Positions 1-64,000 of a stretch of 64,000 nt of DNA are shown one piece after another. The first letter of the stretch is position 1; each line of letters opens with the position of its first letter. A program made the position numbers and the translations under genes. The stretch covers positions 5,630-69,629 of the forward strand of contig JANWIA010000022.1 of NCBI GenBank assembly GCA_025450105.1. The letters run 5' to 3'. The notes below the pieces were generated by a model. That model had not been told where the DNA came from. It saw only the letters and a program-made list of their open reading frames with translations, and did no database searches. This DNA comes from Candidatus Doudnabacteria bacterium. GTDB taxonomy: Bacteria; Patescibacteriota; Doudnabacteria; UBA920; O2-02-FULL-48-8.

Positions 1-521
1 TCATTGCGACAAAACTACCAGAAGAACCAAGCACTTTTAAGCAGGAACTGCAAAACTTGAACCGCGACCAAATTATGTTAGCCTTTTCCCTGGACGGTGA
101 CTTTGTTTTGCCAAAGAACGAAAAAATTCCTCTAGTCTTCATTGCCGGGGGTATAGGCATCACACCATTCCGAAGCATGATTAAATATTTAATCGACAAC
201 AACCAGAAACGGGACATTGTCCTCTTTTATTCCAACAAGGATTTTGATGAAGTTGGCTTTACCGAACTTCTGGATGAAGCTGAGGAAAAAATCGGTTTGA
301 AAACCGTTTACGTTCTAACGGGCAAAAAACCAGCGAATTGGACAGGCCGCACCGGATTCCTTAATTCCAAAATTATTTCCGAGGACGTGTCGAATTACGA
401 AAATCGCCTGTTCTATTTATCTGGGCCAGATCCAATGGTCCGGGCATACGAAAAAATGCTCAAAGATATGGGCATAAACCGAAATCAAATCATGACCGAT
501 TACTTCCCAGGCTATGAGTAA
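1..521 (+). CDS. Partial (3-prime end) oxidoreductase FAD/NAD(P)-binding domain protein (ferredoxin-NADP reductase-like); ORF is open to the window edge
   Basis: No stop upstream in frame from base 3; GGIGITPF nucleotide-binding motif; C-terminal NAD-binding fold pattern (VLFYSNKD, YLSGP). Confidence 0.6.
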   Translation, partial: IATKLPEEPSTFKQELQNLNRDQIMLAFSLDGDFVLPKNEKIPLVFIAGGIGITPFRSMIKYLIDNNQKRDIVLFYSNKDFDEVGFTELLDEAEEKIGLKTVYVLTGKKPANWTGRTGFLNSKIISEDVSNYENRLFYLSGPDPMVRAYEKMLKDMGINRNQIMTDYFPGYE

Positions 522-566
522 CAGTAATTAATAAACCATCCCTGCGAAAGCAGGGATTTCAATTCC

Positions 567-620
567 ATCCTGAATTTATTTCAGGATCTAAAATGAAAGA
601 TCCCGAAACAAGTTCGGGAT
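567..620. repeat. Palindromic hairpin repeat units (atcctgaa-tttat-ttcaggat; atcccgaa-acaag-ttcgggat) between convergent genes
   Basis: Perfect 8-bp inverted arms; members of the dispersed family. Confidence 0.7.
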
Positions 621-643
621 GGTATTAAATGTTGGTTATTTTT

Positions 644-2920
644 TTATAATGAGATTGGAAAGTTTCTATTCTTTTCAAGCAGTTCGGTTATTTTGTCAGC
701 CGGAACCGGCGGACTAAACAAAAACCCCTGCACAAAATCACATTTTTGCTGCTTTAAAAACTCCAATTGTTCCGGTTTGTCCACGCCCTCAGCCACTGCG
801 GTCATATTCAAACTATGCGCCAAATTAATGATCGAATTGGCAATCGCCGTATCTTTTTCCTTCATTGGAATGTTTTTGATTCCCCAACGGTCAATCTTTA
901 GGACATCAATCGGCAGGGTTTTGACATGGCGCAGCGGGGCCTGGCCGGCGTTAAAATCATCCATAGCAAACTTTATACCATCACGCTTCAGTTCACTTAA
1001 AATATTTGACACGGCCTGGGAATTTTCAATAACCGCTGATTCTGTTAATTCTAATTCCAATTTATCCGGCGGAAAACCGGTTTCTTCTAAAATCCTGTGG
1101 ATCATCCGTACCAAATGACGCTGCTTAAACTGCCGTGGCGAAACATTTACCGAAACTCGCAGATCAGGAAATCCATTGCGATGCCATTTTTTTACTTCTT
1201 CCATGGAAGTCCGCAAAACCCATTCCCCAATCGGTTCAATTAATCCCGTGGTTTCGGCTAAACCAATAAAATCTTCGGGAAAAGTTAGGCCCAAGTCCGG
1301 ATGGTTCCATCGGATCAAAGCTTCTACTTGAGTAATTCGACCAGTTGAAACTTCAATTAAAGGTTGGTAATAAACCACAAATTCGTCATGGAATAAGGCT
1401 TTGCGTAAAGTATTTTCCAAACTTAAGCGTTCAAAAGATTTGGCGTTCATGGCCGGCAAATAATACTGAAAATTATTGCGACCCTGTTCTTTGGCCCGGT
1501 ACAATGCCGCATCGGCATTGCGCATCAACATTGAAGCGTCATTGGCATCTTCGGGATACAAACTGATCCCGATACTTGGCGTCACATAAAGCTCATGAAA
1601 ATCCAACAGGAACGGATGTTTCAAGGAGTCCAAAATTCTTTGGGAAATTTTTCCTGGGACATCCTCTCGCTCTACTTCGGACAAAATAATCCCGAACTCG
1701 TCACCACCCAAGCGCGCCAAAATTTCCCCATCTTCCAAGACGGACCTCAACCGCAAACTTACTTCCTGGATTAATCGGTCGCCTAATGCGTGCCCAAGCG
1801 ACTCGTTGATAAATTTGAATCGATCTAAATCAATCAAAATAACCGAAAGCATTGATTGATTTTTTTTGGCAGTAGCAATCCCCTGGATCAATTTTTCATT
1901 AAAATATGCGCGGTTTGGCAAATCCGTTAATGGATCATGCAAGTATGTGTATTCCATTTTCGATTGCGCCAATCGGCGCTGTTCTTCGGCTATAGTCCGG
2001 TCGTGGACATCACGAAAATTCGTAACAATAGCCATGATCATATCGTCGTTCAGCAAATTTTTTACCACGCACTCCACCCAGCGATAACCGAGGTTTTTAT
2101 TTTTTACCCGAACGTCAAACATCTTAATTTTTTCCGGTCCATTGATGATTGATTCTATTGCAGCCTGGGCAATTCCAATGTCTTCCGGATGGATAAGTTT
2201 AAAACCGTTGGTGTTTAACAACTCATTCGGCTTGTAACCCAAAACCCTTTCCGTGGTCGAGGATAGATATTTAATCGTTCCATCAATATCCACCAAACCA
2301 ATAGCATCAGAACTGTTCTCAATTAACGTTTTAAACCAACGCTCGCCTTTTTCAACCTCCAATTCTTTTTCAAGGATAATCCTTTCGACATTTTTTATTG
2401 CTGTTAAATCCCGAACCAAAACCGATGCTCCGATAATAATCTCCGATTCATCCCGGATCGGCGAAATAGTCACGGAGACATTTAAAAGTCTTCCGTCCTT
2501 GCTAAATCGAAAGGTTTCAAATTTTTCAATTCGTCTTCCCTGAGAAACCTCATAGATCAATTCCTTCAATTGTTCCCGGTGTTCCTGTGGCACCAAAATA
2601 AAAACATGCTGGCCTATAATTTCTTGCTTACTGTAACCATAAAACTTTTCTGCAGCACGATTCCAGCTAGTGATATAGCCATCCAAGGTTTTGGTGTAAA
2701 TTGCATCTTCGGTCGCGTCTAAAATAGCCTCAAAGTGTTCGTTGAAGAATGAAGATCCAAGTGAAGAATTTTTTTCACCTTCTTTTAATAGGTCAAATTG
2801 CTTTCCCTCGTCCATAAGAAATTGTCTCCCGTCAAAAATGAATGCCGTGTGACTGATTGCTATGTCATAAATAATTCGCACCTCAACCATTATTGAATAC
2901 TTCCGGTCCACATTCCACAA
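644..2920 (-). CDS. PAS/PAC-GGDEF-EAL cyclic-di-GMP signalling protein
   Basis: Two PAS-like blocks, GGDEF motif (RLGGDEFGIIL), EAL motif (VEALIRWNHP), downstream ELTES and DDFNAGQAP EAL-domain blocks; 758 aa. Confidence 0.85.
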   Translation of the reverse strand: MWNVDRKYSIMVEVRIIYDIAISHTAFIFDGRQFLMDEGKQFDLLKEGEKNSSLGSSFFNEHFEAILDATEDAIYTKTLDGYITSWNRAAEKFYGYSKQEIIGQHVFILVPQEHREQLKELIYEVSQGRRIEKFETFRFSKDGRLLNVSVTISPIRDESEIIIGASVLVRDLTAIKNVERIILEKELEVEKGERWFKTLIENSSDAIGLVDIDGTIKYLSSTTERVLGYKPNELLNTNGFKLIHPEDIGIAQAAIESIINGPEKIKMFDVRVKNKNLGYRWVECVVKNLLNDDMIMAIVTNFRDVHDRTIAEEQRRLAQSKMEYTYLHDPLTDLPNRAYFNEKLIQGIATAKKNQSMLSVILIDLDRFKFINESLGHALGDRLIQEVSLRLRSVLEDGEILARLGGDEFGIILSEVEREDVPGKISQRILDSLKHPFLLDFHELYVTPSIGISLYPEDANDASMLMRNADAALYRAKEQGRNNFQYYLPAMNAKSFERLSLENTLRKALFHDEFVVYYQPLIEVSTGRITQVEALIRWNHPDLGLTFPEDFIGLAETTGLIEPIGEWVLRTSMEEVKKWHRNGFPDLRVSVNVSPRQFKQRHLVRMIHRILEETGFPPDKLELELTESAVIENSQAVSNILSELKRDGIKFAMDDFNAGQAPLRHVKTLPIDVLKIDRWGIKNIPMKEKDTAIANSIINLAHSLNMTAVAEGVDKPEQLEFLKQQKCDFVQGFLFSPPVPADKITELLEKNRNFPISL

Positions 2921-2975
2921 TTGTTTTATCTAAAAAGGCCTTGGTTGTTCCAAGGTTTATTGTGCGAACGTACAA

Positions 2976-4115
2976 TCAGGTTTTGCTTACTGCGCGGGCG
3001 ATGGTTTTTGCGACTCTCTTATCGAATATGCTTGGGATTATATTGTTTGGATCCGATTTTTTTATTAGCCCGGATAAAGCTTTGGCCGCCGCCATGTACA
3101 TTTTGTCGCTAATCTGGTACTTATTGGCGTCAAGTAATCCCCGGAAAAATCCCGGAAAAACCAAAACGTTGTTTATTTGATTAGCAAAATCGCTGCGGCC
3201 CGTAGCCACAATTTTGGCTCCGGCACGGCGTGCGACATCCGGTAAAATTTCCGGAATCGGGTTGGATAAAGCAAAAATAATCGGATCGACTGCCATTCTC
3301 TTAACCATTTTTTCATTAACAATATTTGGTTTGCTGACACCAATAAAAACGTCGGCGCCGGTCATTGCTGTAACCAAATCTCCTTGCAAATTTTTCCTAT
3401 TGCTTATTGCTGCCAAATTTTTCTTGGCTGGGGATAAATTCTTCCTATTTTTAGAAATTATTCCTTCTGTATCTAAAATTAACAAATTACGAGCACCAGC
3501 TGCCTTTAAAAGTTTGGCCACAGCTGTGCCAGCTGCACCAGCCCCATTAATAACAATCCGGGCCTTAGAAATATTTTTCTTAACAACCTTCAAAGAATTA
3601 TTAAGCGCCGCCAAAACTACAATAGCCGTTCCGTGCTGGTCATCGTGGAAAACAGGAATCTTTAATTTTTTTCTTAGTTCCGACTCAATGTAAAAACAAC
3701 GCGGCGCGGAAATATCTTCTAAATTAATTCCGCCAAAGGTTGGCGCAATTGCTTCCACGGCTTTGATTATTTCTTCCGGATCCTGCGTGTTCAAAACAAT
3801 CGGCACGGCATCAATATTGGCAAACTCTTTAAACAAAACTGCTTTACCTTCCATGACAGGCATAGCGGCGAGTGGGCCAATGTTGCCCAAGCCAAGAACG
3901 GCCGAACCATCCGAAACCACGGCAATCATATTCTGTTTTGCTGTTAAACTTTGAGCCAATTTAGGATTCTTGGCTATAGCTAAAGAAACAGCCCCAACAC
4001 CTGGCGTGTAAGCCAGACTGAGCTGTTTCTTGTTTTTAACCGGCATTTTGGTGACAACGGCAAATTTACCGCGGTTTTTTTTATGCAGGCTGATTGATTG
4101 GGAGGCAATAGACAT
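2976..4115 (-). CDS. NAD(P)-dependent malic enzyme, short form (YtsJ/MaeB-like); start chosen at [17 protein letters not shown]
   Basis: LHKKNRGK...LSLAYTPGV N-terminus and two Rossmann GxGxxG blocks typical of small malic enzymes; ATG overlaps mscL stop (TAATG). Confidence 0.85.
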   Translation of the reverse strand: MSIASQSISLHKKNRGKFAVVTKMPVKNKKQLSLAYTPGVGAVSLAIAKNPKLAQSLTAKQNMIAVVSDGSAVLGLGNIGPLAAMPVMEGKAVLFKEFANIDAVPIVLNTQDPEEIIKAVEAIAPTFGGINLEDISAPRCFYIESELRKKLKIPVFHDDQHGTAIVVLAALNNSLKVVKKNISKARIVINGAGAAGTAVAKLLKAAGARNLLILDTEGIISKNRKNLSPAKKNLAAISNRKNLQGDLVTAMTGADVFIGVSKPNIVNEKMVKRMAVDPIIFALSNPIPEILPDVARRAGAKIVATGRSDFANQINNVLVFPGFFRGLLDANKYQISDKMYMAAAKALSGLIKKSDPNNIIPSIFDKRVAKTIARAVSKT

Positions 4116-4540
4116 TAGGAGAGTTGCGAGGTGCAGGCTGGGCAACGAACTGCAGCCAACGCAATTTCAGTTTTACAAAATGGACAGACTTGCTTATCAG
4201 GCGGAGGTGGTTGATGCTTGAGTTTGTTAATTTGGCGGACCATCAAGAAAACAACAAATGCGACAATTAAAAAGTTTAAAATTTCGTTTATAAATAATCC
4301 GTAATTCAGAGTTGGGGCACCGGCGGCTCGGGCTTCAGCTAAAGTATTAAAGTGTCCCCCGGCCAAACTGACAAATAAATTTGAAAAATCGACACTACCG
4401 GCCAGTAAGCCAATTGGCGGCAAAATAATGTCATTAACCAAGGACGTGACAATTTTCCCGAATGCAGCGCCAATAATCACGCCAACTGCAAGGTCAAAAG
4501 CATTTCCTTTTATTGCGAATTCTTTAAAATCTTTTAGCAT
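4115..4540 (-). CDS. mscL: Large-conductance mechanosensitive channel MscL with C-terminal Pro-rich linker and CxxC..CxxC zinc-ribbon tail
   Basis: [44 protein letters not shown] is near-canonical MscL; tail [33 protein letters not shown]. Confidence 0.85.
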
Positions 4541-4633
4541 AATAACATCATAACCTACCCAAATTGCTTTGGCAATTTGCTTTATTATTTTACAAGCATA
4601 CAATTACTACAACACCTTCCACGGAGGAAAGCG

Positions 4634-5125
4634 ATGGAAGAATACGATTCTCTTCTTGCCGTGACACAACGAAGCGCAGTCCAGTTCTTTTACGACCACC
4701 TACTGGACCTAGCTCCTGACGCATCGAAAAATGAAAAACTTTACAACGCATCGGTTCTGGCACACAGTGCAAGCACTTCTGTGTGTTCCACTGAGCACTT
4801 CCCAAGCACCATCCCCAACCTCAAAGTTTTTTTTGATCGATTTGTCTTGGACAGAAGCGAGCACCACGATCCCGAACTTTTCGAAGCTGCTGGGGCGCAG
4901 TGCTTAGTCCTGACTGGGTTCTTTGCCCGACAGATGCGGCACAACCACAACCTTGAGTGGTACGCGTCATTAGGCAAAGGATTCTTCAAGAGGTCAGCTG
5001 ATTACGGCACTGACCCGGCAAGAGTCCGGATGATGACGGTGATGGCAAGCGAGTTCGGTTACTGGCAACAAAAGTACCGCATACTCAGTCGTAAGATTCG
5101 CGAGTCGCCCTATCTGTTGCACTAA
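4634..5125 (+). CDS. Hypothetical protein (high-GC island gene; start at MEEYDSLL with GGAGGA SD at 4623-4628)
   Basis: Long ORF, strong SD, local GC clearly above flanks; no recognisable motif. Confidence 0.4.
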   Translation: MEEYDSLLAVTQRSAVQFFYDHLLDLAPDASKNEKLYNASVLAHSASTSVCSTEHFPSTIPNLKVFFDRFVLDRSEHHDPELFEAAGAQCLVLTGFFARQMRHNHNLEWYASLGKGFFKRSADYGTDPARVRMMTVMASEFGYWQQKYRILSRKIRESPYLLH

Positions 5126-5175
5126 AAGAAAAAGGACTTGGAAACCACAGTGGTTTTCCAAGTCCTTTTGCGTTT

Positions 5176-5481
5176 TCACGCCGACTTACGTCTCGATTGG
5201 ATTTTCTCCTGAACCTTCGCAACTTCCTCAAACGTGATTGTCCTGCTGAAGCTGTAAAAATTAGAGCCTTGCTTCTTCGTCAGCACCAAGAAGGTGTAGC
5301 TAGCGCGGGCAACCACCCGTTCACACTTTCCTTGATCACTGACCTCAATAATCCTGTACTCGATGCCGTCAGTGACCAATTCTGTAAACTCCAGAAACAA
5401 AGTCGAGACTTCGGCGCCGTCGTCCTTCGACAACATTTCCAGAATCGCTTCCGTCTCCGAGACGGTAATCTTTAATTTCAC
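5176..5481 (-). CDS. Hypothetical protein (high-GC island gene, GTG start preceded by AAGGAGG)
   Basis: ORF plus SD; no recognisable motif. Confidence 0.4.
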   Translation of the reverse strand: MKLKITVSETEAILEMLSKDDGAEVSTLFLEFTELVTDGIEYRIIEVSDQGKCERVVARASYTFLVLTKKQGSNFYSFSRTITFEEVAKVQEKIQSRRKSA

Positions 5482-5578
5482 GCATCCTCCTTAACAGGAT
5501 CTAAGTATACCTATTTAGTCATAAAAACAGAAGACCCCGATCGCATTGTGCGTTCGGGGTCCTTCAGTTGTTGAACTA

Positions 5579-5719
5579 TCAGACCTTGCGGTTTGCCGCC
5601 TGTCTGGATTTGTCCTCCTGTTTCTGTTTAGGCCGTCGTACGATACCCGAGCGGTGGTCCTTCCGCTTCGGATGTTCCGAAACCTTCAAGCGCAGGTCGG
5701 TTTCGTGATTGCTGCACAT
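5579..5719 (-). CDS. Small basic peptide, about 46 aa (MCSNHETDLRLKVSEHPKRKDHRSGIVRRPKQKQEDKSRQAANRKV); absent from the ORF track
   Basis: ATG with GGAGA SD 6 nt upstream; stop followed by hairpin (gaccccga...tcggggtc) plus T-run on the minus strand at 5521-5561. Confidence 0.3.
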   Translation of the reverse strand: MCSNHETDLRLKVSEHPKRKDHRSGIVRRPKQKQEDKSRQAANRKV

Positions 5720-5729
5720 CGGATGTCTC

Positions 5730-6026
5730 CTAACTGGCCGCGGCTATGTGTTCGGGTACGTGCGCCAATTCTTCCGGGACTTCATAAATTTTCACGTACG
5801 CGATTTTCAGGGTCTGGTTTTTCCCAATACTGATTTCCATCGAGACCCAAGGGTACTGAGGCCCGTAAGCATTCTTCAGTTCCTCAATGTCCTCGGTGAC
5901 CATACAGCCTTTGAGGACTGTTGAAAGTTCGTGAGCCTTGAGATCGCAGCTAGTGAGGTTGAAAAAAGGAACCACACCCAACTGCAGCAGGAACCTACCA
6001 GCTTCAACTGCGGGTGTGACGTCCAC
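5730..6026 (-). CDS. Hypothetical protein (high-GC island gene, GTG start with AGGAGG SD)
   Basis: ORF plus SD. Confidence 0.4.
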   Translation of the reverse strand: MDVTPAVEAGRFLLQLGVVPFFNLTSCDLKAHELSTVLKGCMVTEDIEELKNAYGPQYPWVSMEISIGKNQTLKIAYVKIYEVPEELAHVPEHIAAAS

Positions 6027-6200
6027 TCATCCTCCTGACTTGGTACAAATTTCGAGAGACAAAGCTTGTCTATCGAAGTTTAGATCAAGTATCCACAACC
6101 GAGGAATTTTAGCAGCTAATTAATTGGTCGTCAACGCTTCTGCCTGTGTATGAAGTAGGGTCCGCGTTTCGCCAATTTGGCTAAACGCGGACTTGTCTGG

Positions 6201-6551
6201 CTACACACCAGACTTGCGCACCAGTGAACCGGCGTATCCTTCGTTGGTAGATCTGGGCGGAATCTCGGTGTTCAGGGATTCCAGCCAAACCTTCCTTCTT
6301 CGGAACCAACCTTCATGTCCGGCGATCACGGTCATGTGCCGCTGGATGGCAGCTTTGACCGCATCGGTTTGTGGGTGGAGCCTTGCCTTTTTGATCTTCT
6401 TGGCAAGACGTTGGCCTTCGGCCGTACGCGGTTCATCCAACGCTGACAGCCTCGGATGTACTGTGTCCTGTGAATCGGAATCGCTTGTTTCGGCTGATGA
6501 ATCGTTAGCCTCCACATCAGCGGGAAGATCAAACGGGTCGACACTATTCAT
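6201..6551 (-). CDS. Hypothetical protein with acidic N-terminus and basic C-terminus (high-GC island gene)
   Basis: ATG at 6551 preceded by AAGGAGG; ORF of 116 aa. Confidence 0.45.
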   Translation of the reverse strand: MNSVDPFDLPADVEANDSSAETSDSDSQDTVHPRLSALDEPRTAEGQRLAKKIKKARLHPQTDAVKAAIQRHMTVIAGHEGWFRRRKVWLESLNTEIPPRSTNEGYAGSLVRKSGV

Positions 6552-6584
6552 CCTATCCTCCTTGTGAACTGCTTGGTCCGGGAC

Positions 6585-6610
6585 AAAAAAAGACCGACTT
6601 AGTGTCGGCT
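6585..6610 (-). terminator. Rho-independent terminator downstream of parB
   Basis: Stem gaccgac/gtcggct with a 7-nt T-run on the minus strand. Confidence 0.5.
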
Positions 6611-6737
6611 TTCAGTTGCAAAAATCTACAATGAAAATCAGCCGACTGGAGTCGTGTGAATAAAAAACCACTTGCAAATGAGATGTCGTACTGAATTCAT
6701 AAATAATAGCTTATGCTAAGAAAAAACCTCTGTCAAA

Positions 6738-7691
6738 TTAATCGATCTGCGAAACCTTGTCCATAAAACTGTTCAGCTCTTCGTCGGAATAAAATTCAAT
6801 CATAATCTTGCCGCTGTGCCCGGATTTTTGGATGCGAACCTTAGTCCCCAATTTTCCGCGCAATTGGTTTTCCAATGCCTGAATTTGTGGATCAGAACTT
6901 GGCGCATTGCGCGGGGCCTTGGTCACGCGCGGTCGATCCATAATTTCGCGGACGCGGTCTTCCACTTGCCGCACAGTCATGTTCTGATTAATCACTTCCT
7001 CCAACATTGCCAATTGTTTTTCCATTCCCGGCAAAGAAACTAAGGGCCTTGCATGGCCTTCGGAAATTGTCCCTTCGGCCACGGCGCGCTGAATTTTAAG
7101 AGGTAGTGTCAGCAAGCGCAACATGTTCGTAACCGTAGTGCGGGCCTTGCCGACTTTTCGGGATACTTCTTCTTGCGTCAACTTATACTGGTCAATCAAT
7201 TGCTGATAGGCTTGGGCTTCTTCGATTGGATCCAAGTTGTGGCGCTGAATATTTTCAATCAACGCCAATTCCAATTTCTGCTGCTCTTCCATCGCGTCAC
7301 GGATAATAACCGGGACCATGGTCAGGCCCGCTAATTGCGAGGCGCGCATGCGGCGTTCCCCGACAATCAACTGGTAAGTCCCATCCGGTTGCGGCACGAC
7401 CACCAGCGGCTGCAAAATACCGTGCTCCTTAATCGAACTCGCCAATTCCTTTAAATATTCTTCCTTAAAAATCTTTCTTGGCTGCCAAGGATTTGGTTTA
7501 ATCTTTTCAATAGGAATTTGGGTGAACGTGCTGCCCTGTGGCGGTTGGTGGGAGTGGTGTGGAGTGGGCATAGAAACTTTTGGCGCTGGTGGAATTTTTG
7601 GTTGCGAAAAATCACTGCCAATCTCTTCGCCATTCATTGTTAAGCCCATTCCGGAAAAATTGTTTAAATTGTGGTTTGTTTCATCTGCCAT
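6738..7691 (-). CDS. parB: ParB/Spo0J family partition protein with low-complexity N-terminal extension
   Basis: LIVGERRMRAS box, HTH region (LTQEEVSRKVGKARTTVTNMLRLL); no parA adjacent. Confidence 0.8.
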   Translation of the reverse strand: MADETNHNLNNFSGMGLTMNGEEIGSDFSQPKIPPAPKVSMPTPHHSHQPPQGSTFTQIPIEKIKPNPWQPRKIFKEEYLKELASSIKEHGILQPLVVVPQPDGTYQLIVGERRMRASQLAGLTMVPVIIRDAMEEQQKLELALIENIQRHNLDPIEEAQAYQQLIDQYKLTQEEVSRKVGKARTTVTNMLRLLTLPLKIQRAVAEGTISEGHARPLVSLPGMEKQLAMLEEVINQNMTVRQVEDRVREIMDRPRVTKAPRNAPSSDPQIQALENQLRGKLGTKVRIQKSGHSGKIMIEFYSDEELNSFMDKVSQID

Positions 7692-7765
7692 AAAAATCTA
7701 AAGAAATACTACCAGAAATTTAGTCTTTGGACAAACAAAAAAGACCTTGACGGTCAGTTTTTTAT

Positions 7766-7851
7766 TGGTGCCGAAGGAGGGAGTCGAACCCTCATGAGGA
7801 AACCCCGCACGATTTTGAGTCGTGTGCGTCTGCCAGTTCCGCCACTTCGGC
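7766..7851 (-). tRNA. tRNA-Leu (anticodon CAA), class II with long variable arm, CCA encoded
   Basis: Cloverleaf folded by hand: 7-bp acceptor stem GCCGAAG/CTTCGGC, anticodon loop CTCAAAA, T-loop TTCGACT, 14-nt variable arm. Confidence 0.9.
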
Positions 7852-7899
7852 ATATGTTTGCAACTCATTTTACCTCAAAACCGTGATTTTGAAAAGCCC

Positions 7900-8670
7900 C
7901 TAAACAATCAAGAACCAGAAAGCTATCGCAACAATAATTCTATACCATCCAAATGCTGTGAATTTATGGGTATTGATGAACCGTAATAAAAACTTGATCC
8001 CCAAAATTGCCGTAATAAATGAAACAAATAATCCTGTCAGCAAAATCGAGACTGAACCGCTCAAAATGTCCTGATAACTTTTGATTAGGTCGAGTCCGGT
8101 TGCCGCGGCCATTGTTGGCACGGCCAGCAAAAAAGAAAACTCAACGATGGTTCGGCGATTAATTCCTAACATTAATCCGCCGATAATTGTTGCGGCCGCG
8201 CGGGAAACTCCGGGAATAATTGCGATAGCCTGAAACAATCCAATAATAAACGCCTGCTTGCCTGTAATCTGATCCATTGAATTGCCACCGGACAATGGTT
8301 CCTTGTAGGATCGTTCAAAGAGAATCAAAAAAATACCTCCGATCAGGAGAGACACGACCACGGTCATTTCCGAGCCCAATAATACTTCCTTGATAGTCGA
8401 ATAAAAAATTAAACCAATTGCCGCAGTTGGCAAAAATGCGACTAAAAGTTTTTTTATTAGCTGCCAGTTAAGGATCAAACTTCGGCCATACAAAAACAGT
8501 ACTGCCAAAATTGCACCGAACTGAATTGCAATCTCAAAAGTTTTTACGAAATTATTTTGGTTCAAGCCCAAAGCGTTCGTGGCCAAAATTAAGTGCCCGG
8601 TTGATGATACGGGCAAAAATTCGGTTATACCTTCTATAATTCCTAAAATAATCGCTTGAAGAAAGCTCAT
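7900..8670 (-). CDS. uppP: Undecaprenyl-diphosphatase (BacA/UppP)
   Basis: N-terminus ILGIIEGITEFLPVSSTGHLIL is the UppP signature; 8 TM helices. Confidence 0.9.
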   Translation of the reverse strand: MSFLQAIILGIIEGITEFLPVSSTGHLILATNALGLNQNNFVKTFEIAIQFGAILAVLFLYGRSLILNWQLIKKLLVAFLPTAAIGLIFYSTIKEVLLGSEMTVVVSLLIGGIFLILFERSYKEPLSGGNSMDQITGKQAFIIGLFQAIAIIPGVSRAAATIIGGLMLGINRRTIVEFSFLLAVPTMAAATGLDLIKSYQDILSGSVSILLTGLFVSFITAILGIKFLLRFINTHKFTAFGWYRIIVAIAFWFLIV

Positions 8671-8673
8671 GGT

Positions 8674-9909
8674 TTATAGTCCTGGTGCTGGAAAATTCTT
8701 TGTGAACCGCTTAACTTCTTCTTTGACCTGTTCCGCAACTGAATGATCGGTAATAACTGCAGCAATCCAAGAAGCAATTTTGCTCATTTCTTTTTCCTTC
8801 ATGCCCCGGCTCGTCACAGCTGCTGTACCCAACCGCAAACCGGATGGGTCCATTGGGCTTCGCTTATCAAACGGAATCATGTTGCGATTCAAAATTATCC
8901 CGGCTTTTTCCAAAAGGTTTTGGGCGTCCTTGCCACCAATATTTTTTCCGGTTAAATCCATAAGAATCAAATGATTGTCGGATCCGCCGGAAACTAAGCG
9001 GAAACCAAAATCCTGCAGCGCTTTGGACAAGGCTTTTGAATTTTTGACAACTTGTTCTGAATATTTTCGGAAGGCCGCGGTCTTGGCTTCCTTCATTGCT
9101 ACGGCAATTCCAGCAATAGCGTTTTCGTGCGGACCACCCTGCGATCCCGGAAAAACCGATTTATCAATCGCGGTTGCGTATTTGTCCTTGCACATGATAA
9201 TGCCGGCGCGAGGGCCGCGCAAAGTTTTATGGGTCGTGGTTGTGACGACATCGAAAAATGGAATCGGTGACATATGCACGCCAGCCGAAACCAATCCAGC
9301 AATGTGGGAAATATCAGCCATGGCAATGGCCCCGACCTTATCGGCAATGTCGCGAAATTTTTCAAAATCAATTTCCCGAGGATATGCAGTGAAGCCGGAT
9401 AAAATTAATTTTGGTCGGTGCTGATCAGCCAACTTTAAAATTTCCATGTAATCCAACCGTTCAGACTTGGCAGTCACGCCGTAATGGACGAAGTTATAGA
9501 GTTTGCCGGAAACATTTACTTTAGAGCCGTGGGTTAAGTGGCCGCCGTGGGCCAAATCGAGGGCCATAATCGTGTCACCCGGCTCGAGCAAAGCATTATA
9601 GACTTCCAGATTCATCGGACTGCCGGAATAGGGCTGGACGTTAACGTGCCAGTCGATCGGCAAATCAAAAGCCTCGCGGGTGCGGGCAATGGCCAGTTCC
9701 TCAACCTGATCAACAATTTCGTTGCCGGCATAGTAACGTTTACGGGGATAGCCTTCGGCATATTTATTATTCAAAACCGAACCCAGCGCCTCCAAAACTT
9801 CTTTCGAGGTATAATTTTCTGATGCAATCAATTCCAAAACCTCCGCTTGGCGCTTGCGTTCTTTTTGGATGAGATCGTAAACTTGTTTGTCGTTATTCTT
9901 TAAACTCAT
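8674..9909 (-). CDS. glyA: Serine hydroxymethyltransferase
   Basis: Full-length SHMT similarity (ELIASENYTS, PLP-lysine region THKTLRGPR). Confidence 0.95.
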   Translation of the reverse strand: MSLKNNDKQVYDLIQKERKRQAEVLELIASENYTSKEVLEALGSVLNNKYAEGYPRKRYYAGNEIVDQVEELAIARTREAFDLPIDWHVNVQPYSGSPMNLEVYNALLEPGDTIMALDLAHGGHLTHGSKVNVSGKLYNFVHYGVTAKSERLDYMEILKLADQHRPKLILSGFTAYPREIDFEKFRDIADKVGAIAMADISHIAGLVSAGVHMSPIPFFDVVTTTTHKTLRGPRAGIIMCKDKYATAIDKSVFPGSQGGPHENAIAGIAVAMKEAKTAAFRKYSEQVVKNSKALSKALQDFGFRLVSGGSDNHLILMDLTGKNIGGKDAQNLLEKAGIILNRNMIPFDKRSPMDPSGLRLGTAAVTSRGMKEKEMSKIASWIAAVITDHSVAEQVKEEVKRFTKNFPAPGL

Positions 9910-11085
9910 TTAAATAAATTTGGTTTGCTTTTTGCGCAGTAACCCAAAGAGCATTGTCATGATTCCTGCAAAAGCAAAGACTAAATAAATATTATCTGTA
10001 AAACTTAGCAACGTAATACCCACTAAACAGGTGATGCTGTTGCCGACCGCAATACTGAATTCATAAAAAACGCTATAAGCAATGGCGTGGTTGGCGTTTC
10101 CCGATCCGGCAATTTCGTAAGTTAGGGAAACAACCGGCACGCTGACCGAAGCACGTCCCGTTTTGGTTAAAATGTCAAACCCGAGGATGCCGGCAAGTCC
10201 CTGTGCCAAAAATCGGAAAATCCAGGTCAGGCCGTAGAGTCTCGAAACCACTTTTATGATTTTTAGTTTGTCAGTTTTGTCCGTCAGCCTTCCTATGTAC
10301 AACATTAACACGGAGGAAACAACACTGGCAAATGTTGAGACTGTCCCGACCCAAATGACGTTGGTCACGGTCAAAAAAATGACAATCGGCCAGATGCTCA
10401 TGATCATCAAATCTTCGGCATATCCCCAATACCCCAAGAAATTTTGCTTGTAGCGGTTAAAAATGTCCACGAAATTTTTGAATTCAAACTCATGCTTGGG
10501 ATAAATGTCCGGAGTGGAAAATAAAGGATAGGTCGACGAGACCAACAATGTTCCGGCAAGGATAAATAAGGCTTTGAACCCAAAGGCAGCGGAAATGAAA
10601 CCGCCGAGGAACGGGCCGACAATGGAAAAAATTTCTACCAATGAGAACAGCACGCCAATTTCCCGGCCGCGTTGAACTTTTGCTGAGGCTAATGCGATAT
10701 CTGAATCATAAGGTGGCCAAAAAAATGATTTTTGCAGAGAATACAAAAACGGCGCGACAAAAAATAATTCGGGAAAACGGGCGATGTTAAAAAGAATGGT
10801 CCAGTACGCGACATAGAAAAATGTCGAAATTAAAATCGAATGCTTGTAACCGATACGGGAAGAGATTGGCGCCGCTAAAAAAATAAAAGTTGAGTAGCCG
10901 AAGTAAACCAACAAATAAAATAACAGGATATGAATGACATCAAATCCTGCTTTGTACAAATAAATCGGTTCAAAAATAAAAATCAGCGCCACCGCCAGCG
11001 CATAAATTGAAGAAAACCAGTAAACCTCCTTAACCTCGCGGTTTACGGTTCGGGAAAAATAATGGAGCGTATGATGCAAAATCAT
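9910..11085 (-). CDS. Polytopic membrane protein, probable MFS-type transporter
   Basis: About 12 predicted TM helices; 391 aa; no specific family motif. Confidence 0.5.
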   Translation of the reverse strand: MILHHTLHYFSRTVNREVKEVYWFSSIYALAVALIFIFEPIYLYKAGFDVIHILLFYLLVYFGYSTFIFLAAPISSRIGYKHSILISTFFYVAYWTILFNIARFPELFFVAPFLYSLQKSFFWPPYDSDIALASAKVQRGREIGVLFSLVEIFSIVGPFLGGFISAAFGFKALFILAGTLLVSSTYPLFSTPDIYPKHEFEFKNFVDIFNRYKQNFLGYWGYAEDLMIMSIWPIVIFLTVTNVIWVGTVSTFASVVSSVLMLYIGRLTDKTDKLKIIKVVSRLYGLTWIFRFLAQGLAGILGFDILTKTGRASVSVPVVSLTYEIAGSGNANHAIAYSVFYEFSIAVGNSITCLVGITLLSFTDNIYLVFAFAGIMTMLFGLLRKKQTKFI

Positions 11086-11091
11086 TTATTT

Positions 11092-11703
11092 TTATTTTAG
11101 TGCGGTGCGGATAGTTTCAATACTTATTGGACCTTCGCGCAAGACCGCAACCTTATGGTCATTGATTGCAACAATGGTCGATGGTTTGACCTGTTTGAGC
11201 TTACCGCCGTTTAAATAGTAATCGGGCTTGAGTTTACTTTTCTTAAATTGAGCGCGGATGGCCTTTACAGTATAACAGGTTACGCGACCAGAACGGTTCG
11301 CAGATGTCGCGGTGATTGGCCGGCCCAGGGTTTTGACAATATGCTTAACCACTTTGTGGTCAGGCATTCGGAATCCCAGCGTCCCGCTGCCCGACGACAA
11401 CTGTTTCCATGTCCCAGAATTTTTCTTTAGCGGCAATACAATTGTAATCGGCCCAGGGAAAAGTTTTTGGATAATTTTCTTAGCCGGCGCATTCAATTTC
11501 ACCACGCGATTCAGTTCCACAAATGATGGAAAAATTACATGCACTGGTTTGTTAAAATTCCTCCCCTTAACTTCATACAATCTTTTAACGGCAATGGGAT
11601 TGGTCGCATCAACCGCCAATCCATAAGCGGTATCGGTTGGATAAACCACAACCCCGCCATTCCTAATTGTTTCAACAGCTTTTGATATTTGTTCGGATGT
11701 CAT
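11092..11703 (-). CDS. tsaC: L-threonylcarbamoyladenylate synthase (TsaC/YrdC/Sua5 family)
   Basis: GGVVVYPTDTAYGLAVDATN and VKGRNFNKP motifs. Confidence 0.8.
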   Translation of the reverse strand: MTSEQISKAVETIRNGGVVVYPTDTAYGLAVDATNPIAVKRLYEVKGRNFNKPVHVIFPSFVELNRVVKLNAPAKKIIQKLFPGPITIVLPLKKNSGTWKQLSSGSGTLGFRMPDHKVVKHIVKTLGRPITATSANRSGRVTCYTVKAIRAQFKKSKLKPDYYLNGGKLKQVKPSTIVAINDHKVAVLREGPISIETIRTALK

Positions 11704-14054
11704 TATTCTTTCACAACAAAATTGATTAATCGGTTAGGCACAAAAATTTCTTTCACAATCTGCTTACCTTCCAAATATTTCTTCGTTGATTCATTACTCA
11801 TGACAGCAGCACGAACCTCATCCTGCGATGCATCAAATTTAACCATAATGGTTCCTCTGGTCTTGCCCAAAATCTGAACCACGAATTCAATTTCTGAATC
11901 TTTGACCATAGCCGCGTCAAAAACCGGCCAGGCTTGCTGATGAATCGAATCATTATGACCAAGGTTGTGCCAAAGTTCTTCAGTAATGTGGGGCGCGAAT
12001 GGCGCAAGCAATTTGAGCAAAGTTTCCAAGTCAGATTGATTAATCTTGCTGTTCTCATTCAAAAATTCCATGAATGCCGCAATAGATGTATTAAATTTGA
12101 ACGACTCAATATCGCTGCTAATTTTTTTAACGAGCTTATGAATATTTTTTCCACTTTGGACTTGAGGGTCGATTTGCAAAGCACTTAATCGATCCAAGAA
12201 TCTTCGAACCCCAACAACCCCTTGATCATTCCAAGACACAGTTGCATCATGTGGGCCTAAAAACATTTCGAACATTCTCAAAGTGTCGGCGCCGTGACTG
12301 GCAACAATATCGTCCGGATTGACCACGTTGCCGAGGCTCTTGCTCATTTTTTCGCCGTCTGGACCTAATATAATTCCATGAGGCACGCGCTTTAAATATG
12401 GTTCCGAAACCGTAACGTGGCCTTGGTCGAACAAAAATTGGTTCCAAAATCTAGAATAAAGTAAATGCAAAGTGGTATGTTCCATGCCGCCAAAATAAAC
12501 GTCAACTGGCTGCCAACGCTGCAATTTTTGTTTGGCCGCGAATTCTTTTACATTCTGAGGATCGGCATATCGCAAAAAATACCAGGAACTTCCTGCCCAT
12601 TGCGGCATGGTATTGGTTTCGCGTTTGGCCGGGCCTTGGCACTTTGGGCAAGTTGTATTGACCCACGATTCAATTGCCGCCAGGGGCGATTCGCCGGTGC
12701 CGGTTGGCTCGTATTTTTCGACTTCCGGTAAAACTACAGGCAATTGGTCTTCTGGAATTGGGACAATACCGCAATTTGGGCAGTGCACTAAAGGAATTGG
12801 TTCGCCCCAATAACGTTGACGGGAAAAAACCCAGTCGCGCAATTTGTATTGAACCTTGGGTAATCCAAAATCCGCGGTAATGTGCTGGCGCGCTTCATCT
12901 GTTGGCATGTAACTGTATTCACCGGAATTGACCAGTTTGCCTTCACCGGTAAACGGTTCTTCATCCGATTCTTTTTCCGGAGCTACGACTTTTTTGATAG
13001 GCAATTTATATTTTTTGGCAAAAGCAAAATCCCGATCATCGTGCGCCGGAACGGCCATGACCGCACCGGTGCCGTAGTTGGCCAAAACGTAATCAGCAAT
13101 CCAAACTGGGATTTTTTCTTCAGTTGCCGGATTGATTGCGAACGCACCAGTAAAGACTCCAGTTTTTTCTTTATCAACCGAAGTTCGTTCTTTTTCGGAT
13201 TTTGAACCAGCCCATGTCACATATTTTTCAACTTCTGCTTTTTGGTCCGCAGTAGTAATTTCTTTAACTAAAGGATGTTCCGGCGCCAAAACCATGTAAG
13301 TTGCGCCAAATAAAGTGTCCGGGCGGGTGGTAAAAACCTCAATTGATTTTCCACCAACAGGAAATTTGAGCAACGCCCCGTCGGATCGGCCAATCCAATT
13401 CTTTTGCTGCAACTTAACTGCTTCCGGCCAATCTAAACTTTCCAAACCGTCAATTAATTTTTGCGCATAAGCGGTAATGCGCAAATACCATTGGCGCATC
13501 TCGCGTTTTTCAACTTCAGTGCCGCAGCGTTCACACTTACCATCAACGACCTCTTCGTTGGCCAGCCCAGTTTTGTCTTTTGGGCACCAGTTAATCAAGC
13601 CTGTGGCTTCAAACGCCAAACCGACTTTATAGAATTGTAAAAAAATCCACTGCGTCCATTTATAATATTCCGGATCAGTTGTGTTTATTTCGCGCGACCA
13701 ATCAAAACTCATACCCCAACTTTGCAATTGGCGTTTAGAATTGGCAACGTTTTCCATTGTTGAAACTTTTGGCTGGACTCCGGTCTTGATGGCAAAATTT
13801 TCCGCCGGCAAACCAAAGGCATCCCACCCAATAGGATACAAAACTTCATGGCCGCGCATGCGCCAATACCTACTATATGTATCGCCCGCCGTATACGGTC
13901 GCAAGTGGCCCATATGCAAACCTGTTCCTGATGGATAAGGGAATTCAATCAAGACATATTTTTTTGGCTTATCAGAGCCATCGTCGGCCTTATAAATTGA
14001 CTTCTGCTGCCAAAATTCCTGCCATTTTTTTTCAATTTGCTTGTGGTCAAACAT
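11703..14054 (-). CDS. leuS: Leucyl-tRNA synthetase
   Basis: HMGH and KMSKS class I motifs; 783 aa; full-length LeuS similarity. Confidence 0.95.
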   Translation of the reverse strand: MFDHKQIEKKWQEFWQQKSIYKADDGSDKPKKYVLIEFPYPSGTGLHMGHLRPYTAGDTYSRYWRMRGHEVLYPIGWDAFGLPAENFAIKTGVQPKVSTMENVANSKRQLQSWGMSFDWSREINTTDPEYYKWTQWIFLQFYKVGLAFEATGLINWCPKDKTGLANEEVVDGKCERCGTEVEKREMRQWYLRITAYAQKLIDGLESLDWPEAVKLQQKNWIGRSDGALLKFPVGGKSIEVFTTRPDTLFGATYMVLAPEHPLVKEITTADQKAEVEKYVTWAGSKSEKERTSVDKEKTGVFTGAFAINPATEEKIPVWIADYVLANYGTGAVMAVPAHDDRDFAFAKKYKLPIKKVVAPEKESDEEPFTGEGKLVNSGEYSYMPTDEARQHITADFGLPKVQYKLRDWVFSRQRYWGEPIPLVHCPNCGIVPIPEDQLPVVLPEVEKYEPTGTGESPLAAIESWVNTTCPKCQGPAKRETNTMPQWAGSSWYFLRYADPQNVKEFAAKQKLQRWQPVDVYFGGMEHTTLHLLYSRFWNQFLFDQGHVTVSEPYLKRVPHGIILGPDGEKMSKSLGNVVNPDDIVASHGADTLRMFEMFLGPHDATVSWNDQGVVGVRRFLDRLSALQIDPQVQSGKNIHKLVKKISSDIESFKFNTSIAAFMEFLNENSKINQSDLETLLKLLAPFAPHITEELWHNLGHNDSIHQQAWPVFDAAMVKDSEIEFVVQILGKTRGTIMVKFDASQDEVRAAVMSNESTKKYLEGKQIVKEIFVPNRLINFVVKE

Positions 14055-14110
14055 TGTAATTTTTGGGGTTAAATGCTATATTGAGGCCCTACGAATCGCG
14101 AGGAGGAAAC

Positions 14111-14554
14111 ATGAACGATCCGATCAGCGGAAATCTCATTCTGGTCGCTGAAAACCTGCTCACTGAATACCGCAGGAAGTTGAATTATTTCTTGCATCAC
14201 CATCCAGAGGTCAGTGGGAAATGCTACGAAGCTGCTCCAAACCGTCGTTTAGCTGTAAGGGTCGAGACGTCTGATCTGCCACTCATCCGGGCTGAGCAAA
14301 AAACATCTAACGAGTTCGAGGCGGTCTACATTGCGCTCCTCGAGGTTGCAAAGACTGACAGGGAGTGCAATGCCGCCATGCACGCTTGGCACAAAATCCC
14401 GCCTGGAGAGTATCGCAAAGCGAACCTGATCATCACCATCGTCGATCCCAATCGACCAGTCACGTCCCAGGGGCTTTCTCCTACGGACATGCGCTTCCTG
14501 AAGTCTCTACGCATCAGCGGTGACGGACTCACTGAACCGACAAATCCCACCTAG
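14111..14554 (+). CDS. Hypothetical protein (isolated high-GC insert; ATG at 14111 with AGGAGG SD at 14101-14106)
   Basis: ORF plus strong SD; GC above flanks; no motif. Confidence 0.4.
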   Translation: MNDPISGNLILVAENLLTEYRRKLNYFLHHHPEVSGKCYEAAPNRRLAVRVETSDLPLIRAEQKTSNEFEAVYIALLEVAKTDRECNAAMHAWHKIPPGEYRKANLIITIVDPNRPVTSQGLSPTDMRFLKSLRISGDGLTEPTNPT

Positions 14555-14573
14555 GGGTTTGTCGGTTTCCCAC

Positions 14574-15392
14574 TCAAACTTTAATATTGAATAAAGAACA
14601 AGCGTTTCTAAAAGTTAATTCGGCTATTTCTTCGGAACTAGCTTTTTTTATTTCCGCAATCTTGTCCACCACGTACCTTACATACATTGGTTCGTTGCGC
14701 TTGCCGCGAAACGGTGGTGGCGTTAAATACGGCGCATCAGTTTCCACTAACATTCTATCAGATGGCATCTTTTCTATCACTTCTGCCAACTTCCCTGTTT
14801 TATCAAAGGTCAAAATGCCGTTGAACGCCACATAAAAACCAATATCTAAAAACTTTTTCGCCGTCTCCCAATTATCTGTAAAGGAATGAATGACGCCTGG
14901 CCCATCAGAATATTCGGACTTCAAAATTTTGAGCACGTCTTCGTAAGCATCACGGCAATGAATAATTATCGGGCGTTTGTATTTTTTGGCAAAACGCAAT
15001 TGCGCAAAAAACGCTTGCTGTTGTTTTTCGATTGCCGAATCCTTGTTGCTTTCCGGTAGACGAAAATAATCCAAACCACTCTCGCCAATCGCCACAACTT
15101 TGTCATTCAATAGTTCGGCATATTTTATTTCATCAAAGCTTTCTTCGCGGGATTTAAAATGGCTTTCCTCTTCGTCCACCATTTGCTGGTAAGTGTGGAT
15201 GGGGTGCAAACCAATTGCCGCAAAAACTCCTTGCGGATATTTTAAAGCGATACTTGCCGATTCCTTACTAGTGTCGTACTGTGTCCCAACATTAACCATC
15301 CAGGTTTGGTTTTCCAAAGCCCGTTTGGTTACCGGATCGGCATCATCTTTAAATGCCGTAAAATTGACGTGGGTATGGGTATCAAAAAACAT
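14574..15392 (-). CDS. tatD: TatD family metal-dependent deoxyribonuclease/hydrolase
   Basis: MFFDTHTHVNF N-terminus with conserved His/Asp/Glu ligand pattern. Confidence 0.85.
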   Translation of the reverse strand: MFFDTHTHVNFTAFKDDADPVTKRALENQTWMVNVGTQYDTSKESASIALKYPQGVFAAIGLHPIHTYQQMVDEEESHFKSREESFDEIKYAELLNDKVVAIGESGLDYFRLPESNKDSAIEKQQQAFFAQLRFAKKYKRPIIIHCRDAYEDVLKILKSEYSDGPGVIHSFTDNWETAKKFLDIGFYVAFNGILTFDKTGKLAEVIEKMPSDRMLVETDAPYLTPPPFRGKRNEPMYVRYVVDKIAEIKKASSEEIAELTFRNACSLFNIKV

Positions 15393-15393
15393 G

Positions 15394-16827
15394 CTAATCG
15401 ATTTTTGGGAACAGTGGTTCAGCTTTTATAATATTTTCGTTTTCAAAAGTTTTTCGGATCTTGTCTGCAGTATCGGGCAGGACCGGTGACAATTTTTGCG
15501 CGATATCATAAAGCAAAGCCGCTAAATTGTTCAGCAACTCCTTAACCTTATCTGGATCGGTTTTGACCAAATCCCAAGGTTTGGCCTTATCAATCAATTG
15601 GTTGGCCCAGGCAATTGCTTCCCAAATTTCGGTTAGGCCCGTGGAAAAATCCAAGTTTCGGAACGCTTCCAGCGCGTCGGACAAATCTTTTGGTGAACTA
15701 ATGTATTCCGCATCTCCATCCAAAAATTTCTCAATCATGTTAGTTGTCCGGGAAAATAAATTTCCCAATCCATTTGCGAGATCACCGTTGTAGCGAGCTT
15801 TAAGTTTTTCTTCACTGACGTCGCCATCCTGACCAAACGGCACTTCACGCAGCAAAAAGTACCGGACAGCATCCGGAGTGTATTTACTGGCCCATTCTAA
15901 TGGATCAATGGCATTACCCAAAGACTTACTGATTTTCTGTCCACCAGATGTAAAAAATCCATGGGCAAAAACGGTTTGCGGCAATTTTTCGCCAATCGCC
16001 AACAGCACCGCTGGCCAAATGACACAGTGAAATTTAATAATGTCCTTGCCGATCACATGAATATCCGCCGGCCAAAAACGTTCATACTTTTCCTGATCTG
16101 CACCGTAACCAACAGCAGAGCAATAATTAAACAATTCATCCAACCAAACGTAAATGGTTTGTGATTCGTCCCAAGGCAAAGGTAGGGCAAACTTTGCCGT
16201 GCGGCGGGAAACAGCAATATCTTCCAAACCTTGTTTAATGAACGATAAAATTTCGTTGCGGCGGGACTGCGGCAAAATGTGTAATTCCCCGCTCTCAATT
16301 TTTTCTGTTAAAATTTTTCCGTATTCCGACAATTTGAAAAACCAATTTTTTTCTTTAATCCATTCCGGTTTGCGGTTATGCAACGGACACAAACCGTTAA
16401 CTAAGTCTTCTTCCTTCTTAAAAGATTCGCAACCAATACAATACCAGCCTTCATAATCGGCTTCGTATAATTTTCCGGAAGCTTTTAGTTTTTCAAAAAA
16501 TAATTTTACGGCATCGGTGTGACGTTTTTCTGTGGTCCGGATAAAATCATCCGGCGCGATATTTAAAGTATCCCAGGCCAAAGAAAACTTGGCGGAATTT
16601 TCATCCACAAAATCTTCAACTTTTTTGCCGGCCTTTTCCGCACTCTCGGCAATCTTGCTGCCGTGCTCGGCCGTGCCGGTCAAAAACAAAACGTCTTTGC
16701 CCAACTGCCTGTGCAAACGCGCCAAAACATCCGCGGCAATAGTTGTGTAGGCCGAACCAATGTGCGGCTTGTCATTGACGTAGTAAATCGGTGTCGTGAT
16801 ATAAAATTTTGTTCGTTCTTCGGTCAT
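15394..16827 (-). CDS. metG: Methionyl-tRNA synthetase (short form)
   Basis: PYYVNDKPHIGSAYT (HIGH-like), KISKS, Zn-knuckle CxxC..CxxH. Confidence 0.95.
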   Translation of the reverse strand: MTEERTKFYITTPIYYVNDKPHIGSAYTTIAADVLARLHRQLGKDVLFLTGTAEHGSKIAESAEKAGKKVEDFVDENSAKFSLAWDTLNIAPDDFIRTTEKRHTDAVKLFFEKLKASGKLYEADYEGWYCIGCESFKKEEDLVNGLCPLHNRKPEWIKEKNWFFKLSEYGKILTEKIESGELHILPQSRRNEILSFIKQGLEDIAVSRRTAKFALPLPWDESQTIYVWLDELFNYCSAVGYGADQEKYERFWPADIHVIGKDIIKFHCVIWPAVLLAIGEKLPQTVFAHGFFTSGGQKISKSLGNAIDPLEWASKYTPDAVRYFLLREVPFGQDGDVSEEKLKARYNGDLANGLGNLFSRTTNMIEKFLDGDAEYISSPKDLSDALEAFRNLDFSTGLTEIWEAIAWANQLIDKAKPWDLVKTDPDKVKELLNNLAALLYDIAQKLSPVLPDTADKIRKTFENENIIKAEPLFPKID

Positions 16828-16962
16828 TTTTGTGTGGAAAAATAAAGAAAACGGCTCAATGGCCGACTCAATTATACCATATTCCTTAAGGTTTTTGTAA
16901 TTTTGCTTGCAATAGTTTTTTTATATATACTCTAGGTAGCAATAACATCAAGGAGGCACTTG

Positions 16963-17334
16963 ATGCCACGCGTTCGAGATACCAGGAAACCTGCTGAACC
17001 CGAGCCGTATATCGATCCGTACACTACTCCGTCCAGACAACGAAGGGGTGAGGTACACATCGGTCAGACGGTCATCGAGATTGGCCACTTTGATCCATCG
17101 CAAGTTATCCCGCTCCTTGATGAAGAAGAGTGTCCGCACCTGAAGGATCTGCGCGCCGACAAAGAACTCGAGGTTGAGTACAGGCCCTCCCGGATCCGCC
17201 TCATCTTCAGCAGAAGCTGCAAGGCCCACAAGCCTGAAGAGGTCTACCACTACCTTCGCGATAACCTGTTCCCCAACTGGAAGGAACAGGACGACGCTGA
17301 ATTTCTCCTCATGCTCGAAGACGTCGCGGCCTAA
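16963..17334 (+). CDS. Hypothetical protein (isolated high-GC insert; ATG at 16963 with AGGAGG SD at 16951-16956)
   Basis: ORF plus strong SD; GC above flanks. Confidence 0.4.
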   Translation: MPRVRDTRKPAEPEPYIDPYTTPSRQRRGEVHIGQTVIEIGHFDPSQVIPLLDEEECPHLKDLRADKELEVEYRPSRIRLIFSRSCKAHKPEEVYHYLRDNLFPNWKEQDDAEFLLMLEDVAA

Positions 17335-17352
17335 AGCCGCTGCAACAAAAAG

Positions 17353-17392
17353 CCCCGCTCTTTCTTACGAGAGAGCGGGGTCTTCATTTTTT
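17353..17392. terminator. Bidirectional intrinsic terminator between convergent genes
   Basis: 8-bp GC stem ccccgctc/gagcgggg flanked by A-run upstream and T-run downstream. Confidence 0.6.
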
Positions 17393-17396
17393 ATTT

Positions 17397-18458
17397 CTAT
17401 TCGTCGTTGCCCCACATGTCATGGACAAAGACTGACGCCGCGCCAATGAGAGGAATTGCCAAGATAGCACCAACTATGCCGCCCAAGGTGCCGCCAACTA
17501 AAATCCCTAGAATAATTAGCACCGGACTTAGGCCGACACTCTTACTCATGACTACGGGCACAATAATATGATTTTCTAATTGCTGAATGACAACATACAA
17601 AATAATTACGGCCAAGGCCAACGGCGGGTTTTGTAAGAAGGCGAAGAATGCCGCTGGTAAAACCGAAATGAACGGGCCGACATAAGGAATGATTTCCAAT
17701 AATCCCGCGGTCAATGCCAAGGCTAGCGCGAAATCAATTTTCAAAAAGGTCAAACCTAAAAACGTTAAACCAAAAATAATAACCGATAAAATTAACTGCC
17801 CCAAAACCCATGCGCCAATTTTGCGCTGGATTTTTGTCACCAGGCCCATAGCGTAAGCCTGACTCTTGAATGGCACCAACTGTTTAACAAAATTCTTCAT
17901 GCCATTTTCTTCGGCCGTGAGATAAAATGAAATAACCAAAACAGTCAGCGTGGAGATAATGCCGTTGAAAATTCCCTTTGTGGTTTCGAATAATGATCCG
18001 GAAATGCTTCCCGCCCAATTCTTAATATTGGTTTCGATAGATTGGCTAATCCCCAATTGGTTAAGGTTCTCTTTAAAAATACCAAGTTTTGAATTTAACT
18101 TATCCAGAAAGTCGCCTTGCGAAATTTCGTGGAATTGCTGGCCAATTGCCGGCGCCATCAAATAAACGAACAAAACAGCAATACCAATAAATAATAGATA
18201 AACAAGGATAACGCTCAAGCCTCGAGGAACATGTTTCTTGCGCAAGTAATCGGCGACCGGATCCATGGCCGAGGAAATAATAACGGAAATAAGCAACAAC
18301 AAAAGGATTGCGCGGATCTCGAATAAGAACCAAAGTAAAAGCAAAACCGCCACCACTTTGAGAATAGAGATGGTTGAAATAGTTACTGTGTTGTGTCGCT
18401 CTTCTGCCATGGATTTAGTATAGCTTATTCTGTTCGTGTTATAAAGCCTAAATTTCAC
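17397..18458 (-). CDS. AI-2E family (PerM/YhhT-like) transporter
   Basis: Length and 8-TM topology with conserved C-terminal GxxG-rich segment. Confidence 0.55.
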   Translation of the reverse strand: MKFRLYNTNRISYTKSMAEERHNTVTISTISILKVVAVLLLLWFLFEIRAILLLLLISVIISSAMDPVADYLRKKHVPRGLSVILVYLLFIGIAVLFVYLMAPAIGQQFHEISQGDFLDKLNSKLGIFKENLNQLGISQSIETNIKNWAGSISGSLFETTKGIFNGIISTLTVLVISFYLTAEENGMKNFVKQLVPFKSQAYAMGLVTKIQRKIGAWVLGQLILSVIIFGLTFLGLTFLKIDFALALALTAGLLEIIPYVGPFISVLPAAFFAFLQNPPLALAVIILYVVIQQLENHIIVPVVMSKSVGLSPVLIILGILVGGTLGGIVGAILAIPLIGAASVFVHDMWGNDE

Positions 18459-18460
18459 CC

Positions 18461-18510
18461 ATCCTGACGGATGTCAGGATATAAAACAGATCCTGAAACA
18501 AGTTCAGGAT
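18461..18510. repeat. Palindromic hairpin repeat units (atcctgac-ggat-gtcaggat; atcctgaa-acaag-ttcaggat)
   Basis: Same family. Confidence 0.7.
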
Positions 18511-18518
18511 TGGTTAAT

Positions 18519-19361
18519 TTATGACTTTCTGAGTTTATTCAACAACTTTATATTCATCGGGTCCCAAGTTGGGTCATCCTTTGGAGTTTCCAAAATCCAA
18601 TCCATTTTTCCCAAGACCTTATGTTTGAGCATGGCTTTAAATCCTTCAATCCCGATATTTCCTTTGCCAATATGTTCGTGACGGTCCAAATGTTTTCCGA
18701 ATTCCCCTTTGGAATCATTGGCGTGCAAAACAATAAGCCGGTCCGAGCCAATAACTTTTTCAAATTGTTTCATGGTTGCGTCCACTGTTTTTTTGTCGCG
18801 GACATCGTAGCCCGATGCAAATAAATGGCAGGAGTCTAAACAAATACCAACATTGAAATTTTTTAGGCGTTTGTCATCGATAATTGCCGATAGTTCTTCA
18901 AAAGTGTCCCCGACCACACGGCCAGCGCCAGCGGAAATTTCCAAAAGTAATTGAGTCGTTCCCTTGTAGCCTTCCATGACCTTGGCGATGGCTTTGACTT
19001 CCCGTTCGATTCCTTCTTCATCTGTTAACTCACCAAAACTTCCCAAGTGCGTCATTAAAGCTTTGCAGCCAATTTTTGTGCCGCGTTCCAATTCTTCGCG
19101 GATTACCGAAATGGATCCGTAATAAATATTTCCTTTTACGGAGGCAAAATTAATAAAATATGGCGCGTGAATATAAAATGTATCCAATTCGTGCTTGTCC
19201 ATTTCCGCTTTGAATTGCTTTACCACATCCGGTGTAATTGGTTTGACCGGTCCGCCGTGCGGTGAGCGCGAAAAAATCTGGAAGCATTCTGCCCCAACTT
19301 TCGCCGCATTTCCCGGCGCATTCCATAACCCACCCGCAATTGACACATGTGTACCTATTCT
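18519..19361 (-). CDS. nfo: Endonuclease IV (AP endonuclease, xylose-isomerase TIM barrel fold); start at MRIGTHVS
   Basis: MRIGTHVSIAGG and conserved His/Asp/Glu metal-ligand pattern of Nfo. Confidence 0.85.
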   Translation of the reverse strand, partial: RIGTHVSIAGGLWNAPGNAAKVGAECFQIFSRSPHGGPVKPITPDVVKQFKAEMDKHELDTFYIHAPYFINFASVKGNIYYGSISVIREELERGTKIGCKALMTHLGSFGELTDEEGIEREVKAIAKVMEGYKGTTQLLLEISAGAGRVVGDTFEELSAIIDDKRLKNFNVGICLDSCHLFASGYDVRDKKTVDATMKQFEKVIGSDRLIVLHANDSKGEFGKHLDRHEHIGKGNIGIEGFKAMLKHKVLGKMDWILETPKDDPTWDPMNIKLLNKLRKS

Positions 19362-19368
19362 CATATAG

Positions 19369-20643
19369 TTAATTAATCTTCTTTTCAAAAATACTTTTAT
19401 CTTCGAACGGACCAATTATAGCGACGTTCATACATTCAAATTTAATCACTTCCTTGGCTACTTGCTTTACTTGTTCCAGCGACACAGCATCCAGTTCCTC
19501 AAAAGTTTGTTTAATGGTTCGGATTCTTCCCAAAAAAGCTTCCTGACCCAAATACCATTCCAGTTTATCATGTGGATCTTCCAAACCAAGCGCAATCTTA
19601 CCCTTAATATACTCCTTGGCCTTTTGCAATTCCTGCGGCTTAATTCCATTGTCGCGGATTTTTTTAAGTTCGTCCAATATTGCTTCCAAAGCATTTGGAG
19701 CACTCCCCACTTTCAATCCAGCCTGAATCGAAAAACTCCCACTATCCAAGTAATTATTTACAGAAGAAGAAATGTAATAGGCCAAACCTAATCGTTCGCG
19801 GACGCGGATAAACAAGCGCGAACTCATGCCGCCGCCCAAAATTGAGGCCAAGATTCGCAACGCACTATTATTCTTGTGCTTGTATGCAAAAGCCTTAAAC
19901 CCAACAACCATATGCGCCTGCTCGGTCTGCTTTTTTTGTAAACTGACCCCGAACTTCAATCCTTTGGTGCTCGACGGTTTATATTCCGGTGTGGTGGTCG
20001 ATTTCAAATCCGCCCATTTTTCTTCAATCATTTTTTCCACCATTGGCTGGTTAAAATTCCCGGCCACGGCAATAATCATATTACTTGGCTGATAAAACTT
20101 TCTGCGGTAAGCCAAAACTTCTTCGTGGGAAACTTTTTTGATAACTTCGGCTGTACCGGCAATGTCGCGGCCAAGCGGCTGGTCCGGCCACATTGTGCTT
20201 TCAAAAATTGAATCCACATGAATCTGCGGATTGTCGCGGTACATATTTATTTCTTCAATGATCACGCCTTTTTCCCGTTCTAATTCTTTTTTCTCGATTA
20301 TTGGCCGCTGCAACATTTCTGTTAGGACATCAAAAATCAACGGGAAATGTTCGTAGGCTGCGCGGATATAATATTGTGTGTGCTCCTTGCCGGTGTTGGC
20401 ATTGAATTCGGCGCCTATAGCATCTACAGTTTCAGATAATTTTTTTGCAGTCGGATATTTTTTCGTCCCCTTAAAGTGCAAGTGTTCCAAAAAATGTGAA
20501 ATGCCGTTTTGCTCAACCGCTTCGTAGCGCGACCCGACTTTAACAAAAATCGTCATCGTTACCGATGCCGCTGATTGAATCGGGACCAATAAAATTGTTA
20601 GTCCATTTTTGAGAACTTTTTTAGTATAAAGAGGTTGATTCAT
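19369..20643 (-). CDS. M16 family zinc peptidase (pitrilysin/insulinase-like)
   Basis: Inverted zinc motif HFLEH...E; 424 aa. Confidence 0.8.
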   Translation of the reverse strand: MNQPLYTKKVLKNGLTILLVPIQSAASVTMTIFVKVGSRYEAVEQNGISHFLEHLHFKGTKKYPTAKKLSETVDAIGAEFNANTGKEHTQYYIRAAYEHFPLIFDVLTEMLQRPIIEKKELEREKGVIIEEINMYRDNPQIHVDSIFESTMWPDQPLGRDIAGTAEVIKKVSHEEVLAYRRKFYQPSNMIIAVAGNFNQPMVEKMIEEKWADLKSTTTPEYKPSSTKGLKFGVSLQKKQTEQAHMVVGFKAFAYKHKNNSALRILASILGGGMSSRLFIRVRERLGLAYYISSSVNNYLDSGSFSIQAGLKVGSAPNALEAILDELKKIRDNGIKPQELQKAKEYIKGKIALGLEDPHDKLEWYLGQEAFLGRIRTIKQTFEELDAVSLEQVKQVAKEVIKFECMNVAIIGPFEDKSIFEKKIN

Positions 20644-20672
20644 GTAGTTTACAAAATCTGATTATTGTCAAC

Positions 20673-20708
20673 TTACTCCAATTTGAACATATGCTCAAAT
20701 TGGAGTAA
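20673..20708. promoter_or_regulatory. Perfect 14-bp inverted repeat (ttactccaatttga-N8-tcaaattggagtaa) between glyQS and the M16 peptidase gene
   Basis: Exact palindrome; TTGACA hexamer immediately after it on the minus strand. Confidence 0.4.
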
Positions 20709-20726
20709 CAAAGTATCTAACAATTA

Positions 20727-22079
20727 CTAAATAATTAATTTTTTCACAAAATATTTTACCAATTCGTCAATCTTGATTCGTTCCTGTTGCATAGTGTCGC
20801 GGTCGCGGACAGTCACAGACTTATCATTGGCCGTTTCAAAGTCGACGGTCAAGCAATATGGTGTGCCGATTTCATCCTGGCGGCGGTAGCGCTTGCCAAT
20901 CGAACCAGACGTGTGATGTTCGACCATCCAGTGCTTCGCTAATTTTTTGGCAATATCCATTGATACTATTGTCAGCTCGTCTTTTTTAGATAGGGGTAGA
21001 ATTGCGACCTTAATTGGCGCTAATTCTTTTGGCAACTTTAAAGTAACTTCGGTCTCATGCACGGCATCGTCCTTGCCTGATCGGGCTTCAGTTTCGGTGT
21101 ACGATGAAAGAAGCACCGCCAAAATTGTTCTATCAACTCCCCAGGTCGGTTCAATTACATGAGGTGTGTATTCTTCACCACTGACCGGATCTTTATATTT
21201 TAAATTCTTTCCAGAAGCTTGCTCATGTCGGGACAAATCATAATCGGTGCGATATGCAATTCCATAAAGCTCTTTTTGACCGAATGGATAAACAAATTCG
21301 GTATCAACAGAGCGTTTACTATAGAATGCCCTGTCTTCATCTGAAATTTCCACGTACTTAACCTTCGATTCATCTAAACCGATAGCAGTAACCCACCGCT
21401 TTTGTTCTCCCAGCCAGTGTTCAAAATATTTTTCTGCATCTTTTGGGTGGACAAAATATTCAATTTCCATTTGCTCAAATTCACGAGTGCGGAAAATAAA
21501 ATTGCCAGGAGTAATTTCATTTCTGAACGCCTTACCAATCTGCGCAACACCAAATGGAATCTTAACCTGATAGTTATCGATAATTTGTTTAAAATCAACG
21601 AACATTGCTTGAGCTGTTTCTGGACGAAGATAAACTACAGACCCTTCGCTCTCCACCGGACCCAAATAGGTCTTAAGCATCATATTAAATTGTCGAGCTT
21701 CGGTAAATTCGTGTTTGCCCCCTTTTTGGCATTTCCAAAAAGAATCCTCTTGATCGGTGGGCAAACTATCTGCTCGAAATCTCTCATGACATTTTTTACA
21801 CTCGACCAAGGGATCGGAGAAATTTTTTAAGTGCCCAGACGCTTCCCAAACTTTGGGATTCATGATTATTGCAGCATCTAGACCGGCCATATCAAATCGT
21901 TGCTGGACAAACATTTTCCACCACAGTTTCTTGATGTTGTTTTTAAGTTCCACACCCAGCGGTCCGTAGTCCCAGGAGTTTGCCAAGCCGCCGTAAATTT
22001 CGCTTCCGGGAAAAATAAAACCTCGCCTCTTAGCGAGCGAGATTACTTTGTCCATCAAATCTGGTTGTTGTTTCTTCAT
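20727..22079 (-). CDS. glyQS: Glycyl-tRNA synthetase, class II dimeric type
   Basis: N-terminus RRGFIFPGSEIYGGLANSWDYGPLG and class II motifs; 450 aa. Confidence 0.9.
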   Translation of the reverse strand: MKKQQPDLMDKVISLAKRRGFIFPGSEIYGGLANSWDYGPLGVELKNNIKKLWWKMFVQQRFDMAGLDAAIIMNPKVWEASGHLKNFSDPLVECKKCHERFRADSLPTDQEDSFWKCQKGGKHEFTEARQFNMMLKTYLGPVESEGSVVYLRPETAQAMFVDFKQIIDNYQVKIPFGVAQIGKAFRNEITPGNFIFRTREFEQMEIEYFVHPKDAEKYFEHWLGEQKRWVTAIGLDESKVKYVEISDEDRAFYSKRSVDTEFVYPFGQKELYGIAYRTDYDLSRHEQASGKNLKYKDPVSGEEYTPHVIEPTWGVDRTILAVLLSSYTETEARSGKDDAVHETEVTLKLPKELAPIKVAILPLSKKDELTIVSMDIAKKLAKHWMVEHHTSGSIGKRYRRQDEIGTPYCLTVDFETANDKSVTVRDRDTMQQERIKIDELVKYFVKKLII

Positions 22080-22175
22080 ATATATGTGGTGACGCTGGAT
22101 TCCAGCCCGTAAAGACTGAATGGCTGCGGCACATTAATTGTATTTTGATTTTAACACGATTCTAAATTTGTGTCT

Positions 22176-22934
22176 TTAGGTCATTCTGTTTCGTCTATTC
22201 TTGATTTTGCTCGGCAAATTCACAAAAAACCAAGCAATGTAAATGAAGGTTAAGATCAAAAGAATGCCCAAAACTTTCGGGGCAATCGTATAAGTTTCTT
22301 CGCTGACCAATGCAGCTAAAATTGTAATAGGCATTAACCCGGCAAGGTTGGCAAAAGTAAATTTCCAAAATCCCAGCGGGGATGCACCGGCGATGTAATT
22401 CCACAAATCGAAGGATGTAATTGGATTTACTTTCAGGAAAAATACTGACCACGCTCCACGCTGAACCATAAAGTCGTTAAACTTTGTCACATATTTTTCT
22501 TCGACAAATCGGTCGAGCAATCGTGAGCCGAATTTGTGGCCAATCCAAAACCCAATACTCGATCCGATGAAGTTGCCGAGCATAACCAATAGAATCATAT
22601 TCCAGACCCCAAAGATTGCCACACCGATTGGGTAAATAAACCAGGACGGGATAAATGCAATCAAAACTTCCAAAATAATCAGCCCACAAAAAATCACCGC
22701 CGCCCAGCCACCATTGAAGCCGACCAAATATTGCTGGAACTCAACGGTGTTGTTGGAAAACAAATCGAATACCGCCTGCCCTTTGAAGAACGACCAAAAA
22801 CCCCACAATAACAACACAGTTAGGGTGATAGTGGCCACGAAATCGATAATTTTTCGAGAGCGTTCGCTCATATAATTTTCTAGTATCATTGTAGCATTGT
22901 TTACGCTTACTGCGCGATTGTTACAACCACACAA
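22176..22934 (-). CDS. DedA/TVP38 (SNARE-associated) family membrane protein; true start probably internal (MSERSRK)
   Basis: TM topology and conserved G..G..R..F..(N/K)P motif region. Confidence 0.55.
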   Translation of the reverse strand: MCGCNNRAVSVNNATMILENYMSERSRKIIDFVATITLTVLLLWGFWSFFKGQAVFDLFSNNTVEFQQYLVGFNGGWAAVIFCGLIILEVLIAFIPSWFIYPIGVAIFGVWNMILLVMLGNFIGSSIGFWIGHKFGSRLLDRFVEEKYVTKFNDFMVQRGAWSVFFLKVNPITSFDLWNYIAGASPLGFWKFTFANLAGLMPITILAALVSEETYTIAPKVLGILLILTFIYIAWFFVNLPSKIKNRRNRMT

Positions 22935-22967
22935 CGAAAAAGCCGCCCTTGTTGTAACAAGAACGGC

Positions 22968-23339
22968 TCATGTGGTTTTGGAAACTTTGCTTATGGCTTC
23001 TGCCAGAGAGTAGGCACTTGGGATGCCTTCTACCGACTCGTTTGGTTTTGAGGGAATTGCCCCAAATTGAGTCAGAGCAGTTCTCGCCCGGCTCCCGGCT
23101 GGAACGAACCAGCACGATTTGATGTTGTGAGACAGCAACAGCTGATGGCTGCCCACAACATGAGCCATTCCGCCACTATCGAAGCGCGTAACACCGCTGA
23201 GGTCGATAATAGCCATTTTGATGCCAGCTGCAAGAGCGGATTCGATTTCATTCTTGAGGGCATCTTCGGGGTCCAACGACATCATCTCTGAAACAGTGAC
23301 CACCAAGAGGTCATTATGAACGACGGTGCTAATAAGCAA
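22968..23339 (-). CDS. STAS-domain protein (anti-sigma-factor antagonist SpoIIAA-like), high GC, TTG start with AAGGAGG SD
   Basis: IIDLSGVTRFDSGGMAHVV block resembles a STAS phospho-site region. Confidence 0.55.
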   Translation of the reverse strand: MLISTVVHNDLLVVTVSEMMSLDPEDALKNEIESALAAGIKMAIIDLSGVTRFDSGGMAHVVGSHQLLLSHNIKSCWFVPAGSRARTALTQFGAIPSKPNESVEGIPSAYSLAEAISKVSKTT

Positions 23340-23393
23340 GCTTGCCTCCTTTGCTTACATTTTACATAAAGCAAGCGCCCAGGACAACATCGT

Positions 23394-24545
23394 CTATTCT
23401 TTGGTTCGGTCCTGATAATTTTCTAGTAAGTGGTCAAATTTTTCGGTTTCGATTGTTTCGCGGATCCGCGTCATGAGATTTAAATAGAATCGGAGGTTGT
23501 GCATGGTCGCTAAACGAATTCCGAGTGGTTCTTGTGAGGCCAACAAATGGCGGATATAAGCGCGAGTAAAGTTCATGCAGCCGTAGCAATTACAGGCATT
23601 ATCAACTGGCGTAAAATCTTCCTTAAATTTTTCGTTCATGATATTCATGGTCACGTAGCCTTCACCTTCGCCTGGTTTGAGGTTAACATAAAACTTTCCA
23701 TGTCGCGCTTCGCGGGTTGGAATAACACAATCAAAACTGTCGCAGCCAAGTCCCACTGCGCGGACAATTTGTTCCGGCGTTCCCACGCCAAGTAAGTGCT
23801 TGGGTTTTTCTTCTTCCAAATGCGGCATGGAATAACTTACGGCGTCATACATTCGCTGTGGGTCTTCACCGCCGTTGGCCACGCCACCAATGCAATAGCC
23901 GGGAAAATCGAGACTGCGAATTTCTTCTGCGGATTGTTTTCGTAAATCCGGAAAAATTGCGCCCTGAACAATTCCCCATTGCATTTGACCGGGATTGATA
24001 GAATTCGCCACTAATTTTTTATGTTCTTCCTTGGCACGCGCCGCCCACATACTGGTGCGCTCCACCATTGCGCGAACGACTTCCTTGTCGGCCAATGCGC
24101 CGGGAAACTCATCCAAAACAAGTGCTATGTCTGAACCCAAATTCAATTGGATCTGCACGGATTTTTCTGGCGTCAAAATAAAAGTGCTGCCATCAACTTC
24201 GGACTGGGATTGCACGCCGTTATCGGAAGTCTTAACCATTTTGGCCAAAGAAAAAACTTGGAACCCGCCGGAGTCGGTAAAAATTGCGGATTTCCAGTTC
24301 ATGAACTTGTGCAGGCCGCCGGCTTTGGCAATCAAAGCGTCACCCGGCCGCTGCCACAAATGGTAAGTGTTGGCTAAAATCATTTCCGCGCCCCAAAATT
24401 TTAATTCTTCCGCGGCAATGGATTTAATGGCACCCTTAGTGCCAATGGGGTTAAACACCGGTGTCTTCACATCACCATGCGCCGTGTGAATGACCCCCAG
24501 CCTGGCCTTGCTCTTTGAATCTTTTTTGAGAATTGTAAATGACAT
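23394..24545 (-). CDS. tgt: Queuine tRNA-ribosyltransferase (tRNA-guanine transglycosylase)
   Basis: Full-length Tgt similarity; Zn site CxCxxC...H near C-terminus (CNCYGCMNFTRAYIRHL). Confidence 0.9.
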   Translation of the reverse strand: MSFTILKKDSKSKARLGVIHTAHGDVKTPVFNPIGTKGAIKSIAAEELKFWGAEMILANTYHLWQRPGDALIAKAGGLHKFMNWKSAIFTDSGGFQVFSLAKMVKTSDNGVQSQSEVDGSTFILTPEKSVQIQLNLGSDIALVLDEFPGALADKEVVRAMVERTSMWAARAKEEHKKLVANSINPGQMQWGIVQGAIFPDLRKQSAEEIRSLDFPGYCIGGVANGGEDPQRMYDAVSYSMPHLEEEKPKHLLGVGTPEQIVRAVGLGCDSFDCVIPTREARHGKFYVNLKPGEGEGYVTMNIMNEKFKEDFTPVDNACNCYGCMNFTRAYIRHLLASQEPLGIRLATMHNLRFYLNLMTRIRETIETEKFDHLLENYQDRTKE

Positions 24546-24565
24546 ATGTATCGAAATTGGTTACC

Positions 24566-24635
24566 ATCCCGAATTTGACCCGTCTGACGGGTCTTGTTTC
24601 GGGATCCAAAATAAGATCCTGACATTCGTCAGGAT
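24566..24635. repeat. Composite palindromic repeat: atcccgaa...ttcgggat enclosing gacccgtc-t-gacgggtc, followed by atcctgac-attc-gtcaggat
   Basis: Same family; nested structure. Confidence 0.7.
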
Positions 24636-24689
24636 GGATTAAATCAACAGAATTAGTTTAACATTTTTTGGATAAAAAAACACCCGGGA

Positions 24690-25124
24690 TCACCATGAAT
24701 GGGATCCCGGGGTCGTGTAGTCGACGCTCGGAAGAAGCTTGGTTCTGGCACGGGCAGATGTCTGCTTGACCTTTAACCGCTTAAATCTTGAACGCTTCAT
24801 CTCCAGCTCGTCAGTCGTGGAGAGATGGTCTCGAAAACAATTCGGACAATTCCCCTCAAAGTAGTAAAATCCATCCTTGGCAGGAGCGGCCCGGAACTCG
24901 TCACTTACGCCCGGGATTAGCTTTGAAAGGTTGAGGGAACTCTTGCATCTCGTGCACTGGAACATCATGTACGGAAAATTGTCGCCGGACTTGCAGTGCG
25001 GACACAAACCGTCCGGATTTTCCATCCGCTCCTTGTTTAAGAACACCAAGCCGCAGTTCTCGCAAAGGTATTCTTGTTCCGGGTCCTTGCAAGCCATCGG
25101 CACTTTTGGCTTCGCCACGATCAC
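24690..25124 (-). CDS. Cys-rich hypothetical protein with four CxxC pairs (tandem zinc-ribbon-like)
   Basis: CENCG, CPHCK, CTRCK, CPNC; high GC; AAGGAGG SD. Confidence 0.45.
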   Translation of the reverse strand: MIVAKPKVPMACKDPEQEYLCENCGLVFLNKERMENPDGLCPHCKSGDNFPYMMFQCTRCKSSLNLSKLIPGVSDEFRAAPAKDGFYYFEGNCPNCFRDHLSTTDELEMKRSRFKRLKVKQTSARARTKLLPSVDYTTPGSHSW

Positions 25125-25220
25125 CTCCTTGATCTTAAACGGGATTATACAGTATGGCCGAAATAAAACAAAACGCCGGGAGGTGAGTACCTACCCGGCG
25201 TTGCGAAAGTTGAAAACGGT

Positions 25221-25673
25221 TTAGAGGAAGCTCGTCCATGCGTAGACGATGGCACCGGCCAAAACTGCTGCCTTGGCGAAATTCTGTAGACGACCCTTGA
25301 GGTTGTCCGCGAAAGTCCTTCTGCGAAGTTCCTCAAGATTGTCAGCCCAGTACCGAACGCAGGCTTGACGACGATCATCCGTCGCCTCGTCCCACGAACT
25401 GTACGCTTCTTCGACCTCGAATTCCGTGATTCCCATGATCCTCGCCACGAACTTGGTCATGTTCTTTCGATTCATTCGCGCCTTGATCTTTTCGATATCG
25501 ATCGGACGATCGAGGATGGTGAATACCATGATCGCCATGGGACAAACGACGTTGCCTCCATTCGGATCGTACCAGTCGCCGTGAGCGAGTTTTTCGGCGG
25601 AAGTCAGCGCGACCAGACAAGCTTCCTGGTGCTCGGCCGCGACGAGTACTGTTGGCACATCTCGCATGTACAT
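25221..25673 (-). CDS. Hypothetical protein (high-GC island)
   Basis: ORF with GGAGGA SD. Confidence 0.4.
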   Translation of the reverse strand: MYMRDVPTVLVAAEHQEACLVALTSAEKLAHGDWYDPNGGNVVCPMAIMVFTILDRPIDIEKIKARMNRKNMTKFVARIMGITEFEVEEAYSSWDEATDDRRQACVRYWADNLEELRRRTFADNLKGRLQNFAKAAVLAGAIVYAWTSFL

Positions 25674-25794
25674 CAGATCCTCCGTTTCTGTTTCAGCCTA
25701 TGCAAGTTAAAGAAATGATACCAACCAGTTTCCTTTCTGGCAAACAAAACCTCTGCCATAAGTCTAACAATGGCAGAGGCCTTCCTCATGACTT

Positions 25795-26310
25795 CTAGAG
25801 CTTCTTGATAGAGGACAGCTTCTCGATCGCAGCGCGCAGCTGTTCCGAGAAGATACCCAATTGTTCCGAAGGAATCTCGTCGTCACCGGGTATGCTGTAG
25901 GGTCGTTTGAACTGGAATTCTCCTTCAAGTGGGAAGGGCAGCACAAACTTAGGTCCAAAATTCGCCACAGGACCCGCGGCTCCGAAGGGATTAGGGCAGA
26001 CTTCCGGATCTCCCATTGCCGTCATCCACAGGACATGAAGCTTGATCCGGAGCATGTAGGTCTTAACTTCGAACTTTTCGATGACCCACGTGCCGGTCTG
26101 TGACCAGATGCGACCTTGGGCAACCACTGGTGAAGGCACTTCGACTTCCATTAATGCACTCTCCAGCATGCCCGTCACGTACTCAATGACCTGCCCGTGA
26201 TGCAGCTTCACCAGGTACTCTTTCACCTTGGGATCATCGTTTCGAATGACCGGATTCACTTCTACCCGGCTTAGTTCTGAAGGCTTGGATTTCTTTTTCC
26301 CCTTTGCCAT
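25795..26310 (-). CDS. Hypothetical protein with Lys-rich N-terminus (high-GC island)
   Basis: ORF with AGGAGG SD. Confidence 0.4.
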   Translation of the reverse strand: MAKGKKKSKPSELSRVEVNPVIRNDDPKVKEYLVKLHHGQVIEYVTGMLESALMEVEVPSPVVAQGRIWSQTGTWVIEKFEVKTYMLRIKLHVLWMTAMGDPEVCPNPFGAAGPVANFGPKFVLPFPLEGEFQFKRPYSIPGDDEIPSEQLGIFSEQLRAAIEKLSSIKKL

Positions 26311-26358
26311 CCGTTCCTCCTTGTTCGCAAATGATAGCAGATCCCTGATTATTTTCCC

Positions 26359-26444
26359 ATCCCGAACTTATTTCGGGATCTTTTTTTAAGAGATCCTGAA
26401 ATGAATTCAGAATGGTATTAATAATCCCCGCTCGTGCGGAGATT
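26359..26444. repeat. Palindromic repeat units (atcccgaa-cttat-ttcgggat; degenerate atcctgaa..ttcagaat; atccccgc..gcggagat)
   Basis: Same family. Confidence 0.6.
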
Positions 26445-26447
26445 AAA

Positions 26448-26675
26448 TTACTTAGGAGTGCCTTTTGATTTCCTGTTATTCCATTTTTCTTTCCATTTGT
26501 CCCAGAAGGTTAAGCGGATGCCCCAGATTCCAAATCCAAAAAAGATTAACCATGAACCGGGAGTTAATGGAGTGACTAATGCAACCAGACCGATCAAAAT
26601 TAAAACGATGCCAAGAATTCTTTTGGCTAATGATGCTTGTGACGGGGTAAATTCAAAAATATCTTTCCAATTCAT
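26448..26675 (-). CDS. Small two-TM membrane protein, PGPGW-like motif (LTPGSW)
   Basis: Hydrophobic segments flanking a Pro-Gly turn; 75 aa. Confidence 0.3.
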   Translation of the reverse strand: MNWKDIFEFTPSQASLAKRILGIVLILIGLVALVTPLTPGSWLIFFGFGIWGIRLTFWDKWKEKWNNRKSKGTPK

Positions 26676-26825
26676 GCAATAAGGATACCACCCTGCATAC
26701 TATTGTTCAATGAGACAAAATAAAAAAGGGTGCCGATCCTGGGAACATCCCAAGCTTCCGGCACCCTGCCCAGCTATCCCGTTCCTGCGTTTAAAACGGG
26801 AGTCACCAAACCTCAATCTTGTAGT

Positions 26826-27026
26826 TCAAGGTCCAACGATCAGCTTTGGATCCTTTTCGCCCAACGCCAACGCATCAACCTTCTTGCACTCAAAAGGCTC
26901 TGCGATCAGACGACCCGCCTTGTCCGTTGTAATCCGAATGGACGCTTTTCCACGATGCACAACAACGGTGTCGCCCTCATCCGTATCAACAACCAACGGT
27001 GTCTTCTTCACCATTGTGATAACCAT
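26826..27026 (-). CDS. Small hypothetical protein, about 66 aa (start at MVITM, GGAGG SD)
   Basis: ORF plus SD; high GC. Confidence 0.3.
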   Translation of the reverse strand: MVITMVKKTPLVVDTDEGDTVVVHRGKASIRITTDKAGRLIAEPFECKKVDALALGEKDPKLIVGP

Positions 27027-27074
27027 GATTCCTCCGTACTTGAGGAACATCATACCACAGATCCGAATGACGGA

Positions 27075-28790
27075 CTATGGTTCAATTGGAGCCAAGGGTG
27101 GTTTCGGTGTAAGCGGGGCTTTTAGATTCTCAATAAAGTAGTCTCCGTCTTCATCAATATTAATAACTCGGGCAGCACCGTCTAAGTCCTGTTCAATGCG
27201 AGGAGCACCGACATAGAAGATACGGCTAGCACCATCAGCCTTCACTTTAAGTAAATCAGAACTGTTAATCCGAGCTCGGGTTGCACCATCGGCATCAATA
27301 TCCGCAGACTTGCCCACCAATTCGATTCCGTTAAAACTGGATGCGCCGTCAATCTTCAAAACCACAGTTGGAGCTGTACCAAACAAAGTTGCTCGCGACG
27401 CACCGTCCATGCCTGCGGTCAAAGTACCAGTTAGTTTAAGTCCCATGTTCAAGCGCGACGCGCCATCTAAATTGACTTCAAAATCTTTGGTAGCAAATTC
27501 CGCAGACTCAATCCGCACCGCACCGTCGGCTATGACCGACGTCAGTTGCGGCATGGTGATATCAACCGTTACCGGCTCGTCCCAACAAATAAAACAAAAA
27601 TGGTTACGGGAATCTTGTCGCATCTTCAGGGCGTCTTCGAATTTCTCAACTTGGAATGATTCCATATCAATCTGCCGGCCATGGGCCACAACAGAATAAT
27701 CTTTCCCCTGTTTAATATTCACGCGCACTGCACTCGACACGGCCAATTTGGTAAAGTCACTAATCTCGTATATTTCGGAAACCTGCTGGACTTGCGGCAA
27801 ACTTTCGTAGCGGGCTTTTAATTCCGGACCGAATCGGCTGGCCACAACGCCACCAGTCATCAAAAATACAAACCAAGCCACAGCCAAACCAATTATCATG
27901 GCAACCTTAATAGTACTTTTACCGCGGACCAAAGAAATACCAAGCATCAACATCAAATACAGCGGGATGATGACAATGGCAAAGGCCAAGAGCAACAATC
28001 CAACATATTGCCACCCAGTGACAATCTGCGACAACGGCAAATCCATGTATTCGGAATTGCGGTTGAACAATGCCACGGCAAACGCAAACGTTGTGGCGAC
28101 AATGCTAACCGTTGTGGCAAAGGTCACAACAACCCCTATAAACTTTACTATAATTGTAAACAGCAAACGGATTAATCGACCCAGTCCTACAAAGAATCTT
28201 TTAAAAAAATTGCTGTTTTTGGCGTCATTGATTCTATCCTTTACAGTTTTCTGAATTCCGGATAAATCTACACCTTGCCCGCGCATCTGCGATTTTTGTT
28301 CCGCAGTTTGGGCTGACGGCGTTAAGACCCACATGATAATATAGATAACTACCCCTGCGCCACCCGACAAAGTAATCAGCACAAACAACAATCGGAACAG
28401 AATTGGATCAACACCAAAGTAAGCGCCCAAACCAGAAGACACACCGCCAACCATTCCGTTTTGTTCGTCCCTGAACAATCTTTTGCCAGACTTTGTCTCT
28501 TCAGTTTTTTCGGGTTGTTCCGCGCCGGAATCAAAATCTTCAACCCGGCCCATACTTTTAATCAGCTTCTGGACCTCATCCAAGGTTACAATCTTATCCT
28601 TTAATTTATCCTTGCCAGACAAAAATTGTTCCGCCATGCGCGATTCCATATCCGAAATAATCTCATCCTTATTTGGATCCGCAGCAAAATGATTTTTAAT
28701 AGATTTTAAATATTCATCGAGTACCACAAAAGCATCGTCCTCGATGTAGAAGATGGAACCTCCTATATTGATGCTAATTGTTTTTTTCAT
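27075..28790 (-). CDS. PspC-domain membrane protein with C-terminal DUF4097/DUF2807-like beta-repeat region (DGASR repeats)
   Basis: GGVSSGLGAYFGVDPILFRLLFVLITLSGG is the PspC signature; seven DGA(S/T)R-containing repeats at the C-terminus. Confidence 0.7.
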   Translation of the reverse strand: MKKTISINIGGSIFYIEDDAFVVLDEYLKSIKNHFAADPNKDEIISDMESRMAEQFLSGKDKLKDKIVTLDEVQKLIKSMGRVEDFDSGAEQPEKTEETKSGKRLFRDEQNGMVGGVSSGLGAYFGVDPILFRLLFVLITLSGGAGVVIYIIMWVLTPSAQTAEQKSQMRGQGVDLSGIQKTVKDRINDAKNSNFFKRFFVGLGRLIRLLFTIIVKFIGVVVTFATTVSIVATTFAFAVALFNRNSEYMDLPLSQIVTGWQYVGLLLLAFAIVIIPLYLMLMLGISLVRGKSTIKVAMIIGLAVAWFVFLMTGGVVASRFGPELKARYESLPQVQQVSEIYEISDFTKLAVSSAVRVNIKQGKDYSVVAHGRQIDMESFQVEKFEDALKMRQDSRNHFCFICWDEPVTVDITMPQLTSVIADGAVRIESAEFATKDFEVNLDGASRLNMGLKLTGTLTAGMDGASRATLFGTAPTVVLKIDGASSFNGIELVGKSADIDADGATRARINSSDLLKVKADGASRIFYVGAPRIEQDLDGAARVINIDEDGDYFIENLKAPLTPKPPLAPIEP

Positions 28791-29130
28791 ACGATTTGAT
28801 TAATTGGTTAATAGATTTATTTAAATTTTCCCAGTTGTCCGTAAGATTCTTTAACGTTTCCTTGCCCTTATCTGTTAGCGAATAATATTTGCGCGGCGGC
28901 CCAGAATCTGATTCGTTCCATTTATAACTTAACAGCCCAGTAGTTTTAAGTCTGCTAAGCAGCGGGTATAAAGTTCCTTCGACCACAATTAAATCAGCTT
29001 CTTTAAGCTGATTTAAAATATCGGTGGCATAAACCTCACCGCGGCCAATAATGAGCAAAATGCAGAACTCCAAAGTTCCTTTGCGCATCTGGGCCTTATT
29101 GTTTTCTAGGTCTGTTTCTGGGGTTTTCAT
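28774..29130 (-). CDS. PadR family transcriptional regulator
   Basis: Winged-helix block ILNQLKE...EGTLYPLLSRLKTTGLL; overlaps start of the downstream PspC gene. Confidence 0.8.
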   Translation of the reverse strand: MKTPETDLENNKAQMRKGTLEFCILLIIGRGEVYATDILNQLKEADLIVVEGTLYPLLSRLKTTGLLSYKWNESDSGPPRKYYSLTDKGKETLKNLTDNWENLNKSINQLIKSYEKNN

Positions 29131-29188
29131 ATATAAACCCAGTATAAACTATAAGTACCTTGCAATGCAAGGTACTATGTGTGGATAA

Positions 29189-29755
29189 TTACTGTTCCAT
29201 CATTTTAATAAACAAACCACGATTGTCTCGAAGTTGTTGCAGTAATGCTCCGTTAATCAAAACAATATCTTTTTTCTTGGACGCCCAGTCCACTGCCCTA
29301 CTACTAAACCTACTTGTTGTAAAAATAAAAACCTTATCATATCCACCGTACGACTTTACTCCATACATATCCCGGACAACAGTTTCATCTACGTTTCGCC
29401 ACTTGCCGTATTTTTTACACTGAACACAAAATCTTTTTCCTTTATATTTAACTTCTACATCAATACCATGATCAAACCCAGTTTTAGCCTCACGTTTAGA
29501 TAAAACTGCTTCAGCGCCAGCATTTATAAAAAGACCTTGCACCCAAACTTCGAATGCTTCCGGAGTTAAGCCTTTAATTAAATTATGGACTCTTCCGTGC
29601 TTTAACATTAAAGTTCTTGCGCGCTTCTTTCTGTATTCATATCGAAGCAATAATAAAAGGATGATAAACAAAATTATCATTCCTAGTGCTATAGCAAGAT
29701 TAAGTGAACTGATTCCTGAACTATTTTGTAATGACGGATTTAAATATGTAGTCAT
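29189..29755 (-). CDS. Membrane-anchored Mrr-like restriction endonuclease catalytic-domain (PD-(D/E)xK) protein
   Basis: One N-terminal TM, then FEVWVQGLF...GFDHGIDVEVKYKGKRFCVQCKKY resembling the Mrr_cat core. Confidence 0.55.
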   Translation of the reverse strand: MTTYLNPSLQNSSGISSLNLAIALGMIILFIILLLLLRYEYRKKRARTLMLKHGRVHNLIKGLTPEAFEVWVQGLFINAGAEAVLSKREAKTGFDHGIDVEVKYKGKRFCVQCKKYGKWRNVDETVVRDMYGVKSYGGYDKVFIFTTSRFSSRAVDWASKKKDIVLINGALLQQLRDNRGLFIKMMEQ

Positions 29756-29800
29756 AAAAAAGGTGAAGGCACTCCTGCAGCGCAGAAGTGCCTTATGGGA

Positions 29801-30025
29801 TTAGGCAAGGCCTAGGTCGAAAGAAGCGAGAACTCGCCTCAACCAGTCAATGGTCTTATCATCAACTTGAGGGATTCTTTTCAGATCCCTGACCAACACA
29901 CCTGCCACATCCCGAACATAGACGTAGCCTCGCTGCCTCAGCACACCCAATCGAGGGCGGCCCTCCGGAAATTTCATCCGAAGCATTACGAGTGATAGAT
30001 CGCGTGGATCTCTCAGCTTCTTCAT
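29801..30025 (-). CDS. Hypothetical Arg-rich 74-aa protein (high-GC patch, AAGGAG SD)
   Basis: ORF plus SD. Confidence 0.3.
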   Translation of the reverse strand: MKKLRDPRDLSLVMLRMKFPEGRPRLGVLRQRGYVYVRDVAGVLVRDLKRIPQVDDKTIDWLRRVLASFDLGLA

Positions 30026-30112
30026 TTTGACTCCTTTGTTGAAAGGTAGTGAAATCCACGAGGGATTTCACAAGGTATCAAAATGAGAATTCAGCCAAAA
30101 CGGCCAACGTCT

Positions 30113-32440
30113 CTATGTGTCCCCCTGCGGATTTCTGTCTATAAGATAGTAATAAGCTTCCGCTTTGTCAAACAAAAAGAGCGCTATAGCGCTCTTTTTT
30201 AAATATTCGTGTCTTCCTGCGAAACGGGGGCCGCCGCGACGTGGGCCACGGTCGTTGCTACCTCGATCATCTCGTCGTGGTCCGCGGTCGTGTGGTCGGT
30301 CGTCGATTGTGCCGCCTTCTGGGCGAGGCAACATGACTTTGTGACTAAGATTGATTCGGCCCATGTGGTCGATCTCAACAACTTTAACTTCCAATTCATC
30401 GCCGATTTTTACAACATCTTCTACTTTGCCAACGCGCTGCCAGGCCAATTCAGAAATATGACACAAGCCGTCATGGCCCGGGGTCAACTCAACGAAAGCA
30501 CCAAAGTCCATGATGCGGTTAACTTTTCCCTTAAAGACTTCACCAATTTTAATTTCGCGAGTAAGATTATGAATCCAATCAATCGCCTTCTTTGAACCTT
30601 CGGCATCGTTGGACGTAACCATAACCAAACCGGAATCTTCAATGTCAATCTGCACGCCGGTTTCGGCAATAATTTTATTAATGACCTTACCGCCGGTTCC
30701 AATAACGTCGCGGATTTTTTCTGGGTTAATCTGCAAAGTGGTAATGCGCGGAGCATACTTGGACATTTCGGCGCGAGGTTGGGCAATAGCTTTTTGCATG
30801 ACAGAAAGAATGTGCAAGCGGCCGGCTCGGGCTTGAGTCAGCGCGTCAGCCAAAATTTCTACGGTCAGGCCTTTGGTCTTGTTATCCATTTGCATGGCAG
30901 TAATGCCTTTTTCGGATCCGGTAACTTTAAAGTCCATGTCGCCGTTACCATCTTCAATACCTTGAATGTCAGTGAGAACTTTATACTTGCCGCTGGCCGG
31001 ATCAAAAACCAATCCCATGGCCACACCACCAATCATGTCGGTGATTGGAACCCCGGCATCCATTAATGCCAAAGATGAGCCGCAAGTCGAAGCCATAGAT
31101 GTGGAACCGTTTGAACCCAAAGCTTCGGAAACCAATCGCAAAGTGTAAGGGAATTTTTCCTTTTCTGGAATAACCGGTTCGATTGCTCGTTCTGCCAAAG
31201 CGCCGTGTCCGATTTCGCGTCGGCCCGGGCCGCGGATAGGAGCAACTTCACCAACTGAATATCCTGGGAAATTGTAGTGATGAATGTAACGCTTGGTTGT
31301 GCCGTCGACACCAAAGTCTTCCATGCCATCCAAAATTTGAGCGTCGCCAGAAGAACCTAGGGTAACAACAGTAAGAATTTGGGTTTCGCCGCGATTGAAC
31401 AAAGCAGAACCATGCACGCGAGGGAGCACGCCAACTTTACATGAAACTTCGCGAGTCACGTTAAGTGGTCGTTCGTCTATGCGTCGTTCTTTTTCTAAGA
31501 TGTTCTTGCGAATAACTTTCTTTAAAACTTTTTCAAAGGCAAGTTTAGTGTGAGACTTAATGTTGAGCTCTGTATTGTCTTTAAACTTTTCTGCCACAGC
31601 AACTGCAACATCTTCGGCAATTTTAGCAATGCGTCGTTCGCGTTCAGCTTTATCGAATGTTCCGTACATTTCGGCGTCGAGTCGTGGTTCGGCAATTGCC
31701 TTAACTTCCGCCAAAACTTTTTCATCTGGCAAAACGAGTTTTACTTCCAATTTTGGAACACCAAGTTGTTTAACCAACTTGTTTTGAAGTTCAATTAATT
31801 CGCCCAATGGTTTTTGAGCAAACTTAATGGCTGCGGCCATGTCGGCTTCGGTAATTTGTTTAGCGCCAGCTTCCACCATCATAATATGTTCGCCGGTTCC
31901 AGAAACAACTAAATCTAAGTCGCCATTCTTACGATCTTCGTAAGATGGATTGATTTGAAATTCACCATTTAAGCGGCCAACACGAACAGCGGCAACTGGA
32001 CCTTCAAATGGAATGTTAGACATGCCAAGTGCGGCAGATGCGGCATTGATTGCCATAACATCTGGATCATTTACTTCATCAAGAGAAAGTGTAGTGGCAA
32101 CAATTTGAACATCATTGCGCATGCCGTCTTGGAATAGTGGGCGCAAAGATCGGTCTAAAAGACGGCCAGACAAAACTGCTTCGTCTGTAGCACGGCCTTC
32201 ACGCTTAATAAAGCGAGAGCCTTTGATTTTTCCCGCGGCATAAAGTCTTTCCTCATAATCAACAAGTAATGGAAAGTATTCCATTCCGTCGCGAATATTT
32301 TTGCCCATTGTTGCGGTAACCAAAACCACCGTGTCGCCAAGTTGCGCGACAACGGAACCGTTGGCCTGTTGGGCCAACTCACCGGCTTCGAGCGAGAATT
32401 TCTTCCCGGCTAGATCCAGCTCTACCTTTGTATTCTTCAT
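30113..32440 (-). CDS. pnp: Polynucleotide phosphorylase (PNPase); start at MKNTKVELD; Arg/Gly-rich C-terminal tail; stop as predicted lies beyond the terminator hairpin
   Basis: Two RNase PH domains, KH and S1 domains recognisable. Confidence 0.9.
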   Translation of the reverse strand: MKNTKVELDLAGKKFSLEAGELAQQANGSVVAQLGDTVVLVTATMGKNIRDGMEYFPLLVDYEERLYAAGKIKGSRFIKREGRATDEAVLSGRLLDRSLRPLFQDGMRNDVQIVATTLSLDEVNDPDVMAINAASAALGMSNIPFEGPVAAVRVGRLNGEFQINPSYEDRKNGDLDLVVSGTGEHIMMVEAGAKQITEADMAAAIKFAQKPLGELIELQNKLVKQLGVPKLEVKLVLPDEKVLAEVKAIAEPRLDAEMYGTFDKAERERRIAKIAEDVAVAVAEKFKDNTELNIKSHTKLAFEKVLKKVIRKNILEKERRIDERPLNVTREVSCKVGVLPRVHGSALFNRGETQILTVVTLGSSGDAQILDGMEDFGVDGTTKRYIHHYNFPGYSVGEVAPIRGPGRREIGHGALAERAIEPVIPEKEKFPYTLRLVSEALGSNGSTSMASTCGSSLALMDAGVPITDMIGGVAMGLVFDPASGKYKVLTDIQGIEDGNGDMDFKVTGSEKGITAMQMDNKTKGLTVEILADALTQARAGRLHILSVMQKAIAQPRAEMSKYAPRITTLQINPEKIRDVIGTGGKVINKIIAETGVQIDIEDSGLVMVTSNDAEGSKKAIDWIHNLTREIKIGEVFKGKVNRIMDFGAFVELTPGHDGLCHISELAWQRVGKVEDVVKIGDELEVKVVEIDHMGRINLSHKVMLPRPEGGTIDDRPHDRGPRRDDRGSNDRGPRRGGPRFAGRHEYLKKSAIALFLFDKAEAYYYLIDRNPQGDT
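30174..30207 (-). terminator. Intrinsic terminator hairpin at the 3-prime end of pnp
   Basis: Perfect palindrome agagcgctatagcgctct flanked by A/T runs. Confidence 0.6.
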
Positions 32441-32485
32441 TGAGAACCTTTTGTTTCCGCTGTTGTATCTAGTAACACAAGTCAT

Positions 32486-32677
32486 ACAAGATCGCCTTCT
32501 TTGTCATTGCGAGGAGCCGAAGGCGACGTGGCAATCTTTTTCATAGAAATGATTGCTTCGCTTCGCTCGCAATGACAGGAGATGAGCTTGTATCACCTGT
32601 GCGTTCTATCTACTTGGCGGAATTAATTATTTTTATACTTAAGGCCATAAAGCAAACGCGTTATGGCCTTAGATAAT
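32486..32677 (-). promoter_or_regulatory. Structured rpsO-pnp intergenic leader with a long imperfect hairpin (candidate RNase III / PNPase autoregulation site)
   Basis: 12-bp inverted repeat tgtcattgcgag (32502-32513) / ctcgcaatgaca (32566-32577) plus inner complementary segments. Confidence 0.4.
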
Positions 32678-32944
32678 TTATACGTTCAATTTAAGCTTGG
32701 CAACCAATTTATCCCAGCGCTTTTCGTCTTCGGCTTTAAGATAACGGAGCAAGCGTCGGCGATTACCAACCATTTTGAGCAATCCTCGGCGGGAATGGTT
32801 GTCTTTCTTATGTTCTTGCAAATGCTCAGAAACCTTTTCGATTTCTGTGGTCAAAATTGCAATCTGGACTTCTGGCGAACCAGTGTCGTCCTTGTGCACT
32901 TGAAACTTCTTAATAATCGCTTCTTTTTCCTTTGGAGTTAACAT
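32678..32944 (-). CDS. rpsO: 30S ribosomal protein S15
   Basis: Full-length S15 similarity ([28 protein letters not shown]). Confidence 0.95.
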
Positions 32945-33122
32945 GTGTTTCCTTTGTCACGCAGCGGCCAGGACAAGCCACTCGTCGAATTAATTAAAGT
33001 TACTTTACCACATTTTTCCCTTTTTCGCAAATGTCGCACAACCAATACTTTTTTGCATTGTACGACAATGCTATAATTAATATATGAACTGGATCCTGAC
33101 CTCCGTCAGGATGACAATACTT

Positions 33123-34082
33123 ATGCCTGAAACTAAAATCACCAAATTAGACCGCTATTACATTCAATTCCTGGAATATATGGAAATTGAACGTAACCGA
33201 TCCAAGCTTACCTTGCGAAATTACGACCACTATCTTAAACGATTTGTGGAGTTTTGTAAGTCTCAGGGCGTCACTGACCCCGAAGACGTTGATTTGGAAT
33301 TAGTCCGTTCATTCCGCTTATACTTAAACCGCTTAACCGAAAAGAATAAATCGCTCAAGATAATTACCCAGAATTATCACTTAATCGCCATTCGAAGCTT
33401 TTTAAAGTATTTAGCCCGCCGCGACATTAAATCTTTAGCTGCGGAAAAGATAGAATTGCCAAAAACACCCTCGCGATCTGTGAGTTTTTTGGAAGTCGAC
33501 GAAGTCGAACGGTTACTCGACGCCACGAACCAGGAAAAGGATAAATTGACCAGATTGCGCGACCGCGCAATTCTTGAACTGTTATTTTCCACTGGCCTGC
33601 GTATTTCAGAACTCGTTAGTCTCAAGAAGGACCAAGTAAACATTAAGCGCGGCGAATTTTCTGTCCGCGGTAAAGGCGACAAAATGCGCTTGGTATTTTT
33701 ATCTGACCGCGCCAAGAATGCACTTGAAGCTTATGCCAAAGCTCGCACTGACAATTCCAAAGCAATTTTCATCCGTCACGATTCTAAGGAATCCGTAGAA
33801 CAACAAATGAAATCTTTGGACAAACCAATGCCTGGATTAACCCCACGCACGGTTCAGCGATTGATAATAAAATATCAACTGCTTGCCGGAATTACAAAAA
33901 GTATCAGTCCACATACTTTACGCCATTCATTTGCTACGGACATGCTGGCCAATGGTGCAGACTTGCGATCAGTCCAAGAATTGCTAGGTCATGCCTCAAT
34001 TTCGACTACACAAATTTATACTCACTTAACCAACAAACGTTTACGGGATATTTACGACAAATTCCACAATCAAAAGCATTAG
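33123..34082 (+). CDS. Tyrosine site-specific recombinase XerC/XerD family
   Basis: C-terminal catalytic box HTLRHSFATDMLANGADLRSVQELLGHASISTTQIYTHL (R..HxxR..Y). Confidence 0.8.
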   Translation: MPETKITKLDRYYIQFLEYMEIERNRSKLTLRNYDHYLKRFVEFCKSQGVTDPEDVDLELVRSFRLYLNRLTEKNKSLKIITQNYHLIAIRSFLKYLARRDIKSLAAEKIELPKTPSRSVSFLEVDEVERLLDATNQEKDKLTRLRDRAILELLFSTGLRISELVSLKKDQVNIKRGEFSVRGKGDKMRLVFLSDRAKNALEAYAKARTDNSKAIFIRHDSKESVEQQMKSLDKPMPGLTPRTVQRLIIKYQLLAGITKSISPHTLRHSFATDMLANGADLRSVQELLGHASISTTQIYTHLTNKRLRDIYDKFHNQKH

Positions 34083-34087
34083 TTCAG

Positions 34088-34234
34088 ATCCTGACATTCG
34101 TCAGGATGGGTAAAAACATAACCCCATCCTGAATTTATTTCAGGATCTCAATCAGATCCCAAAACAAGACCCGTCTGACGGGTCAAGTTCGAGACGAAAA
34201 AAAACAACATGCAATCGCGGACTTGATCCGCGAT
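34088..34234. repeat. Cluster of four palindromic repeat units downstream of the xer gene
   Basis: atcctgac-attc-gtcaggat, atcctgaa-tttat-ttcaggat, degenerate unit with inserted gacccgtctgacgggtc, atcgcgga-cttga-tccgcgat. Confidence 0.7.
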
Positions 34235-34244
34235 CTAAATAAAA

Positions 34245-34292
34245 ATCCCCGTTCTTGACCCGTGTGACGGGTTTCGCGGGGATTGCTTTTTT
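34245..34292. terminator. Bidirectional terminator built from nested palindromic repeat units between convergent genes
   Basis: atccccg...cggggat stem enclosing gacccgtgtgacgggt, with T-runs on both strands. Confidence 0.5.
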
Positions 34293-34300
34293 ATTCCTGT

Positions 34301-36064
34301 TTATACTCTCACGACTTCGCGTTCTTTGCTAGCGATTTGCTGGCGCCACAGCGCGTAGTACAAGCCTTGTTCTTTGAGTAACTGGTCGTGGTTACCCGAC
34401 TCAACGACTTTCCCCTTTTCCAAAACAAAAATTTTGTCTGCATGAGAAATGGTCGATAACCGATGCGCCACCAAAATCGTAATCAATTCCGGATGCGCTT
34501 TTTCAATGTCTTTAATTGTCGTGGTGATTGATTCTTCTGTAATTGAATCTAAACTAGAGGTAGCTTCGTCGAAAATAATAATTTCCGGATTACGCAACAA
34601 TGCACGGGCAATAGCTAAGCGCTGTTTTTCGCCGCCAGAAATCTTAAGTCCACCTTCGCCGATTTTAGTATCCAAGCCCTTGTCGCCGCGTTGCAGTAAA
34701 CTATTAGCTGCCGAAGCATTCAAAGCTTGGACACATTCTTCATCAGTGGCCTTTGGGCTAGCGAACAATAAATTCTCTCGGATTGTTCCAGCAAACAATT
34801 GGGTGTCCTGGGCTACTAACCCTAATTTCTTGCGGATCTGTTCAAAGTCTAACCGGGACGTGTCTGTGTCATTGAATTTAATTTGGCCTTTGGTTGGCTT
34901 ATATAAACCAACGATCAACTTTACCATTGTGGTTTTGCCACTACCAGATGGGCCAACAAATGCCACGGTGTCACCGGATTTAATTTCGGTTGTGACATTT
35001 TCCACGGCTGGTGATTGAGTTGGATCATAACCAAACGAAACATCCTCAAATTTAATGGAATTGATTTTGGTTAAGGCAACCGGCTGTTCTGGTTTTGGTT
35101 CTGGCTTAACTTTAAGAATTTCATCCAAGCGTTCCAAACTGGCCGATGCTTCCTGGTATTGTTGAATGACATCGCCAAACTGCCCCAATGGCATGAAGAT
35201 TGTGAAGGAATAGAAAAGTAATGTGAAAAATTCCCCCAAAGACACAGCGCCGGTATAAACCAACCACATCAGTAATAAAGACAATAATGATCGCAGAGCG
35301 TTAACAGTCGTGCCCTGGATAAAACTAAATGTTCGGATAATTTTAATTTTTTCCAATTCCAATTTGAGGATTTGGTCGTTGGTGTCGTTTAGGCGTTTGA
35401 TTTCCTGATTTTCCAAACCTAAACTTTTTACCAATTCCACGTTGCGGATAGTTTCGGTTGTGGCTCCAGCCAAACTCGCCGTCTCGCGGATAATGCGCAT
35501 TTGCGCAGCCTTGATCCGGCTGCTAATTAAATATGTTGCAGTGCCCAAAATCGGGATAATAAGGAAGTAGCCCAAGCCAATCATCCAATGAACGTAAAAG
35601 GCATATCCCAAAACCACCAAAATTCCAACCATAGAGAAGAACAGAATGTTGACACTGCTGGTGATTAACATTTGGGCATCGGTCCGAGCCTTTTGAAGCT
35701 TCTGCAGATATTCACCGGAACGCTGGTCTTCAAAAACGGCGTATGGCAAAGAAAACGAATGCTGCACGCTGTGGGCATACATTTTGGTGCCGACGTTCTG
35801 CACAACAACATTCAAATAGTAATCCTGGAAATTTTTGGCAACGCGGGATACAAAAGCTACGCCGACACCGCCCAACAGCAATAATCCCACGCCGGAAACA
35901 AACTCTGTTTGAGAAATTTCGTTGATCCGCGACAAATATTTATCAACGGTTAATCGGAACAGCTGTGGATCCAACAATGAAAAAACCTGGTTGATAATAG
36001 CCAGGAACAGTGCGCCGAATAGAGTCTTTTTATAATTTTTTAGAAAATTCCAAAGTAATCTCAT
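34301..36064 (-). CDS. ABC transporter, fused permease/ATP-binding exporter (MsbA-like)
   Basis: 6-TM domain, Walker A GPSGSGKTT, signature LSGGEKQRLAIARAL, Walker B IIIFDEATS. Confidence 0.85.
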   Translation of the reverse strand: MRLLWNFLKNYKKTLFGALFLAIINQVFSLLDPQLFRLTVDKYLSRINEISQTEFVSGVGLLLLGGVGVAFVSRVAKNFQDYYLNVVVQNVGTKMYAHSVQHSFSLPYAVFEDQRSGEYLQKLQKARTDAQMLITSSVNILFFSMVGILVVLGYAFYVHWMIGLGYFLIIPILGTATYLISSRIKAAQMRIIRETASLAGATTETIRNVELVKSLGLENQEIKRLNDTNDQILKLELEKIKIIRTFSFIQGTTVNALRSLLSLLLMWLVYTGAVSLGEFFTLLFYSFTIFMPLGQFGDVIQQYQEASASLERLDEILKVKPEPKPEQPVALTKINSIKFEDVSFGYDPTQSPAVENVTTEIKSGDTVAFVGPSGSGKTTMVKLIVGLYKPTKGQIKFNDTDTSRLDFEQIRKKLGLVAQDTQLFAGTIRENLLFASPKATDEECVQALNASAANSLLQRGDKGLDTKIGEGGLKISGGEKQRLAIARALLRNPEIIIFDEATSSLDSITEESITTTIKDIEKAHPELITILVAHRLSTISHADKIFVLEKGKVVESGNHDQLLKEQGLYYALWRQQIASKEREVVRV

Positions 36065-36116
36065 GGCGTTTATTATTCCATATTATCTTGAATATGGCAA
36101 TGTTCTGATGATTAAA

Positions 36117-36166
36117 GATCCCGAAACTAGTTCGGGATGGGTAACCATCCTGATCGATAAGTCAGA
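36117..36166. repeat. Palindromic repeat units (atcccgaa-actag-ttcgggat; degenerate atcctgat..gtcagaat)
   Basis: Same family. Confidence 0.6.
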
Positions 36167-36187
36167 ATGACGTTAGAGGTTGATACG

Positions 36188-36703
36188 CTATTTCTTCTTC
36201 CTTATCAAGCGGGCGACAATAAGTCCGGTGATGAGACCGATGACCAAATAAACAACTGACGGCAAAGATCCGCCACTTGGAGCATTATCGCCAATCACTG
36301 GCGCGGTAACATTCAAGGTCAAATCAGTTTGGACAATTGTTTTTTGATCCTTCTGGTAATTGACTGTCAACAAATATTCGCCGGCTCTTGGAAAAGTATA
36401 GGTCATAATTGCGGCATTCAAACCTTGTCTCGGTAAAGTTGCAATAAACACTGGTTCCGAATCATGCTCAAACTTAACCCAGACGACATCGAAATCAATT
36501 AGCTTTTTGTCGGTCGCGCCAAAAACAGAAAAATCAAAACGATTTGAATCCCCTAAACTCAAAATCGGATTAGTGTAACCAATGTCGACTAAGTAGTTGT
36601 CGACAATCTTTTCGACATAACCGCCGCTGCCATGTGCACCAACAAAAAGAGGCATGGCTAGCAAACCCAAGATTAAGATGATTTTTGATTTCCAATGCTT
36701 CAT
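36188..36703 (-). CDS. Exported hypothetical protein with signal peptide and C-terminal TM anchor
   Basis: N-terminal signal-like hydrophobic segment, C-terminal TM plus RKKK. Confidence 0.4.
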   Translation of the reverse strand: MKHWKSKIILILGLLAMPLFVGAHGSGGYVEKIVDNYLVDIGYTNPILSLGDSNRFDFSVFGATDKKLIDFDVVWVKFEHDSEPVFIATLPRQGLNAAIMTYTFPRAGEYLLTVNYQKDQKTIVQTDLTLNVTAPVIGDNAPSGGSLPSVVYLVIGLITGLIVARLIRKKK

Positions 36704-36807
36704 AAAGATAATTAATTGTACCGCATTTTATGCCGAACCACCAACTTTGCAAAAACTTGCAGTTTGTGGTGTAAATTTAACTAGCGTGTTAAAATAGAGC
36801 CAAGCAA

Positions 36808-37749
36808 ATGACTAATAAAGAAACTAAAACAAAAGTTATTACAGTTGCCATCTTCGCGGCAATTTTGGTCGCTTTTTTTGCCCTGCTAATCGGTGACAAC
36901 AACGTCGCGTTGCTCAACCCAAAAGGAATTATCGCCGCCCAACAAAAATCTCTGATAATTACTTTAATTGGCCTAATGCTGATCATTGTTATTCCCGTTC
37001 TGACGGCAACATTTTTTATTTCTTGGAAATACCGCGAAGGTAATCCTGCCTCTGAATACACTCCCAACAAAGTTAACACGCTCACCCAACAACTGACATT
37101 ATGGAGCTTCCCTGTCGTCATCATTTTTTTTATGAGCATAATCATGTGGCAAAGCACTCATAAATTGGATCCGTTCAAACCAATTGCTTCTGCCAACAAA
37201 CCAATAACAATCCAAGTCGTGGCTTTACAATGGAAATGGTTATTTATTTATCCGGAACAGCAAATTGCCACAATAAACTTTGTCCAATTCCCCGAGCAGA
37301 CCCCAATTAACTTTGAACTGACCGCCGACGCGCCAATGAATTCGTTTTGGATTCCGCAATTGGGCGGGCAAATGTATTCCATGCCTGGCATGAAAACGCA
37401 TTTGAATTTGATGGCAACTGAACAAGGGGAATTTGCAGGATCTGCCGCGGAAATTAGCGGCAGCGGATTTGCCGGCATGAAATTTGTTGCCAAATCCAGT
37501 TCGCAACAAGATTTTGATCAATGGATAAAATTTGTAAAAAATTTCAATTCTGCGTTGGACATGGAAGCTTATGAACAAATATCCGAACCTTCGGAATACG
37601 ACCCCGTTGCCTACTATTCCGTGGCCGAAGAAAAGTTATTCGATAATGTTATGATGCAATTCATGCCGCAAGAATCTCACATGCAAACACACAGTATGCT
37701 CGACACGATTCCCGTTCCCCTCCCTCCAAAACCAATTAACACACTATAA
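36808..37749 (+). CDS. cyoA: Cytochrome bo3 ubiquinol oxidase subunit II
   Basis: FWIPQLGGQMYSMPGMKTHLNL block typical of quinol-oxidase subunit II lacking CuA ligands. Confidence 0.85.
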   Translation: MTNKETKTKVITVAIFAAILVAFFALLIGDNNVALLNPKGIIAAQQKSLIITLIGLMLIIVIPVLTATFFISWKYREGNPASEYTPNKVNTLTQQLTLWSFPVVIIFFMSIIMWQSTHKLDPFKPIASANKPITIQVVALQWKWLFIYPEQQIATINFVQFPEQTPINFELTADAPMNSFWIPQLGGQMYSMPGMKTHLNLMATEQGEFAGSAAEISGSGFAGMKFVAKSSSQQDFDQWIKFVKNFNSALDMEAYEQISEPSEYDPVAYYSVAEEKLFDNVMMQFMPQESHMQTHSMLDTIPVPLPPKPINTL

Positions 37750-39711
37750 ATGTTTGGCAAACTCACATTAGCAGCGCTCCCACACGAATGGTTCACGATT
37801 GGCGGCACATTGTTTATGGCCGCATCGGGAATCGTGCTTTTTGCCGCGTTGACCTACTACAAAAAATGGGGCTGGTTGTGGAATGACTGGCTGACTTCCA
37901 CTGACCCAAAAAAAATCGGGATCATGTACGTCATTGTTGCGGCCGCGATGTTTGCGCGCGGCGCCTTGGATGCGGCCATCATCTGGTTTCATCAAGCAAT
38001 TTCGGTTGGACCAAATTCAGGATTGATGGACGCCGATCATTTTCAGCAAATCTTTACCGCCCATGGCGACATCATGATCTTTTTCGTGACCATGGGATTT
38101 TTGTTTGGTTTGCTTAACTACATTGTTCCGCTGCAAATTGGCGCGCGCGACGTGGCCTTCCCGTTCCTGAACACTTTAGGATTCTGGTTGTTTGTTGCCG
38201 GAGCGATTCTCATTAATTTATTCTTTGTCCTTGGCGGGGATTTTGCGGCCACGGGTTGGCTGGCGCAGGCGCCACTGTCGGAACTGGAATTCAGCCCCGG
38301 GGTCGGCGTGGATTATTGGATCTGGAGTTTGCAGGTTTCCGGACTCGGTACGCTGTTGGGCGGCATTAATTTATTAGTGACGATTTTAAAAATGCGCGCG
38401 CCAGGCATGACGCTCATGAAAATGCCGTTGTTTGTTTGGACCACGCTCTGCAGTATGGTCTTAGTCACGACAATTTTCCCAATCCTGACCATGACTATCT
38501 TCCTATTGTTCGTGGACCGGTATTTTGGCATGCACTTTTTTACTACCACCGGCGGCGGCAATCCAATGATGTACACCAACTTAATTTGGATGTGGGGCCA
38601 TCCGGAAGTTTATGTTTTAATTTTACCGGCGTTTGGGATTTATTCGGAAGTTGTCCAAACCTTTAGCCAAAAACGGTTAGCTGGTTACGTGTCGCTGGTT
38701 TGCGGCGCAATCGGCATTTCCATATTGGCGCTTGTCGTTTGGTTGCATCACTTCTTTACCATGGGCGCCGATTCCAATGTCAACGCCTTCTTTGGATTGA
38801 TGACTATGCTCATTGCTATTCCGACTGGTGTGCAAATTTTGAGCTGGCTAGCCACAATGTATAAAGGCAGGATCAAATTCACAACGCCAATGAAATGGTT
38901 TTTGGGATTCGTCAGCACTTTTACTTTTGGCGGCATGGCCGGACTGTTGTTAGCCGCGCCTCCTGCCGATTTCCAACTACATAACAGTTTATTTTTGGTC
39001 GCACACGTCCACACCATGATTGTCGGCGGCGCCCTGTTTGGAATTTTTGCCGGAATTATTTATTGGTTTCCAAAAGTTACCGGCTTCAAGCTTAACGAAA
39101 AAATCGGCAACTACGCATTTTGGTTTTGGCTGGTCGGGTTTTTCCTGTCCTTTACCCCACTTTATATTTTGGGGTTGATGGGCGCCACACGCCGCTTGGA
39201 CCACTATGAAGCATCAACCGGTTGGCAACCGCTGTTTATTGTTTCGGCCATCGGTTTGGTTGTCATTGCCATTGGTTTTGGTTTGCAGCTGTTGCAAATT
39301 TTCGTCAGCTACCTGCAGCGCAAACAAAATGCCGACACCACGGGCGATCCATGGAACGGCCGAACACTGGAATGGATGACCCAGTCCCCGCCGCCGGTTT
39401 ATAATTTTGCGATTGTGCCTCATGTAGAATCCCGCGAACCGCTGTGGGACTTGAAGCAGGCAGGAGGCAGAAGGCAAGAGACAGGACAATACGAAGATAT
39501 TCATATGCCAAAAAATACACCGCTGGGAATTTATACTGCCGGTTTTGCTTTCTTAATTGGTTTTGCTTTTATTTGGCACATTACTTGGTTGGTCATCGTC
39601 GGGTTAATCGGCGCCGTTGCCTGCATGATTTGGCGAACATTTGATGATGAGACGGAATATAAAATTAAAGCCTCAGAACTGGCAAAAATGGAATCAAAAC
39701 GAAACCTATGA
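37750..39711 (+). CDS. cyoB: Cytochrome bo3 ubiquinol oxidase subunit I (heme-copper oxidase)
   Basis: WMWGHPEVYVLILPAFG and His ligand pattern; 653 aa; start overlaps cyoA stop. Confidence 0.95.
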   Translation: MFGKLTLAALPHEWFTIGGTLFMAASGIVLFAALTYYKKWGWLWNDWLTSTDPKKIGIMYVIVAAAMFARGALDAAIIWFHQAISVGPNSGLMDADHFQQIFTAHGDIMIFFVTMGFLFGLLNYIVPLQIGARDVAFPFLNTLGFWLFVAGAILINLFFVLGGDFAATGWLAQAPLSELEFSPGVGVDYWIWSLQVSGLGTLLGGINLLVTILKMRAPGMTLMKMPLFVWTTLCSMVLVTTIFPILTMTIFLLFVDRYFGMHFFTTTGGGNPMMYTNLIWMWGHPEVYVLILPAFGIYSEVVQTFSQKRLAGYVSLVCGAIGISILALVVWLHHFFTMGADSNVNAFFGLMTMLIAIPTGVQILSWLATMYKGRIKFTTPMKWFLGFVSTFTFGGMAGLLLAAPPADFQLHNSLFLVAHVHTMIVGGALFGIFAGIIYWFPKVTGFKLNEKIGNYAFWFWLVGFFLSFTPLYILGLMGATRRLDHYEASTGWQPLFIVSAIGLVVIAIGFGLQLLQIFVSYLQRKQNADTTGDPWNGRTLEWMTQSPPPVYNFAIVPHVESREPLWDLKQAGGRRQETGQYEDIHMPKNTPLGIYTAGFAFLIGFAFIWHITWLVIVGLIGAVACMIWRTFDDETEYKIKASELAKMESKRNL

Positions 39712-40289
39712 TGCACACCGATGCCGGCCATAAAAATGTTTTAGGATTTTGGATCTATTTAATGACCGATCTTTTGATGTTCGCGGTTTTGTTTGCAACC
39801 TACGCCGTGTTGCGCACTAGCACGTTTGGCGGCCCGACCGAAAATGAATTGTTCAGCCTGCCCTTTGTTTTGATCGAAACCATGATCCTTCTAACCAGTA
39901 GTTTTACTGTCGGCGTGGCAATCCTAAACGTTGATCGCGAAAAAAATGCCATAAGGCACGTTGCAACTTGGCTCATCATTACTTTCGTGCTTGGTGTTTC
40001 GTTCTTGGCCATGGAACTCGACGAATTCGGAAAACTTATTGCCGACGGCCACAACTGGCAATCGAGCGCTTTCTTGTCGTCATTCTTTTCCTTGGTTGGC
40101 ACCCATGGCTTGCACATTGCCAGCGGTTTGCTCTGGATCCTGATCATGCTGGTTAAAATGTGGCAGCGCGGAGAAATCAACCACAACACCGCCCGGCAAA
40201 TTACTTTACTAAGCTTATTCTGGCACTTCCTGGATGTCGTTTGGATCTTCATTTTTAGTTTTGTTTATCTAATGGGAGTAGGCTTATGA
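39708..40289 (+). CDS. cyoC: Cytochrome bo3 ubiquinol oxidase subunit III
   Basis: 5-TM subunit III similarity; ATGA overlap with cyoB. Confidence 0.85.
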   Translation: MMHTDAGHKNVLGFWIYLMTDLLMFAVLFATYAVLRTSTFGGPTENELFSLPFVLIETMILLTSSFTVGVAILNVDREKNAIRHVATWLIITFVLGVSFLAMELDEFGKLIADGHNWQSSAFLSSFFSLVGTHGLHIASGLLWILIMLVKMWQRGEINHNTARQITLLSLFWHFLDVVWIFIFSFVYLMGVGL

Positions 40290-40630
40290 ACCACGCCAAA
40301 TTAAAATCCTATATTTTTGGATTCCTATCTTCAGTCATCCTTACCTTGCTAGCCTATTCTTTGGTCAATTTAAACTTGGCCAGTGGGCCGCAATTGACGA
40401 TTGGCATTATGAGCCTGGCCTTTATTCAAGCGTTAGTCCAGTTAGTTTTCTTTTTGCATCTGGGCCGCGAGCAGAGTCCAAAATGGAATCTGGCCGTATT
40501 CCTTTCCACCGCGTCCATGATTTTTTTGGTCATTTTTGCCTCGATTTGGATTATGAACAGTTTAAATTACCGCCACGCCCATCCGGATGACGTCACAAAT
40601 TATATTCTGGAACAAGAAGGAATCCATTAA
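40286..40630 (+). CDS. cyoD: Cytochrome bo3 ubiquinol oxidase subunit IV
   Basis: 3-TM, 114 aa, position in operon; ATGA overlap. Confidence 0.7.
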   Translation: MNHAKLKSYIFGFLSSVILTLLAYSLVNLNLASGPQLTIGIMSLAFIQALVQLVFFLHLGREQSPKWNLAVFLSTASMIFLVIFASIWIMNSLNYRHAHPDDVTNYILEQEGIH

Positions 40631-41484
40631 TGGTCCGCGTCTACTATAATTTGGCCAAGCCTGGTCTTGTTTACGGCAACTGCCTCACCGGCATGGCCGG
40701 TTTTTTATTAGCCTCTCAGGCTCATGTCAATTTTCTGCTCTTGCTCGAAACCATTGCAGGACTTGGATTGGTCATGGCTTCGGCCTGTGTCCTCAATAAT
40801 GTTTATGACGCGGATATTGATTCCAAAATGGAGCGAACCAAAACCCGGGCCACGGTCACCGGTGAAATTTCCAAATTCAACGCATCGATTTACGGAATTT
40901 TGCTCGGCCTTGCCGGCTACTCATTACTTTATTTCTATACCAATCTTTTGACGGTTGGCGTTGCCGCAGTCGGGACCATTGTTTACCTGCTATTTTACTC
41001 TCCGTTCAAACGCCGTTCGACAATGGCCACGATTGTCGGTGGCCTTTCCGGCGCCACCCCGCCGGTAATCGGGTACTGTGCCGTTACTAATAATTTTGAT
41101 TTAGGTGCGCTGCTACTTTTCCTCATTTTATTTTTCTGGCAACTGCCGCACTTTTATGCTATCTCCATTTACCGGCTTGGTGATTATACCGCTGCGGCCG
41201 TGCCCGTCATGTCTGTAAAAAAAGGAATTCGAGTTACCAAATTTAATATTCTTGTTTGTGTGATTGGATTTATTGCCTCTACTATATCGCTCAAACTCTA
41301 CGGTTACATTGGTCTGGTTTCAATAATCATTGTAGGGATTGTCAGTTTGAATTGGCTCCGTCTTGCCTTAAAGGGTTTCAGCGCAGAAAATGATGTAAAG
41401 TGGGCAAGGAAAATGTTTTTCTTTTCCTTGATTGTCCTGCTAACTCTTTCGGCCATGCTTTCTCTAGACGCGCTACTGATTTAA
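40630..41484 (+). CDS. cyoE: Protoheme IX farnesyltransferase (heme O synthase), UbiA family
   Basis: UbiA-type Asp-rich motifs (NNVYDADID); 284 aa; overlaps cyoD stop. Confidence 0.85.
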   Translation: MVRVYYNLAKPGLVYGNCLTGMAGFLLASQAHVNFLLLLETIAGLGLVMASACVLNNVYDADIDSKMERTKTRATVTGEISKFNASIYGILLGLAGYSLLYFYTNLLTVGVAAVGTIVYLLFYSPFKRRSTMATIVGGLSGATPPVIGYCAVTNNFDLGALLLFLILFFWQLPHFYAISIYRLGDYTAAAVPVMSVKKGIRVTKFNILVCVIGFIASTISLKLYGYIGLVSIIIVGIVSLNWLRLALKGFSAENDVKWARKMFFFSLIVLLTLSAMLSLDALLI

Positions 41485-41502
41485 TGATGGTATAATATTT
41501 AT

Positions 41503-41751
41503 ATGTTACTAACTATCCACATCATCACTGCCACAATCAATTTGATCCTTGCTGGGGTTTTGTACTTTAGGCCATCGGAATCAAAGCTATACACGACCTA
41601 TTTCATGACTGCGGCCATGTTAGCCACAGGCACTGCCCTGGTTTTTGCCAAACCTGTCCACATCACCCAAACCTGCCTTACCGGCCTGGCTTACTTAAGC
41701 CTGATCACTTATAATGTTGTTTCCGCCAGAAAACGAATGGCTCAACAATAA
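41503..41751 (+). CDS. Small two- to three-TM membrane protein immediately downstream of cyoE
   Basis: ORF, hydrophobic profile. Confidence 0.35.
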   Translation: MLLTIHIITATINLILAGVLYFRPSESKLYTTYFMTAAMLATGTALVFAKPVHITQTCLTGLAYLSLITYNVVSARKRMAQQ

Positions 41752-41947
41752 TAATCAAGAAACAAATCCCAAAGGACAAATAAGCTCCAACCTTCAATAC
41801 CCAATCTCTAATTGGGTATTTTATATTGATAATTGAGTATTATTTGAGATTTGATTATTGTTTTTTGGTGATTATTTATCCACAGCACTTTTTCTTGACG
41901 ATTAAATAAGAATTTAATATCTTAATTTCTTATTTAAAAATAAACCA

Positions 41948-42691
41948 ATGTGGTACGCCAACGATAATTACTCAAAAGAAGAACAACTAATTTTAATGGA
42001 ATTGGAATACGATTTGTTTCGCTGCAACCCTGGTCTTCGGGCCATGTGGCAGGATAATTTTCAGGAATATTTCCGTGGCACACTCAACGAGGAATATTGG
42101 AAGTACCGCGAGCGGGCGTGGTTGAGCAAACAAAAACTAAAAGGAAAACGTTTTGGTTTTAAAGATTATGAATGCGCCCATGCTATCGAAGAAATTATCC
42201 AATTGTCTACGCCCGATTCCGAAAACTTGGATTCTGTAACAGATGATCCTGATTTTGAGAAAAAAATAAAAGCCGTTTTCAAGAAAACGGACAGTAAACT
42301 TTTACGTTGGGCCAGGGGTTGGGCCGATTCCCTCATTCCTAAATTAGAAGTCCTCTACCAGGAATCAAACAACATCAATTGCTTTCGAATTTTAGTGAAC
42401 GCACCCTATATCCCGTCGAAAATTGTTTTTGCTTCCGTAGAAAATTACCGTGACTCAAAATTCGAATGCGATTTGCAATGGCGGACGGATAAAATTGGCT
42501 ACAGCCTGGCACTCGCCTCCTTGCGTCGTTGCTTGGAATCTTTGCAGGTATTACATTCGCATCCTAAGACCGAATGCAAATTAAATTACAAAGAATTACT
42601 GGTTAAGGGCTCGCATCTCGAAAATCTTATCCATGATGAGCTATCAAAAATAATTTTGGCTGTGCTGACACATAATCAATTAAAAGATTAG
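41948..42691 (+). CDS. Hypothetical protein (247 aa)
   Basis: ORF only; AT-rich upstream region with inverted repeat. Confidence 0.4.
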   Translation: MWYANDNYSKEEQLILMELEYDLFRCNPGLRAMWQDNFQEYFRGTLNEEYWKYRERAWLSKQKLKGKRFGFKDYECAHAIEEIIQLSTPDSENLDSVTDDPDFEKKIKAVFKKTDSKLLRWARGWADSLIPKLEVLYQESNNINCFRILVNAPYIPSKIVFASVENYRDSKFECDLQWRTDKIGYSLALASLRRCLESLQVLHSHPKTECKLNYKELLVKGSHLENLIHDELSKIILAVLTHNQLKD

Positions 42692-42760
42692 ATCCCGACA
42701 TTCGTCAAGAATGGAGTAAGTAAACATCCCGAACTTGTCCCATCAGACGGGTCAAGTTCT
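42691..42760. repeat. Degenerate palindromic repeat units (atcccgac-attc-gtcaagaat; atcccgaa..cccatcagacgggtc..)
   Basis: Same family, decayed copies. Confidence 0.5.
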
Positions 42761-42765
42761 TGTAT

Positions 42766-43401
42766 CTATTTCATCGGCACTGCAACTGGTTGTTCGGCCG
42801 GAGTTTTAAAAACAATATATTTATAGCCAAGAAAATCAATAAGCACGCCGACGATTGTGGCAATTAATTTGCCAATGTTTAACCACGCGCCCGGATTGAT
42901 TCCAAACATCGGACTCAAGTAACTGGTGAAAGCAACAATTATAACGCTGTTAGCAATTAAGCCAATAATGGTGACTAGCGCAAACTTTGGCACATCCTTA
43001 AATAAATGTCCCTGGTCTTCGGCTTTCTTAAACACCCAAAGCTTATTCCAAAAATAACTATTACTCGCTGCCAAGAATGTGCCTGGAACATTGTATCCGC
43101 CAACCAATAGTCCGGCGGTAACGCCTGTGATCAAACTGGCCATGTTCAGGACGCCAAAATTTATGGCAGTGTTAAGCACACCAATTTCAGCGAACTTGGC
43201 GATCTGTAAAATAACCGGCACCATCTTGGCGATTTCCTTGGCAACCTTCAAGCCAACAATCCAACAAAACGCCAACACAACCGGCAGTCCTGCCAGAATG
43301 GCAACGTGGTCATAACCGATGTTAATGATGGTCGGGATCAAGAAAATACCAGAAAGCAACCCGGCAATTGCAGCTAATCCATAATCCTTAGAAGTAATCA
43401 T
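42766..43401 (-). CDS. GtrA-family membrane protein
   Basis: C-terminal block IATIVGVLIDFLGYKYIVFK resembles GtrA. Confidence 0.55.
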   Translation of the reverse strand: MITSKDYGLAAIAGLLSGIFLIPTIINIGYDHVAILAGLPVVLAFCWIVGLKVAKEIAKMVPVILQIAKFAEIGVLNTAINFGVLNMASLITGVTAGLLVGGYNVPGTFLAASNSYFWNKLWVFKKAEDQGHLFKDVPKFALVTIIGLIANSVIIVAFTSYLSPMFGINPGAWLNIGKLIATIVGVLIDFLGYKYIVFKTPAEQPVAVPMK

Positions 43402-43447
43402 TTTGTTTCGTTAATTTGAGGCTTTTTTATATTATACCCAAAAATAA

Positions 43448-46400
43448 CTAAACCTTTAAGTCCTGGCTGACCCAGCCGTTGCCTGTGGTAAGTTCTTTTT
43501 GAAGGTGGCGAGGTTGTGGCACATCCCCGGATGTAGATGCATGCAGGTAGTACTTCCCTTTTGGAACCATCATAAAATATCGGCCGCGGAAATCCGACAC
43601 CGCAAAGGTCACGCGGTTGTTGGCGAGATCAGTCAAATAGATTGGGGCCAGGGCCATTGGCAAACCGGTGGCGCTGTTTCTGATGATGCCAAACGGTTTT
43701 GGCCGGATCTTAAGCAGGCGAGCAATGGCAATGAACACAAACAGGACGATCAATCCAAAACTGATGACATCCGGCTGGGCAATATAGCCGGCGACCGTAA
43801 GCGGAAACGCGGCCCAAAATGAGAAATTCGAAAAAGTGATCAAGGCTTTCCTAAACAAAGCCCGGGGCGAAGTTCTGGTTTTGGCAATTGGATCCATCGG
43901 TAAATCTAAATTGGAGCTTTGCTGTGGATTGACCGTAATCATGCCGCCCAAATATATGTCCCCGAATGGCATGTTGGCCATATCGGCAAAAGTTTTTTGG
44001 GTTGGGAATTTATATTTTGGGTGCTCGGCAAAAAATTGAATTTTCTGCTCCGATCCGGCCAGGCCTCGCGGCGAAATCAAAAATGCATACCGCCCATCCG
44101 GGCCGGCAATGGTTGATTCCAAAATTTTTAATCTTTCATTTAAGACATTAACATGGGCATGTGGAATCGGCTGCAAAGTTTTGGAATCAAAAACCACGCC
44201 CCAAGGGTTTCGTTTACGGCGCAACCCCAGCGCTTCCATCAAAGCCAAAATCCAATACTTAAAATAATTAACGCTGTTCAAACCGCTAAGCAAATCAATC
44301 AAAGCAGAACCGGTGGTAATCAACGGCGTGATCAAAAGCAAAAACGTTATAAACCTCAAACTCATCGTCCCACCCGGTACCATCTCCAAAATTTCCTGGG
44401 TCGATTCCTGGACTTGGTCCGGGACAAAACCTTGGGTGAAATCAAACGCCCCGCCAGAACCTTCATCATCTGTATCAACACTGCCCCCGCCATTTGGTCG
44501 GTCGATAGGCGGAGGTGGCGGAGTAATACTTGGCGTTTCCGGATCAGATGGTCCTGGAGGAGTCACCGGTGGCGGTGGCGGCGGATCTGGTAATGGTTCG
44601 TTGGTTTCGGTATCGAATCGTGATGGGCCGCCGGAAGAAGAGTTGTCCAACAAGACAGCCTGTTCCTCGTCAGTGTCATTTGCATAAACAAAAACGGTAT
44701 AAGTCCCTTCAACTGCTCCCGGCGGAATCACAACGGAAAATCCATGATCATCCGGATATCCAGTTACGTCATTAACATCCGGTCTTGGGTCATCGGCGAC
44801 AATAACAATCGGATCAGAGTCAGGAGAAGTCGGGTCTTCAAAATAAATTTCAATCGTTACCGGTGCATCCGGATCGTTTGGATCCACGGCCCAACCAGTG
44901 ATGACCGTGCCGCCATTTGTGCCATTCTCGTCAACGTGACCAATCGGATCGTCATTGCCTGGAGGGATAATTACTGGATCGTGGTCACAAATTACTGGCG
45001 GGGAAACATATAGGCTGTTGATGAACGCCCGGGTTGGCGTGACCAAATTACCGCTTTTGCCATTATTACCGATTAGATCAGCGTAGGCAGTTTGGAAACG
45101 GCGGACTGCATCACGGGTGTTGTCGCCGTAATACTCAACCTCGTGGCCCGGTGAACCAGCGCCACTTAGCGCGACCATGAATCCGTTATCGTTCAAAAAC
45201 CTCTGCAAATATACAACCTGCGGATGTGTTTGCCGATGCGAAATGTTTTCGGAAAATGAAATTTCCGGCGGACGCAACTGTATCGGCGGATACGACACAC
45301 AATCCGGTTCTGCAGGTGGAGGCGGCGGGATCACAACCGGCGGCGGCGGAGGTGGTGGTGGAGTTTCCGCTGCGGTCAGGACAATTGTATCCGACACAAC
45401 TTGCGACGAAGAATTTATATTTTTATAAAAACGAACATAGACAGTATAAGTTCCCGGCTCACAGGTAGATGTGAACTCACAAATGTCCCAGGATATAGTT
45501 TCCTCATAATCCATTTGCTCGTATGGTGACAACAATGAATGATCTGAGATCCTGATGTAGTTGGCATCCGGTCCGCCGGACAAAGTTAAAGTTACATTCC
45601 TGGAATTGGTTGTTGTGTCGCCAGAATTTATCGTCACCCTAAAGCCACCGTTAGGCTCCTGCATACCATTATTATTGTTTCCTCCCCCGCCCCCGTCTGC
45701 TGCGGCAGAAGTTGTGGCGGAATCAGTAACCGCTGAAGTTTCTGTTCCGTCGCCATTGCGGGCTTTCACGGAAAAATTATAAAGCGTGGATGGTGACAAC
45801 GAAGTAGACATCCACGATACACCGTCCGCGACCCAACCCGAATCTGTTGATGCTGTTGTGTTAGCGGCAAAAAATGCCGTACCGGCCGGGTTACTGTTGA
45901 CGTTCCAAGTTGCCGTAATTTGAGAGGATGAATCAACAGTTAATATTAAGGCGCTTGGCGGATTGGCCAAAGTATATGCGCTGCTATTGGCAGAGTTGGC
46001 AGTATTGCCTGCTAAATCTGTGACTGTTACAAAGAAAGTGTACTGGACATTAACGCTTAATCCATTGCTGGCCCACGACGTACCGGCTTGCGCTCCAGAA
46101 CTGGTCGCCGCGGTGGAGTTTTGAATATTATATGGTGCTGCTGCCAAACCAGATAAAGCATCCGAAGCACCGGCAACCGTTGCGGTTATCGATGATGTTG
46201 TAATTGTCCCTGTAGAAACTGTTCCTGCAGTTGGTGCGGCAGTATCAACCTTAAAGGCAATCGCGCCGCTATTGGCGGTCGAATAAGAAGATTCGGCAGC
46301 CGAATTATCAATGGCTTTTACTTGCCAATAGTAGCCGGAGCTGTCGGCCAAGGTTTGCCCGCCTGATCCTGTAGTATACGATCCACCGCCAGCCGCTTGG

Positions 46401-48985
46401 CCAACAGTAAACGAAAAACTTCCCTGCGCCGCCACGGCAGAAGTATAATCAACCACGACTGACGAAAAATCACTCGTGTCGTCGATTTGAATCCTAAAGC
46501 CGACAGTATCCGAACCATCTGGATCACTTAAACTGAAAGTCAGAGTTGGAGTGTTGTCATTCCCCCATGATCCATTGACGTATGAAGCAGGACCCAAAGA
46601 TCCCGGCGCGTCCGGATTAGTGTTACAACCGATAAAGGTCCAAGCGTTATTGGAAGTGTTAGTCGAACTTTTGGCAGTGATGGTGCCAGCCTGGTCTGTG
46701 GCTGCCACGTCTGTGATGGTTGTGGTCCCGGATCCGGACCAGGTGCGCTGCGTTGGGCTGGAAGAAGATGAAATTGCAATCGCATCGGCGCCGCCGCAAC
46801 CAACGCCGGAACCGTCCAAAGTAATTGTGCCGGAATTGCCGACGTCGCCAGCCAAAGAAATATCCCCCGTCCCGGTATTGCTCCAGGTGCCGCTCGATCC
46901 AATTGTGGTCGCACCTCCAGTGGTCAAATTAAAAGTTGCGCCCTGGTCAAAAGTTCCGGATGCGACTTCAAATGTCCCGCCCAAAACCAAAGCTGTGGCC
47001 TGCGTTAAACTGCTGCCCACGGTTTTATTGACCTTGAGCTTGGCCGAAAATGTTCCGGCCGTTTGGGTGATGGTCTTGTTGCTGCCGCCGGTAAATTCAA
47101 ATGTTAAATTGGACCCGCCCATGGTATTGGTTGAAGCCATGGAAAAATTTCCACCGATAAACCATGTCTTGGCTGAACCAGGGTTAGTGACCGTTCCCAA
47201 AGTTCTGGTGAAATCTCCGGTCACAGTGCAGTCAGCGGCCAAGCCAAGCTCTCCGGCCAAGTTGGTTTTGTTCAATACGACCGAACCCAGTGTGGCTGTA
47301 CCGCAAGTCAATGATGTATCTTCTGTGACTCCATCAAACGTAAAGGCAATTCCATTTGGCAGCAGGTTGCCAGTGTTATCCAGGTTGTTGCGAACACTCA
47401 TAGTAGTAATCCCGGCCGGGAACGACCCGCCGGACAATGTCATGCTTCCATTCATGTCTATTGTCGTGCCGGACATTGTCACAACCGATCCGGTGTTCAT
47501 TGTATAATTCGCATTTATGGTCCAGGTTCCAGTACCGACAGTTATGGTGCCATTGTTGGTAATGCTGGTCGAGCTAGACGTTGGACTGTTCCCAAGCGGC
47601 AAAGTACAGGTCGAACCGATGGTTAATCCCGTAGATGATAAAGACTGGCTAATTGCAGCAGATGCAAAAGTAACCGTACCGCAAGACAACGTACTCGATG
47701 TGCCAGCGCCAGCATCCAGGGTTAATGCAATTCCGTTCGGTAAAAGATTTGCGGTGTTTGTTAGACTCCCGGTTAAACTTAATGTTGCCAGTCCGGCCGG
47801 AAACACCCCGTCAGTTAAAGTCAGGCTACCATTTACATCCATGACTGTTCCACCCATGGTTAAGGTCGATCCGGTATTTTGGGTATAGCTCGCGTTTACT
47901 GTCCAAGTGCCAGTGCCGACGTTGATTGTGCCGTTATTTACAATTGAAAGCGAACTCGATGTCGGGCTGTTTCCAAGTGGCAAAGTACAGTTCGAACCAA
48001 CTGTTAATCCAGTCGCAGACAAACTTTGGCTGATGACCACTGATGCAAAGGTTGCGGTGCCGCAAGAAAGCGTGCTGGTTGCACCTGCGCCACTGTCGAT
48101 GGTCAGAGCAATGTCGTTTGGCAAAAGATTGGCCGTGTTAGTCAAGCTTCCAGTCAGGGTCATTGTCGTGATTCCGGCTGGGAATGATCCGCCGGATAAG
48201 GTCAAACTACCGTTCATATCCAAAGTTGTGCCGCCCATGGTCAAGGTCGATCCACCATTTTGCGTGTAACCCCCGGTAATTGTAAAAGTTCCAGTGCCGA
48301 CGTTGATAGTTCCATTGTTGGTAATAAACCCTTGAGCCGTGGCGCTGTTTCCGAGTGGCAGAGTACAAGCCGAACCGATAGTCGTGGTCGCAACTGTTAG
48401 TGATCCGGTGATGGTCACGGCATTAAACGTCGCGCTATTACAGGCTATGGATTGGTTAACGCCATTGCCGGTATCAAAAAGGACAGTTCCACCATTTGCA
48501 TTGAAGGTTGGACTGCCGCTGATTGTAAAATTATTGTTGATGGAAAAAGTTCCTGAGGTTGAAGTAAAAATTCCACCCGTAAGACTGAAGGTTCCATTAA
48601 GGTCGATGGTTTGTGTAGCGCCGGTAAACGTTCCTGTTGATTGTGAGTAACCAGAAGAACCAATCGTCAAGCTCCGCGCCTGTGTAATTGTCCCGCTATA
48701 ACCAGTACTTATTGTTAATCCGCCGACCGAACCAGCAAACGACCCATCGATGCTGGCATTTGTTGTGGATGTGCTATCAAAAAATGCAATGTCTGAACCA
48801 GTGGGACAAGTATCCGCGCTCCAATTAGCACAAGTACTCCACAGGCCGTCAGTACTGTCGTTGTCCCATGTTCTTGTTGCTGCCCGCGCAGGCCGATCTA
48901 TAATCAAAACGATCACGACCAAAAGAAAAAGCGCTACAGCTAGCGTAATTTTTTTAAAAATTGCTTTTGAGTGGGCTGCTTTCAC
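43448..48985 (-). CDS. Giant (about 1845 aa) cell-surface protein: N-terminal TM/signal, Gly/Thr-rich roughly 130-aa tandem beta-repeats, poly-Pro linkers, peptidoglycan-binding-like domain, C-terminal polytopic membrane anchor with Ig-like modules
   Basis: Repeats TGTFTITGGYTQNGGSTLTMGGT...; PG_binding-like YLQRFLNDNGF...DAVRRFQ; C-terminal hydrophobic helices. Confidence 0.75.
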   Translation of the reverse strand: MKAAHSKAIFKKITLAVALFLLVVIVLIIDRPARAATRTWDNDSTDGLWSTCANWSADTCPTGSDIAFFDSTSTTNASIDGSFAGSVGGLTISTGYSGTITQARSLTIGSSGYSQSTGTFTGATQTIDLNGTFSLTGGIFTSTSGTFSINNNFTISGSPTFNANGGTVLFDTGNGVNQSIACNSATFNAVTITGSLTVATTTIGSACTLPLGNSATAQGFITNNGTINVGTGTFTITGGYTQNGGSTLTMGGTTLDMNGSLTLSGGSFPAGITTMTLTGSLTNTANLLPNDIALTIDSGAGATSTLSCGTATFASVVISQSLSATGLTVGSNCTLPLGNSPTSSSLSIVNNGTINVGTGTWTVNASYTQNTGSTLTMGGTVMDVNGSLTLTDGVFPAGLATLSLTGSLTNTANLLPNGIALTLDAGAGTSSTLSCGTVTFASAAISQSLSSTGLTIGSTCTLPLGNSPTSSSTSITNNGTITVGTGTWTINANYTMNTGSVVTMSGTTIDMNGSMTLSGGSFPAGITTMSVRNNLDNTGNLLPNGIAFTFDGVTEDTSLTCGTATLGSVVLNKTNLAGELGLAADCTVTGDFTRTLGTVTNPGSAKTWFIGGNFSMASTNTMGGSNLTFEFTGGSNKTITQTAGTFSAKLKVNKTVGSSLTQATALVLGGTFEVASGTFDQGATFNLTTGGATTIGSSGTWSNTGTGDISLAGDVGNSGTITLDGSGVGCGGADAIAISSSSSPTQRTWSGSGTTTITDVAATDQAGTITAKSSTNTSNNAWTFIGCNTNPDAPGSLGPASYVNGSWGNDNTPTLTFSLSDPDGSDTVGFRIQIDDTSDFSSVVVDYTSAVAAQGSFSFTVGQAAGGGSYTTGSGGQTLADSSGYYWQVKAIDNSAAESSYSTANSGAIAFKVDTAAPTAGTVSTGTITTSSITATVAGASDALSGLAAAPYNIQNSTAATSSGAQAGTSWASNGLSVNVQYTFFVTVTDLAGNTANSANSSAYTLANPPSALILTVDSSSQITATWNVNSNPAGTAFFAANTTASTDSGWVADGVSWMSTSLSPSTLYNFSVKARNGDGTETSAVTDSATTSAAADGGGGGNNNNGMQEPNGGFRVTINSGDTTTNSRNVTLTLSGGPDANYIRISDHSLLSPYEQMDYEETISWDICEFTSTCEPGTYTVYVRFYKNINSSSQVVSDTIVLTAAETPPPPPPPPVVIPPPPPAEPDCVSYPPIQLRPPEISFSENISHRQTHPQVVYLQRFLNDNGFMVALSGAGSPGHEVEYYGDNTRDAVRRFQTAYADLIGNNGKSGNLVTPTRAFINSLYVSPPVICDHDPVIIPPGNDDPIGHVDENGTNGGTVITGWAVDPNDPDAPVTIEIYFEDPTSPDSDPIVIVADDPRPDVNDVTGYPDDHGFSVVIPPGAVEGTYTVFVYANDTDEEQAVLLDNSSSGGPSRFDTETNEPLPDPPPPPPVTPPGPSDPETPSITPPPPPIDRPNGGGSVDTDDEGSGGAFDFTQGFVPDQVQESTQEILEMVPGGTMSLRFITFLLLITPLITTGSALIDLLSGLNSVNYFKYWILALMEALGLRRKRNPWGVVFDSKTLQPIPHAHVNVLNERLKILESTIAGPDGRYAFLISPRGLAGSEQKIQFFAEHPKYKFPTQKTFADMANMPFGDIYLGGMITVNPQQSSNLDLPMDPIAKTRTSPRALFRKALITFSNFSFWAAFPLTVAGYIAQPDVISFGLIVLFVFIAIARLLKIRPKPFGIIRNSATGLPMALAPIYLTDLANNRVTFAVSDFRGRYFMMVPKGKYYLHASTSGDVPQPRHLQKELTTGNGWVSQDLKV
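47130..48650. repeat. Diverged tandem coding repeats (about 390-nt period, 3.5 or more copies, roughly 75% identity) inside the giant surface-protein gene
   Basis: Antisense ORF translations at 47517 and 47907 are near-identical; direct nucleotide comparison of consecutive 390-nt blocks. Confidence 0.7.
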
Positions 48986-49105
48986 AAAAAACTTATCCTA
49001 GCTTTGTAATTTTATCCCTCAATAATTTTATTTCAATAATTTTTAATAATTTTATAGTAAAACTATACCATATTTCGAGAGTTTTTTCAATTTCTCTCAA
49101 AAATA

Positions 49106-49134
49106 AAAAACACTCCCGCTTGGGAGTATTTTTT
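49106..49134 (-). terminator. Intrinsic terminator after the DEAD-box helicase gene
   Basis: actccc/gggagt stem plus T-run on the minus strand. Confidence 0.5.
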
Positions 49135-50464
49135 ATTTCGGTCGGGTCATAAAGTAACCGCCGCCGTCTGTACCGCCGGAAGGACGGGATCGACGTGGAA
49201 AGCGTCTGGAATCTTCAAACCTTGGCTTACGGCCACCGGGTTTAAATTTGCTGCGGGGAAATCCTCCGCGTGACGGAAATTCTCGTCGCGGACGATGTCC
49301 TCTTGGTTCAGAACTTGAACTGGAAGTTGAAACGTCATTGGCTAATGGATGTTTTGGTTTGGCCAATGTCTGCTTAATCATTCTTTCGATTGAAAAAACA
49401 TCGCGGCGTTGATCCGGTGTGGCCAAAGTGATTGCGCGGCCAACCATTCCGGCACGGCCAGTGCGGCCAATGCGATGGACATAGTCATCAGCAGTTGCTG
49501 GCAAATCGTAGTTGATAACTAACTCGATTCCCTTAACGTCGATGCCACGGGCGGCAATGTCGGTTGCAACTAAAACTCGGTAGCGCCCGATTTTAAACCC
49601 ATCCAAAGCTTCACGTCGCTGACCTTGTGATCGGTTGGAATGAATTTCGGAAGAAGTGATTTTTAAATTTCGCAAATAACGGGCAACGTCACGGGCCTTA
49701 TATTTGGTTCTGGTAAAAACTAAAACACTGCCCTTGAATTCTTCCAGCAATGATTTAAGCAAATCGTCTTTTTTATTCTTATCAATGAAAAATAATTCTT
49801 GTGTCACGGTTTCAACAGTTGATCGTGGTGGTGCGACTTCTACCCGCAACGGCAAAGACATGTAGGAATTGGCCAGTGCAATAATTTCCTGTGGCATGGT
49901 TGCGGAAAACAATAAAGTTTGGCGTTTCGACGGAACCTTGGCAATAATTTTTCTAATCTGCGGCTCAAAACCCATATCGAGCATGTGGTCGGCTTCGTCC
50001 AAAACCAAAATGCCGACATTGGACAAGCTCAAATGGCTGTTTTCCAAATGATCATTGAGGCGGCCAGGGGTAGCCACGACGATATGCGGATTTTGGCGCA
50101 ACATCCGCAGTTGGTTGCGCATGGACTCGCCGCCAATCAAAACCGCAGTTTTTAATCCAAGACTGCCGCCGATTTTTTTGAGATTCTCATCTACTTGCAA
50201 CGCCAATTCGCGGGTCGGCAACAAGATCAAACCCTTTTTGCCTTTGTTGCGAACGAGATATTGAATCATTGGTACGCCAAAAGCCAGGGTCTTCCCGGTG
50301 CCGGTTTGGGCAATGCCCATTAAGTCTTTACCTTCAATGGCAATTGGAATGGATTTCAACTGAATCGGTGTTGGAACCTTAAAATTATTTTTGGCTAAAA
50401 TTTCCAAAAGCGTGGGAGCGATTCCCAAATTTCCAAAATTATTTTCTAATATTGTACTAGTCAT
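49133..50464 (-). CDS. DEAD-box ATP-dependent RNA helicase with RG-rich C-terminal tail
   Basis: Q motif, AQTGTGKT, DEAD, SAT, HRIGRTGRAG. Confidence 0.9.
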   Translation of the reverse strand: MTSTILENNFGNLGIAPTLLEILAKNNFKVPTPIQLKSIPIAIEGKDLMGIAQTGTGKTLAFGVPMIQYLVRNKGKKGLILLPTRELALQVDENLKKIGGSLGLKTAVLIGGESMRNQLRMLRQNPHIVVATPGRLNDHLENSHLSLSNVGILVLDEADHMLDMGFEPQIRKIIAKVPSKRQTLLFSATMPQEIIALANSYMSLPLRVEVAPPRSTVETVTQELFFIDKNKKDDLLKSLLEEFKGSVLVFTRTKYKARDVARYLRNLKITSSEIHSNRSQGQRREALDGFKIGRYRVLVATDIAARGIDVKGIELVINYDLPATADDYVHRIGRTGRAGMVGRAITLATPDQRRDVFSIERMIKQTLAKPKHPLANDVSTSSSSSEPRGHRPRREFPSRGGFPRSKFKPGGRKPRFEDSRRFPRRSRPSGGTDGGGYFMTRPK

Positions 50465-50596
50465 TAGTGAGTCTAAGAATGAGGCATTTAGTATACCGGA
50501 ATTTGCCGCTTAAGTCCAGCATGTGAGTACTTGAACTGGAAGCCCAGATGATTTAGAATATGGCAACGAGTTCTGTGACAAGCCCAAGGAGGGCGG

Positions 50597-50983
50597 ATGA
50601 AACTTCTCGCGTTTTTCCTGCTCTTCGTTCTGAGCTTCACTTACCTCCTGTTGATCCTCATGGGTCGGCACACAAAGAAAGACGGAACAAATCTGGACCT
50701 GCACAAGGGACTGGCCACGTTCACGTGGATAATTGCCAGTATCTATATCCTGGCACTAGAAGCCCACTTCGCGATCGCCGGTGTTGCACGCACACGTGAT
50801 GGATTGTTCTTCGTCCACCTCTACATCTTTGCATTCCCCTGGGTTGCAAGCTATCTGGCAATCCTCGCCTGGCTGACAGGTTCCGGAGGTCGCAAAAGAT
50901 TCCATAGGTTCGCGGCTTACGGCAACGCTGTACTTTACCTCGGCATGGCCGTCACTGGCGGCCTACTCATCTATAGGTGGTAA
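50597..50983 (+). CDS. Hypothetical 4-TM membrane protein (high-GC patch, AGGAGG SD)
   Basis: ORF plus SD plus hydrophobic profile. Confidence 0.4.
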   Translation: MKLLAFFLLFVLSFTYLLLILMGRHTKKDGTNLDLHKGLATFTWIIASIYILALEAHFAIAGVARTRDGLFFVHLYIFAFPWVASYLAILAWLTGSGGRKRFHRFAAYGNAVLYLGMAVTGGLLIYRW

Positions 50984-50986
50984 ACA

Positions 50987-51481
50987 ATGCCAACGTTTCT
51001 AGTAGAAATCTGCAATGGCGTCAGGATTGAAACCACTTCAGATCCGATCCAGTGTTGCCGATCCGATGCAATCATTACCACTATCGACCGGAATCAGAAC
51101 TGGAGCACGCAAACCGACCACGCGATTCAAATGGTCGCAGGATACGGATTCCACTGTAAGATTCGAAACAAACGGCAAAGCATGGTCGACCTCCAAGCCT
51201 ACCTTGCCGAAGCACCGGGTAACAACCGAACCTTCACCAATGTAATCTTCGTAGTCGACCTAATGACGTCACCACTTCAGAAGGTCATTTACGCCGGCTT
51301 GGGGAAGGCAGACCAGGCAAGACTCAAAGTAGTCACAATACCGCGGTTAAGGGCAGACAGCAAAAAGATGCCCTTGCAAACTAAGTCCGCGGTTGAATCT
51401 CAACTTTCGTCGGGCGCGCTGGAGTATCTCTCCAAGAACAAAAAAACGAACCTGACTTCTATCAAATTCGTTTTCGACTGA
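50987..51481 (+). CDS. Hypothetical protein (high-GC patch, coupled to upstream membrane protein)
   Basis: ORF; 4-nt spacing from previous stop. Confidence 0.4.
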   Translation: MPTFLVEICNGVRIETTSDPIQCCRSDAIITTIDRNQNWSTQTDHAIQMVAGYGFHCKIRNKRQSMVDLQAYLAEAPGNNRTFTNVIFVVDLMTSPLQKVIYAGLGKADQARLKVVTIPRLRADSKKMPLQTKSAVESQLSSGALEYLSKNKKTNLTSIKFVFD

Positions 51482-51521
51482 CTCTTATGGACCCTAGAGT
51501 ATAAACAAGGGTCCTTTTTAT

Positions 51522-51959
51522 TTAGAAAAGTTTTTTGCCAGATGCAGACCAGCGGTTGTACAGATAATATGCGACGTAAAGATAAAGTAGTCCGACAATA
51601 ATGAATAAGGTTCGGTTGGAAGAAATGGACATGCCGATGTTGCGGCCGAACAATCCGGTGATCCCCAGATTGATACCCGAGATAACCATGATTGCAAACG
51701 CCGCGACGTCAAACGGTTTTTTGCTGGCAAACAATTTACGATGCTGTGACCATTCATATAATAAGTAACCGGATGCCAAACCGGAAATGATCCAGGATAA
51801 AACCAAAAGGGTTCTGGTTAATCCGGACGGAAACGGACCATAAGCGACCAGCGGTGGGATTCCTCCTATGAACAATGCCAATGCGGCAATGACCAAACGG
51901 GCTTCCGACCACAAAAAACTGAACTTTTCGATTTTGTTTCGTTGCATATGATTGAACAT
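51522..51959 (-). CDS. Hypothetical 4-TM membrane protein
   Basis: ORF plus hydrophobic profile. Confidence 0.4.
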   Translation of the reverse strand: MFNHMQRNKIEKFSFLWSEARLVIAALALFIGGIPPLVAYGPFPSGLTRTLLVLSWIISGLASGYLLYEWSQHRKLFASKKPFDVAAFAIMVISGINLGITGLFGRNIGMSISSNRTLFIIVGLLYLYVAYYLYNRWSASGKKLF

Positions 51960-52040
51960 TAATGCTTGCGTTTATTATAGCAAGAATTATTGATTTCAGT
52001 ATTTTAAATGCTATAATCAAATCGAATTGATAACAATTAT

Positions 52041-52904
52041 ATGAACCAAAACGATCAAATTTACGAGGAAGCGTTTGCGAGAAACAAAGGACTGATTAGT
52101 GATGAGGACCAGCAAAAATTAAAAAATGCCCGCGTGGCAATTGCCGGACTGGGTGCGGTTGGAGGCAGTTATGTCACAACCATGGCCCGTTTGGGCGTTG
52201 GTAAAATAAATATTGCGGATCTGGATATTTTTGAACGGGTTAATCGCAACCGCCAGGCCGGCGCTTTTGAATCGACTATTGGCCAGCCAAAAACATCAGT
52301 TATGGAAAAAATGGCCAAGGACATTTATCCGGGAATGGATGTAAGGATTTTTGATAAAGGAATTACACCGGAGAATATTGATGAATTTTTGGACGGTGTG
52401 GATGTCGTTTTAGACGGAATAGATTTTTTTCAATTTGATGCCCGACAAATGCTTTATCGAAAAGCCCGCGAAAGAAACCTTGCCGTGGTTGGTTCCGCCC
52501 CGCTGGGATTTGGGTCGAGCACAATAACCTTTGGCCCATCAGGCATTAGCTTCGATGAGTATTTTGATATCACTGATAAGCTGACGCCGGAAGAAAAACT
52601 TTTAAAATTCGGAATGGGCATGGGTCCTTCCCTATTGCAGCGTAGTTATTACCCTGTTAAAGTCGTAAATTTCAAGGACCACGCCGCACCATCGTCAATT
52701 CTTTCAATTGTTCTTGCCGCCAACCTCACCGGCACGCAAGCATTTAAAATTTTAACCGGCAAAGAATACACAACCGCACCAACTACAATCCATTTTGACC
52801 CTTATGTCCAACAATTACGAACTGTTGTACTAAAAAAAGGAAACGGAAGCTTTATTCAACGCCTAAAATTCTGGTACGTTAAGAAATATTTACTTTCCAA
52901 ATAA
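52041..52904 (+). CDS. ThiF/MoeB/HesA family E1-like adenylyltransferase
   Basis: Rossmann motif AGLGAVGGSYVTTMARLGVGKINIADLD. Confidence 0.75.
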   Translation: MNQNDQIYEEAFARNKGLISDEDQQKLKNARVAIAGLGAVGGSYVTTMARLGVGKINIADLDIFERVNRNRQAGAFESTIGQPKTSVMEKMAKDIYPGMDVRIFDKGITPENIDEFLDGVDVVLDGIDFFQFDARQMLYRKARERNLAVVGSAPLGFGSSTITFGPSGISFDEYFDITDKLTPEEKLLKFGMGMGPSLLQRSYYPVKVVNFKDHAAPSSILSIVLAANLTGTQAFKILTGKEYTTAPTTIHFDPYVQQLRTVVLKKGNGSFIQRLKFWYVKKYLLSK

Positions 52905-52948
52905 GAAAGATTGACGCTAACTGCCACAAATGATATATTCAACGGCAG

Positions 52949-53668
52949 TTGGAAGGAGGGTATAGAAACATCATGCAAAAAACAGCAACCTGGACATACG
53001 CAATCACCTGCTACCTCTATCGTGGACTTTCAGTCCTTATAGGAAGGGCTCCAAGCATTCGCGGCAGAGAGAACATCCCTGCGGGCGGTTGCATTGTCGT
53101 TGCCAACCACCGCAGTATCATGGATCCATGGTGCATCTCCTGGTGTTTCACCATGAGCAACGGCATCAAGTGGATGGCAAAAATGGAATCGGTTGACCCC
53201 CGCGACTTTCAAAGACCGGGAGCCGGCTGGATCCGAAACTTCTTTCTGCTGATTGCAGGATGGTTTTCCGCCCAGATCGTCCGCGGATGTGACGTACTGC
53301 TCGTTGATCGCGAAGGTAAAGACCAGGCCCTTAATCTCAAATCGCTTGCTAGAGCCTCCAGGCTCTTGGAAAAGGGTGGGATTGTGGGGATCTTTCCCGA
53401 AGGCGGGATAGACAAAAAGAAGGCCGAAGGGTTCTTCGAAGGGTTTATCTCGTTAGCCAAACGAACTGAAATGCCGATCGTCCCGATCTACATCGACGGG
53501 AAACGAATCGTTATTGGCAAGCCAATCACTTTCGACCTCAAGTGCCACGAACTCAACAACCGGGCACGACTGGCTGCCGATGTCATGAGCCTCATCGATT
53601 CACTCCGAACCGAAGACAACGAGCGCATCAAGCAACTCGTCGCCTCTTTTGCTGGCGCCGGGTATTAA
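52949..53668 (+). CDS. PlsC-family lysophospholipid/lyso-lipid acyltransferase
   Basis: HxxxxD motif (NHRSIMD) and FPEGG block. Confidence 0.75.
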   Translation: MEGGYRNIMQKTATWTYAITCYLYRGLSVLIGRAPSIRGRENIPAGGCIVVANHRSIMDPWCISWCFTMSNGIKWMAKMESVDPRDFQRPGAGWIRNFFLLIAGWFSAQIVRGCDVLLVDREGKDQALNLKSLARASRLLEKGGIVGIFPEGGIDKKKAEGFFEGFISLAKRTEMPIVPIYIDGKRIVIGKPITFDLKCHELNNRARLAADVMSLIDSLRTEDNERIKQLVASFAGAGY

Positions 53669-53718
53669 CAAATCAGCGCAGTCCACTGTAACAAGGACTG
53701 CGCTGTATTCTTTCTACT

Positions 53719-54294
53719 ATGTATATTTTAAAATCTTCGACAATCAATAACCTTGATAAGCCTCAACAACATACGGCAGGACAAGGACTCGCTAAGTTAG
53801 CATGTGCCACACTTGCCCAAACGAAACCATCGGAAGTGCAACTTTTTTATACAACGACTGGCCAACCTCATGCCAAAGTTAAAGACCGGACTTATTCGAT
53901 TTCTATAGCTCATACCAAAAACTTAGTTGCTGCGTTAGCCGCAACATACTCGAAACGAATTGGACTGGATGTAGAATATCCCCGCTCGTTCTCAAATAAA
54001 ATCCTTGCAGCCTTTTTAAACCAACCAGAAATAAAAATATTACGAGAATTATTTCCAAAAAACAAAAAATTGCGCGAAACCCTTGCCTGGTCCTGTAAAG
54101 AAGCATATCTTAAAGCAGCAGGCTTAGGTTTAAGGCAGCATCCTCTAAGTCTCAACATACAAATAAAAAACAAGACAAAATCTAAAATTACCGGAAAAAT
54201 TTTGGATACAAAAAAAGGTCGGGAAGCATTTATCCAGGCCAAATTCACTTCTAAACAAATTATTGCAATTTCATATTATGACACTACCAAATAA
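53719..54294 (+). CDS. 4-prime-phosphopantetheinyl transferase superfamily protein
   Basis: GLDVEY (GxDxE) and WSCKEAYLKAAG (W..KEA..K) motifs. Confidence 0.65.
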   Translation: MYILKSSTINNLDKPQQHTAGQGLAKLACATLAQTKPSEVQLFYTTTGQPHAKVKDRTYSISIAHTKNLVAALAATYSKRIGLDVEYPRSFSNKILAAFLNQPEIKILRELFPKNKKLRETLAWSCKEAYLKAAGLGLRQHPLSLNIQIKNKTKSKITGKILDTKKGREAFIQAKFTSKQIIAISYYDTTK

Positions 54295-54535
54295 CCCCAA
54301 GGATTTTGTTTACAATTCAATTCACAAGGTTACCGGCAAACCAGTCGATTCGATCCAGCCTAACGACCTTCTGACCAGTTTAGTCACCGATTCCATTCAA
54401 CTGTTCGAATTAATTCTGGAACTGGAAAACGCTTTTGCAATTGAACCGGATTACGATGAACTGGTAAAAATTCAAACCGTTCAGCAGGCTGTAGAATTCG
54501 TGGAAAAAATCTACGTAACTCAACCTACTCAATAA
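54278..54535 (+). CDS. Acyl carrier protein-like (start at MTLPNN)
   Basis: Phosphopantetheine attachment-like LVTDSIQLFELILELENAF (DSI/DSL serine). Confidence 0.6.
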   Translation: MTLPNNPKDFVYNSIHKVTGKPVDSIQPNDLLTSLVTDSIQLFELILELENAFAIEPDYDELVKIQTVQQAVEFVEKIYVTQPTQ

Positions 54536-55574
54536 ATTTTGGCGACTTGCGAACAGATGGCGGGCGGATTTCCGTTTTAGCATATCCAAGACGGACAAAA
54601 AATGTTATGACTTCGTCCTTTACCCCGAGTAGTTTGTAAACATTGCCGGTCACACGGTTGATTATAGACGCCTCCCAATTTGTAATACTTTCCGGAGAAT
54701 TTCCTCGTAATCGAGAATACAAAAATAGCATGCTCGACATTGGTTGCAGAGAAATATCATAGTCGGTTGCAGCTAACCAGACCGACTGCAAGGCCCGTCC
54801 GGTTTCGACATAACTTTCCGCCCAATTATTATGGATGACAAAATAGCCCAACGCCGGGCTTTTTTCGTATATGTGTCGGCGCATCAGGTAACTTGTATAT
54901 TCCAATCCGAACAAACGGAAAAATTTTGTGATCTTCCAACTCTTTAATATCCGCAATAAAAACTTCATCATCGGATTTCTGGTGATCGACCTAATGTGCA
55001 TTCCGTCTTGGGTCCGTTTGAATTCGTCATCGGTCCACCGAATATTGTCGTAAAAATACTTGTGGAGTTCCTGGTTGTCCAAAATCATTTTATCCCCGAC
55101 CGCCAGAAGATCGACAAGTTTTTTAACAAGGCTTCGGCTCTGGATCATTTCGAACCGGACAAAAGGAGGGCGCTGTCCCGCTTCTTGTATTGCCTGGTTC
55201 GCCCGTGCATCAATCCGGTGCTTCAAAAACGGCATGCGGTCAGTAAAACGTTTTTTGATTGATCGGATTGATTCCGGATCAGTCTTCGGCGCATCAGTAA
55301 ATTCAATTCGCGAAATGTGCTTGTAGTCTTTGATATCGGGAAAAACCTTAACCTTCGATGCATAACCTTCCACTGCCGCCAGACGGACTATGTTTTCGAT
55401 CAGTGCCCCGTGGCTGATATAGGTCGCATGCTGCTTAAAATCATACAAGGATGGAGTGGAAGAATCGTAGATGTCCACATAATTTTCCCCTAAACGAAAA
55501 GTCCACGGTTGTTGGTTATCTCCCGAAGGCGCGAAGACGGCATCTGCTAAAATTTTTCTGAAAATTTCCTGCAT
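54525..55574 (-). CDS. Nitroreductase-superfamily flavoprotein (two-lobed, SagB-like length)
   Basis: AVFAPSGDNQQPW N-terminal nitroreductase signature. Confidence 0.5.
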   Translation of the reverse strand: MQEIFRKILADAVFAPSGDNQQPWTFRLGENYVDIYDSSTPSLYDFKQHATYISHGALIENIVRLAAVEGYASKVKVFPDIKDYKHISRIEFTDAPKTDPESIRSIKKRFTDRMPFLKHRIDARANQAIQEAGQRPPFVRFEMIQSRSLVKKLVDLLAVGDKMILDNQELHKYFYDNIRWTDDEFKRTQDGMHIRSITRNPMMKFLLRILKSWKITKFFRLFGLEYTSYLMRRHIYEKSPALGYFVIHNNWAESYVETGRALQSVWLAATDYDISLQPMSSMLFLYSRLRGNSPESITNWEASIINRVTGNVYKLLGVKDEVITFFVRLGYAKTEIRPPSVRKSPKFIE

Positions 55575-55626
55575 TGAGTAGGTGGGATTAGTGGTATAAT
55601 TATAACATTATTTTTAAATTGCTCTT

Positions 55627-56244
55627 ATGTACCGATATAGCGTGGCTAAATCACCAACAGACAAACAAGGAGTTTTTGCCCTGATCCGAAAAATTTATGG
55701 AATTGAAGGATATTTAACCGGCAACGGGAGTGCTTTTGATAAATATTTGTTGTTGGAAACTTCCATGGTCTTTCGCGGACTGGTAAACAACAAATTATTC
55801 GGGACAATTTCCGTGGTGACAGATTTAGGACACGGTTTGCCCATGGATATTCTTTATAAAAAGGAACTTGAGGCCTTGCGTCAGCAAGGTAAACTCTTAG
55901 CAGAGGTCACGCAGTTTGCTGTTGACCATGACATCATAAAGCAGGAAGACCTTTTTTTTAATTCCCTAAAGCAACTGACTACCGACCTTCCATTGTTTAA
56001 ACTGGTTTTGGATTTTGCAGCGTTTAAAAATCTTGATTTTTTGTGCATAACAGTTAACCCCCGGCACGCCAAATTTTACCAATCCTTGGGGTTTGTTCAA
56101 TTTGGCGAACTTAAATATTATGAGTCCGTTAACAATGCACCGGCACTATTGTATGTTCTGGATTTGCATGAATTCAAAAATAAAAAATTGCCCGGAATTT
56201 TCAAAACATTGTCCGCGCAGCCTGACTTTAGTTTATTTACTTAA
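55627..56244 (+). CDS. Putative acyl-ACP-dependent N-acyltransferase (OlsB/FeeM-like, GNAT-related fold), paralog 1
   Basis: Roughly 60% identical to the 57734-58354 product; length and context; assignment is inferred. Confidence 0.4.
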   Translation: MYRYSVAKSPTDKQGVFALIRKIYGIEGYLTGNGSAFDKYLLLETSMVFRGLVNNKLFGTISVVTDLGHGLPMDILYKKELEALRQQGKLLAEVTQFAVDHDIIKQEDLFFNSLKQLTTDLPLFKLVLDFAAFKNLDFLCITVNPRHAKFYQSLGFVQFGELKYYESVNNAPALLYVLDLHEFKNKKLPGIFKTLSAQPDFSLFT

Positions 56245-56932
56245 GCTCGCTAAAAACGTGCTTGATGTGCTCGTAACAAACCTCGTAACCAGCATCATTT
56301 GGATGCGAGAGGTCGGTGAAAAAATACTTTTTCCTGTCGACAAGCAAAATGTTCGGGTCCTGATCGATCAACAAACAACCGTTACTGGCCGCGACCTTTT
56401 CAAAAACTTCATGGACGCGGGCGGCGCGATAGTTTAAAAAATCCCGTTCCAAAAAGGAGTATAAGGGCATATCACCGGTTTTGCTTGGAACCCAAAAAAC
56501 AATTTGTTTCGATACTGGCTTGAGGTACTCAACTAATTCCTCAAGATTTTTTTTGATCTTTTTCAAACTGGAAAAAGTTACGATATCAATTCCCCCAACC
56601 ATCAAGACCGCCAAATCATAGTGACCTAAATGCTGTTGTTTAAGGTGTTTAATTAACCCCCCAATGTTCAACCGGCTCACAGAATGATTTGTAATATCCG
56701 CAGTTGGCATGTCTCGGCCTAAAATTCCGACCAGGTTCCTTGTCGGGTCGGTAGCGCCAGTGCCGACTAAAAAACTATCGCCGGCAAATAAAATATGGCA
56801 ACTCGGATTTTCTGGATGCTGGGAATAAGGTACAAGCGTTTTGCCCATTAATTTTTTTGGCGAGGCGTAAAAGACAATTCGACTGACTTCGAATAGTACC
56901 AGGCCTGCCAAAATTAGCAAAAAATAAATCAT
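56237..56932 (-). CDS. SGNH/GDSL hydrolase with N-terminal TM, paralog 1
   Basis: GDS block (HILFAGDSFLVGTGA) and DxxH (HPNDAGYE). Confidence 0.65.
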   Translation of the reverse strand: MIYFLLILAGLVLFEVSRIVFYASPKKLMGKTLVPYSQHPENPSCHILFAGDSFLVGTGATDPTRNLVGILGRDMPTADITNHSVSRLNIGGLIKHLKQQHLGHYDLAVLMVGGIDIVTFSSLKKIKKNLEELVEYLKPVSKQIVFWVPSKTGDMPLYSFLERDFLNYRAARVHEVFEKVAASNGCLLIDQDPNILLVDRKKYFFTDLSHPNDAGYEVCYEHIKHVFSELK

Positions 56933-56935
56933 AAT

Positions 56936-57661
56936 TTAATAGACCGGTTCTTTAACCTTGACCATGGCTTCACGCAAATGGACATACATTAACCTATAGC
57001 CTTCGTCGTTTGGGTGGTGTTTGTCCTTTGCATAATAACGGTTGCGGTCGCGTAAAAGCAAGTCACTATGCTCTTCCAAAAAATCGATGCCAAATTCCTT
57101 TGCAACGTGTTTAAAGACCCTGCGGACTTTTCGGGAACGGATATTCAAAATCCCAGAAAACGGCCAGTGATAAAGCGGAACCAGTCCAGTGTGACCAGGT
57201 ATAACTAAAATTACTTTTTTACAGTGCCGCATGAGAATGGTTAAGAGCGAACTCAAATTTAATTCCAGGCGCGACAACGGCGTGTGGTTTATAATATCCA
57301 TGCCCCCGACCATGACGATTGCAAGATTGTATCGTCCGAATTCTTCTTTATTTAGCAAATGTTTGACCAACTTGCCGGTGGTTATGCCGTTCTTAGAAAA
57401 ATTCGAAATGTCTAATAACGGAAAATCCTTTGCCAACAAACCGGTAAAAGTTGTTTCTGGCACCGAAGCCCCAACTCCCACAGCATAACTATCCCCAACC
57501 ACCAATATACTGTCTGTGGCATAGGCAGGATGATGCGAAAACGGCACTGGGAAGTGAGAAATGGCCCGGGTAATAATCATTAAATAGGCCAATCGAAACA
57601 TTTCGACCAGCACTATCGGGGCAATTATCCAGAGTAAAACAATTTGTGTTTCAAGTGACAT
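56936..57661 (-). CDS. SGNH/GDSL hydrolase with N-terminal TM, paralog 2
   Basis: ILVVGDSYAVGVGAS and HPNDEGYR. Confidence 0.65.
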   Translation of the reverse strand: MSLETQIVLLWIIAPIVLVEMFRLAYLMIITRAISHFPVPFSHHPAYATDSILVVGDSYAVGVGASVPETTFTGLLAKDFPLLDISNFSKNGITTGKLVKHLLNKEEFGRYNLAIVMVGGMDIINHTPLSRLELNLSSLLTILMRHCKKVILVIPGHTGLVPLYHWPFSGILNIRSRKVRRVFKHVAKEFGIDFLEEHSDLLLRDRNRYYAKDKHHPNDEGYRLMYVHLREAMVKVKEPVY

Positions 57662-57680
57662 TTTTTGATTAAAATATTTC

Positions 57681-57723
57681 TTGCATCTATTCTTAATTCA
57701 CATTAGTATTATTATAACATTTA
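57681..57723 (+). promoter_or_regulatory. Candidate sigma70-like promoter (TTGCAT-17-TAGTAT) followed by TATTATAACATT motif; the same motif lies upstream of the paralog at 55595-55610
   Basis: Hexamers with 17-bp spacing, 25 nt upstream of ATG; motif shared between both paralog upstream regions. Confidence 0.35.
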
Positions 57724-57733
57724 TTGATTAAAC

Positions 57734-58354
57734 ATGACGTATAGATACGGAATTGCACGCACAGAATCGGAAAAACGGGAAGCGGTTTCTTTAATCCGAA
57801 AAATTTTCAATCATGTTGGATATTTAAACGGTGACCAAAATGATTTCGAAAAATACTTACTTTTGGATACATCAAGAATTTTTAGCGCCTTTGTAAACGA
57901 AAAGTTATTTGGCACCATTTCTGTTGTTCCTGATTTAAATCAAGATCTGCCGATGGACATCCTTTACGGCCAAGAACTACAACCGTTTCGGCAGCAAGGG
58001 AAGCGTTTGGCCGAAGCCACCCAATTTGCTGTTGATCATGGAAAAGTTAAAGAGGAAGATCCAACTTTTAACTCGTTAAAACAACTCTCCGTTAATCTTC
58101 CACTTTTTAAGCTGATTTTAGATTTTGCCGCGTTCGCCAAGATTGATTGCATTTGTATTACCGTTAATCCTAAACATTCAAAGTTTTATGAGACAATAGG
58201 TTTTGTCCAAATCGGCGGATTAAAATATTATGCTCTCGTAAACAATGCGCCGGCCCTGGCATACATCCTCGACCTTGCTCAATTTAGAAATAGCAAATTG
58301 CCTGGAATGTTAAAATTGCTATCCGAACAGCCTGACCTTAGCTTGTTTACTTAA
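57734..58354 (+). CDS. Putative N-acyltransferase (OlsB/FeeM-like), paralog 2
   Basis: Paralog of 55627-56244. Confidence 0.4.
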   Translation: MTYRYGIARTESEKREAVSLIRKIFNHVGYLNGDQNDFEKYLLLDTSRIFSAFVNEKLFGTISVVPDLNQDLPMDILYGQELQPFRQQGKRLAEATQFAVDHGKVKEEDPTFNSLKQLSVNLPLFKLILDFAAFAKIDCICITVNPKHSKFYETIGFVQIGGLKYYALVNNAPALAYILDLAQFRNSKLPGMLKLLSEQPDLSLFT

Positions 58355-58366
58355 CGATAATTAATT

Positions 58367-58990
58367 ATGACTACTAAAACAAATTACATACTTCGCCCGG
58401 CAATCGCAAAACCACTAATTCATTGGTTTTACGACACTTATTGCAGCGCGGGAAATTTAGGAAAAAAATTTAAACAAAAAATTATTAAACTTGCTGGCAT
58501 AAAAAATGGCGATACTGTTGTGGATATTGGTTGTGGCACCGGAGTTTTATTAATTGAAGCTCAAAAGCAATTTCCGCAGGCAAAATTTATCGGATTTGAC
58601 CCGGAACAAGAAGCCAGCACAATCGCTAGGAAAAGAATGAGAAGATTAAGCATCCCAATTGTAGTTTTGGAAGATTGGGCCGAAGAACTTTGGATTGCAG
58701 ATAATTCAGTAGATGTAGCACTTTCTACTTTAGTGCTTCACCACTTGCCAACTGATGCAAAAATCGAATCCCTTAAAGAAATGCACAGAATTCTTAAACC
58801 GGGCGGAAAAGTTATTATTTCCGATTTCGGGCCTGGCGGTTGGGGCCTGTTTCTGTTTGAGCACAGGGGTTACCTAAAAGATCACAGGCTAGGATTAATT
58901 CCCGAATTTCTCAAAAAATCAGGTTTTAAAAACGTTTCTGTCATCCATAAACATTCTAAAAAAATCGATATTATTCAAGGAGAAAAATAA
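58367..58990 (+). CDS. Class I SAM-dependent methyltransferase
   Basis: VVDIGCGTG motif I, LKPGGKVII post-II region. Confidence 0.8.
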   Translation: MTTKTNYILRPAIAKPLIHWFYDTYCSAGNLGKKFKQKIIKLAGIKNGDTVVDIGCGTGVLLIEAQKQFPQAKFIGFDPEQEASTIARKRMRRLSIPIVVLEDWAEELWIADNSVDVALSTLVLHHLPTDAKIESLKEMHRILKPGGKVIISDFGPGGWGLFLFEHRGYLKDHRLGLIPEFLKKSGFKNVSVIHKHSKKIDIIQGEK

Positions 58991-59008
58991 ATCGCCCGGT
59001 TGGGCGAT

Positions 59009-60337
59009 TTATAATTTTCGCAAGCTTATAAAAAATGTGCTCCCTTTATTTTCTTCCGATGTAAACCAGGTTCTACCGCCATGGGATTCTATCACTTGCT
59101 TAATGTAATACAGACCGAGGCCGGTTCCCTTAACCGAACTTAACCTGGCATTACTGGCGCGGTAAAACCCACCAAATATTTTTTCCTGATCCGCCTTCGG
59201 GATACCAATACCTTGGTCAGCCACAGAAATTTGAACACTGCCGTTGATTTTTTTGACGATAATTTTCACCTGGCCTTTTGGTTTGGAATATTTGAGGGCA
59301 TTGGAAATTATATTATTAATGACACGCTTAATTTTAACCTTGTCCCCTTTTACAGAAGCAGCTGTAACGGAGCTGACCAGTTCCACACCTCGATTACGCG
59401 CTTCCAGTTCAAAATTTTTGGCCGCATCGTCGACAACGCCGCCGAGATCGAAAACTTCCCAAGGATTAACTTTTTTGGCATTGACGGAATAAAGGTCCAG
59501 TAAGTCGTTAACAATCCCAATCATATTTTCGCTACTGTTCCGGATCAGCGCCAGCACGTCGTTTTGTTTCTTATCCAACTTGCCCGAAGTTCCCTTGATT
59601 AAAGTTTGCGCGGCCCAGGAAATGCCATTCAATGGCGAGCGGATTTCGTGCGACGCCAAGGATACCATTTCGGCATTCATGGTCATACGGACGATTTCTT
59701 TTTTTCGTGAGAACCAGTAGATTATCAAGATCACTAAAAGGAAAAGTGTGATCAGCGCTGACAACGCGGTGGCCAACCAAACAGCGCGCTGATGGCTTTC
59801 TGTTGAAATATCCATGCCTACAACGGCAACGACCTCATCAGTTGATGGGTCAGTGATAACACTCAATGCGGAAATCCAAGTTCCCCAACGGTCTGTGTAA
59901 TCACTTTCCAGTAACGATTGTTTATTTTGGAACATCGCGCGCAATTGCGGACTGGCCTCAAAATAAACATCGCCCGGTGCTGAATAATCTTCAGAGTCTG
60001 GATCCTCCGAATCTAAATAGAAAAAGATTTGACCGTTATGTTGCCCAAGCGCGTAAATAAATCTCGTGTCATAGTTTTGCTGTTTGGCTTTTGTGAACTG
60101 CTCCTTGAGCATCTGATAAGTCGGGTTCTCTAAATCGTCCTCCGATCCTGTCAGCGCCTTAATATCAGCAGGCTTAACAAACTGAGCAATGGTGTTGGCG
60201 CGGGTCAACAACGAATTCTTATCCGACGCATCAACGGTATAGTAAACAAAAACAGTGGCTGCTGTTCCAATAATGAACACCAGTCCAATCAATAAACCCA
60301 AATATTCTGAATTGTATTTGCCAAAGTTTTGTTTCAT
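59009..60337 (-). CDS. Sensor histidine kinase (TM, extracytoplasmic sensor, TM, HisKA, HATPase_c); no response regulator in window
   Basis: H-box SHEIRSPLNGI, N/G1/G2 boxes. Confidence 0.85.
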   Translation of the reverse strand: MKQNFGKYNSEYLGLLIGLVFIIGTAATVFVYYTVDASDKNSLLTRANTIAQFVKPADIKALTGSEDDLENPTYQMLKEQFTKAKQQNYDTRFIYALGQHNGQIFFYLDSEDPDSEDYSAPGDVYFEASPQLRAMFQNKQSLLESDYTDRWGTWISALSVITDPSTDEVVAVVGMDISTESHQRAVWLATALSALITLFLLVILIIYWFSRKKEIVRMTMNAEMVSLASHEIRSPLNGISWAAQTLIKGTSGKLDKKQNDVLALIRNSSENMIGIVNDLLDLYSVNAKKVNPWEVFDLGGVVDDAAKNFELEARNRGVELVSSVTAASVKGDKVKIKRVINNIISNALKYSKPKGQVKIIVKKINGSVQISVADQGIGIPKADQEKIFGGFYRASNARLSSVKGTGLGLYYIKQVIESHGGRTWFTSEENKGSTFFISLRKL

Positions 60338-60508
60338 TCCTACCTTTTCTATACCATAATCATATCAGAAAAAAACTCTCACTGAAATCTGAGAAATTTC
60401 ACATTTTAGGATGATTCCGTTACTATGGAGTTGCAGGGTTCCTTGGTCTGTGTTTTGTTGTCAGTTGGAAAAGGACTTTGGGACCCTGCCTATCCAATCG
60501 GAGGATTG

Positions 60509-60895
60509 ATGAAACGATACAGCGACGTTGACTTGTTAATGCAAGGATCGTACCAAAAACTGGAGTTGCTGGTTGCACTTGAAACCGAGCTCAACCAAAT
60601 ATCTTGGCCGAGCCTCCTCAAATTCTTCAACATTAGTTTTAAGCTTCGATCGAGTGGCATTTGCGTGATCAACTGCATATTCCACCAGGATCGAAGACCC
60701 TCACTGTTTCTGAAACCGAATTCTGGCTGGTACAAATGCTACGGCTGCCAGGAGGAAGGAAGCAAACTCGAGTTTCTTCAACACATGTTGTTCGACGAGG
60801 CAGAGGTCTCAAATAACATGCTCGAAGAATCACTGGAAATTGTCGATCGCATCCCTCGGATGCCCATCGAAGGTCAGCTCTCCCTGCCAATATAA
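60509..60895 (+). CDS. Standalone CHC2-type (DnaG-primase-like) zinc-finger protein, 129 aa, high GC, GGAGGA SD
   Basis: CIFHQDRRPSLFLKPNSGWYKCYGCQEEGSKLEFLQHM matches the C-x-H-x17-C-x2-C primase zinc-finger pattern. Confidence 0.5.
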   Translation: MKRYSDVDLLMQGSYQKLELLVALETELNQISWPSLLKFFNISFKLRSSGICVINCIFHQDRRPSLFLKPNSGWYKCYGCQEEGSKLEFLQHMLFDEAEVSNNMLEESLEIVDRIPRMPIEGQLSLPI

Positions 60896-61122
60896 AAAGA
60901 CTGCACTCGCAACGATTGCAGTCTTTTTACGTTTTTACATTCCCAAAAATTGTAGAAGTTTATGGACCAGAAAGGCTGGCCAGACGATTGCTTTTAAGAC
61001 CCCCACTACACCATCCCCGAATCCGGTTGCGGTTTGGATGTAATATACTACCGCACCAAGGAAACCTAAACCATAAACCCCGCCCCCGACCCCGCCATGC
61101 TTTGACATAGATATAAAATTAA

Positions 61123-61536
61123 TTAATTAGGTTTTTTATTTTCATCAGCAAAATCAATTTCATGCATTCGGTTGTAATTTTCTAAAGTTGCCCGTTCAAT
61201 TTCTACAACCTCGTCGTTGGACGGAAATTCGACATCAACTGCGGCACAAAACTGTTTTATCTCATCTACACTTTTTAATTCTCGTAAACTCGTCTTAAAA
61301 TTGATATACATTCTATCCTTTTCGGAGAATGGCACGTTTTCGTCTTTAAGCTCAAGTGTGAATCTTTCCTGTTCGCGCTCAAGATAATCCGGATACTTTT
61401 TAACAGCAACCCGATCTGTAAGCAAGTCAAGAAAAATCTCTTGGAATTGGGGATCAGTTTTAAGCCGTTCGAAATCCATATATTCCAATGGCTCTTTTCG
61501 ATTTTCGTTCATATGTCTAATGATAACAAAAAGCAC
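61123..61536 (-). CDS. Hypothetical acidic protein
   Basis: ORF only. Confidence 0.35.
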   Translation of the reverse strand: MLFVIIRHMNENRKEPLEYMDFERLKTDPQFQEIFLDLLTDRVAVKKYPDYLEREQERFTLELKDENVPFSEKDRMYINFKTSLRELKSVDEIKQFCAAVDVEFPSNDEVVEIERATLENYNRMHEIDFADENKKPN

Positions 61537-61564
61537 TAGCTTTCACTAGTGCTTTTATTTGCGG

Positions 61565-62104
61565 TTAGTTACCCGTTGGAATCTTGATTGACGACATGTC
61601 CATGAAAGTGATGTTGGCAGGTAATGCAAACTTGGTTGCATCAACAGTCCAGCCACTACAGTTATAATCAACTTCCTTGTTTACATCAACATTTTGGTTT
61701 GACCCGGCCGAACCGGATGCCGATTTCGCAGTTGAGAACTTGAAGCCATTGGTCTGGCCATCAACCCAACCATAATAGGTATTGTCCTGGATAATCGCGT
61801 GCGAACTGGCACTGACTCCGTTGGTGACCGAAGTAATATCCATTCGGGCCTTACCATTGGCAGTGTAAACAGTTCCCTGTGACTGACCTTCGCTATAAGT
61901 GCATTGCTGCGCGTTCATGCCCAACAAACCCTTAAGTGAGTTCTTCTGCGTGCCGGTTTGGGTGTCCGTATCGTTCGAACTGTCGTTTTGGGATGTTGGC
62001 TGCGTGTTTGATTCCTCGTTCTTCGGACCTTTATTTGCCATGGCAAAATAAACCACAAGAGCAATGACCACAATCGCACCGATGATGCCTAAAGTTTTGT
62101 TCAT
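61565..62104 (-). CDS. Hypothetical membrane-anchored/exported Ser/Thr/Gln-rich protein
   Basis: N-terminal TM, low-complexity linker. Confidence 0.4.
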   Translation of the reverse strand: MNKTLGIIGAIVVIALVVYFAMANKGPKNEESNTQPTSQNDSSNDTDTQTGTQKNSLKGLLGMNAQQCTYSEGQSQGTVYTANGKARMDITSVTNGVSASSHAIIQDNTYYGWVDGQTNGFKFSTAKSASGSAGSNQNVDVNKEVDYNCSGWTVDATKFALPANITFMDMSSIKIPTGN

Positions 62105-62185
62105 ATGCTTTAGTTAATGACTTAATTATATTGTCAGCAAGTTACCAAATAACAATTGCTGCCGCTACTGTTATAATCTACAAAC

Positions 62186-62212
62186 AAAAAACCGCTCCGT
62201 AAAGGGCGGCTC
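62186..62212 (-). terminator. Intrinsic terminator after the M23 peptidase gene
   Basis: ccgctcc/gggcgg stem with GNRA-like loop and T-run on the minus strand. Confidence 0.45.
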
Positions 62213-62222
62213 GTTGCAAGTA

Positions 62223-63713
62223 TTACCTTGACCTGGTCGATGTGGTCCTAAAATCCAGTAGTCTTACAGATGCACGGCGTTTGGAATTAGCATTTGAGGA
62301 CATATAGATTTTTGATTGGTAAATTGTGATATCCCAGGAGGCATTCCACCATTGTTCGAATCCCCAATCAGTTCCCTGAAGCGTCCCGGACAAACTAAAC
62401 CGCTTTGCCTGCGGCCCGCCGGACAATGGCACAGTCACAATTTGTGGCCGCGATCGACGGCTGCTGGCTCGGGAAATACTCACACGCACCCCGCCCATGT
62501 GTGCAGAATCATACGAATCGAATTCTTCTGTCATATCCCCGTCCTCATCAAAAACTTTAACTGTTGGCGGCATTCCAGGTCCGGGAGCGGTGACAATATA
62601 AACGTCATCCCCATTGGCATAGGCTGCAATATCAACCCCGCCGGCAAAAGCCCCGTCGTAAGCAAAAAATGTCAGCACTTCCGTGCCATCTGGTTTGAAC
62701 GCACGAATGTGCGGCCCGCCGCCCTTACCAGGGGCAGTAATAATTTCGGCTTTGTCGTCATCATCAATATCGGCGGTGGTAACATTTACCCCGCCCAGGA
62801 ACTTCGGGTCATAGGCCATAAACTCGCCGGTTTTTTCACCCGCGGAATTGAAAATCTTTACTAGCGGCTGGCTCTTGCTGGCCGGTGCGGTAATGATTTC
62901 ATTCTTACCATCATCATCCAAATCGCCCACTGCCACATCGACTCCGCCGGTCATTTTCATATCGTAAGCAAAAAAATCTCGGACAATTGTTCCGTTTTCA
63001 TTCATAACTTTTACGTGCGGTCCGCCGCCAGGTCCGGCGCCAATAACAATTTCGGTTCCAGAATCTGAATCTAAATTTCCCGCGGCAATGAACGCCCCGC
63101 CTTCGAATCCGCCGAACGGCAAGATTTCATCGTCCTGGATTGGCCTCTCAATTGGCGTGGTAATTTTCGTTGCGGCCTTCAAACTATTATATGGACTGAT
63201 TGGACTGCGGTCTGGCCTGCGGATTTCAAAATGCAGATGCGCGGTGGTGGTTTCTGCATTACCCGAATCACCCATCCAGCCAATCAATTGACCAGCCACG
63301 ACCTCCATGCCGTCATTAACGTCTGGAGCATAAGCGAACATACCGTCGCCAGTCCCATCATCGGTACCCGGATGGTCATTGTTAATGTGCAAATAATGGT
63401 AGGTGTAGTCGTCTTCGTCGCGAATGGTCACGGAATAGCCCCAGGTCTCTTGCGGATAACTAACATTCACGCGTCCGTCCACAGCCGCAACCAATGGCAA
63501 CATTTTCTTGCCCATCAGGTCATTGCCTTCGTGGGAACGTGCCCCACCATCTCGCGGTGCGCCAAAATCATCATAATAAGTCACGGTACCGATTACCGGA
63601 AAAATAATCTTTCTGGTTTCCCATGTTGCCGCTTTTATTTCTAACGGAACCACGAACATGGACAAGAGTACAAATAAAACTGTAACTTTGCTGAGCAATT
63701 TAAATATTTTCAT
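62223..63713 (-). CDS. Secreted M23 (LytM) metallopeptidase fused to FG-GAP/VCBS-like repeats
   Basis: Signal peptide; HEGNDLMG and HLHFEIR M23 zinc motifs; five or more FGG...DxDxDG repeats. Confidence 0.75.
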   Translation of the reverse strand: MKIFKLLSKVTVLFVLLSMFVVPLEIKAATWETRKIIFPVIGTVTYYDDFGAPRDGGARSHEGNDLMGKKMLPLVAAVDGRVNVSYPQETWGYSVTIRDEDDYTYHYLHINNDHPGTDDGTGDGMFAYAPDVNDGMEVVAGQLIGWMGDSGNAETTTAHLHFEIRRPDRSPISPYNSLKAATKITTPIERPIQDDEILPFGGFEGGAFIAAGNLDSDSGTEIVIGAGPGGGPHVKVMNENGTIVRDFFAYDMKMTGGVDVAVGDLDDDGKNEIITAPASKSQPLVKIFNSAGEKTGEFMAYDPKFLGGVNVTTADIDDDDKAEIITAPGKGGGPHIRAFKPDGTEVLTFFAYDGAFAGGVDIAAYANGDDVYIVTAPGPGMPPTVKVFDEDGDMTEEFDSYDSAHMGGVRVSISRASSRRSRPQIVTVPLSGGPQAKRFSLSGTLQGTDWGFEQWWNASWDITIYQSKIYMSSNANSKRRASVRLLDFRTTSTRSR

Positions 63714-63805
63714 ATGTTGTTCATGGTAGCACACCAAAAAATAATATTGAATAAATAAACTGACTAAAAAATTTCTGCTATAATCTCAATACCATAAGGA
63801 GGATT

Positions 63806-64000
63806 ATGGAATTTACAGAGGCGGATCTGGGCCAAGCCACAGACGTGCAATTGGCATCCATGCTTTTGCACCAACTGTATATCTTGTATGACGCGGGTGG
63901 AATATCCAACGACCGGTCCATAAAATCTGGACTCCTGGAAAGGGCCCGGTCCTTATTTCAAGAGTCGTGCTATTTTCACGATTCTTCCGCAGCGCTGCTT
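63806..64000 (+). CDS. Partial hypothetical protein (5-prime end; runs off the window), high GC with AAGGAGG SD
   Basis: ATG at 63806 preceded by AAGGAGG at 63796-63802; frame open to end of window. Confidence 0.25.
   Translation, partial: MEFTEADLGQATDVQLASMLLHQLYILYDAGGISNDRSIKSGLLERARSLFQESCYFHDSSAALL

Follow-up and report, generated by a model that had tools for sequence, protein, structure and literature searches.

We found that the 1.9-kb block at positions 4634-6551 of the window (the whole 64-kb stretch of DNA that was analysed) is best explained as the variable content of a conserved parB-mscL slot in a Saccharibacteria-like (Patescibacteria) chromosome, and as a composite rather than a single import. 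We hold this view with moderate confidence, a grading that applies jointly to the whole explanation, namely to the slot, an attenuator-gated g5, ORFan units and an imported g1. All five block genes are part of a genome-wide class of small genes led by Shine-Dalgarno (SD) sequences in an SD-less backbone. The features of the block and of the leader element beside it are collected in Table 1.

Table 1. Features of the block and of the adjoining leader element, in window coordinates.
Feature	Position	Strand or placement	Description
g1	4634-5125	+	163 aa; SD GGAGGA, 5 nt, start ATG
Bidirectional hairpin terminator	5124-5175	between convergent g1/g2	21-nt arms, 90% complementary, A-run on one side, T-run on the other
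g2	5176-5481	-	101 aa ORFan; SD AGGAGG, 4 nt, start GTG
Intrinsic terminator 3' of g3	5524-5565	-	GACCCCGA...TCGGGGTC then TTCTGTTTTTAT, read off the sequence
g3	5579-5719	-	46 aa, very basic, pI 10.7; SD AGGAGA, 6 nt, start ATG
g4	5730-6026	-	98 aa acidic ORFan; SD AGGAGG, 4 nt, start GTG
Promoter-like site upstream of g4	6106-6134	-	TTGACG, 17 nt, TG-TAAAAT; consensus match only
Imperfect long hairpin	6145-6207	overlaps g5 stop codon	31-nt arms, 74% complementary, without T-run
g5	6201-6551	-	116 aa; SD AGGAGG, 5 nt, start ATG
Whole leader element (promoter, mini-ORF, attenuator)	6585-6736	-	just outside 4634-6551; conserved in seven lineages
Putative leader-peptide attenuator	6585-6700	-	mini-ORF, r1-r4, U-run; then g5
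Attenuator U-run	6591-6585	-	seven U
Segments r1-r4	r1 6656-6650, r2 6647-6639, r3 6612-6601, r4 6599-6593	-	
Leader mini-ORF	6700-6638	-	MNSVRHLICKWFFIHTTPVG, then stop
Leader promoter	6708-6736	-	-35 TTGACA 6736-6731, -10 TAAGCT 6713-6708

Where a sequence-only reading of this DNA had counted five or six genes in the block, we identified five and no sixth. As that reading had stated, an AGGAGG-type SD lies before every block gene (5/5, spacing 4-6 nt), and the 46-aa basic peptide with an SD that it had singled out was borne out as g3 (pI 10.7). Anti-SD duplex energies for g1-g5 ran from -7.3 to -12.1 kcal/mol, and the housekeeping genes that it had described as essentially without SD did give duplexes of +2.0 to -5.1 kcal/mol (parB +0.4, glyA +1.7, leuS +2.0, pnp -5.1 and cyoA -2.1), the start codons of parB and glyA being set by homologues whose alignment begins at residue 1. 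The window holds 63 GGAGG sites, and 15 of them sit 3-10 nt before the start of an ORF that is 98 aa or longer, where the background rate is 7% (binomial P=2e-5), so the association of SD and start in the window is non-random. The reported GC contrast of 50-55% against 40-45% is real, at 50.2% against 44.5% (0.502 for the block and 0.4447 for the whole window), although the original figures were slightly generous. It persisted in sliding windows of 1918 bp (GC sd 0.028), with the block in the top 3.8% of same-size windows. In the flanks, the 2 kb to the left have a GC of 0.415 and the 2 kb to the right one of 0.444, and the individual genes g1-g5 have GC values of 0.484-0.553 and GC3 values of 0.56-0.68; parB itself reaches 0.481, and the block is equalled in GC by two further stretches (about 24-26 kb and 43-49 kb).

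The block comprises four separate transcription units on two strands. Gene g3 starts 10 nt downstream of g4, its SD lies inside the end of g4, and the resulting g4-g3 unit is ended by the terminator after g3, not after g4; the promoter-like site upstream of g4 agrees with the consensus at 10/12 positions and has an extended -10 TG. The g4-g3 pair and g2 would constitute two self-contained ORFan units, each with its own strong SD and hairpin terminator. None of the five products (0/5) matched a Pfam, PHROG, NCBIfam or PADLOC family, in agreement with the earlier remark that none was recognisable.

Across the window, 13 of the 64 genes belong to the small, GC3-rich SD-led class, and nearly all of these are family-less. 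The 13 have a median length of 128 aa and mean GC1/2/3 of 0.55/0.39/0.61, compared with 272 aa and 0.48/0.36/0.46 for the other 51 genes (Mann-Whitney P ~1e-7 for GC3), and Pfam domains were found in 20/20 sampled backbone genes vs 1/12 SD-led genes. The class is scattered over at least six places besides the block, no two SD-led proteins of the window being paralogous, and the backbone genes of five relatives likewise lack SDs. In the GC-rich relative L090, slot genes have a GC3 of 0.75-0.80, below the 0.83-0.89 of its backbone, whereas slot genes of GC-poor lineages lie above their backbone in GC3; since the L090 slot genes are the lower in GC3, it is the SD, not higher GC, that defines the class. 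Bacteroidetes are an example of bacteria whose genes mostly lack Shine-Dalgarno sequences, and the backbone here, with A/T-rich SD-less leaders and a small minority of strong SDs, resembles genomes of that type, except that the genes bearing an SD are here small accessory genes without a family and not particular housekeeping genes; the window contains no rRNA.

We compared the locus with its closest relatives by ParB and GlyA, which share 70-77% identity and lie on contigs named Saccharibacteria or Patescibacteria, these labels being MAG record names. The synteny is kept, as parB-[1.9 kb]-mscL in L008 and parB-[2.8 kb]-mscL in L090, and both slots are filled by GGAGG-led ORFs unrelated to the block genes. 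None of the closest available relatives has the block at this locus, an outcome of the presence/absence comparison that favours the earlier proposal of acquisition. Lineages L005 and L090 have the first slot ORF in common (E=8e-13), and an APTLE motif is common to L009 and L090.

Judging from its alignments, g1 is a divergent member of an unnamed family of all-alpha proteins of about 170 aa. The best match has E=1.8e-51, most matches cover 93-100% of the query, and the family aligns with g1 over its full length at 40-58% identity, with 26 invariant columns and the invariant motifs (L)LYNASVLAH, FVxD and CLxLxGFFxxQ. Its relatives, among them proteins of Vicinamibacterales MAG records (P0024, P0073), are otherwise confined to Acidobacteriota-type contigs of 63-72% GC, which argues that at least g1 was imported. 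Unlike the other members (GC 63-71%, GC3 0.79-0.94), g1 has a GC of 50% and a GC3 of 0.57 and lies in a Patescibacteria backbone. We regard g1 as probably acquired horizontally from a GC-rich lineage, although its place in the family tree, on a long branch as sister to one subfamily and not nested inside it, counts against the best explanation; it had no plasmid match by tblastn and no IMG/VR match in a scan with a g1 profile.

The remaining genes gave fewer leads. An exhaustive HMMER search of 1.84 billion representative proteins, which stand for about 15 billion, returned only self matches for g2, g4 and g5 (concatenated query); neither phage or plasmid sequences (tblastn) nor IMG/VR held a match to these three, the exact g3 sequence was absent from the protein collection searched, and g4 had no PDB match. 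A candidate lipobox (L-T-S-C) lies at residues 24-27 of g4. In g5 the N-terminal 45 residues are acidic (pI 4.1) and the C-terminal part basic (pI 11.3), and an antisense ORF of 124 aa with similar GC3 overlaps the gene. Residues 32-58 of g5 show a likeness to "family B", proteins that hold the corresponding position in relatives (hhalign P=0.0044, HH probability 7.9%, compared with P=0.61 against family A), and phmmer and hmmsearch gave E values of 0.4-1.1 against positional equivalents. We regard possible homology to family B as a lead and not a result, the match not being significant by database standards. We tentatively take g2-g4 as gains and not as native genes that evolve very quickly.

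Upstream of g5 lies the leader element, in which the same order of parts recurs in all seven lineages: promoter, mini-ORF, r1-r4, U-run, SD and ATG. Its -35 box begins one base after the parB stop codon and its -10 box ends 7 nt before the mini-ORF ATG; the boxes align in the window, L005, L008, L009, L089 and L090, the L007 -35 reads TAACAA, and the -10 in relatives is TATAAT, TATATT, TATACT or TAGCAT. With the -10 only 7-9 nt before the ATG, the leader mRNA would be near-leaderless. The mini-ORF is 16-26 aa long with a conserved aromatic peptide core, FWFYFTD, and the distance from ATG to TGG is 24, 27, 30 or 33 nt, always in frame, the differences between lineages being synonymous or in-frame (ATT/ATC, TCT/TCA, TTC/TTT, TAT/TAC). 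The aromatic run is weaker in the window copy, KWFFIH (core WFF vs FWFYF). The window copy combines this weaker run with a degraded -10 box (TAAGCT), an observation that we counted against the best explanation.

Leader copies scored 74-108 bits with the covariance model and had folding z-scores of -2.5 to -7.0. Because the terminator arms of different copies fell out of register in the MAFFT and model alignments, the helices were examined in each sequence on its own. The arms covary, CCGAC/GTCGG becoming CCGGC/GCCGG and L089 having another sequence of the same architecture, and the window terminator hairpin (6609-6592, then seven U) has its counterpart in every copy (7/7). No Rfam match other than tRNAs and noise was obtained for window positions 4000-8000 (E<=1) or for L005, L007, L009, L089 and L090 (E<=0.5). 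The genes downstream are g5 or family A/B mini-proteins, none with a Pfam family, and no promoter-like site lies between the leader terminator and g5. Since g5 is wired in this way to a clade-conserved leader, the parB-side end of the block is argued to be native and regulated, not cargo. The covariance model found no second leader copy in the window (best other match 18 bits, E=0.07, 16803-16908), and the idea that every SD-led gene is preceded by a leader ORF and terminator was rejected, g5 alone in the window having one. Six exact IMG/VR matches to the 18-mer TGGTTTTAYTTTACCGAC were set aside as chance, scoring at most 15 bits with the covariance model and lacking the structure.

In its sequence and predicted folding, the element at 6585-6736 is built like an attenuator of the trpL/pheL type. 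Pairing 2:3 excludes pairing 3:4, and the two are close in energy: the r2:r3 duplex has -5.7 to -13.8 kcal/mol and the full 2:3 structure -13.9 to -22.2 kcal/mol, compared with -7.1 to -12.1 for 3:4 alone and -12.4 to -22.2 kcal/mol for the sum of 1:2 and 3:4, and the free leader RNA folds into one long hairpin followed by the U-run. The window, L005, L007, L089 and L090 have the mini-ORF stop codon inside r2 or directly behind it; the L008 stop codon separates r1 from r2, and that of L009 follows r2 at a distance of 10 nt. In 6/7 lineages 0-1 codons separate the end of the aromatic run from segment 1, as against 4 codons in the window copy. When the A site was placed on the last aromatic codon, masking r1, minimum free energy folds lost the terminator in the window, L008 and L009 and kept the 3:4 terminator in L090, L005 and L007; moving the A site to the stop codon gave the terminator in all six of these copies. 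The persistence of 3:4 at equilibrium in L090, L005 and L007 means that a switch there would have to be kinetic.

By analogy, the switch would work by ribosome stalling, with aromatic aminoacyl-tRNA as the inferred signal. A ribosome stalled on the Phe, Trp and Tyr codons would cover segment 1 only and leave 2:3 free to pair; with segment 4 then unpaired, RNA polymerase would continue into g5. If the ribosome went on to the stop codon, it would cover segment 2, and the terminator would form. The terminator fold would be either 3:4 or the long 1:4+2:3 hairpin, in each case with the U-run, and the antiterminator 2:3 alone. Gene g5 would then be expressed when charged aromatic tRNAs are scarce, plausibly as a read-out of host supply; known members of such bacteria depend on a host.

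The best-known relatives of this design are the ribosome-mediated attenuators of amino-acid operons, such as E. coli trpL and pheL (pheL survey, PMC3082878), the diversity of which has been surveyed (PMC2965389). In common with these, the putative attenuator has a short leader ORF in which codons for the amino acids that would be sensed are clustered, four RNA segments with a mutually exclusive 2:3 antiterminator and a 3:4 terminator plus U-run, a leader stop codon at which a terminating ribosome is predicted to cover segment 2, and a position immediately upstream of the gated gene. It differs in having no sequence or Rfam relationship to them, in its near-leaderless mRNA without an SD, in a codon run that mixes Phe, Trp and Tyr, and in its host, a CPR bacterium; unlike in every classical attenuator, the gated genes encode hypervariable proteins of about 64-116 aa and are not amino-acid biosynthetic genes. 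With arrest peptides of the TnaC, SecM and ErmCL type it would share a short upstream ORF of conserved amino-acid sequence (aromatic W-F ... D) before the gated gene, but they act via Rho sites, SD unmasking or translational attenuation, whereas the leader here has an intrinsic terminator with an explicit antiterminator.

We weighed several other readings of the locus. That the leader is no starvation attenuator at all, but a TnaC/SecM-type arrest peptide sensing a small molecule, a parB terminator with a micro-protein gene, or a small RNA, strikes us as unlikely. Conservation extends to the amino acids of the entire peptide core and not just to codon identities, so a nascent-peptide sensor or a functional micro-peptide would also fit. 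The window's KWFFIH recalls the KWFNID of TnaC, the free-RNA long hairpin and U-run would terminate parB transcripts, and none of the genes downstream has to do with the metabolism of aromatic amino acids. However, segment 1 (ACCGAC) is also the coding sequence for the T and D of the core, and the RNA accounts for their conservation; an own promoter and an exclusive 2:3/3:4 design would be needless for a plain terminator, and the placement of the aromatic run in 6/7 lineages is the geometry expected of stalling-dependent antitermination. A somewhat better, though still doubtful, prospect is that the SD-led small genes, g2-g5 included, are native, vertically inherited, extremely fast-evolving and lineage-specific, perhaps exchanged within the clade, and form a separate SD-dependent translational class instead of imports from other phyla. 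This would agree with the conservation of slot and leader in seven lineages, the first ORF shared by L005 and L090 and the APTLE motif shared by L009 and L090, the faint resemblance of g5 to its positional equivalents and the lack of a donor among representatives of about 15 billion proteins; the opposite GC3 offsets of slot genes in L090 and in GC-poor lineages are what a clade-wide shared pool would produce. Against it, g1 clearly comes from another phylum-level pool, the raised GC1 and GC2 suggest long residence in GC-richer genomes, and the g5 resemblance falls short of database significance.

The sequence-only reading had taken the block as horizontally acquired cargo. This held for the import of g1, for the contrast in composition and SDs and for the absence from relatives, the deviating composition and absence at the locus being the marks of an integrative island, but not for one discrete island. 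We see little chance that the whole 1.9 kb is a single foreign import, perhaps a mobile element integrated near tRNA-Leu and parB: GC is raised over the whole block, all its genes have donor-like SDs, the block is absent from relatives and g1 is foreign, yet it spans four transcription units on two strands, the same gene class recurs at six or more places elsewhere in the window, and g5 is tied to the conserved leader. No integrase or recombinase was found among the five products, no direct repeat of at least 12 nt or att-like repeat brackets the block, and no tRNA-Leu 11-mer occurs within 4000-7000; the suggested tRNA-Leu integration context was not upheld, the tRNA being on the far side of parB with no fragment in the block. 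A search for a parS site found none, and the proposed phage and plasmid comparison yielded no phage, plasmid or IMG/VR relatives, a further point against a single island. An integron cassette was also dropped, the hairpins after g1/g2, g3 and the mini-ORF carrying terminator-type U-runs and no integrase product being present. We consider it very improbable that g2-g5 are no genes but ORFs open by chance in GC-richer DNA, be it non-coding or foreign and in decay. Without homologues, purifying selection is not demonstrable, and the antisense ORF over g5 has similar GC3, but each gene has a canonical SD at 4-6 nt, in line with the non-random association of SD and start, terminators directly follow the ORFs, and GC3 exceeds overall GC in 4/4. 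Least credible to us is the suggested toxin-antitoxin or anti-phage defence module: the five products carry no Pfam, NCBIfam or PADLOC signature (PADLOC with no family at E<=1), the only match, to PF07704 (E=0.063), is below that family's cut-off, and g5 is followed by a hairpin and promoter and not by a partner gene.

Beyond the composite slot, we entertain a broader idea that we regard as distinctly unlikely: that SD-led mini-genes may form a distinct, fast-diversifying, clade-wide pool with SD-dependent translation in an otherwise SD-independent cell, and that the parB-side set may be switched on by a leaderless FWFYF peptide reading host aromatic amino-acid supply. If this is true, hypervariable proteins with roles in host interaction or dormancy would be under the control of a gate that senses nutrients. 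To our knowledge, Saccharibacteria and other CPR are known mainly from genomes, with gene regulation and host sensing almost uncharted. Our literature search found no paper that links leader peptides and transcription attenuation to CPR; as far as it shows, this would be the first conserved leader-peptide attenuator reported from the radiation, and its gated genes would be unusual in being fast-evolving mini-proteins rather than biosynthetic genes. The split between SD-led and SD-less genes may itself be usable as a marker for accessory or regulated genes in such genomes and bears on the expression of foreign genes in hosts not using SD; gene callers trained on the backbone may miss or mis-start SD-led genes.

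The slot shares with genomic islets and hypervariable hot spots its conserved core flanks, parB and mscL, between which the content differs per lineage, and its make-up of ORFans and one clearly transferred gene of deviating composition. It is unlike them in being without mobility genes, repeats or a tRNA target, in having one end occupied by a conserved regulatory leader, in a deviation best marked by SD presence vs absence, and in a GC that deviates oppositely in GC-poor and GC-rich relatives. Several public MAG contigs sharing the parB-mscL synteny carry names of unrelated phyla.

The interval between mscL and parB (4634-6551, hereafter the block) holds five small genes, g1-g5, arranged as four transcription units with only 10 nt between g4 and g3, and in all five an AGGAGG-type ribosome-binding site (SD) lies 4-6 nt ahead of the start. 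A sequence-only reading had counted five or six genes; five were seen, in the ORF list and in the sequence, and no sixth.

Coordinates of the features of the block, its flanks, its leader and related small genes (L-numbers, contigs of relatives)
Feature	Position	Strand	Remarks
uppP, glyA			further flanking genes
mscL	4115-4603	-	ORF; flanking gene
g1	4634-5125	+	163 aa; ORF list and sequence
Bidirectional hairpin	5124-5175		convergence point of g1 and g2
g2	5176-5481	-	101 aa, GTG start
GC hairpin and T-run	5565-5524		after g4-g3
g3	5579-5719	-	46 aa, pI 10.7
g4	5730-6026	-	98 aa, GTG start
Promoter-like site	6134-6106		ahead of g4
Long imperfect hairpin	6145-6207		end of g5
g5	6201-6551	-	116 aa
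Leader element	6585-6736	-	upstream of g5
-35 TTGACA			starts one base past parB stop codon
-10 box			TATAAT or near in relatives; TAAGCT in window
Mini-ORF ATG			7-9 nt after -10 box
Segments r1-r4, then U-run			after mini-ORF ATG
SD and ATG of first slot gene			15-40 nt past U-run
Mini-ORF peptide, window			MNSVRHLICKWFFIHTTPVG
Mini-ORF peptide, L008			MKSVISQNHFWFYFTD
Mini-ORF peptide, L090			MKSEKLTVQFWFYFTDPQVG
Mini-ORF peptide, L005			MKLAHRNFWFYFTDYMAG
Mini-ORF peptide, L007			MKSVISQNFWYHFTDTRVG
Mini-ORF peptide, L009			MSKRQVNTNSFWFYFTDRSRVF
Mini-ORF peptide, L089			MQIKSASNIFWFYYFYRFRTAEMVLR
parB	6738-7691		flanking gene
tRNA-Leu(CAA)	7766-7851		flanking gene
Eight further small GC3-rich genes	14111-14554, 16960-17334, 22968-23339, 24690-26310, 50597-50983, 60509-60895		AAGGAGG SD; at 14111, 16960, 22968, 24690, 25221, 25795, 50597, 60509, amid SD-less housekeeping genes
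Family A mini-proteins	L090 1049, L005 4473, L009 13529, perhaps L008 11330		64-71 aa, Cys-containing
Family B mini-proteins	L008 11836, L007 8376, L090 1243, L005 6235		about 63-86 aa, basic, helical

The reading had set the block apart by GC content and by SD use, and both contrasts proved real. Using sliding windows of the same size, we found a block GC of 0.502 against 0.4447 for the window, about 2 sd over the mean; 3.8% of such windows match it, the others lying at about 24-26 kb and within a 1845-aa ORF at 43-49 kb, and the step on the parB side is small because parB itself has a GC of 0.481. The SD contrast is much sharper. Duplex energies with the anti-SD were -7.3 to -12.1 kcal/mol for g1-g5, compared with about 0 to +2 for parB, glyA and leuS (starts of parB and glyA fixed by homologue alignment) and -5.1 for pnp, and ahead of the backbone starts the sequence is A/T-rich and contains no SD. 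The window has 63 GGAGG sites, and 15 of them lie ahead of the start codon of an ORF of 98 aa or more (background 7%, P = 2e-5).

This SD contrast runs through the genome, beyond the block. When all 64 called window genes were divided into two classes, the SD-led genes (n = 13) had a median length of 128 aa, GC3 of 0.61 and GC1 of 0.55, and the remaining 51 had 272 aa, 0.46 and 0.48 (Mann-Whitney: GC3, P of about 1e-7; length, P of 5e-6). A Pfam domain scored above threshold in one of 12 scanned SD-led genes (STAS, at 22968), clear domains were present in 20 of 20 sampled backbone genes, and no paralogy was found among the SD-led proteins of the window. The genes at 24690-26310 form a second three-gene cluster resembling the block. 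The relatives are alike, with long genes lacking an SD and small GGAGG-led ORFs interspersed; this holds even for the long genes of L090, despite a backbone GC3 of 0.83-0.89. In that GC-rich contig, slot-gene GC3 falls below backbone GC3, a pattern more in keeping with genes drawn from other sources, or from a pool shared across the clade, than with an intrinsic "high-GC" property of such genes. The higher GC of the block is real but secondary. L090 itself (metagenome contig Ga0163151_10003247, ParB 74% identical, same parB-leader-slot-mscL layout) has a backbone GC of about 0.62, and its GC3 compared with 0.46 in the window marks a very large shift within one clade. The window also carries AT-rich outliers (GC 0.35-0.39, well below backbone) at 29189-29755, which encodes an Mrr-type restriction endonuclease, and at 53719-54294, 57734-58990 and 61123-61536.

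Every protein of the locus is a singleton at 90% identity, and all of them come from a single 70-kb NCBI contig. Among species-representative genomes and metagenomes, the nearest ParB relatives are 70-76% identical; going by the names on MAG records, two of these are Candidatus Saccharibacteria (one of the two contigs is 797 kb long), and Patescibacteria make up the tier that follows. Three near relatives, the public MAG contigs L005, L006 and L007, are labelled Verrucomicrobiia, Acidobacteriaceae and Binatia, all from unrelated phyla, yet they share a Saccharibacteria-type glyA-(uppP)-parB synteny with the window, and their ParB and GlyA match its own at 72-76% identity. Since the arrangement n203-MFS-glyA-uppP-parB is common to them, they are probably mis-binned. 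In L006 the shared stretch takes in uppP and the MFS gene, and in L005 it is confined to parB and the leader.

In the roughly 130 kb of relatives' sequence compared, the parB...mscL synteny is retained in L008 (1.9-kb gap) and L090 (2.8-kb gap). Presence/absence comparison, which the reading had proposed, showed g1-g5 to be missing from this locus in both: tblastn and blastn at permissive thresholds in a small search space found nothing related in either gap. Each gap has its own GGAGG-led mini-ORFs, and the parB-mscL interval is therefore a conserved slot with lineage-specific content.

An alignment of the region past parB, first for the window with five relatives and then with L089 included, revealed an element of about 150 nt between parB and g5 that has been conserved across seven lineages; the L009 copy sits 6.5 kb away from parB, again directly ahead of a GGAGG-led ORF. 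The distance from ATG to TGG in its mini-ORF is 24, 27, 30 or 33 nt, in frame in every case, and L008 and L007 differ by synonymous changes or a one-codon indel, which we count as evidence that the mini-ORF is probably translated. Segment r1 (ACCGAC) resembles r3 (GCCGAC or CCGGC) and r2 (GTCGGCTG) resembles r4 (GTCGG or GCCGG), so that 1:2, 2:3, 3:4 and 1:4 pairings are all possible. An A-to-G change in r3 is paired with a T-to-C change in r4, and L089 keeps the architecture with a different sequence. All seven element RNAs fold better than shuffled controls (z -2.5 to -7.0). In energy, the 2:3 structure (-13.9 to -22.2 kcal/mol) roughly equals the sum of 1:2 and 3:4 (-12.4 to -22.2). It is very probable that the element is a true leader, both conserved and structured, whose mini-ORF is translated.

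Whether it works as an aromatic-tRNA-sensing attenuator we judge to be evenly balanced. Stalled-ribosome modelling covered six copies, leaving out L089. Placing the A site at the last aromatic codon masks r1, and the window, L008 and L009 are then predicted to form 2:3 and lose the terminator; the equilibrium fold of L090, L005 and L007 retains 3:4. When the stop codon occupies the A site instead, all six copies are predicted to form the terminator. No promoter-like site lies between the terminator and g5, and g5 transcription should therefore depend on read-through. The design, with its 2:3 versus 3:4 choice, is that of classical trpL/pheL attenuation. It is unusual in four respects: the leader mRNA is near-leaderless, the codon run mixes Phe, Trp and Tyr, the element is without an Rfam relative, and the genes that it would gate encode tiny proteins whose function is unassigned. 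A literature search returned no paper joining leader peptides, transcription attenuation and CPR (Patescibacteria-type bacteria).

Two loose mini-protein families, A and B, follow the element in relatives. By hhalign, a stretch of g5 (residues 32-58) matches the N-terminal end of family B (P = 0.0044) but shows no such match to family A (P = 0.61). In phmmer searches the positional equivalents retrieve one another as best matches after themselves, yet with E of only 0.4-1.1; g5 is plausibly a family-B member that has diverged and carries an acidic extension at its N-terminus. In several relatives the gene next to the leader encodes a conserved Cys-containing mini-protein (65-71 aa, motif CC...APTLEGLG...C; L090 1049-1246, L005 4473-4688, L009 13529-13744) that belongs to no Pfam family and does not occur in the window.

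At the other end, 88 relatives of g1 were recovered, of about 165-180 aa and 40-58% identity (E down to 2e-51). None carries a Pfam domain, and two come from Vicinamibacterales MAGs. By sequence comparison, g1 and these 88 proteins form a real, conserved family of unassigned function. At six of these loci examined at the DNA level, GC is 63-72%, gene GC3 is 0.79-0.94 and the neighbours are typically Acidobacteriota-like (LptE, ferrochelatase, ECF sigma factors), with no conserved neighbourhood. Neighbour joining places g1 on a long branch as the sister of one of the two subfamilies. By these measures g1 appears imported into this low-GC genome from a GC-rich lineage and partly ameliorated (GC3 0.57).

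The block had been proposed as a single horizontally acquired island. The GC-rich relatives of g1 uphold acquisition for that gene; the single island is not supported, and we lean towards a composite. Its end next to parB, made up of the leader and g5, would be native to the clade and regulated; g2 and the pair g4-g3 would be self-contained ORFan units (only self matches for g2 and g4); and g1 would be the import. Nothing was found in support of the suggested toxin-antitoxin or defence role, and integration targeted to the tRNA-Leu gene, which lies beyond parB, is likewise unsupported.

Around the block, the ORF at 644-2920 (-), for which leuS was rejected as an identity (leuS lies at 11703-14054), encodes a PAS-PAS-GGDEF-EAL signalling protein that adjoins mscL in L008 and L090 too. 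Alignment to L008 indicates that mscL probably begins with ATG 4540 rather than with TTG 4603; in the window and in L008 its product has a C-terminal CPxC...CPxC zinc-ribbon tail. The 93-bp divergent mscL/g1 region contains an 8-bp perfect inverted repeat (CAAATTGC-TTTG-GCAATTTG, 4560-4579) that could be an operator or hairpin. The window contains no rRNA. No parA adjoins parB in the window, and no match to the parS consensus TGTTNCACGTGAAACA with up to 3 mismatches was found near parB, the sole window match (60571) being at chance level.

Modules of similar design occur elsewhere. The more distant L094 (ParB 47% identical) has non-homologous ones within 9040-9740; in one of them a Leu-rich mini-ORF (MYLTTYQNLLLLGLLRSALCGMV) is followed by r1-r4-type repeats and, beyond these, by an SD-led ORF. 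In L009, 6865-7050 comprises a promoter, a mini-ORF with an unrelated leader peptide (MKLRDARISIKVVSAAWAWALSLGKVPLNVV), a terminator and an SD-led small ORF. The promoter/mini-ORF/terminator/SD-led-ORF design may be common in these bacteria. In the window, a 28-aa upstream ORF (MAEVLFARKETGWYHFFNLHRLKQKRRI, 25673-25759, -) terminates at the start codon of SD-led gene 25221-25673; its GWYHFF recalls FWYHF of the L007 leader, which may be chance.

Follow-up and report, generated by a model that had tools for sequence, protein, structure and literature searches.

The question raised by this locus is why short, G+C-rich open reading frames (ORFs) preceded by strong Shine-Dalgarno (SD) sites stand between the aminoacyl-tRNA synthetase genes of a bacterium whose surrounding genes are poorer in G+C and carry no such sites. 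The analysis covers one 64-kb stretch of DNA with 67 genes (the window). It is chromosomal DNA of Candidatus Doudnabacteria (CPR/Patescibacteria), a very small bacterium of groundwater type: the nearest homologs of its methionyl-tRNA synthetase (MetRS), which was used as the marker for lineage assignment and for retrieval of syntenic relatives (L-numbered loci below), are 72-79% identical and come from Doudnabacteria MAGs. The gene order PNPase-TGT-DedA-ProRS-M16-Nfo-AI2E-MetRS-TatD-LeuRS-...-SHMT-ParB is mostly kept among these relatives, with some local gene gain and loss, and no rRNA was found within the window or the fetched relative loci.

Strong SD sites, defined by a duplex energy of -8 kcal/mol or lower, precede 16 of the 67 genes, with energies of -8 to -12.7 kcal/mol and a spacing of 4-6 nt in 13 cases, whereas the energies of the other genes lie between +2.8 and -7.1 kcal/mol. 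Quantified together with GC3 for every gene of the window, SD strength is bimodal; the outcomes that the initial annotation had named as refuting, a lack of bimodality or k-mer signatures like those of the backbone, did not arise within this window. The SD-led genes have higher median GC (0.519 vs 0.424 in the others, Mann-Whitney p = 6e-9) and GC3 (0.602 vs 0.451, p = 1e-8) and are shorter (median length 126 vs 272 aa, p = 3e-6); GC3 reaches at least 0.53 in 16/16 of them and in 6/51 of the others (Fisher p = 7e-11). Of 63 occurrences of the motif GGAGG, 18 are placed 4-11 nt 5' of the start codon of an ORF of at least 60 aa, against 4 of 63 for its reverse complement CCTCC. This SD-led, high-GC gene class is real and far beyond chance. 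Its roughly 17 ORFs are distributed over 10 patches, which together make up about 6.6 kb (10% of the window); the initial annotation had counted at least nine patches. The high-GC ORFs with AGGAGG-type sites listed by the initial annotation are all present with the properties ascribed to them, the CHC2 protein being the weakest compositional case (GC 0.465, GC3 0.581), and the synthetase setting that it described is confirmed by Pfam (Table 1). The members added here are the four orphans of the MscL-ParB interval, the SD-led ORFs of the PNPase/TGT cluster and the acyltransferase gene. A second class of atypical genes, low in GC, is also present in the window.

Table 1. Features of the window, in order of position (promoters and terminators are predictions).
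Feature	Coordinates	Strand	Basis and remarks
Four SD-led GC-rich orphans, MscL-ParB interval	4634-5125, 5176-5481, 5730-6026, 6201-6551	+, -, -, -	
LeuRS (leucyl-tRNA synthetase), backbone	11703-14054	-	Pfam; GC 0.441, AG/CT O/E 0.63 (native); no SD
Cassette 1 promoter and leader	14054-14110	+	consensus scan: TTGTAA-17-TATATT with TG extension at 14054-14082
Focal ORF 1	14111-14554	+	147 aa; GC 0.527; GC3 0.608
Hairpin	14535-14567	.	inverted-repeat scan: 14-bp stem across ORF 1 stop codon, just past TatD stop
TatD-family hydrolase, backbone	14574-15392	-	Pfam; no SD
MetRS (methionyl-tRNA synthetase), backbone	15394-16827	-	Pfam; no SD
Cassette 2 promoter-like element and leader	16907-16962	+	TTGCAA ... 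TATACT
Focal ORF 2	16963-17334	+	123 aa; GC 0.551; GC3 0.645; AG/CT O/E 1.13
Predicted intrinsic terminator	17352-17391	.	13-bp stem, 8 G-C pairs, then T-run
AI-2E family transporter, backbone	17397-18458	-	Pfam; no SD
Class II ProRS/HisRS-type enzyme	20727-22079		Pfam
STAS-domain ORF, SD-led, 123 aa	22968-23339	-	Pfam 30.8 bits vs cut-off 22.6; TGT/DedA slot
Cluster in variable PNPase/TGT interval	24690-27026	-	SD-led ORFs 24690-25118, 25221-25673, 25795-26310, 26826-27026
SD-led 74-aa orphan	29801-30025	-	just 3' of PNPase; then predicted terminator 29794-29766
Two-gene patch	50597-51481	+	50597-50983 SD-led membrane protein; 50987-51481 divergent Macro-domain family, weaker GGTGG site
PlsC-type acyltransferase, highly divergent, SD-led, GC-rich	52973-53668	+	Pfam, NCBIfam; own predicted promoter
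Stand-alone CHC2 (DnaG-type) zinc-finger protein, SD-led	60509-60895	+	profile matches
SD-led ORF reaching window end	63806-64000	+	TGCTATAAT promoter, AAGGAGG

The two focal ORFs illustrate the class. The first is preceded by GAGGAGG at 14100-14106 (spacing to the ATG 4 nt), and its predicted promoter is divergent from the LeuRS start region, which it overlaps. Its GC1/GC2/GC3 values are about 0.55/0.42/0.60 and its AG/CT O/E is 1.05; its 147-aa product found nothing but itself among 1.84e9 representative proteins (a singleton cluster) and had no match in Pfam, PHROG, PADLOC or NCBIfam, inspection by eye revealed no signal peptide or transmembrane segment, and the AF2 structure is of low confidence (pLDDT 38). 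The hairpin across its stop codon is possibly a bidirectional terminator, though a clear T-run is absent. The second ORF has its -10 hexamer 31 nt and its SD (AAGGAGG at 16950-16956) 6 nt before the ATG, and the predicted terminator on its 3' side is common to the convergent AI-2E transporter gene. A search of 1.84 billion representative proteins (E <= 1e-3) returned no homolog of its product, which is predicted to begin with a disordered tail rich in Pro and Arg and to continue as a ferredoxin-like alpha/beta domain (pTM 0.50 from the single sequence). The same search returned no homolog for the 29801-30025 ORF. A location of the focal ORFs inside a phage or prophage was rejected, as their flanks are LeuRS, TatD, MetRS and the AI-2E transporter.

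No Pfam or PHROG match was obtained for the three ORFs of the 4634-6551 group scanned as called (6201-6551 was scanned against PHROGs and NCBIfam only), 24690-25118 has a weak zinc ribbon match, the Macro relation of 50987-51481 was recognised via its homologs, and a word-based search with the acyltransferase returned a self match only. Among 10 patch proteins scanned with PADLOC none matched a defence or toxin-antitoxin system, the divergent Macro-family relation being the only link in that direction. The recognisable members (Macro, STAS, zinc ribbons, primase-type zinc finger) suggest, by their domains, accessory or conflict-type roles.

The SD-led ORFs share an anatomy. A unit consists of a predicted sigma-70 promoter, a leader of 20-40 nt, AGGAGG 4-6 nt before the start, an ORF of 63-231 aa and usually a hairpin terminator; the STAS ORF, for instance, has its own predicted promoter and terminator. 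A -10 box is predicted for 11 of 15 units, 19-41 nt upstream; seven of these boxes, judged by eye, agree with TATAAT at 5-6 of 6 positions and have a TG extension, and a hairpin with T-run (predicted terminator) follows at least 10 units. The backbone core genes (LeuRS, TatD, MetRS and others) have no SD. Four of the native genes (33084, 41503, 34301 and 26448-26675) are candidates for leaderless expression, with a TATAAT box 6-7 nt 5' of the ATG and no SD; the last, a low-GC PGPGW ORF, is interspersed in the 24690-27026 cluster. The remaining native genes have a sequence-predicted -10 box 10-25 nt upstream or are operon-internal, none has an SD, and some have short A/T-rich leaders. As judged from these upstream regions, native genes appear to initiate translation independently of SD sites, and some look leaderless.

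In scans of the window for repeats and recombinases, the cassettes were found to be flanked neither by convincing repeats nor by an integrase, a transposase, a target-site duplication or an att/attC-like site, which counts against the insertion reading favoured below. The sole recombinase of the window (33084-34082), which is XerC/D-like (XerC 264 bits), lies 16 kb away; it was rejected as an integron integrase (128.6 bits vs a cut-off of 265). The single tRNA-Leu (7766-7851) adjoins neither focal ORF.

Composition separates the two classes beyond GC content. A leave-one-out codon-usage likelihood splits patch from backbone genes almost perfectly, and the Karlin dinucleotide distance (delta*) between patches and backbone is 194-198, against about 50 between patch halves and about 50 between size-matched backbone samples; the patches have one signature in common, strongly distinct from that of the backbone. 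The orphans of the relatives L081 and L001 lie at delta* 64 from the window patches and at 208 from the window backbone. AG/CT O/E goes closely with SD-led status (1.00 in patch genes vs 0.70 in the backbone). Part of the difference is an avoidance of AG/CT in native genes (O/E 0.59-0.76 at all three codon junctions) that patch ORFs do not have (0.97), and intergenic O/E is 0.78 far from patches vs 0.94 flanking them. GTAC, GAG/CTC and AGAG/GAGA are likewise avoided in the backbone and far less depleted in patches, whose proteins contain more R, E and C and less I, N and K.

The slots of the two focal ORFs are empty in three related species with conserved gene order (L082, L083-85 and L086): the TatD/LeuRS slot measures 519 nt in the window vs 1-66 nt there, and the AI2E/MetRS slot 569 vs 72-155 nt. 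Other relatives have filled the same places differently. The TatD/LeuRS slot contains a 147-aa SD-led ORF of GC 0.53 in L001, not homologous to the window ORF (similarity no better than shuffled controls, z = -0.8). L003 has an SD-led ORF of 91 aa there, and L004 a pair of other genes, and L001 has two different SD-led mini-ORFs in the TGT/DedA slot, where the window has the STAS gene. Six SD-led orphans (GC 0.51-0.59) are found within 9 kb of L081 beside SD-less PNPase, Xer and NERD genes, and the two-class pattern recurs in L001, L086 and L089 too.

Several independent small insertions of foreign-looking DNA are the best reading of the locus, because SD bimodality, the codon and dinucleotide split, AG/CT and the empty slots all point to them, and repeated horizontal acquisition is the most likely route, because the cassettes are alike in GC, codon usage and dinucleotides, depart in all three from the backbone, and have counterparts with this signature among the orphans of relatives. 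With somewhat better than even confidence, resting on composition and synteny and not on phylogeny, we favour the view that moron-like cassettes of one gene each were inserted again and again, out of an SD-using pool of about 52-55% GC that is common to Doudnabacteria. We infer the foreign origin of the cassettes, the existence and nature of this pool and a functional anti-SD in the host. The initial annotation had proposed repeated acquisition of small fragments from a higher-GC, SD-using donor; the composition split and the empty slots agree with the acquisition, and no donor can be named. A co-resident or host bacterium, one of its candidates, is disfavoured as an ordinary and recent donor, since the search of 1.84 billion proteins returned nothing homologous to the 14111, 16963 and 29801 ORFs. 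As to its other candidate, a phage, the orphans yielded neither phage nor plasmid homologs, PHROG gave no match for the 10 ORFs scanned, and a search of phage records with 15 ORFs returned trivial acyltransferase and primase-finger matches and none for the orphans. Phage DNA is usually not GC-richer than that of its host, which also counts against a phage-like pool. The few patch families with homologs were found in Doudnabacteria-like contexts or in short anonymous contigs. The pool might consist of mobile elements of the Doudnabacteria themselves (phages, plasmids or others), or belong to a long-term partner organism.

Some families tell against a simple history. The 25221 and 25795 families have relatives in Doudnabacteria-like contigs that are 24-31% identical and keep both SD and high GC. 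The relative of 25221-25673 (P0010, L081 8001-8492) occupies the same PNPase/TGT interval with 31% identity, against 81% for PNPase, and of the divergent relatives of 25795 (P0016 and P0072) P0072, on another contig, likewise has an SD and high GC. It follows that the class is old and tied to the lineage. An old residence of these families would contradict simple recent horizontal transfer; either the pool has supplied them time and again, or they have long resided here with their composition maintained. Such families fit a native, vertically inherited, fast-evolving accessory class, in which selection, or a process confined to certain loci (recombination hotspots with GC-biased conversion, for example), would preserve the SD, the higher GC and the normal AG/CT content, and slot differences would reflect loss and extreme divergence, not gain. 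This is a rather unlikely explanation, although several further observations suit it: most of these genes have no homologs outside the lineage, the ORFs in the TatD/LeuRS slots of the window and L001 are both 147 aa long and both antisense to their flanks, and the cassette promoters are of host type (the same extended -10 type as native promoters), which counts against a foreign origin. Divergence, however, would have to account for slots of 1-155 nt in three related species and for the absence of similarity beyond shuffled controls between those two 147-aa ORFs. The foreign signature also reaches into flanking non-coding DNA, and all three codon positions as well as amino-acid composition are shifted, as expected for a different mutational equilibrium. 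No mechanism is known that would hold the synonymous sites of non-conserved proteins at GC3 near 0.6 when the genome has 44% GC.

Recent de novo gene birth from intergenic non-coding DNA, which would explain the missing homologs of the 14111, 16963 and 29801 ORFs and agrees with the small size of the ORFs and the poor AF2 confidence for the first of them, is very improbable. Native intergenic DNA has 35-39% GC, whereas patch ORFs have 48-55% with the classical coding pattern GC1 > GC2 < GC3; the units are complete with promoter, SD and usually terminator (as predicted), several members have old domains (STAS, Macro, acyltransferase, CHC2 finger), the 16963 ORF is predicted to fold, and alignable non-coding ancestors were not seen in the empty slots of sister genomes. 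Still less credible is that these are highly expressed native genes in which translational selection produced the strong SD sites and the preference for NNC over NNT in two-fold boxes. The gene for ribosomal protein S15 follows the backbone in its codon usage (LLR -0.18, GC3 0.46) and has no SD, so the signature is probably not an effect of expression level, as far as this one gene tells; moreover, AGG, CCC, GAG and CTC are raised and GC1, GC2 and amino-acid usage shifted as well, and highly expressed proteins are normally conserved, whereas patch proteins are orphans. The single MAG contig, observed once, and the missing homologs of the focal ORFs might suggest an artefact, be it that GC-rich non-coding elements were mistaken for ORFs or that the metagenome assembly is chimeric or contaminated. 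This is the least probable reading of all. In 16 cases an AGGAGG-type site stands at canonical spacing ahead of a long ORF that shows codon-position periodicity, the patches of 0.2-2 kb are internal to one contig with promoter/terminator junctions, and assemblies made independently from other samples (L001, L081, L086 and L089) have the same architecture.

The nearest known systems are phage morons, ORFan islets, integron cassettes and SD-poor genomes. A phage moron, like a cassette of the window, is one small gene that brings its own promoter and usually a terminator (both predicted here), has unrelated neighbours and a base composition unlike theirs, and mostly serves an accessory or unknown function; unlike morons, the cassettes of the window do not sit in a phage genome: they are flanked by chromosomal housekeeping genes (aminoacyl-tRNA synthetases, TGT, PNPase), with no phage hallmarks or PHROG matches. 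Classical ORFans are A+T-richer than their host. With the ORFans of the Daubin and Ochman type and with atypical genes, the window's class has in common that its members are short, fast-evolving or homolog-free, compositionally odd and variably present among related genomes, but they are 8-10 points G+C-richer than the backbone, form one homogeneous class and have an initiation signal unlike that of host genes. The 'atypical genes' of GeneMarkS-2 (PMC6028130) are the comparison class for such islets of foreign composition.

Integron cassettes (and CALINs/SALINs) are also small, mostly orphan single-ORF units with their own ribosome-binding site, and several of the L081 units lie near a tyrosine recombinase, but each unit of the window has a promoter of its own, and the units lie scattered one by one in both orientations. 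No R''/L''-L'/R' architecture of attC was detected by eye or by repeat scan; the hairpins on the 3' side have short G+C stems and then a T-run, and look like terminators. Bacteroidota sequester the anti-SD and retain an SD in few genes, of which rpsU is an example. The window resembles SD-poor Bacteroidota and leaderless-rich genomes in that most native genes have no SD, some look leaderless and a minority has a canonical SD, but here this minority consists of variable, compositionally foreign orphans and not of a conserved regulatory set. Leaderless-rich genomes have been described among the GeneMarkS-2 groups (PMC6028130; PMC3160421), and a split between SD-led foreign orphans and an SD-less core was not found in the literature searched.

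If the cassettes were acquired as proposed, they would be translated by the classical 30S/SD route, because the host ribosome presumably retains its anti-SD tail, while host genes would use SD-independent routes. A wider and more speculative proposal, which we regard as improbable but worth stating, is that Doudnabacteria, and perhaps the CPR more widely, have two initiation regimes: an SD-independent or leaderless core, and a lineage-wide mobile pool (probably unsampled phages or plasmids of about 52-55% GC, with no AG/CT avoidance) whose strongly SD-led genes continually seed and replace moron-like cassettes at intergenic hotspots with no recognisable recombinase. Under this proposal the strong SDs of pool genes could capture a host anti-SD that is otherwise idle. 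If this were true, the presence of an SD would be a simple sequence marker of the accessory or mobile fraction in these genomes.

The 67 genes of the window (the longest non-overlapping ORFs, with starts refined by SD position) fall into two classes. In 16 of them the anti-SD duplex energy is at most -8 kcal/mol and the other 51 span +2.8 to -7.1 kcal/mol, a gap that makes SD strength bimodal. This division is tightly coupled to composition: GC3 is at least 0.53 in all 16 SD-led genes versus 6 of the 51 others (Fisher p = 7e-11), and the SD-led genes are richer in GC (medians 0.519 vs 0.424 for GC and 0.602 vs 0.451 for GC3) and shorter (median 126 vs 272 aa), with Mann-Whitney p values for GC, GC3 and length between 6e-9 and 3e-6. 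GGAGG lies 4-11 nt before the start of an ORF of at least 60 aa in 18 of its 63 occurrences (4 of 63 in the reverse-complement control), with a spacing of 4-6 nt in 13 cases. The initial annotation had listed scattered high-GC ORFs with strong SD sites; all these patches are confirmed, nine more ORFs join the class, and the properties of the two focal ORFs, starting at 14111 and 16963, match its description exactly.

A signature common to these patches had also been proposed, and in codon, dinucleotide and short-word usage they are alike and unlike the backbone. Patch genes favour CTC/CTG, ATC, TTC, TAC, CAC, AAG, AGG and CCC, and backbone genes TTG/TTA, ATT, TTT, TAT and AAA; in leave-one-out synonymous-codon log-likelihood ratios (LLR), 14 of the 16 patch genes exceed all backbone genes, bar one ORF whose strand was miscalled. 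GC1 and GC2 are shifted too, as is amino-acid usage (R, E and C up; I, N, K, T and G down). The Karlin distance (delta*) between patches and backbone is 194-198, against 50 +/- 14 for random halves of the patch set and 52 +/- 16 for equal-sized backbone samples. Native DNA avoids AG/CT (observed/expected 0.68; 0.59-0.76 at all three codon junctions; 0.78 in patch-distant intergenic DNA), an avoidance absent from patch ORFs (0.97) and from patch-flanking intergenic DNA (0.94); GAG/CTC (0.48), GTAC (0.32) and AGAG/GAGA (0.30-0.37) are likewise depleted in native DNA, compared with 0.72-0.94 in patches. CTAG stands at 0.18 in native DNA, the avoidance of AG/CT and related words being strand-symmetric, unusually strong and milder in relatives (0.75-0.9); restriction avoidance, mutational context and avoidance of SD-like words are candidate causes. 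The S15 gene has backbone codon usage (LLR -0.18, GC3 0.46) and lacks an SD, so that, judged from this one gene, the patch signature is unlike that of highly expressed native genes; translational selection was rejected on the codon usage of the same single gene. A donor search by dinucleotide distance to the patch signature among 87 loci gave no convincing match (best delta* 76-82).

The patch unit comprises a promoter-like -10 box, often TG-extended, 19-41 nt before the start (for example TGCTATATT, TGTATAAT, TGCTATCAT and TGCTATAAT), an AGGAGG-bearing leader, an ORF with codon-position periodicity (GC1 > GC2 < GC3) and, in at least ten units, a G+C hairpin and then a T-run, promoters and terminators being called as consensus matches. 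The promoter type is the same in patch and native genes. The latter lack an SD in the window, some having short A/T-rich leaders or lying inside operons, and in a few (33084, 41503, 34301 and 26448-26675) a TATAAT box stands 6-7 nt from the ATG, so these genes are probably leaderless. The last of them, a PGPGW-family membrane ORF on the minus strand (GC 0.38, box 6 nt from the ATG), directly adjoins an SD-led 66-aa ORF (26826-27026, minus strand, GC 0.51), placing both initiation styles side by side. In each focal cassette a CTCCT-containing stretch inside the cassette's own ORF complements its SD region (14094-14105 vs 14336-14347, 10 of 12 bases, in the first; 16946-16955 vs 17113-17122, 10 of 10, in the second), which may reflect SD sequestration or the mere effect of frequent CTC-CTN codons. 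At about 5500-5730 (minus strand), AGGAGG (5614-5619) is followed after about 30 nt by a good terminator hairpin, with no suitably spaced start codon, and a 29-aa SD-led mini-ORF lies directly 3' of the stop of 5730-6026. This may be what is left of a cassette that has decayed or been cut short, which would hint at turnover.

The proteins of the window are singletons known from one NCBI contig (70,171 nt), exact-sequence look-ups of its MetRS and of the 14111 ORF returned no match, and the nearest MetRS relatives, from Candidatus Doudnabacteria MAGs, are 72-79% identical (best 79%). Synteny was compared with relatives whose MetRS is 60-78% identical, gene starts there being partly our own calls. 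Gene order is mostly kept, with some local gains and losses, in the loci L001, L003, L004, L082, L083-85 and L086 from other assemblies, and the intergenic slots that hold the cassettes vary (see table); the PNPase/TGT interval varies in every genome compared. The ORFs in the TatD/LeuRS slot of the window and of L001, both of 147 aa and alike by eye, were rejected as homologs (BLASTP E = 27, alignment below shuffled controls). A search for target-site duplications yielded no more than a weak 16-mer, A/T-rich and 81% identical, flanking the second cassette, likely by chance.

The SD-led class recurs in independent assemblies. L081, a locus whose PNPase is 81% identical, carries six SD-led orphans (GC 0.51-0.59) and two GC-rich small ORFs among SD-less native genes, and the pooled L081 and L001 orphans lie at delta* 64 from the patch set of the window and 208 from its backbone. 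Strong SD sites are scarce in L082, L083 and L086 (0-2 per about 20 genes each), and across relatives nearly all of them are on GC-rich small orphans. Only one L081 patch ORF, P0010 (8001-8492), matches a window gene (25221-25673, 31% identity), and in L089 an SD-led member of the 25795 family (GC 0.53) adjoins a leaderless-looking gene of GC 0.45. Two neighbouring SD-led orphans of L081 (2280-2663 and 2688-3086), beside an Xer-like recombinase, are paralogs (37% identity), so cassettes can duplicate in tandem. Other kinds of insertion occur in the same syntenic block: an IS200-type Y1 transposase just upstream of the AI-2E gene in RIFCSPLOWO2_02_FULL_48_8-type species (insertions near this gene at L083 1050-2987, with a Peptidase_S74 protein too, L084 779-1381 and L085 811-1341) and a LAGLIDADG ORF after BacA (L083 14636-15235).

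Features of the window and their counterparts in relatives (L numbers are loci from other assemblies)
Feature	Window	Relatives
LeuRS (leucyl-tRNA synthetase)	11703-14054; 783 aa	834-1141 aa (longer in L082 12296-15157, L086 12460-15387, L003 12658-16083)
TatD	14574-15392	
MetRS (methionyl-tRNA synthetase)	15394-16827	
AI-2E transporter	17397-18458	
Class II ProRS/HisRS-type synthetase	20727-22079	
TGT	23394-24545	
S15, sole ribosomal-protein gene	32678-32944	
TatD/LeuRS slot	519 nt with ORF 14111-14554	L082, L083-85, L086: 1-66 nt, empty; L001: 147-aa antisense SD-led ORF, GC 0.53; L003: 91-aa SD-led ORF; L004: two other genes
AI-2E/MetRS slot	569 nt with ORF 16963-17334	L082, L083-85, L086: 72-155 nt, empty; L001: 128 nt; L003: genes overlap
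TGT/DedA slot	STAS gene	L001: two different SD-led mini-ORFs
cyoABCD-like haem-copper quinol oxidase operon (COX2, COX1, COX3, COX4_pro) plus UbiA/haem O synthase	36808-41484 (+)	L088 1205-5899
Low-GC atypical genes	28774-29755, 53719-54294, 57734-58990, 61123-61536	low-GC inserts: L001 4356-4997 and 11463-11930; NERD gene of L081
PAS-PAS-GGDEF-EAL signalling protein	644-2920 (-)	
1845-aa protein (GC2 0.54), peptidoglycan-binding domain the only one recognised	43448-48985 (-)	
M23 peptidase with FG-GAP repeats	62223-63737 (-)	

Eight patch proteins were compared in full HMMER searches with 1.84 billion representative proteins. The 14111, 16963 and 29801 ORFs matched nothing but themselves; 25221 and the STAS protein each had a single relative, 25795 had six, the 50597 membrane protein seven and 50987-51481 about 95. 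The last is a divergent Macro-family protein, as its multidomain relatives contain Macro domains. A PlsC-type acyltransferase (52973-53668) gave no close homolog in a word-indexed search. Pfam, NCBIfam, PHROGs and PADLOC recognised in the patch class just STAS, a weak zinc ribbon, the acyltransferase and a primase-type CHC2 finger, with no PHROGs, PADLOC or NCBIfam match for the orphans; these recognisable members would suggest accessory, regulatory or conflict-type roles. By tblastn, 50,697 phage and 72,556 plasmid records yielded trivial matches to the acyltransferase and the primase finger and none to the orphans; IMG/VR scans found no viral-contig relatives of the orphans, and metagenome scans nothing for the 25795 family. 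The AlphaFold single-sequence model of the 14111 ORF was unusable (pLDDT 38).

The best-supported reading is that single-gene cassettes, autonomous and foreign in composition, have repeatedly inserted at intergenic hotspots in a conserved Doudnabacteria backbone; they would retain a canonical SD, native genes being translated without one, and the anti-SD is presumably functional. Composition and synteny suggest a foreign origin, and the signature shared across species points to a common lineage-associated gene pool. Small-fragment acquisition from an SD-using, higher-GC donor, as initially annotated, is to this extent upheld; of the donors then suggested, an ordinary co-resident or host bacterium is disfavoured as a recent source by the lack of homologs, and phage relatives were not found. 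An unsampled, fast-evolving mobile pool is favoured as the source, although the searches gave no phage or plasmid evidence. The main rival, a native, fast-evolving gene class whose composition is maintained, draws on the 25221/P0010 pair and the 25795-family cases, but the empty slots in relatives, the reach of the signature into non-coding flanks and the altered GC1, GC2 and amino-acid usage count against it. Integron cassettes were rejected, since these units have their own promoters and mixed orientations, inspection by eye and a repeat scan showed no attC site, IntI is absent and the recombinase is Xer-like. De novo gene birth, and likewise spurious ORFs or an assembly artefact, are contradicted by anatomy, composition and relatives.

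The analysis covers one 64-kb window of one MAG, with a GC content of 44.5% and one tRNA-Leu as its sole Rfam match. Its other cellular genes include those for an Nfo-like endonuclease, M16 peptidase, DedA, PspC, PNPase, an XerC/D-like recombinase, an ABC exporter, DEAD-box helicase, SHMT, BacA and ParB, besides the cyo-type quinol oxidase operon, which here lies in a CPR genome. L088, a 54% GC contig, encodes a protein homologous to the 50597 membrane protein, divergently adjoining the same operon. Genes for aerobic metabolism have been reported from soil CPR, Doudnabacteria among them (PMC8407418). Low-GC inserts occur in relatives too, and in the window a second atypical class has GC 0.35-0.39, no SD and slight AG/CT depletion (0.76-0.93), and consists of PadR, an Mrr-type restriction endonuclease, a 4'-phosphopantetheinyl transferase (PPTase), a SAM methyltransferase and two unknowns. 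The interval 51522-58990 is a possible small biosynthetic neighbourhood with content unusual for CPR: a ThiF-like E1 (52041-52904), the GC-rich acyltransferase, PPTase, an Acg/Rv3131-like FMN oxidoreductase (54525-55574), a FeeM-type N-acyl amino acid synthase (55627-56244), two GDSL lipases and a methyltransferase. The LeuRS size differences, together with faint hydrolase-domain matches in some of the longer forms, indicate a variable inserted domain across the lineage.

Phage morons work like these units, which are however flanked by housekeeping genes in a cellular chromosome. ORFans and atypical genes are also similar, but the units described here are GC-richer than the host and form one homogeneous class with a distinct initiation signal. 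Genomes poor in SD sites or rich in leaderless genes have been described (PMC6028130, PMC3160421), and the literature searched yielded no report on SD usage in CPR, nor one on a CPR genome that is SD-less apart from a foreign, SD-led minority. Gene flux and translation are very poorly understood in CPR bacteria, whose genomes are tiny. SD-led genes may be missed or given wrong starts by gene callers that were trained on SD-less genes, the majority here. If the split extends genome-wide, SD strength plus one simple dinucleotide index would suffice to mark accessory or mobile genes cleanly across the lineage. The split would then point to a hidden lineage-specific pool, with candidate carriers (phages, plasmids or an episymbiont's host partner) that one could look for in the same metagenomes. 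It would also offer a case in nature of SD-dependent and SD-independent initiation side by side on one ribosome, perhaps in competition, bearing on the evolutionary loss and retention of SD usage.

Follow-up and report, generated by a model that had tools for sequence, protein, structure and literature searches.

Do five consecutive minus-strand ORFs located next to tgt in a Candidatus Doudnabacteria (CPR) MAG form one system, or are they cargo of a variable site? They are found at 24690-25124 (144 aa, zn144), 25221-25673 (150 aa, p150), 25795-26310 (171 aa, p171), 26448-26675 (75 aa, a PGPGW protein), and 26826-27026 (66 aa, p66) of the 64-kb window, i.e., of the whole stretch of DNA analysed, with the number, strand, and sizes given in the original prediction, which took them for a candidate uncharacterised accessory system inserted at this site. 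The accessory and inserted character of the genes is borne out by the variable spacer in which they lie, their absence from about 160 related loci, and the non-native dinucleotide signature of the three GC-rich genes, zn144, p150, and p171. Their coherence as one system is, however, unsupported: four of the genes have their own predicted terminators, and the five fall into two compositional layers and include one, p171, whose homologues occur alone elsewhere. With a probability of about 0.6, the 2.4-kb stretch is not a single system but the end nearer to tgt of a flexible islet that spans 5.6 kb and is composed of two layers.

The gene adjoining the block was correctly named as tgt (PF01702, E=4.5e-135 in Pfam). 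Together with pnp it forms a pair of co-oriented neighbours at 79 related loci, with a gap below 500 bp in 24 of the 79. The pnp-tgt spacer measures 150-360 bp in many Doudnabacteria, and here it extends over 5.6 kb and nine genes, from the tgt start at 24545 to the pnp stop at 30113 (hypervariable islet, 24546..30112, no strand assigned). Gaps of 2.3-8.6 kb are found only at loci with tgt identity of at least 73%, and those above 5 kb are confined to the nearest clade. The cargo of the expanded spacers differs from genome to genome, 134 of the 145 clusters of gap ORFs being singletons; that of locus L001 comprises NYN, ANT, APH, kinase, MOSC, and Mrr. The five genes do not recur among the approximately 160 related loci, except for a PGPGW domain in one of them, and are missing even in relatives with 80-82% tgt identity. 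Their order is not conserved in other genomes, and the block is neither universal in the lineage nor made up of fragments of housekeeping genes. An ancestrally short spacer would have grown into a 5.6-kb islet in this genome, and the islet looks like an ordinary variable one rather than one coordinated system.

Integration hotspots or flexible islets between conserved core genes are a concept of comparative genomics. The locus fits it in having a fixed spacer between the co-oriented housekeeping genes pnp and tgt, mostly unique cargo, and syntenic flanks, but departs from it in lacking an integrase, a tRNA, an IS element, and direct repeats, and in belonging to a reduced CPR genome. As it stands, the islet is typical of the flexible ones that carry hypothetical genes in CPR genomes, and it changes little. 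The pnp-tgt spacer itself is a reproducible hotspot across Doudnabacteria, in which the gain and loss of accessory genes in ultra-small symbiont genomes can be followed.

No integrase, IS element, direct repeats, other mobile-element gene, or donor was found for the islet. No tRNA lies near it, the sole one of the window being located at 7766-7851, and a scan of 24300-27300 against Rfam gave no RNA family (best matches at E=0.14-0.22, under the gathering score). A prophage or classical genomic island was rejected on the lack of an islet integrase, a nearby tRNA, and a significant PHROG match, and because the two flanking palindromes resemble each other no more closely than do the dispersed copies. 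In integron cassette arrays each promoterless ORF is followed by attC, an imperfect palindrome (RYYYAAC...GTTRRRY), and intI is found nearby. Such an array was also rejected: on reading, the hairpins found after the ORFs have unrelated GC stems and T-runs but no attC core sites, the ORFs have -10 boxes of their own, and the only tyrosine recombinase (33084-34082) is a syntenic, Xer-type gene that keeps its position in 30 relatives whatever the cargo.

The palindromes had been proposed to bracket the block and to reflect insertion between repeat-rich intergenic sites. They are clearly non-random. One REP-like double hairpin (24566..24635, minus strand), which separates the terminator of zn144 from the start of tgt, is composed of ATCCTGA-N4-TCAGGAT followed by ATCCCGAA...TTCGGGAT with a nested GACCCGTC hairpin. 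Another (26359..26413, minus strand), composed of ATTCTGAA-N5-TTCAGGAT followed by ATCCCGAA-N5-TTCGGGAT, belongs to a cluster (26359-26444) that lies downstream of the PGPGW gene and upstream of p171, thus within the five-gene block, so that the two clusters enclose the three GC-rich genes only and not all five. The pair ATCCCGAA-N-TTCGGGAT is present in the window in four exact copies versus 0.01 expected, and in eight relaxed copies versus 1.13 expected. The same hairpin occurs at at least nine intergenic sites of the window and also in five related genomes; all copies are intergenic, downstream of a stop codon, often in tandem pairs, and follow the consensus ATCCYGAA-N5-TTCRGGAT with an 8-bp stem. 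Being multi-copy, short, and exclusively intergenic, these palindromes are REP-like. They share with the REP/BIME elements, the repetitive extragenic palindromes of Proteobacteria, the 8-bp-stem hairpins, the intergenic location, the frequent tandem pairing, the copy number (at least nine in 64 kb), and the presence in relatives, whereas their sequence is unrelated. They do not lie preferentially beside variable genes; the copy at 18490 is found between two conserved ones. Since the hairpins form a genome-wide intergenic family, they are weak evidence for any insertion mechanism. Insertion by recombination between the flanking copies was rejected, because their mutual similarity is, as judged by eye, no higher than their similarity to the copy at 567-620, and because the family also occurs between conserved genes.

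The two layers of the islet differ in composition. The anticipated rise in GC of zn144, p150, and p171 amounts to 0.52-0.54 overall and 0.62-0.66 at the third codon position (GC3), i.e., +3.0 to +3.7 SD relative to the 0.459±0.054 of 36 long genes of the window. The stretch they occupy, 24690-26310, has the highest GC of the window and a dinucleotide distance delta* of 0.160 versus 0.069±0.028 (3.3 SD, top 1% of sliding windows), whereas the rest of the islet is native (delta* 0.049), including as a whole the stretch 26311-30112 with the PGPGW gene inside. Signatures of single genes of 300-500 bp are noisy, as seen from the null distribution; that of p66 (201 bp) is uninformative, and the short PGPGW gene lacks the foreign signature, being atypical relative to both references. 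Layer 1, native as a whole, would comprise the Mrr-like nuclease, PadR, the envelope-stress-type PspC/DUF2807 membrane protein, p66, and the PGPGW protein, and layer 2 would be a 1.6-kb insert of foreign composition (24690-26310) with three transcription units that are autonomous and "moron-like". Composition and phylogenetic absence are the two lines of evidence that suggest horizontal acquisition of this insert.

All genes of the first layer are located on the minus strand, as is a 74-aa orphan (29801-30025) that adjoins pnp. Next to it, the context gene at 29189-29755 encodes a membrane-anchored protein with an Mrr_cat nuclease domain, which has a 51%-identical homologue at the same hotspot in L001 and matches nuclease models of PADLOC-DB 2.0, the sole such match near the five genes; none of the five proteins themselves matched that database at E<=1. 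The gene of a PadR regulator (28774-29130) overlaps that of a 571-aa membrane protein with PspC, LiaF-like TM, and DUF2807 parts (27075-28790), and both are native in composition. The small protein p66 (26826..27026), which has no family match, is, as expected, GC-rich (0.507) and preceded by GGAGG: its ORF is open up to 27053, which would give 75 aa, and the deposited 66-aa form follows this SD. Because its start is separated from the PspC-like gene by 48 nt and no terminator, p66 probably closes the PadR-PspC unit and, from its position, would be co-transcribed with it.

The remaining member, the two-helix membrane protein of 75 aa (26448..26675), fully matches its earlier description as a PGPGW-like peptide of ordinary GC (0.377), scoring 31.2 bits against PF09656 (cut-off 23.3, E=1.6e-7), with a hydrophobic segment at residues 12-48. 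It has the two-helix hairpin and a TPGSW turn of the PGPGW/TIGR02611 proteins, but is a minimal stand-alone version that reaches only 23.1 against TIGR02611 (cut-off 70.6). In L012, the single related locus with a homologous domain, this domain is located 1.7 kb upstream of tgt and is fused to a protein of 243 aa. The gene at 26448..26675 lacks an SD and is preceded by a -10-like TATCCT that ends 6 nt ahead of the ATG, for which reason its mRNA may be leaderless.

The five genes do not appear to form an operon, in view of the terminators (hairpin and T-run, by fold prediction) that would end p66, p171, p150, and zn144; promoter-like -10 boxes, matching at consensus level, are located upstream of these genes. 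The putative terminator of zn144 (24674..24711) is a CCCGGGAT/ATCCCGGG stem with T7, and the stem overlaps the stop codon; upstream (25124..25151) the gene has an extended -10 box, TGTATAAT, at 25144-25151, a consensus-level match only, and the SD AGGAGG at 25124-25129. For p150 the predicted terminator is AACGCCGGG...CCCGGCGTT with a T-run (25161..25202), and the upstream region (25679..25743) contains the promoter-like TTGCCA-17-TG-TATCAT at 25715-25743 and GGAGG at 25679-25683. p171 would end at GGCCTCTGCCAT...ATGGCAGAGG with a T-run (25742..25781) and is preceded (26316..26339) by the -10-like TGCTATCAT at 26331-26339 and AGGAGG at 26316-26321. The putative terminator after p66 (26722..26766) is GGGTGCCG...CGGCACCC with T6. 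All these elements are on the minus strand. The AGGAGG expected of all three GC-rich genes is thus found in zn144 and p171, and p150 has GGAGG. Promoters and terminators being consensus or fold predictions, read-through might still couple the three co-oriented genes.

Phage morons are autonomous units, each with promoter, ORF, and terminator, that differ in base composition from the neighbouring genes between which they are inserted. The units of zn144, p150, and p171, each with its -10-like box, strong SD, and factor-independent terminator (at consensus level) and its deviant composition, resemble them, but lie in a bacterial chromosome, flanked by tgt and the PGPGW and PspC genes, with no phage genes and no relatives in PHROGs, IMG/VR, or GenBank phages. 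IMG/VR scans with p150, zn144, p171, and p66 gave no viral relatives, and tblastn searches with the three GC-rich proteins gave none in GenBank phages or PLSDB plasmids. Pfam, PHROGs, PADLOC, and NCBIfam contain nothing for p150, p171, and p66, and only sub-threshold Zn-ribbon matches for zn144; sequence searches of the PDB (with a profile in the case of p171) gave chance-level matches only for the same four proteins.

The deposited zn144 has 142 aa (24690..25118, minus strand) and starts at GTG 25118, 5 nt after AGGAGG; the 144-aa form results if the first GTG is taken. The four CxxC motifs ascribed to it are all present (CENC, CPHC, CTRC, CPNC) and form two CxxC...CxxC zinc ribbons, followed by a basic C-terminal tail (10 of the last 40 aa are K/R); the protein has a pI of 8.7. 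Residues 18-47 align to the ribbon core of the FmdB/Zn_ribbon_8 CxxC_CxxC_SSSS families, but with sub-threshold scores (20.4 bits against PF09723, cut-off 34.4; 19 against TIGR02605, cut-off 31.3), and these families lack its second, long-spaced ribbon and basic tail. Judged by its sequence, zn144 is a generic double zinc ribbon and not a member of FmdB/Zn_ribbon_8, and may act as a small nucleic-acid- or protein-binding factor. p150 (25221..25673, minus strand) is an acidic orphan (pI 5.7), predicted to be all-helical, whose last 19 residues are moderately hydrophobic (mean Kyte-Doolittle about 1.5, by hand), and it is possibly membrane-associated. A word-indexed search of 5.8e9 proteins returned no homologue of either protein beyond itself; among the related loci, p150 has a weak local match (E=0.04) to an ORF of 111 aa that immediately precedes tgt in L086.

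The absence of homologues could mean that zn144 and/or p150 are not genes but ORFs that arose by chance in an insert that is GC-rich and either non-coding or decayed. The poor single-sequence model of p150 (pLDDT 46), the long shadow ORFs on the opposite strand, and a native-trained codon-usage log-likelihood that barely separates the zn144 frames are in line with this. Yet each ORF fills the space between terminators, has an SD 5 nt from its start and a same-strand T-run terminator, and was chosen by the gene caller of the deposited proteins; the GC by codon position is clearly that of coding DNA in p150 (0.58/0.40/0.65) and mainly raised at GC3 in zn144 (0.48/0.43/0.66). Moreover, the four CxxC pairs of zn144 are regularly spaced, and its second ribbon gave a weak match, with E=0.005 in a search of 12,333 ORFs, to a Zn-ribbon ORF of 87 aa in L005. 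Chance ORFs are thus very improbable, and ORF length, SD, terminator, and codon-position GC together point to translation of both genes.

For p171 (25795..26310, minus strand) homology searching was more productive. Exhaustive phmmer searching of 1.84 billion proteins found eight distant homologues (E 6.6e-12 to 1.6e-4), where the earlier word-indexed search of 5.8e9 proteins had returned p171 itself only. The family is real, though rare and unnamed; its members are about 160-190 aa long in alignment A2, of the alpha+beta type (helix, beta-meander, helix), with the invariant residues W69, T72, W95, P106, F118, F122, and P125. p171 has a Lys-rich disordered N-terminus and the family motifs PSP..IW..TGTW, LxLxW, NP, and GFGPGFxLP; since all invariant residues are W, T, P, or F, it would be a binding or scaffold protein and not an enzyme. 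When metagenomes were scanned with A3, a closer alignment, none of the 88 pattern matches proved to be a true relative. The model is confident (pLDDT 83.8), and neither it nor the profile had a structural or sequence relative, with no solved structure or BFVD viral model matched, which makes the family a clean target for structural genomics.

The behaviour of p171 bears on whether the three GC-rich genes, or all five, were acquired as one module with a role in defence, host interaction, or of a toxin-antitoxin type, co-regulated despite the hairpins. The three genes are adjacent and co-oriented and share a nearly identical GC3 of 0.62-0.66 and a foreign signature, which fits a single acquisition; the hotspot also holds the Mrr-like nuclease, and the p171 homologue of L081 overlaps the ORF downstream of it, which is 145 aa long and rich in GC3 and Cys. 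That ORF is, however, unrelated to p150 or zn144, and p171 homologues are always lone, in six unrelated neighbourhoods with no relatives of either protein. In three of the five contexts that are informative, the neighbour is Dus or a class-II aaRS-like gene, a tentative association with tRNA-related genes. Strong predicted hairpin and T-run terminators follow each of the three GC-rich genes, matches in PADLOC, PHROGs, Pfam, and NCBIfam are absent, and no enzymatic or toxin-like motif was found in the products, in agreement with the earlier remark that no catalytic motif is recognisable; a toxin-antitoxin reading was rejected. A single module is therefore improbable.

It is unlikely, too, that the genes are native, lineage-specific, and fast-evolving or born de novo, with a composition shaped by how strongly they are expressed or by their amino-acid usage. 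In favour of this, orphan genes abound in CPR genomes, conserved genes of the related loci are often separated by small lineage-specific inserts, no donor or mobility gene was found, and another Candidatus Doudnabacteria MAG holds a p171 homologue of native-like composition with an ordinary GC3 of 0.44, so p171 could have long belonged to the lineage, evolving fast and changing its place in the genome. Against a native origin stand the signature, which is 3.3 SD off the genome yet matches that of other orphan ORFs scattered in the window, the native genes with GC3 0.54-0.58, which retain the native signature, and the absence of the genes even from relatives with 80-82% tgt identity; nor would genes born de novo from spacers that lean towards AT reach a GC3 of 0.65.

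Within the two-layer islet, the shared signature leads to a more far-reaching proposal, which we regard as speculative: the three genes would belong to a stream of "moron-like", integrase-free acquisitions of single genes, throughout the genome, from one unsampled donor pool, with p171 founding a new fold family. If so, such a pool (a CPR phage, another mobile element, or host DNA) would seed autonomous small genes into a reduced episymbiont genome, and signature sharing throughout the genome would point to a single source and gene gain without integrases in CPR bacteria. A donor search by signature did not discriminate, the "foreign" signature being also near that of another Doudnabacteria contig (L082). 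The signature of the three genes matches that of the 4634-6551 island and of several other small orphan ORFs; altogether, a common non-native signature and raised GC3 are combined in no fewer than 13 small ORFs of 98-239 aa, which occupy six or more separate intergenic sites of the window and most of which lack homologues. Those inspected, i.e., the three described here, 16960-17334, and 14063-14554 (a promoter-like site only), have their own promoter-like box and/or terminator.

The window belongs to a Candidatus Doudnabacteria (CPR/Patescibacteria) MAG. In a collection of 15 billion proteins its proteins occur only as singletons, all from the same NCBI contig, and the nearest relatives of tgt (81-82% identity) are found in MAGs of Doudnabacteria or mislabelled 'Saccharibacteria' and in metagenome contigs. 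In 79 related loci, pnp, which in the window encodes a PNPase of 790 aa (30113-32485), and tgt are co-oriented neighbours. The spacer between them is shorter than 500 bp in 24 of the 79, often 150-360 bp, and reaches 2.3-8.6 kb only in the clade closest to the window (tgt identity of at least 73%). That of the window, 5.6 kb (24546-30112), holds nine genes in the order: a 74-aa orphan, a membrane-anchored Mrr_cat protein, PadR, PspC-DUF2807, p66, PGPGW, p171, p150 and zn144. The cargo is nearly genome-specific, with 134 of 145 ORF clusters being singletons, and across Doudnabacteria the pnp-tgt spacer recurs as a hotspot. In the closest relative (L001:1433-10000) it carries NYN, an aminoglycoside 2''-nucleotidyltransferase-like gene, MOSC, a P-loop kinase, an APH-type phosphotransferase (kinase), unknowns, and an Mrr_cat gene 51% identical to that of the window. 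The latter gene (29189-29755) has a very low GC3 of 0.28, and its restriction-endonuclease domain protein begins with an N-terminal transmembrane helix (residues ~12-42). Short spacers of seven loci (L017, L023, L034, L044, L050, L064 and L103; 150-250 nt by tblastn ends) have a GC content of 0.53-0.62 in genomes of 0.39-0.44, and may represent an unaligned C-terminal PNPase tail or a structured element.

The original prediction, correct in large part, described five minus-strand ORFs next to tgt, and all are present: zn144 (24690-25124; deposited call of 142 aa from a GTG at 25118, 5 nt after AGGAGG), with tgt directly downstream; p150 (25221-25673); p171 (25795-26310); the 75-aa PGPGW protein (26448-26675), whose PF09656 match of 31.2 bits exceeds the cut-off of 23.3; and p66 (26826-27026), open to 27053, for which the deposited call agrees with the predicted 66 aa. 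An AGGAGG Shine-Dalgarno (SD) sequence, claimed for the first three, precedes zn144 and p171 but not p150, which has GGAGG, as does p66. By tblastn and phmmer, zn144, p150, p171 and p66 have no relative in ~160 fetched loci, the sole exception among the five being the PGPGW domain, found in L012 within a 243-aa protein whose N-terminus it forms and whose gene lies 1.7 kb upstream of tgt. The five-gene order is not conserved in these loci, and the block is neither made of housekeeping fragments nor conserved in the lineage.

The raised GC content of the first three genes was confirmed: their GC3 is 0.66 (zn144), 0.65 (p150) and 0.62 (p171), compared with a mean of 0.459±0.054 for 36 long genes of the window. 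The segment 24690-26310 is the GC-richest 1.6 kb of the window (0.518 versus 0.445±0.03), and its dinucleotide relative-abundance distance to the window, 0.160 versus 0.069±0.028 for sliding windows, lies in the top 1%. The rest of the islet between tgt and pnp (26311-30112), taken together, is native (0.049). Foreign composition is limited to zn144, p150 and p171, three of the five genes. The only other region similarly deviant is 4400-6800, containing the higher-GC island (4634-6551) with which co-occurrence was to be looked for. The link between the two is one of composition only: they are 0.075 apart (random native pairs, 0.094±0.037) and share increased AG/CT and GA/TC and decreased GC and CC/GG; between the products of the two islands, however, there is no sequence similarity. 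The signature does not identify the donor, another Doudnabacteria contig being also close, and searches for viral, phage and plasmid relatives found nothing.

The palindromic clusters said to bracket the five genes flank instead exactly the three foreign ones. They are two copies of one composite element, in which a ATCCTGAA-N5-TTCAGGAT hairpin is followed, after a spacer of ~10 nt, by a ATCCCGAA-N5-TTCGGGAT hairpin. The family consensus is ATCCYGAA-N5-TTCRGGAT with an 8-bp stem, often in tandem pairs with outer CCATCC/GGATGG complementarity. Pairs lie at 567-620 (hairpins starting at 567 and 600), 24566-24635 (24566 and 24616) and 26359-26413 (26359 and 26393), and single hairpins start at 18490, 34126 and 36118 (18490-18510, 34126-34146 and 36118-36138). 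All are intergenic, 3' of a stop codon, and far exceed expectation (four exact copies versus 0.01; eight relaxed ones versus 1.13). The family is also present in five related genomes (L009, L011, L012, L013 and L034). Since the flanking copies are no more similar to each other than to distant ones, and others, e.g., that at 18490, lie between conserved genes, they are a REP-like genome feature and support an insertion mechanism weakly at most. No description of REP-like elements in Patescibacteria was found in a literature search, and they are seemingly undescribed.

Reading and folding of the intergenic DNA located GC-rich hairpins followed by T-runs, predicted terminators on the minus strand, 3' of p66 (26722-26766), p171 (25742-25781), p150 (25161-25202) and zn144 (24674-24711). 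Promoter-like boxes with an extended -10 precede p171 (TGCTATCAT), p150 (TTGCCA-17-TG-TATCAT) and zn144 (TGTATAAT). These predicted signals argue against a five-gene operon. As p66 starts 48 nt from the stop codon of the gene for a 571-aa PspC/LiaF-TM/DUF2807 membrane protein, with no terminator found by folding between them, and this gene in turn overlaps that of the PadR regulator, p66 is more likely the tail of a PadR-PspC unit than a cassette member. A 7-bp hairpin (27027-27050; UUCCUCA...GGAGGAA) pairs the p66 SD with an upstream anti-SD-like UUCCUC; it could reflect translational control, or chance. The PGPGW gene has no SD, and a promoter-like TTGAAC-17-TGG-TATCCT (26676-26710), under the threshold of the promoter scan and read by eye from the sequence, ends 6 nt before its ATG, suggesting that its mRNA is leaderless.

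In the best-supported reading, with a probability of about 0.6, the islet is flexible and composed of a native and a foreign layer. The native layer would comprise PadR, PspC-DUF2807, p66, PGPGW and the Mrr-like protein, that is, envelope-stress and membrane genes; the foreign layer, inserted and 1.6 kb long, would consist of three small genes that are autonomous and moron-like. Non-enzymatic binding is the most likely role of their products, namely a zinc-ribbon protein whose tail is basic, an acidic helical protein whose C-terminus is hydrophobic, and an alpha+beta protein representing a new family. The predicted four CxxC pairs of zn144 are present and form two zinc ribbons, the second matching weakly a Zn-ribbon ORF of L005 (E=0.005 among 12,333 ORFs), and the final 40 residues include 10 K/R. 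The single-sequence model of p150 is all-helical and unreliable (pLDDT 46). Among 5.8 billion proteins there is no relative of either, and p66 had no significant match in any library searched. It is highly improbable that zn144 and/or p150 are spurious ORFs: each occupies the space between terminators with an SD 5 nt from its start, the codon-position GC of p150 (0.58/0.40/0.65) is coding-like, and the Cys pairs of zn144 are evenly spaced, all of which point indirectly to coding.

p171 is a genuine protein of a rare, uncharacterised family, which it defines. A word-indexed search matched only p171 itself; exhaustive phmmer against 1.84 billion representatives gave eight homologues of 124-192 aa (E 6.6e-12 to 1.6e-4, identity 23-34%). 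They share the motifs PSP..IW..TGTW, LxLxW, NP and GFGPGFxLP, and the invariant residues (W69, T72, W95, P106, F118, F122 and P125) include none typical of catalysis. The AlphaFold model from the family alignment (pLDDT 83.8) combines a long helix (27-55) and a C-terminal helix with an antiparallel sheet, and its Lys-rich N-terminus is disordered; no structural relative was recognised among solved structures or BFVD viral models. The gene is solitary in each neighbourhood, and every neighbourhood differs; among the neighbours are a sigma-54 activator with ROK; Dus; a class-II aaRS with NUDIX, GreA and MsrA; an aaRS-like core with a CBS protein; and a cyanophycin-synthetase-like ATP-grasp enzyme. 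In three of five informative contexts (P0009, P0010 and P0014, the last being L082:5117-6732) a tRNA-related gene (Dus, a class-II aaRS carrying an anticodon domain, or an aaRS-like catalytic core of 282 aa) is directly adjacent, a post-hoc association with a rough chance probability of ~0.02; in the window p171 lies three genes from tgt. Proteins of the family have basic N-terminal tails.

Another Candidatus Doudnabacteria MAG has an annotated p171 homologue, as would be expected if the three were native, fast-evolving genes; their common foreign signature makes this unlikely. A coherent system of three or five genes is less probable still, given the terminators between them, the absence of co-occurrence elsewhere and of defence-model matches. 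Of the proposed uncharacterised accessory system, the accessory, inserted nature is retained, but evidence for a system was not found. Interpretations as an integron, a prophage, a tRNA island or a toxin-antitoxin module were rejected because the defining features are lacking. That a CPR genome carries orphan genes in a hotspot is a known phenomenon; the particular contents here are new.

Gene-by-gene composition across the window is bimodal. ORFs nearer to the islands than to the core lie at 4577-5125, 5176-5481, 5730-6026, 6193-6567, 14063-14554, 16960-17334, 50597-50983, 50987-51481, 52949-53668 (an acyltransferase) and 60425-60895. At least 13 small dispersed ORFs (GC3 0.55-0.66), zn144, p150 and p171 among them, share one non-native dinucleotide signature, being 0.176 from the core when pooled, and an independent subset lies 0.057-0.077 from the two islands; most have neither a Pfam match nor a homologue in relatives. 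The signature is not simply an effect of GC3, because native genes of fairly high GC3 (37750-39711, 39708-40289 and ParB, 6738-7691) retain the native one. In many relatives the spacers filled by the ORFs at 14063 and 16960 are short, and the second ORF is followed by a strong terminator of its own. An improbable extension would be that single genes have streamed in across the genome, without integrases, from one donor pool. The 156-aa protein of 60425-60895, of foreign composition, is essentially a stand-alone DnaG-type CHC2 zinc finger (PF01807, E=1.9e-10), and may be a piece of a primase or the remains of a mobile element. The minus-strand region 43448-48985 is a single ORF of 1845 aa, GC-rich (0.495) with a native dinucleotide signature.
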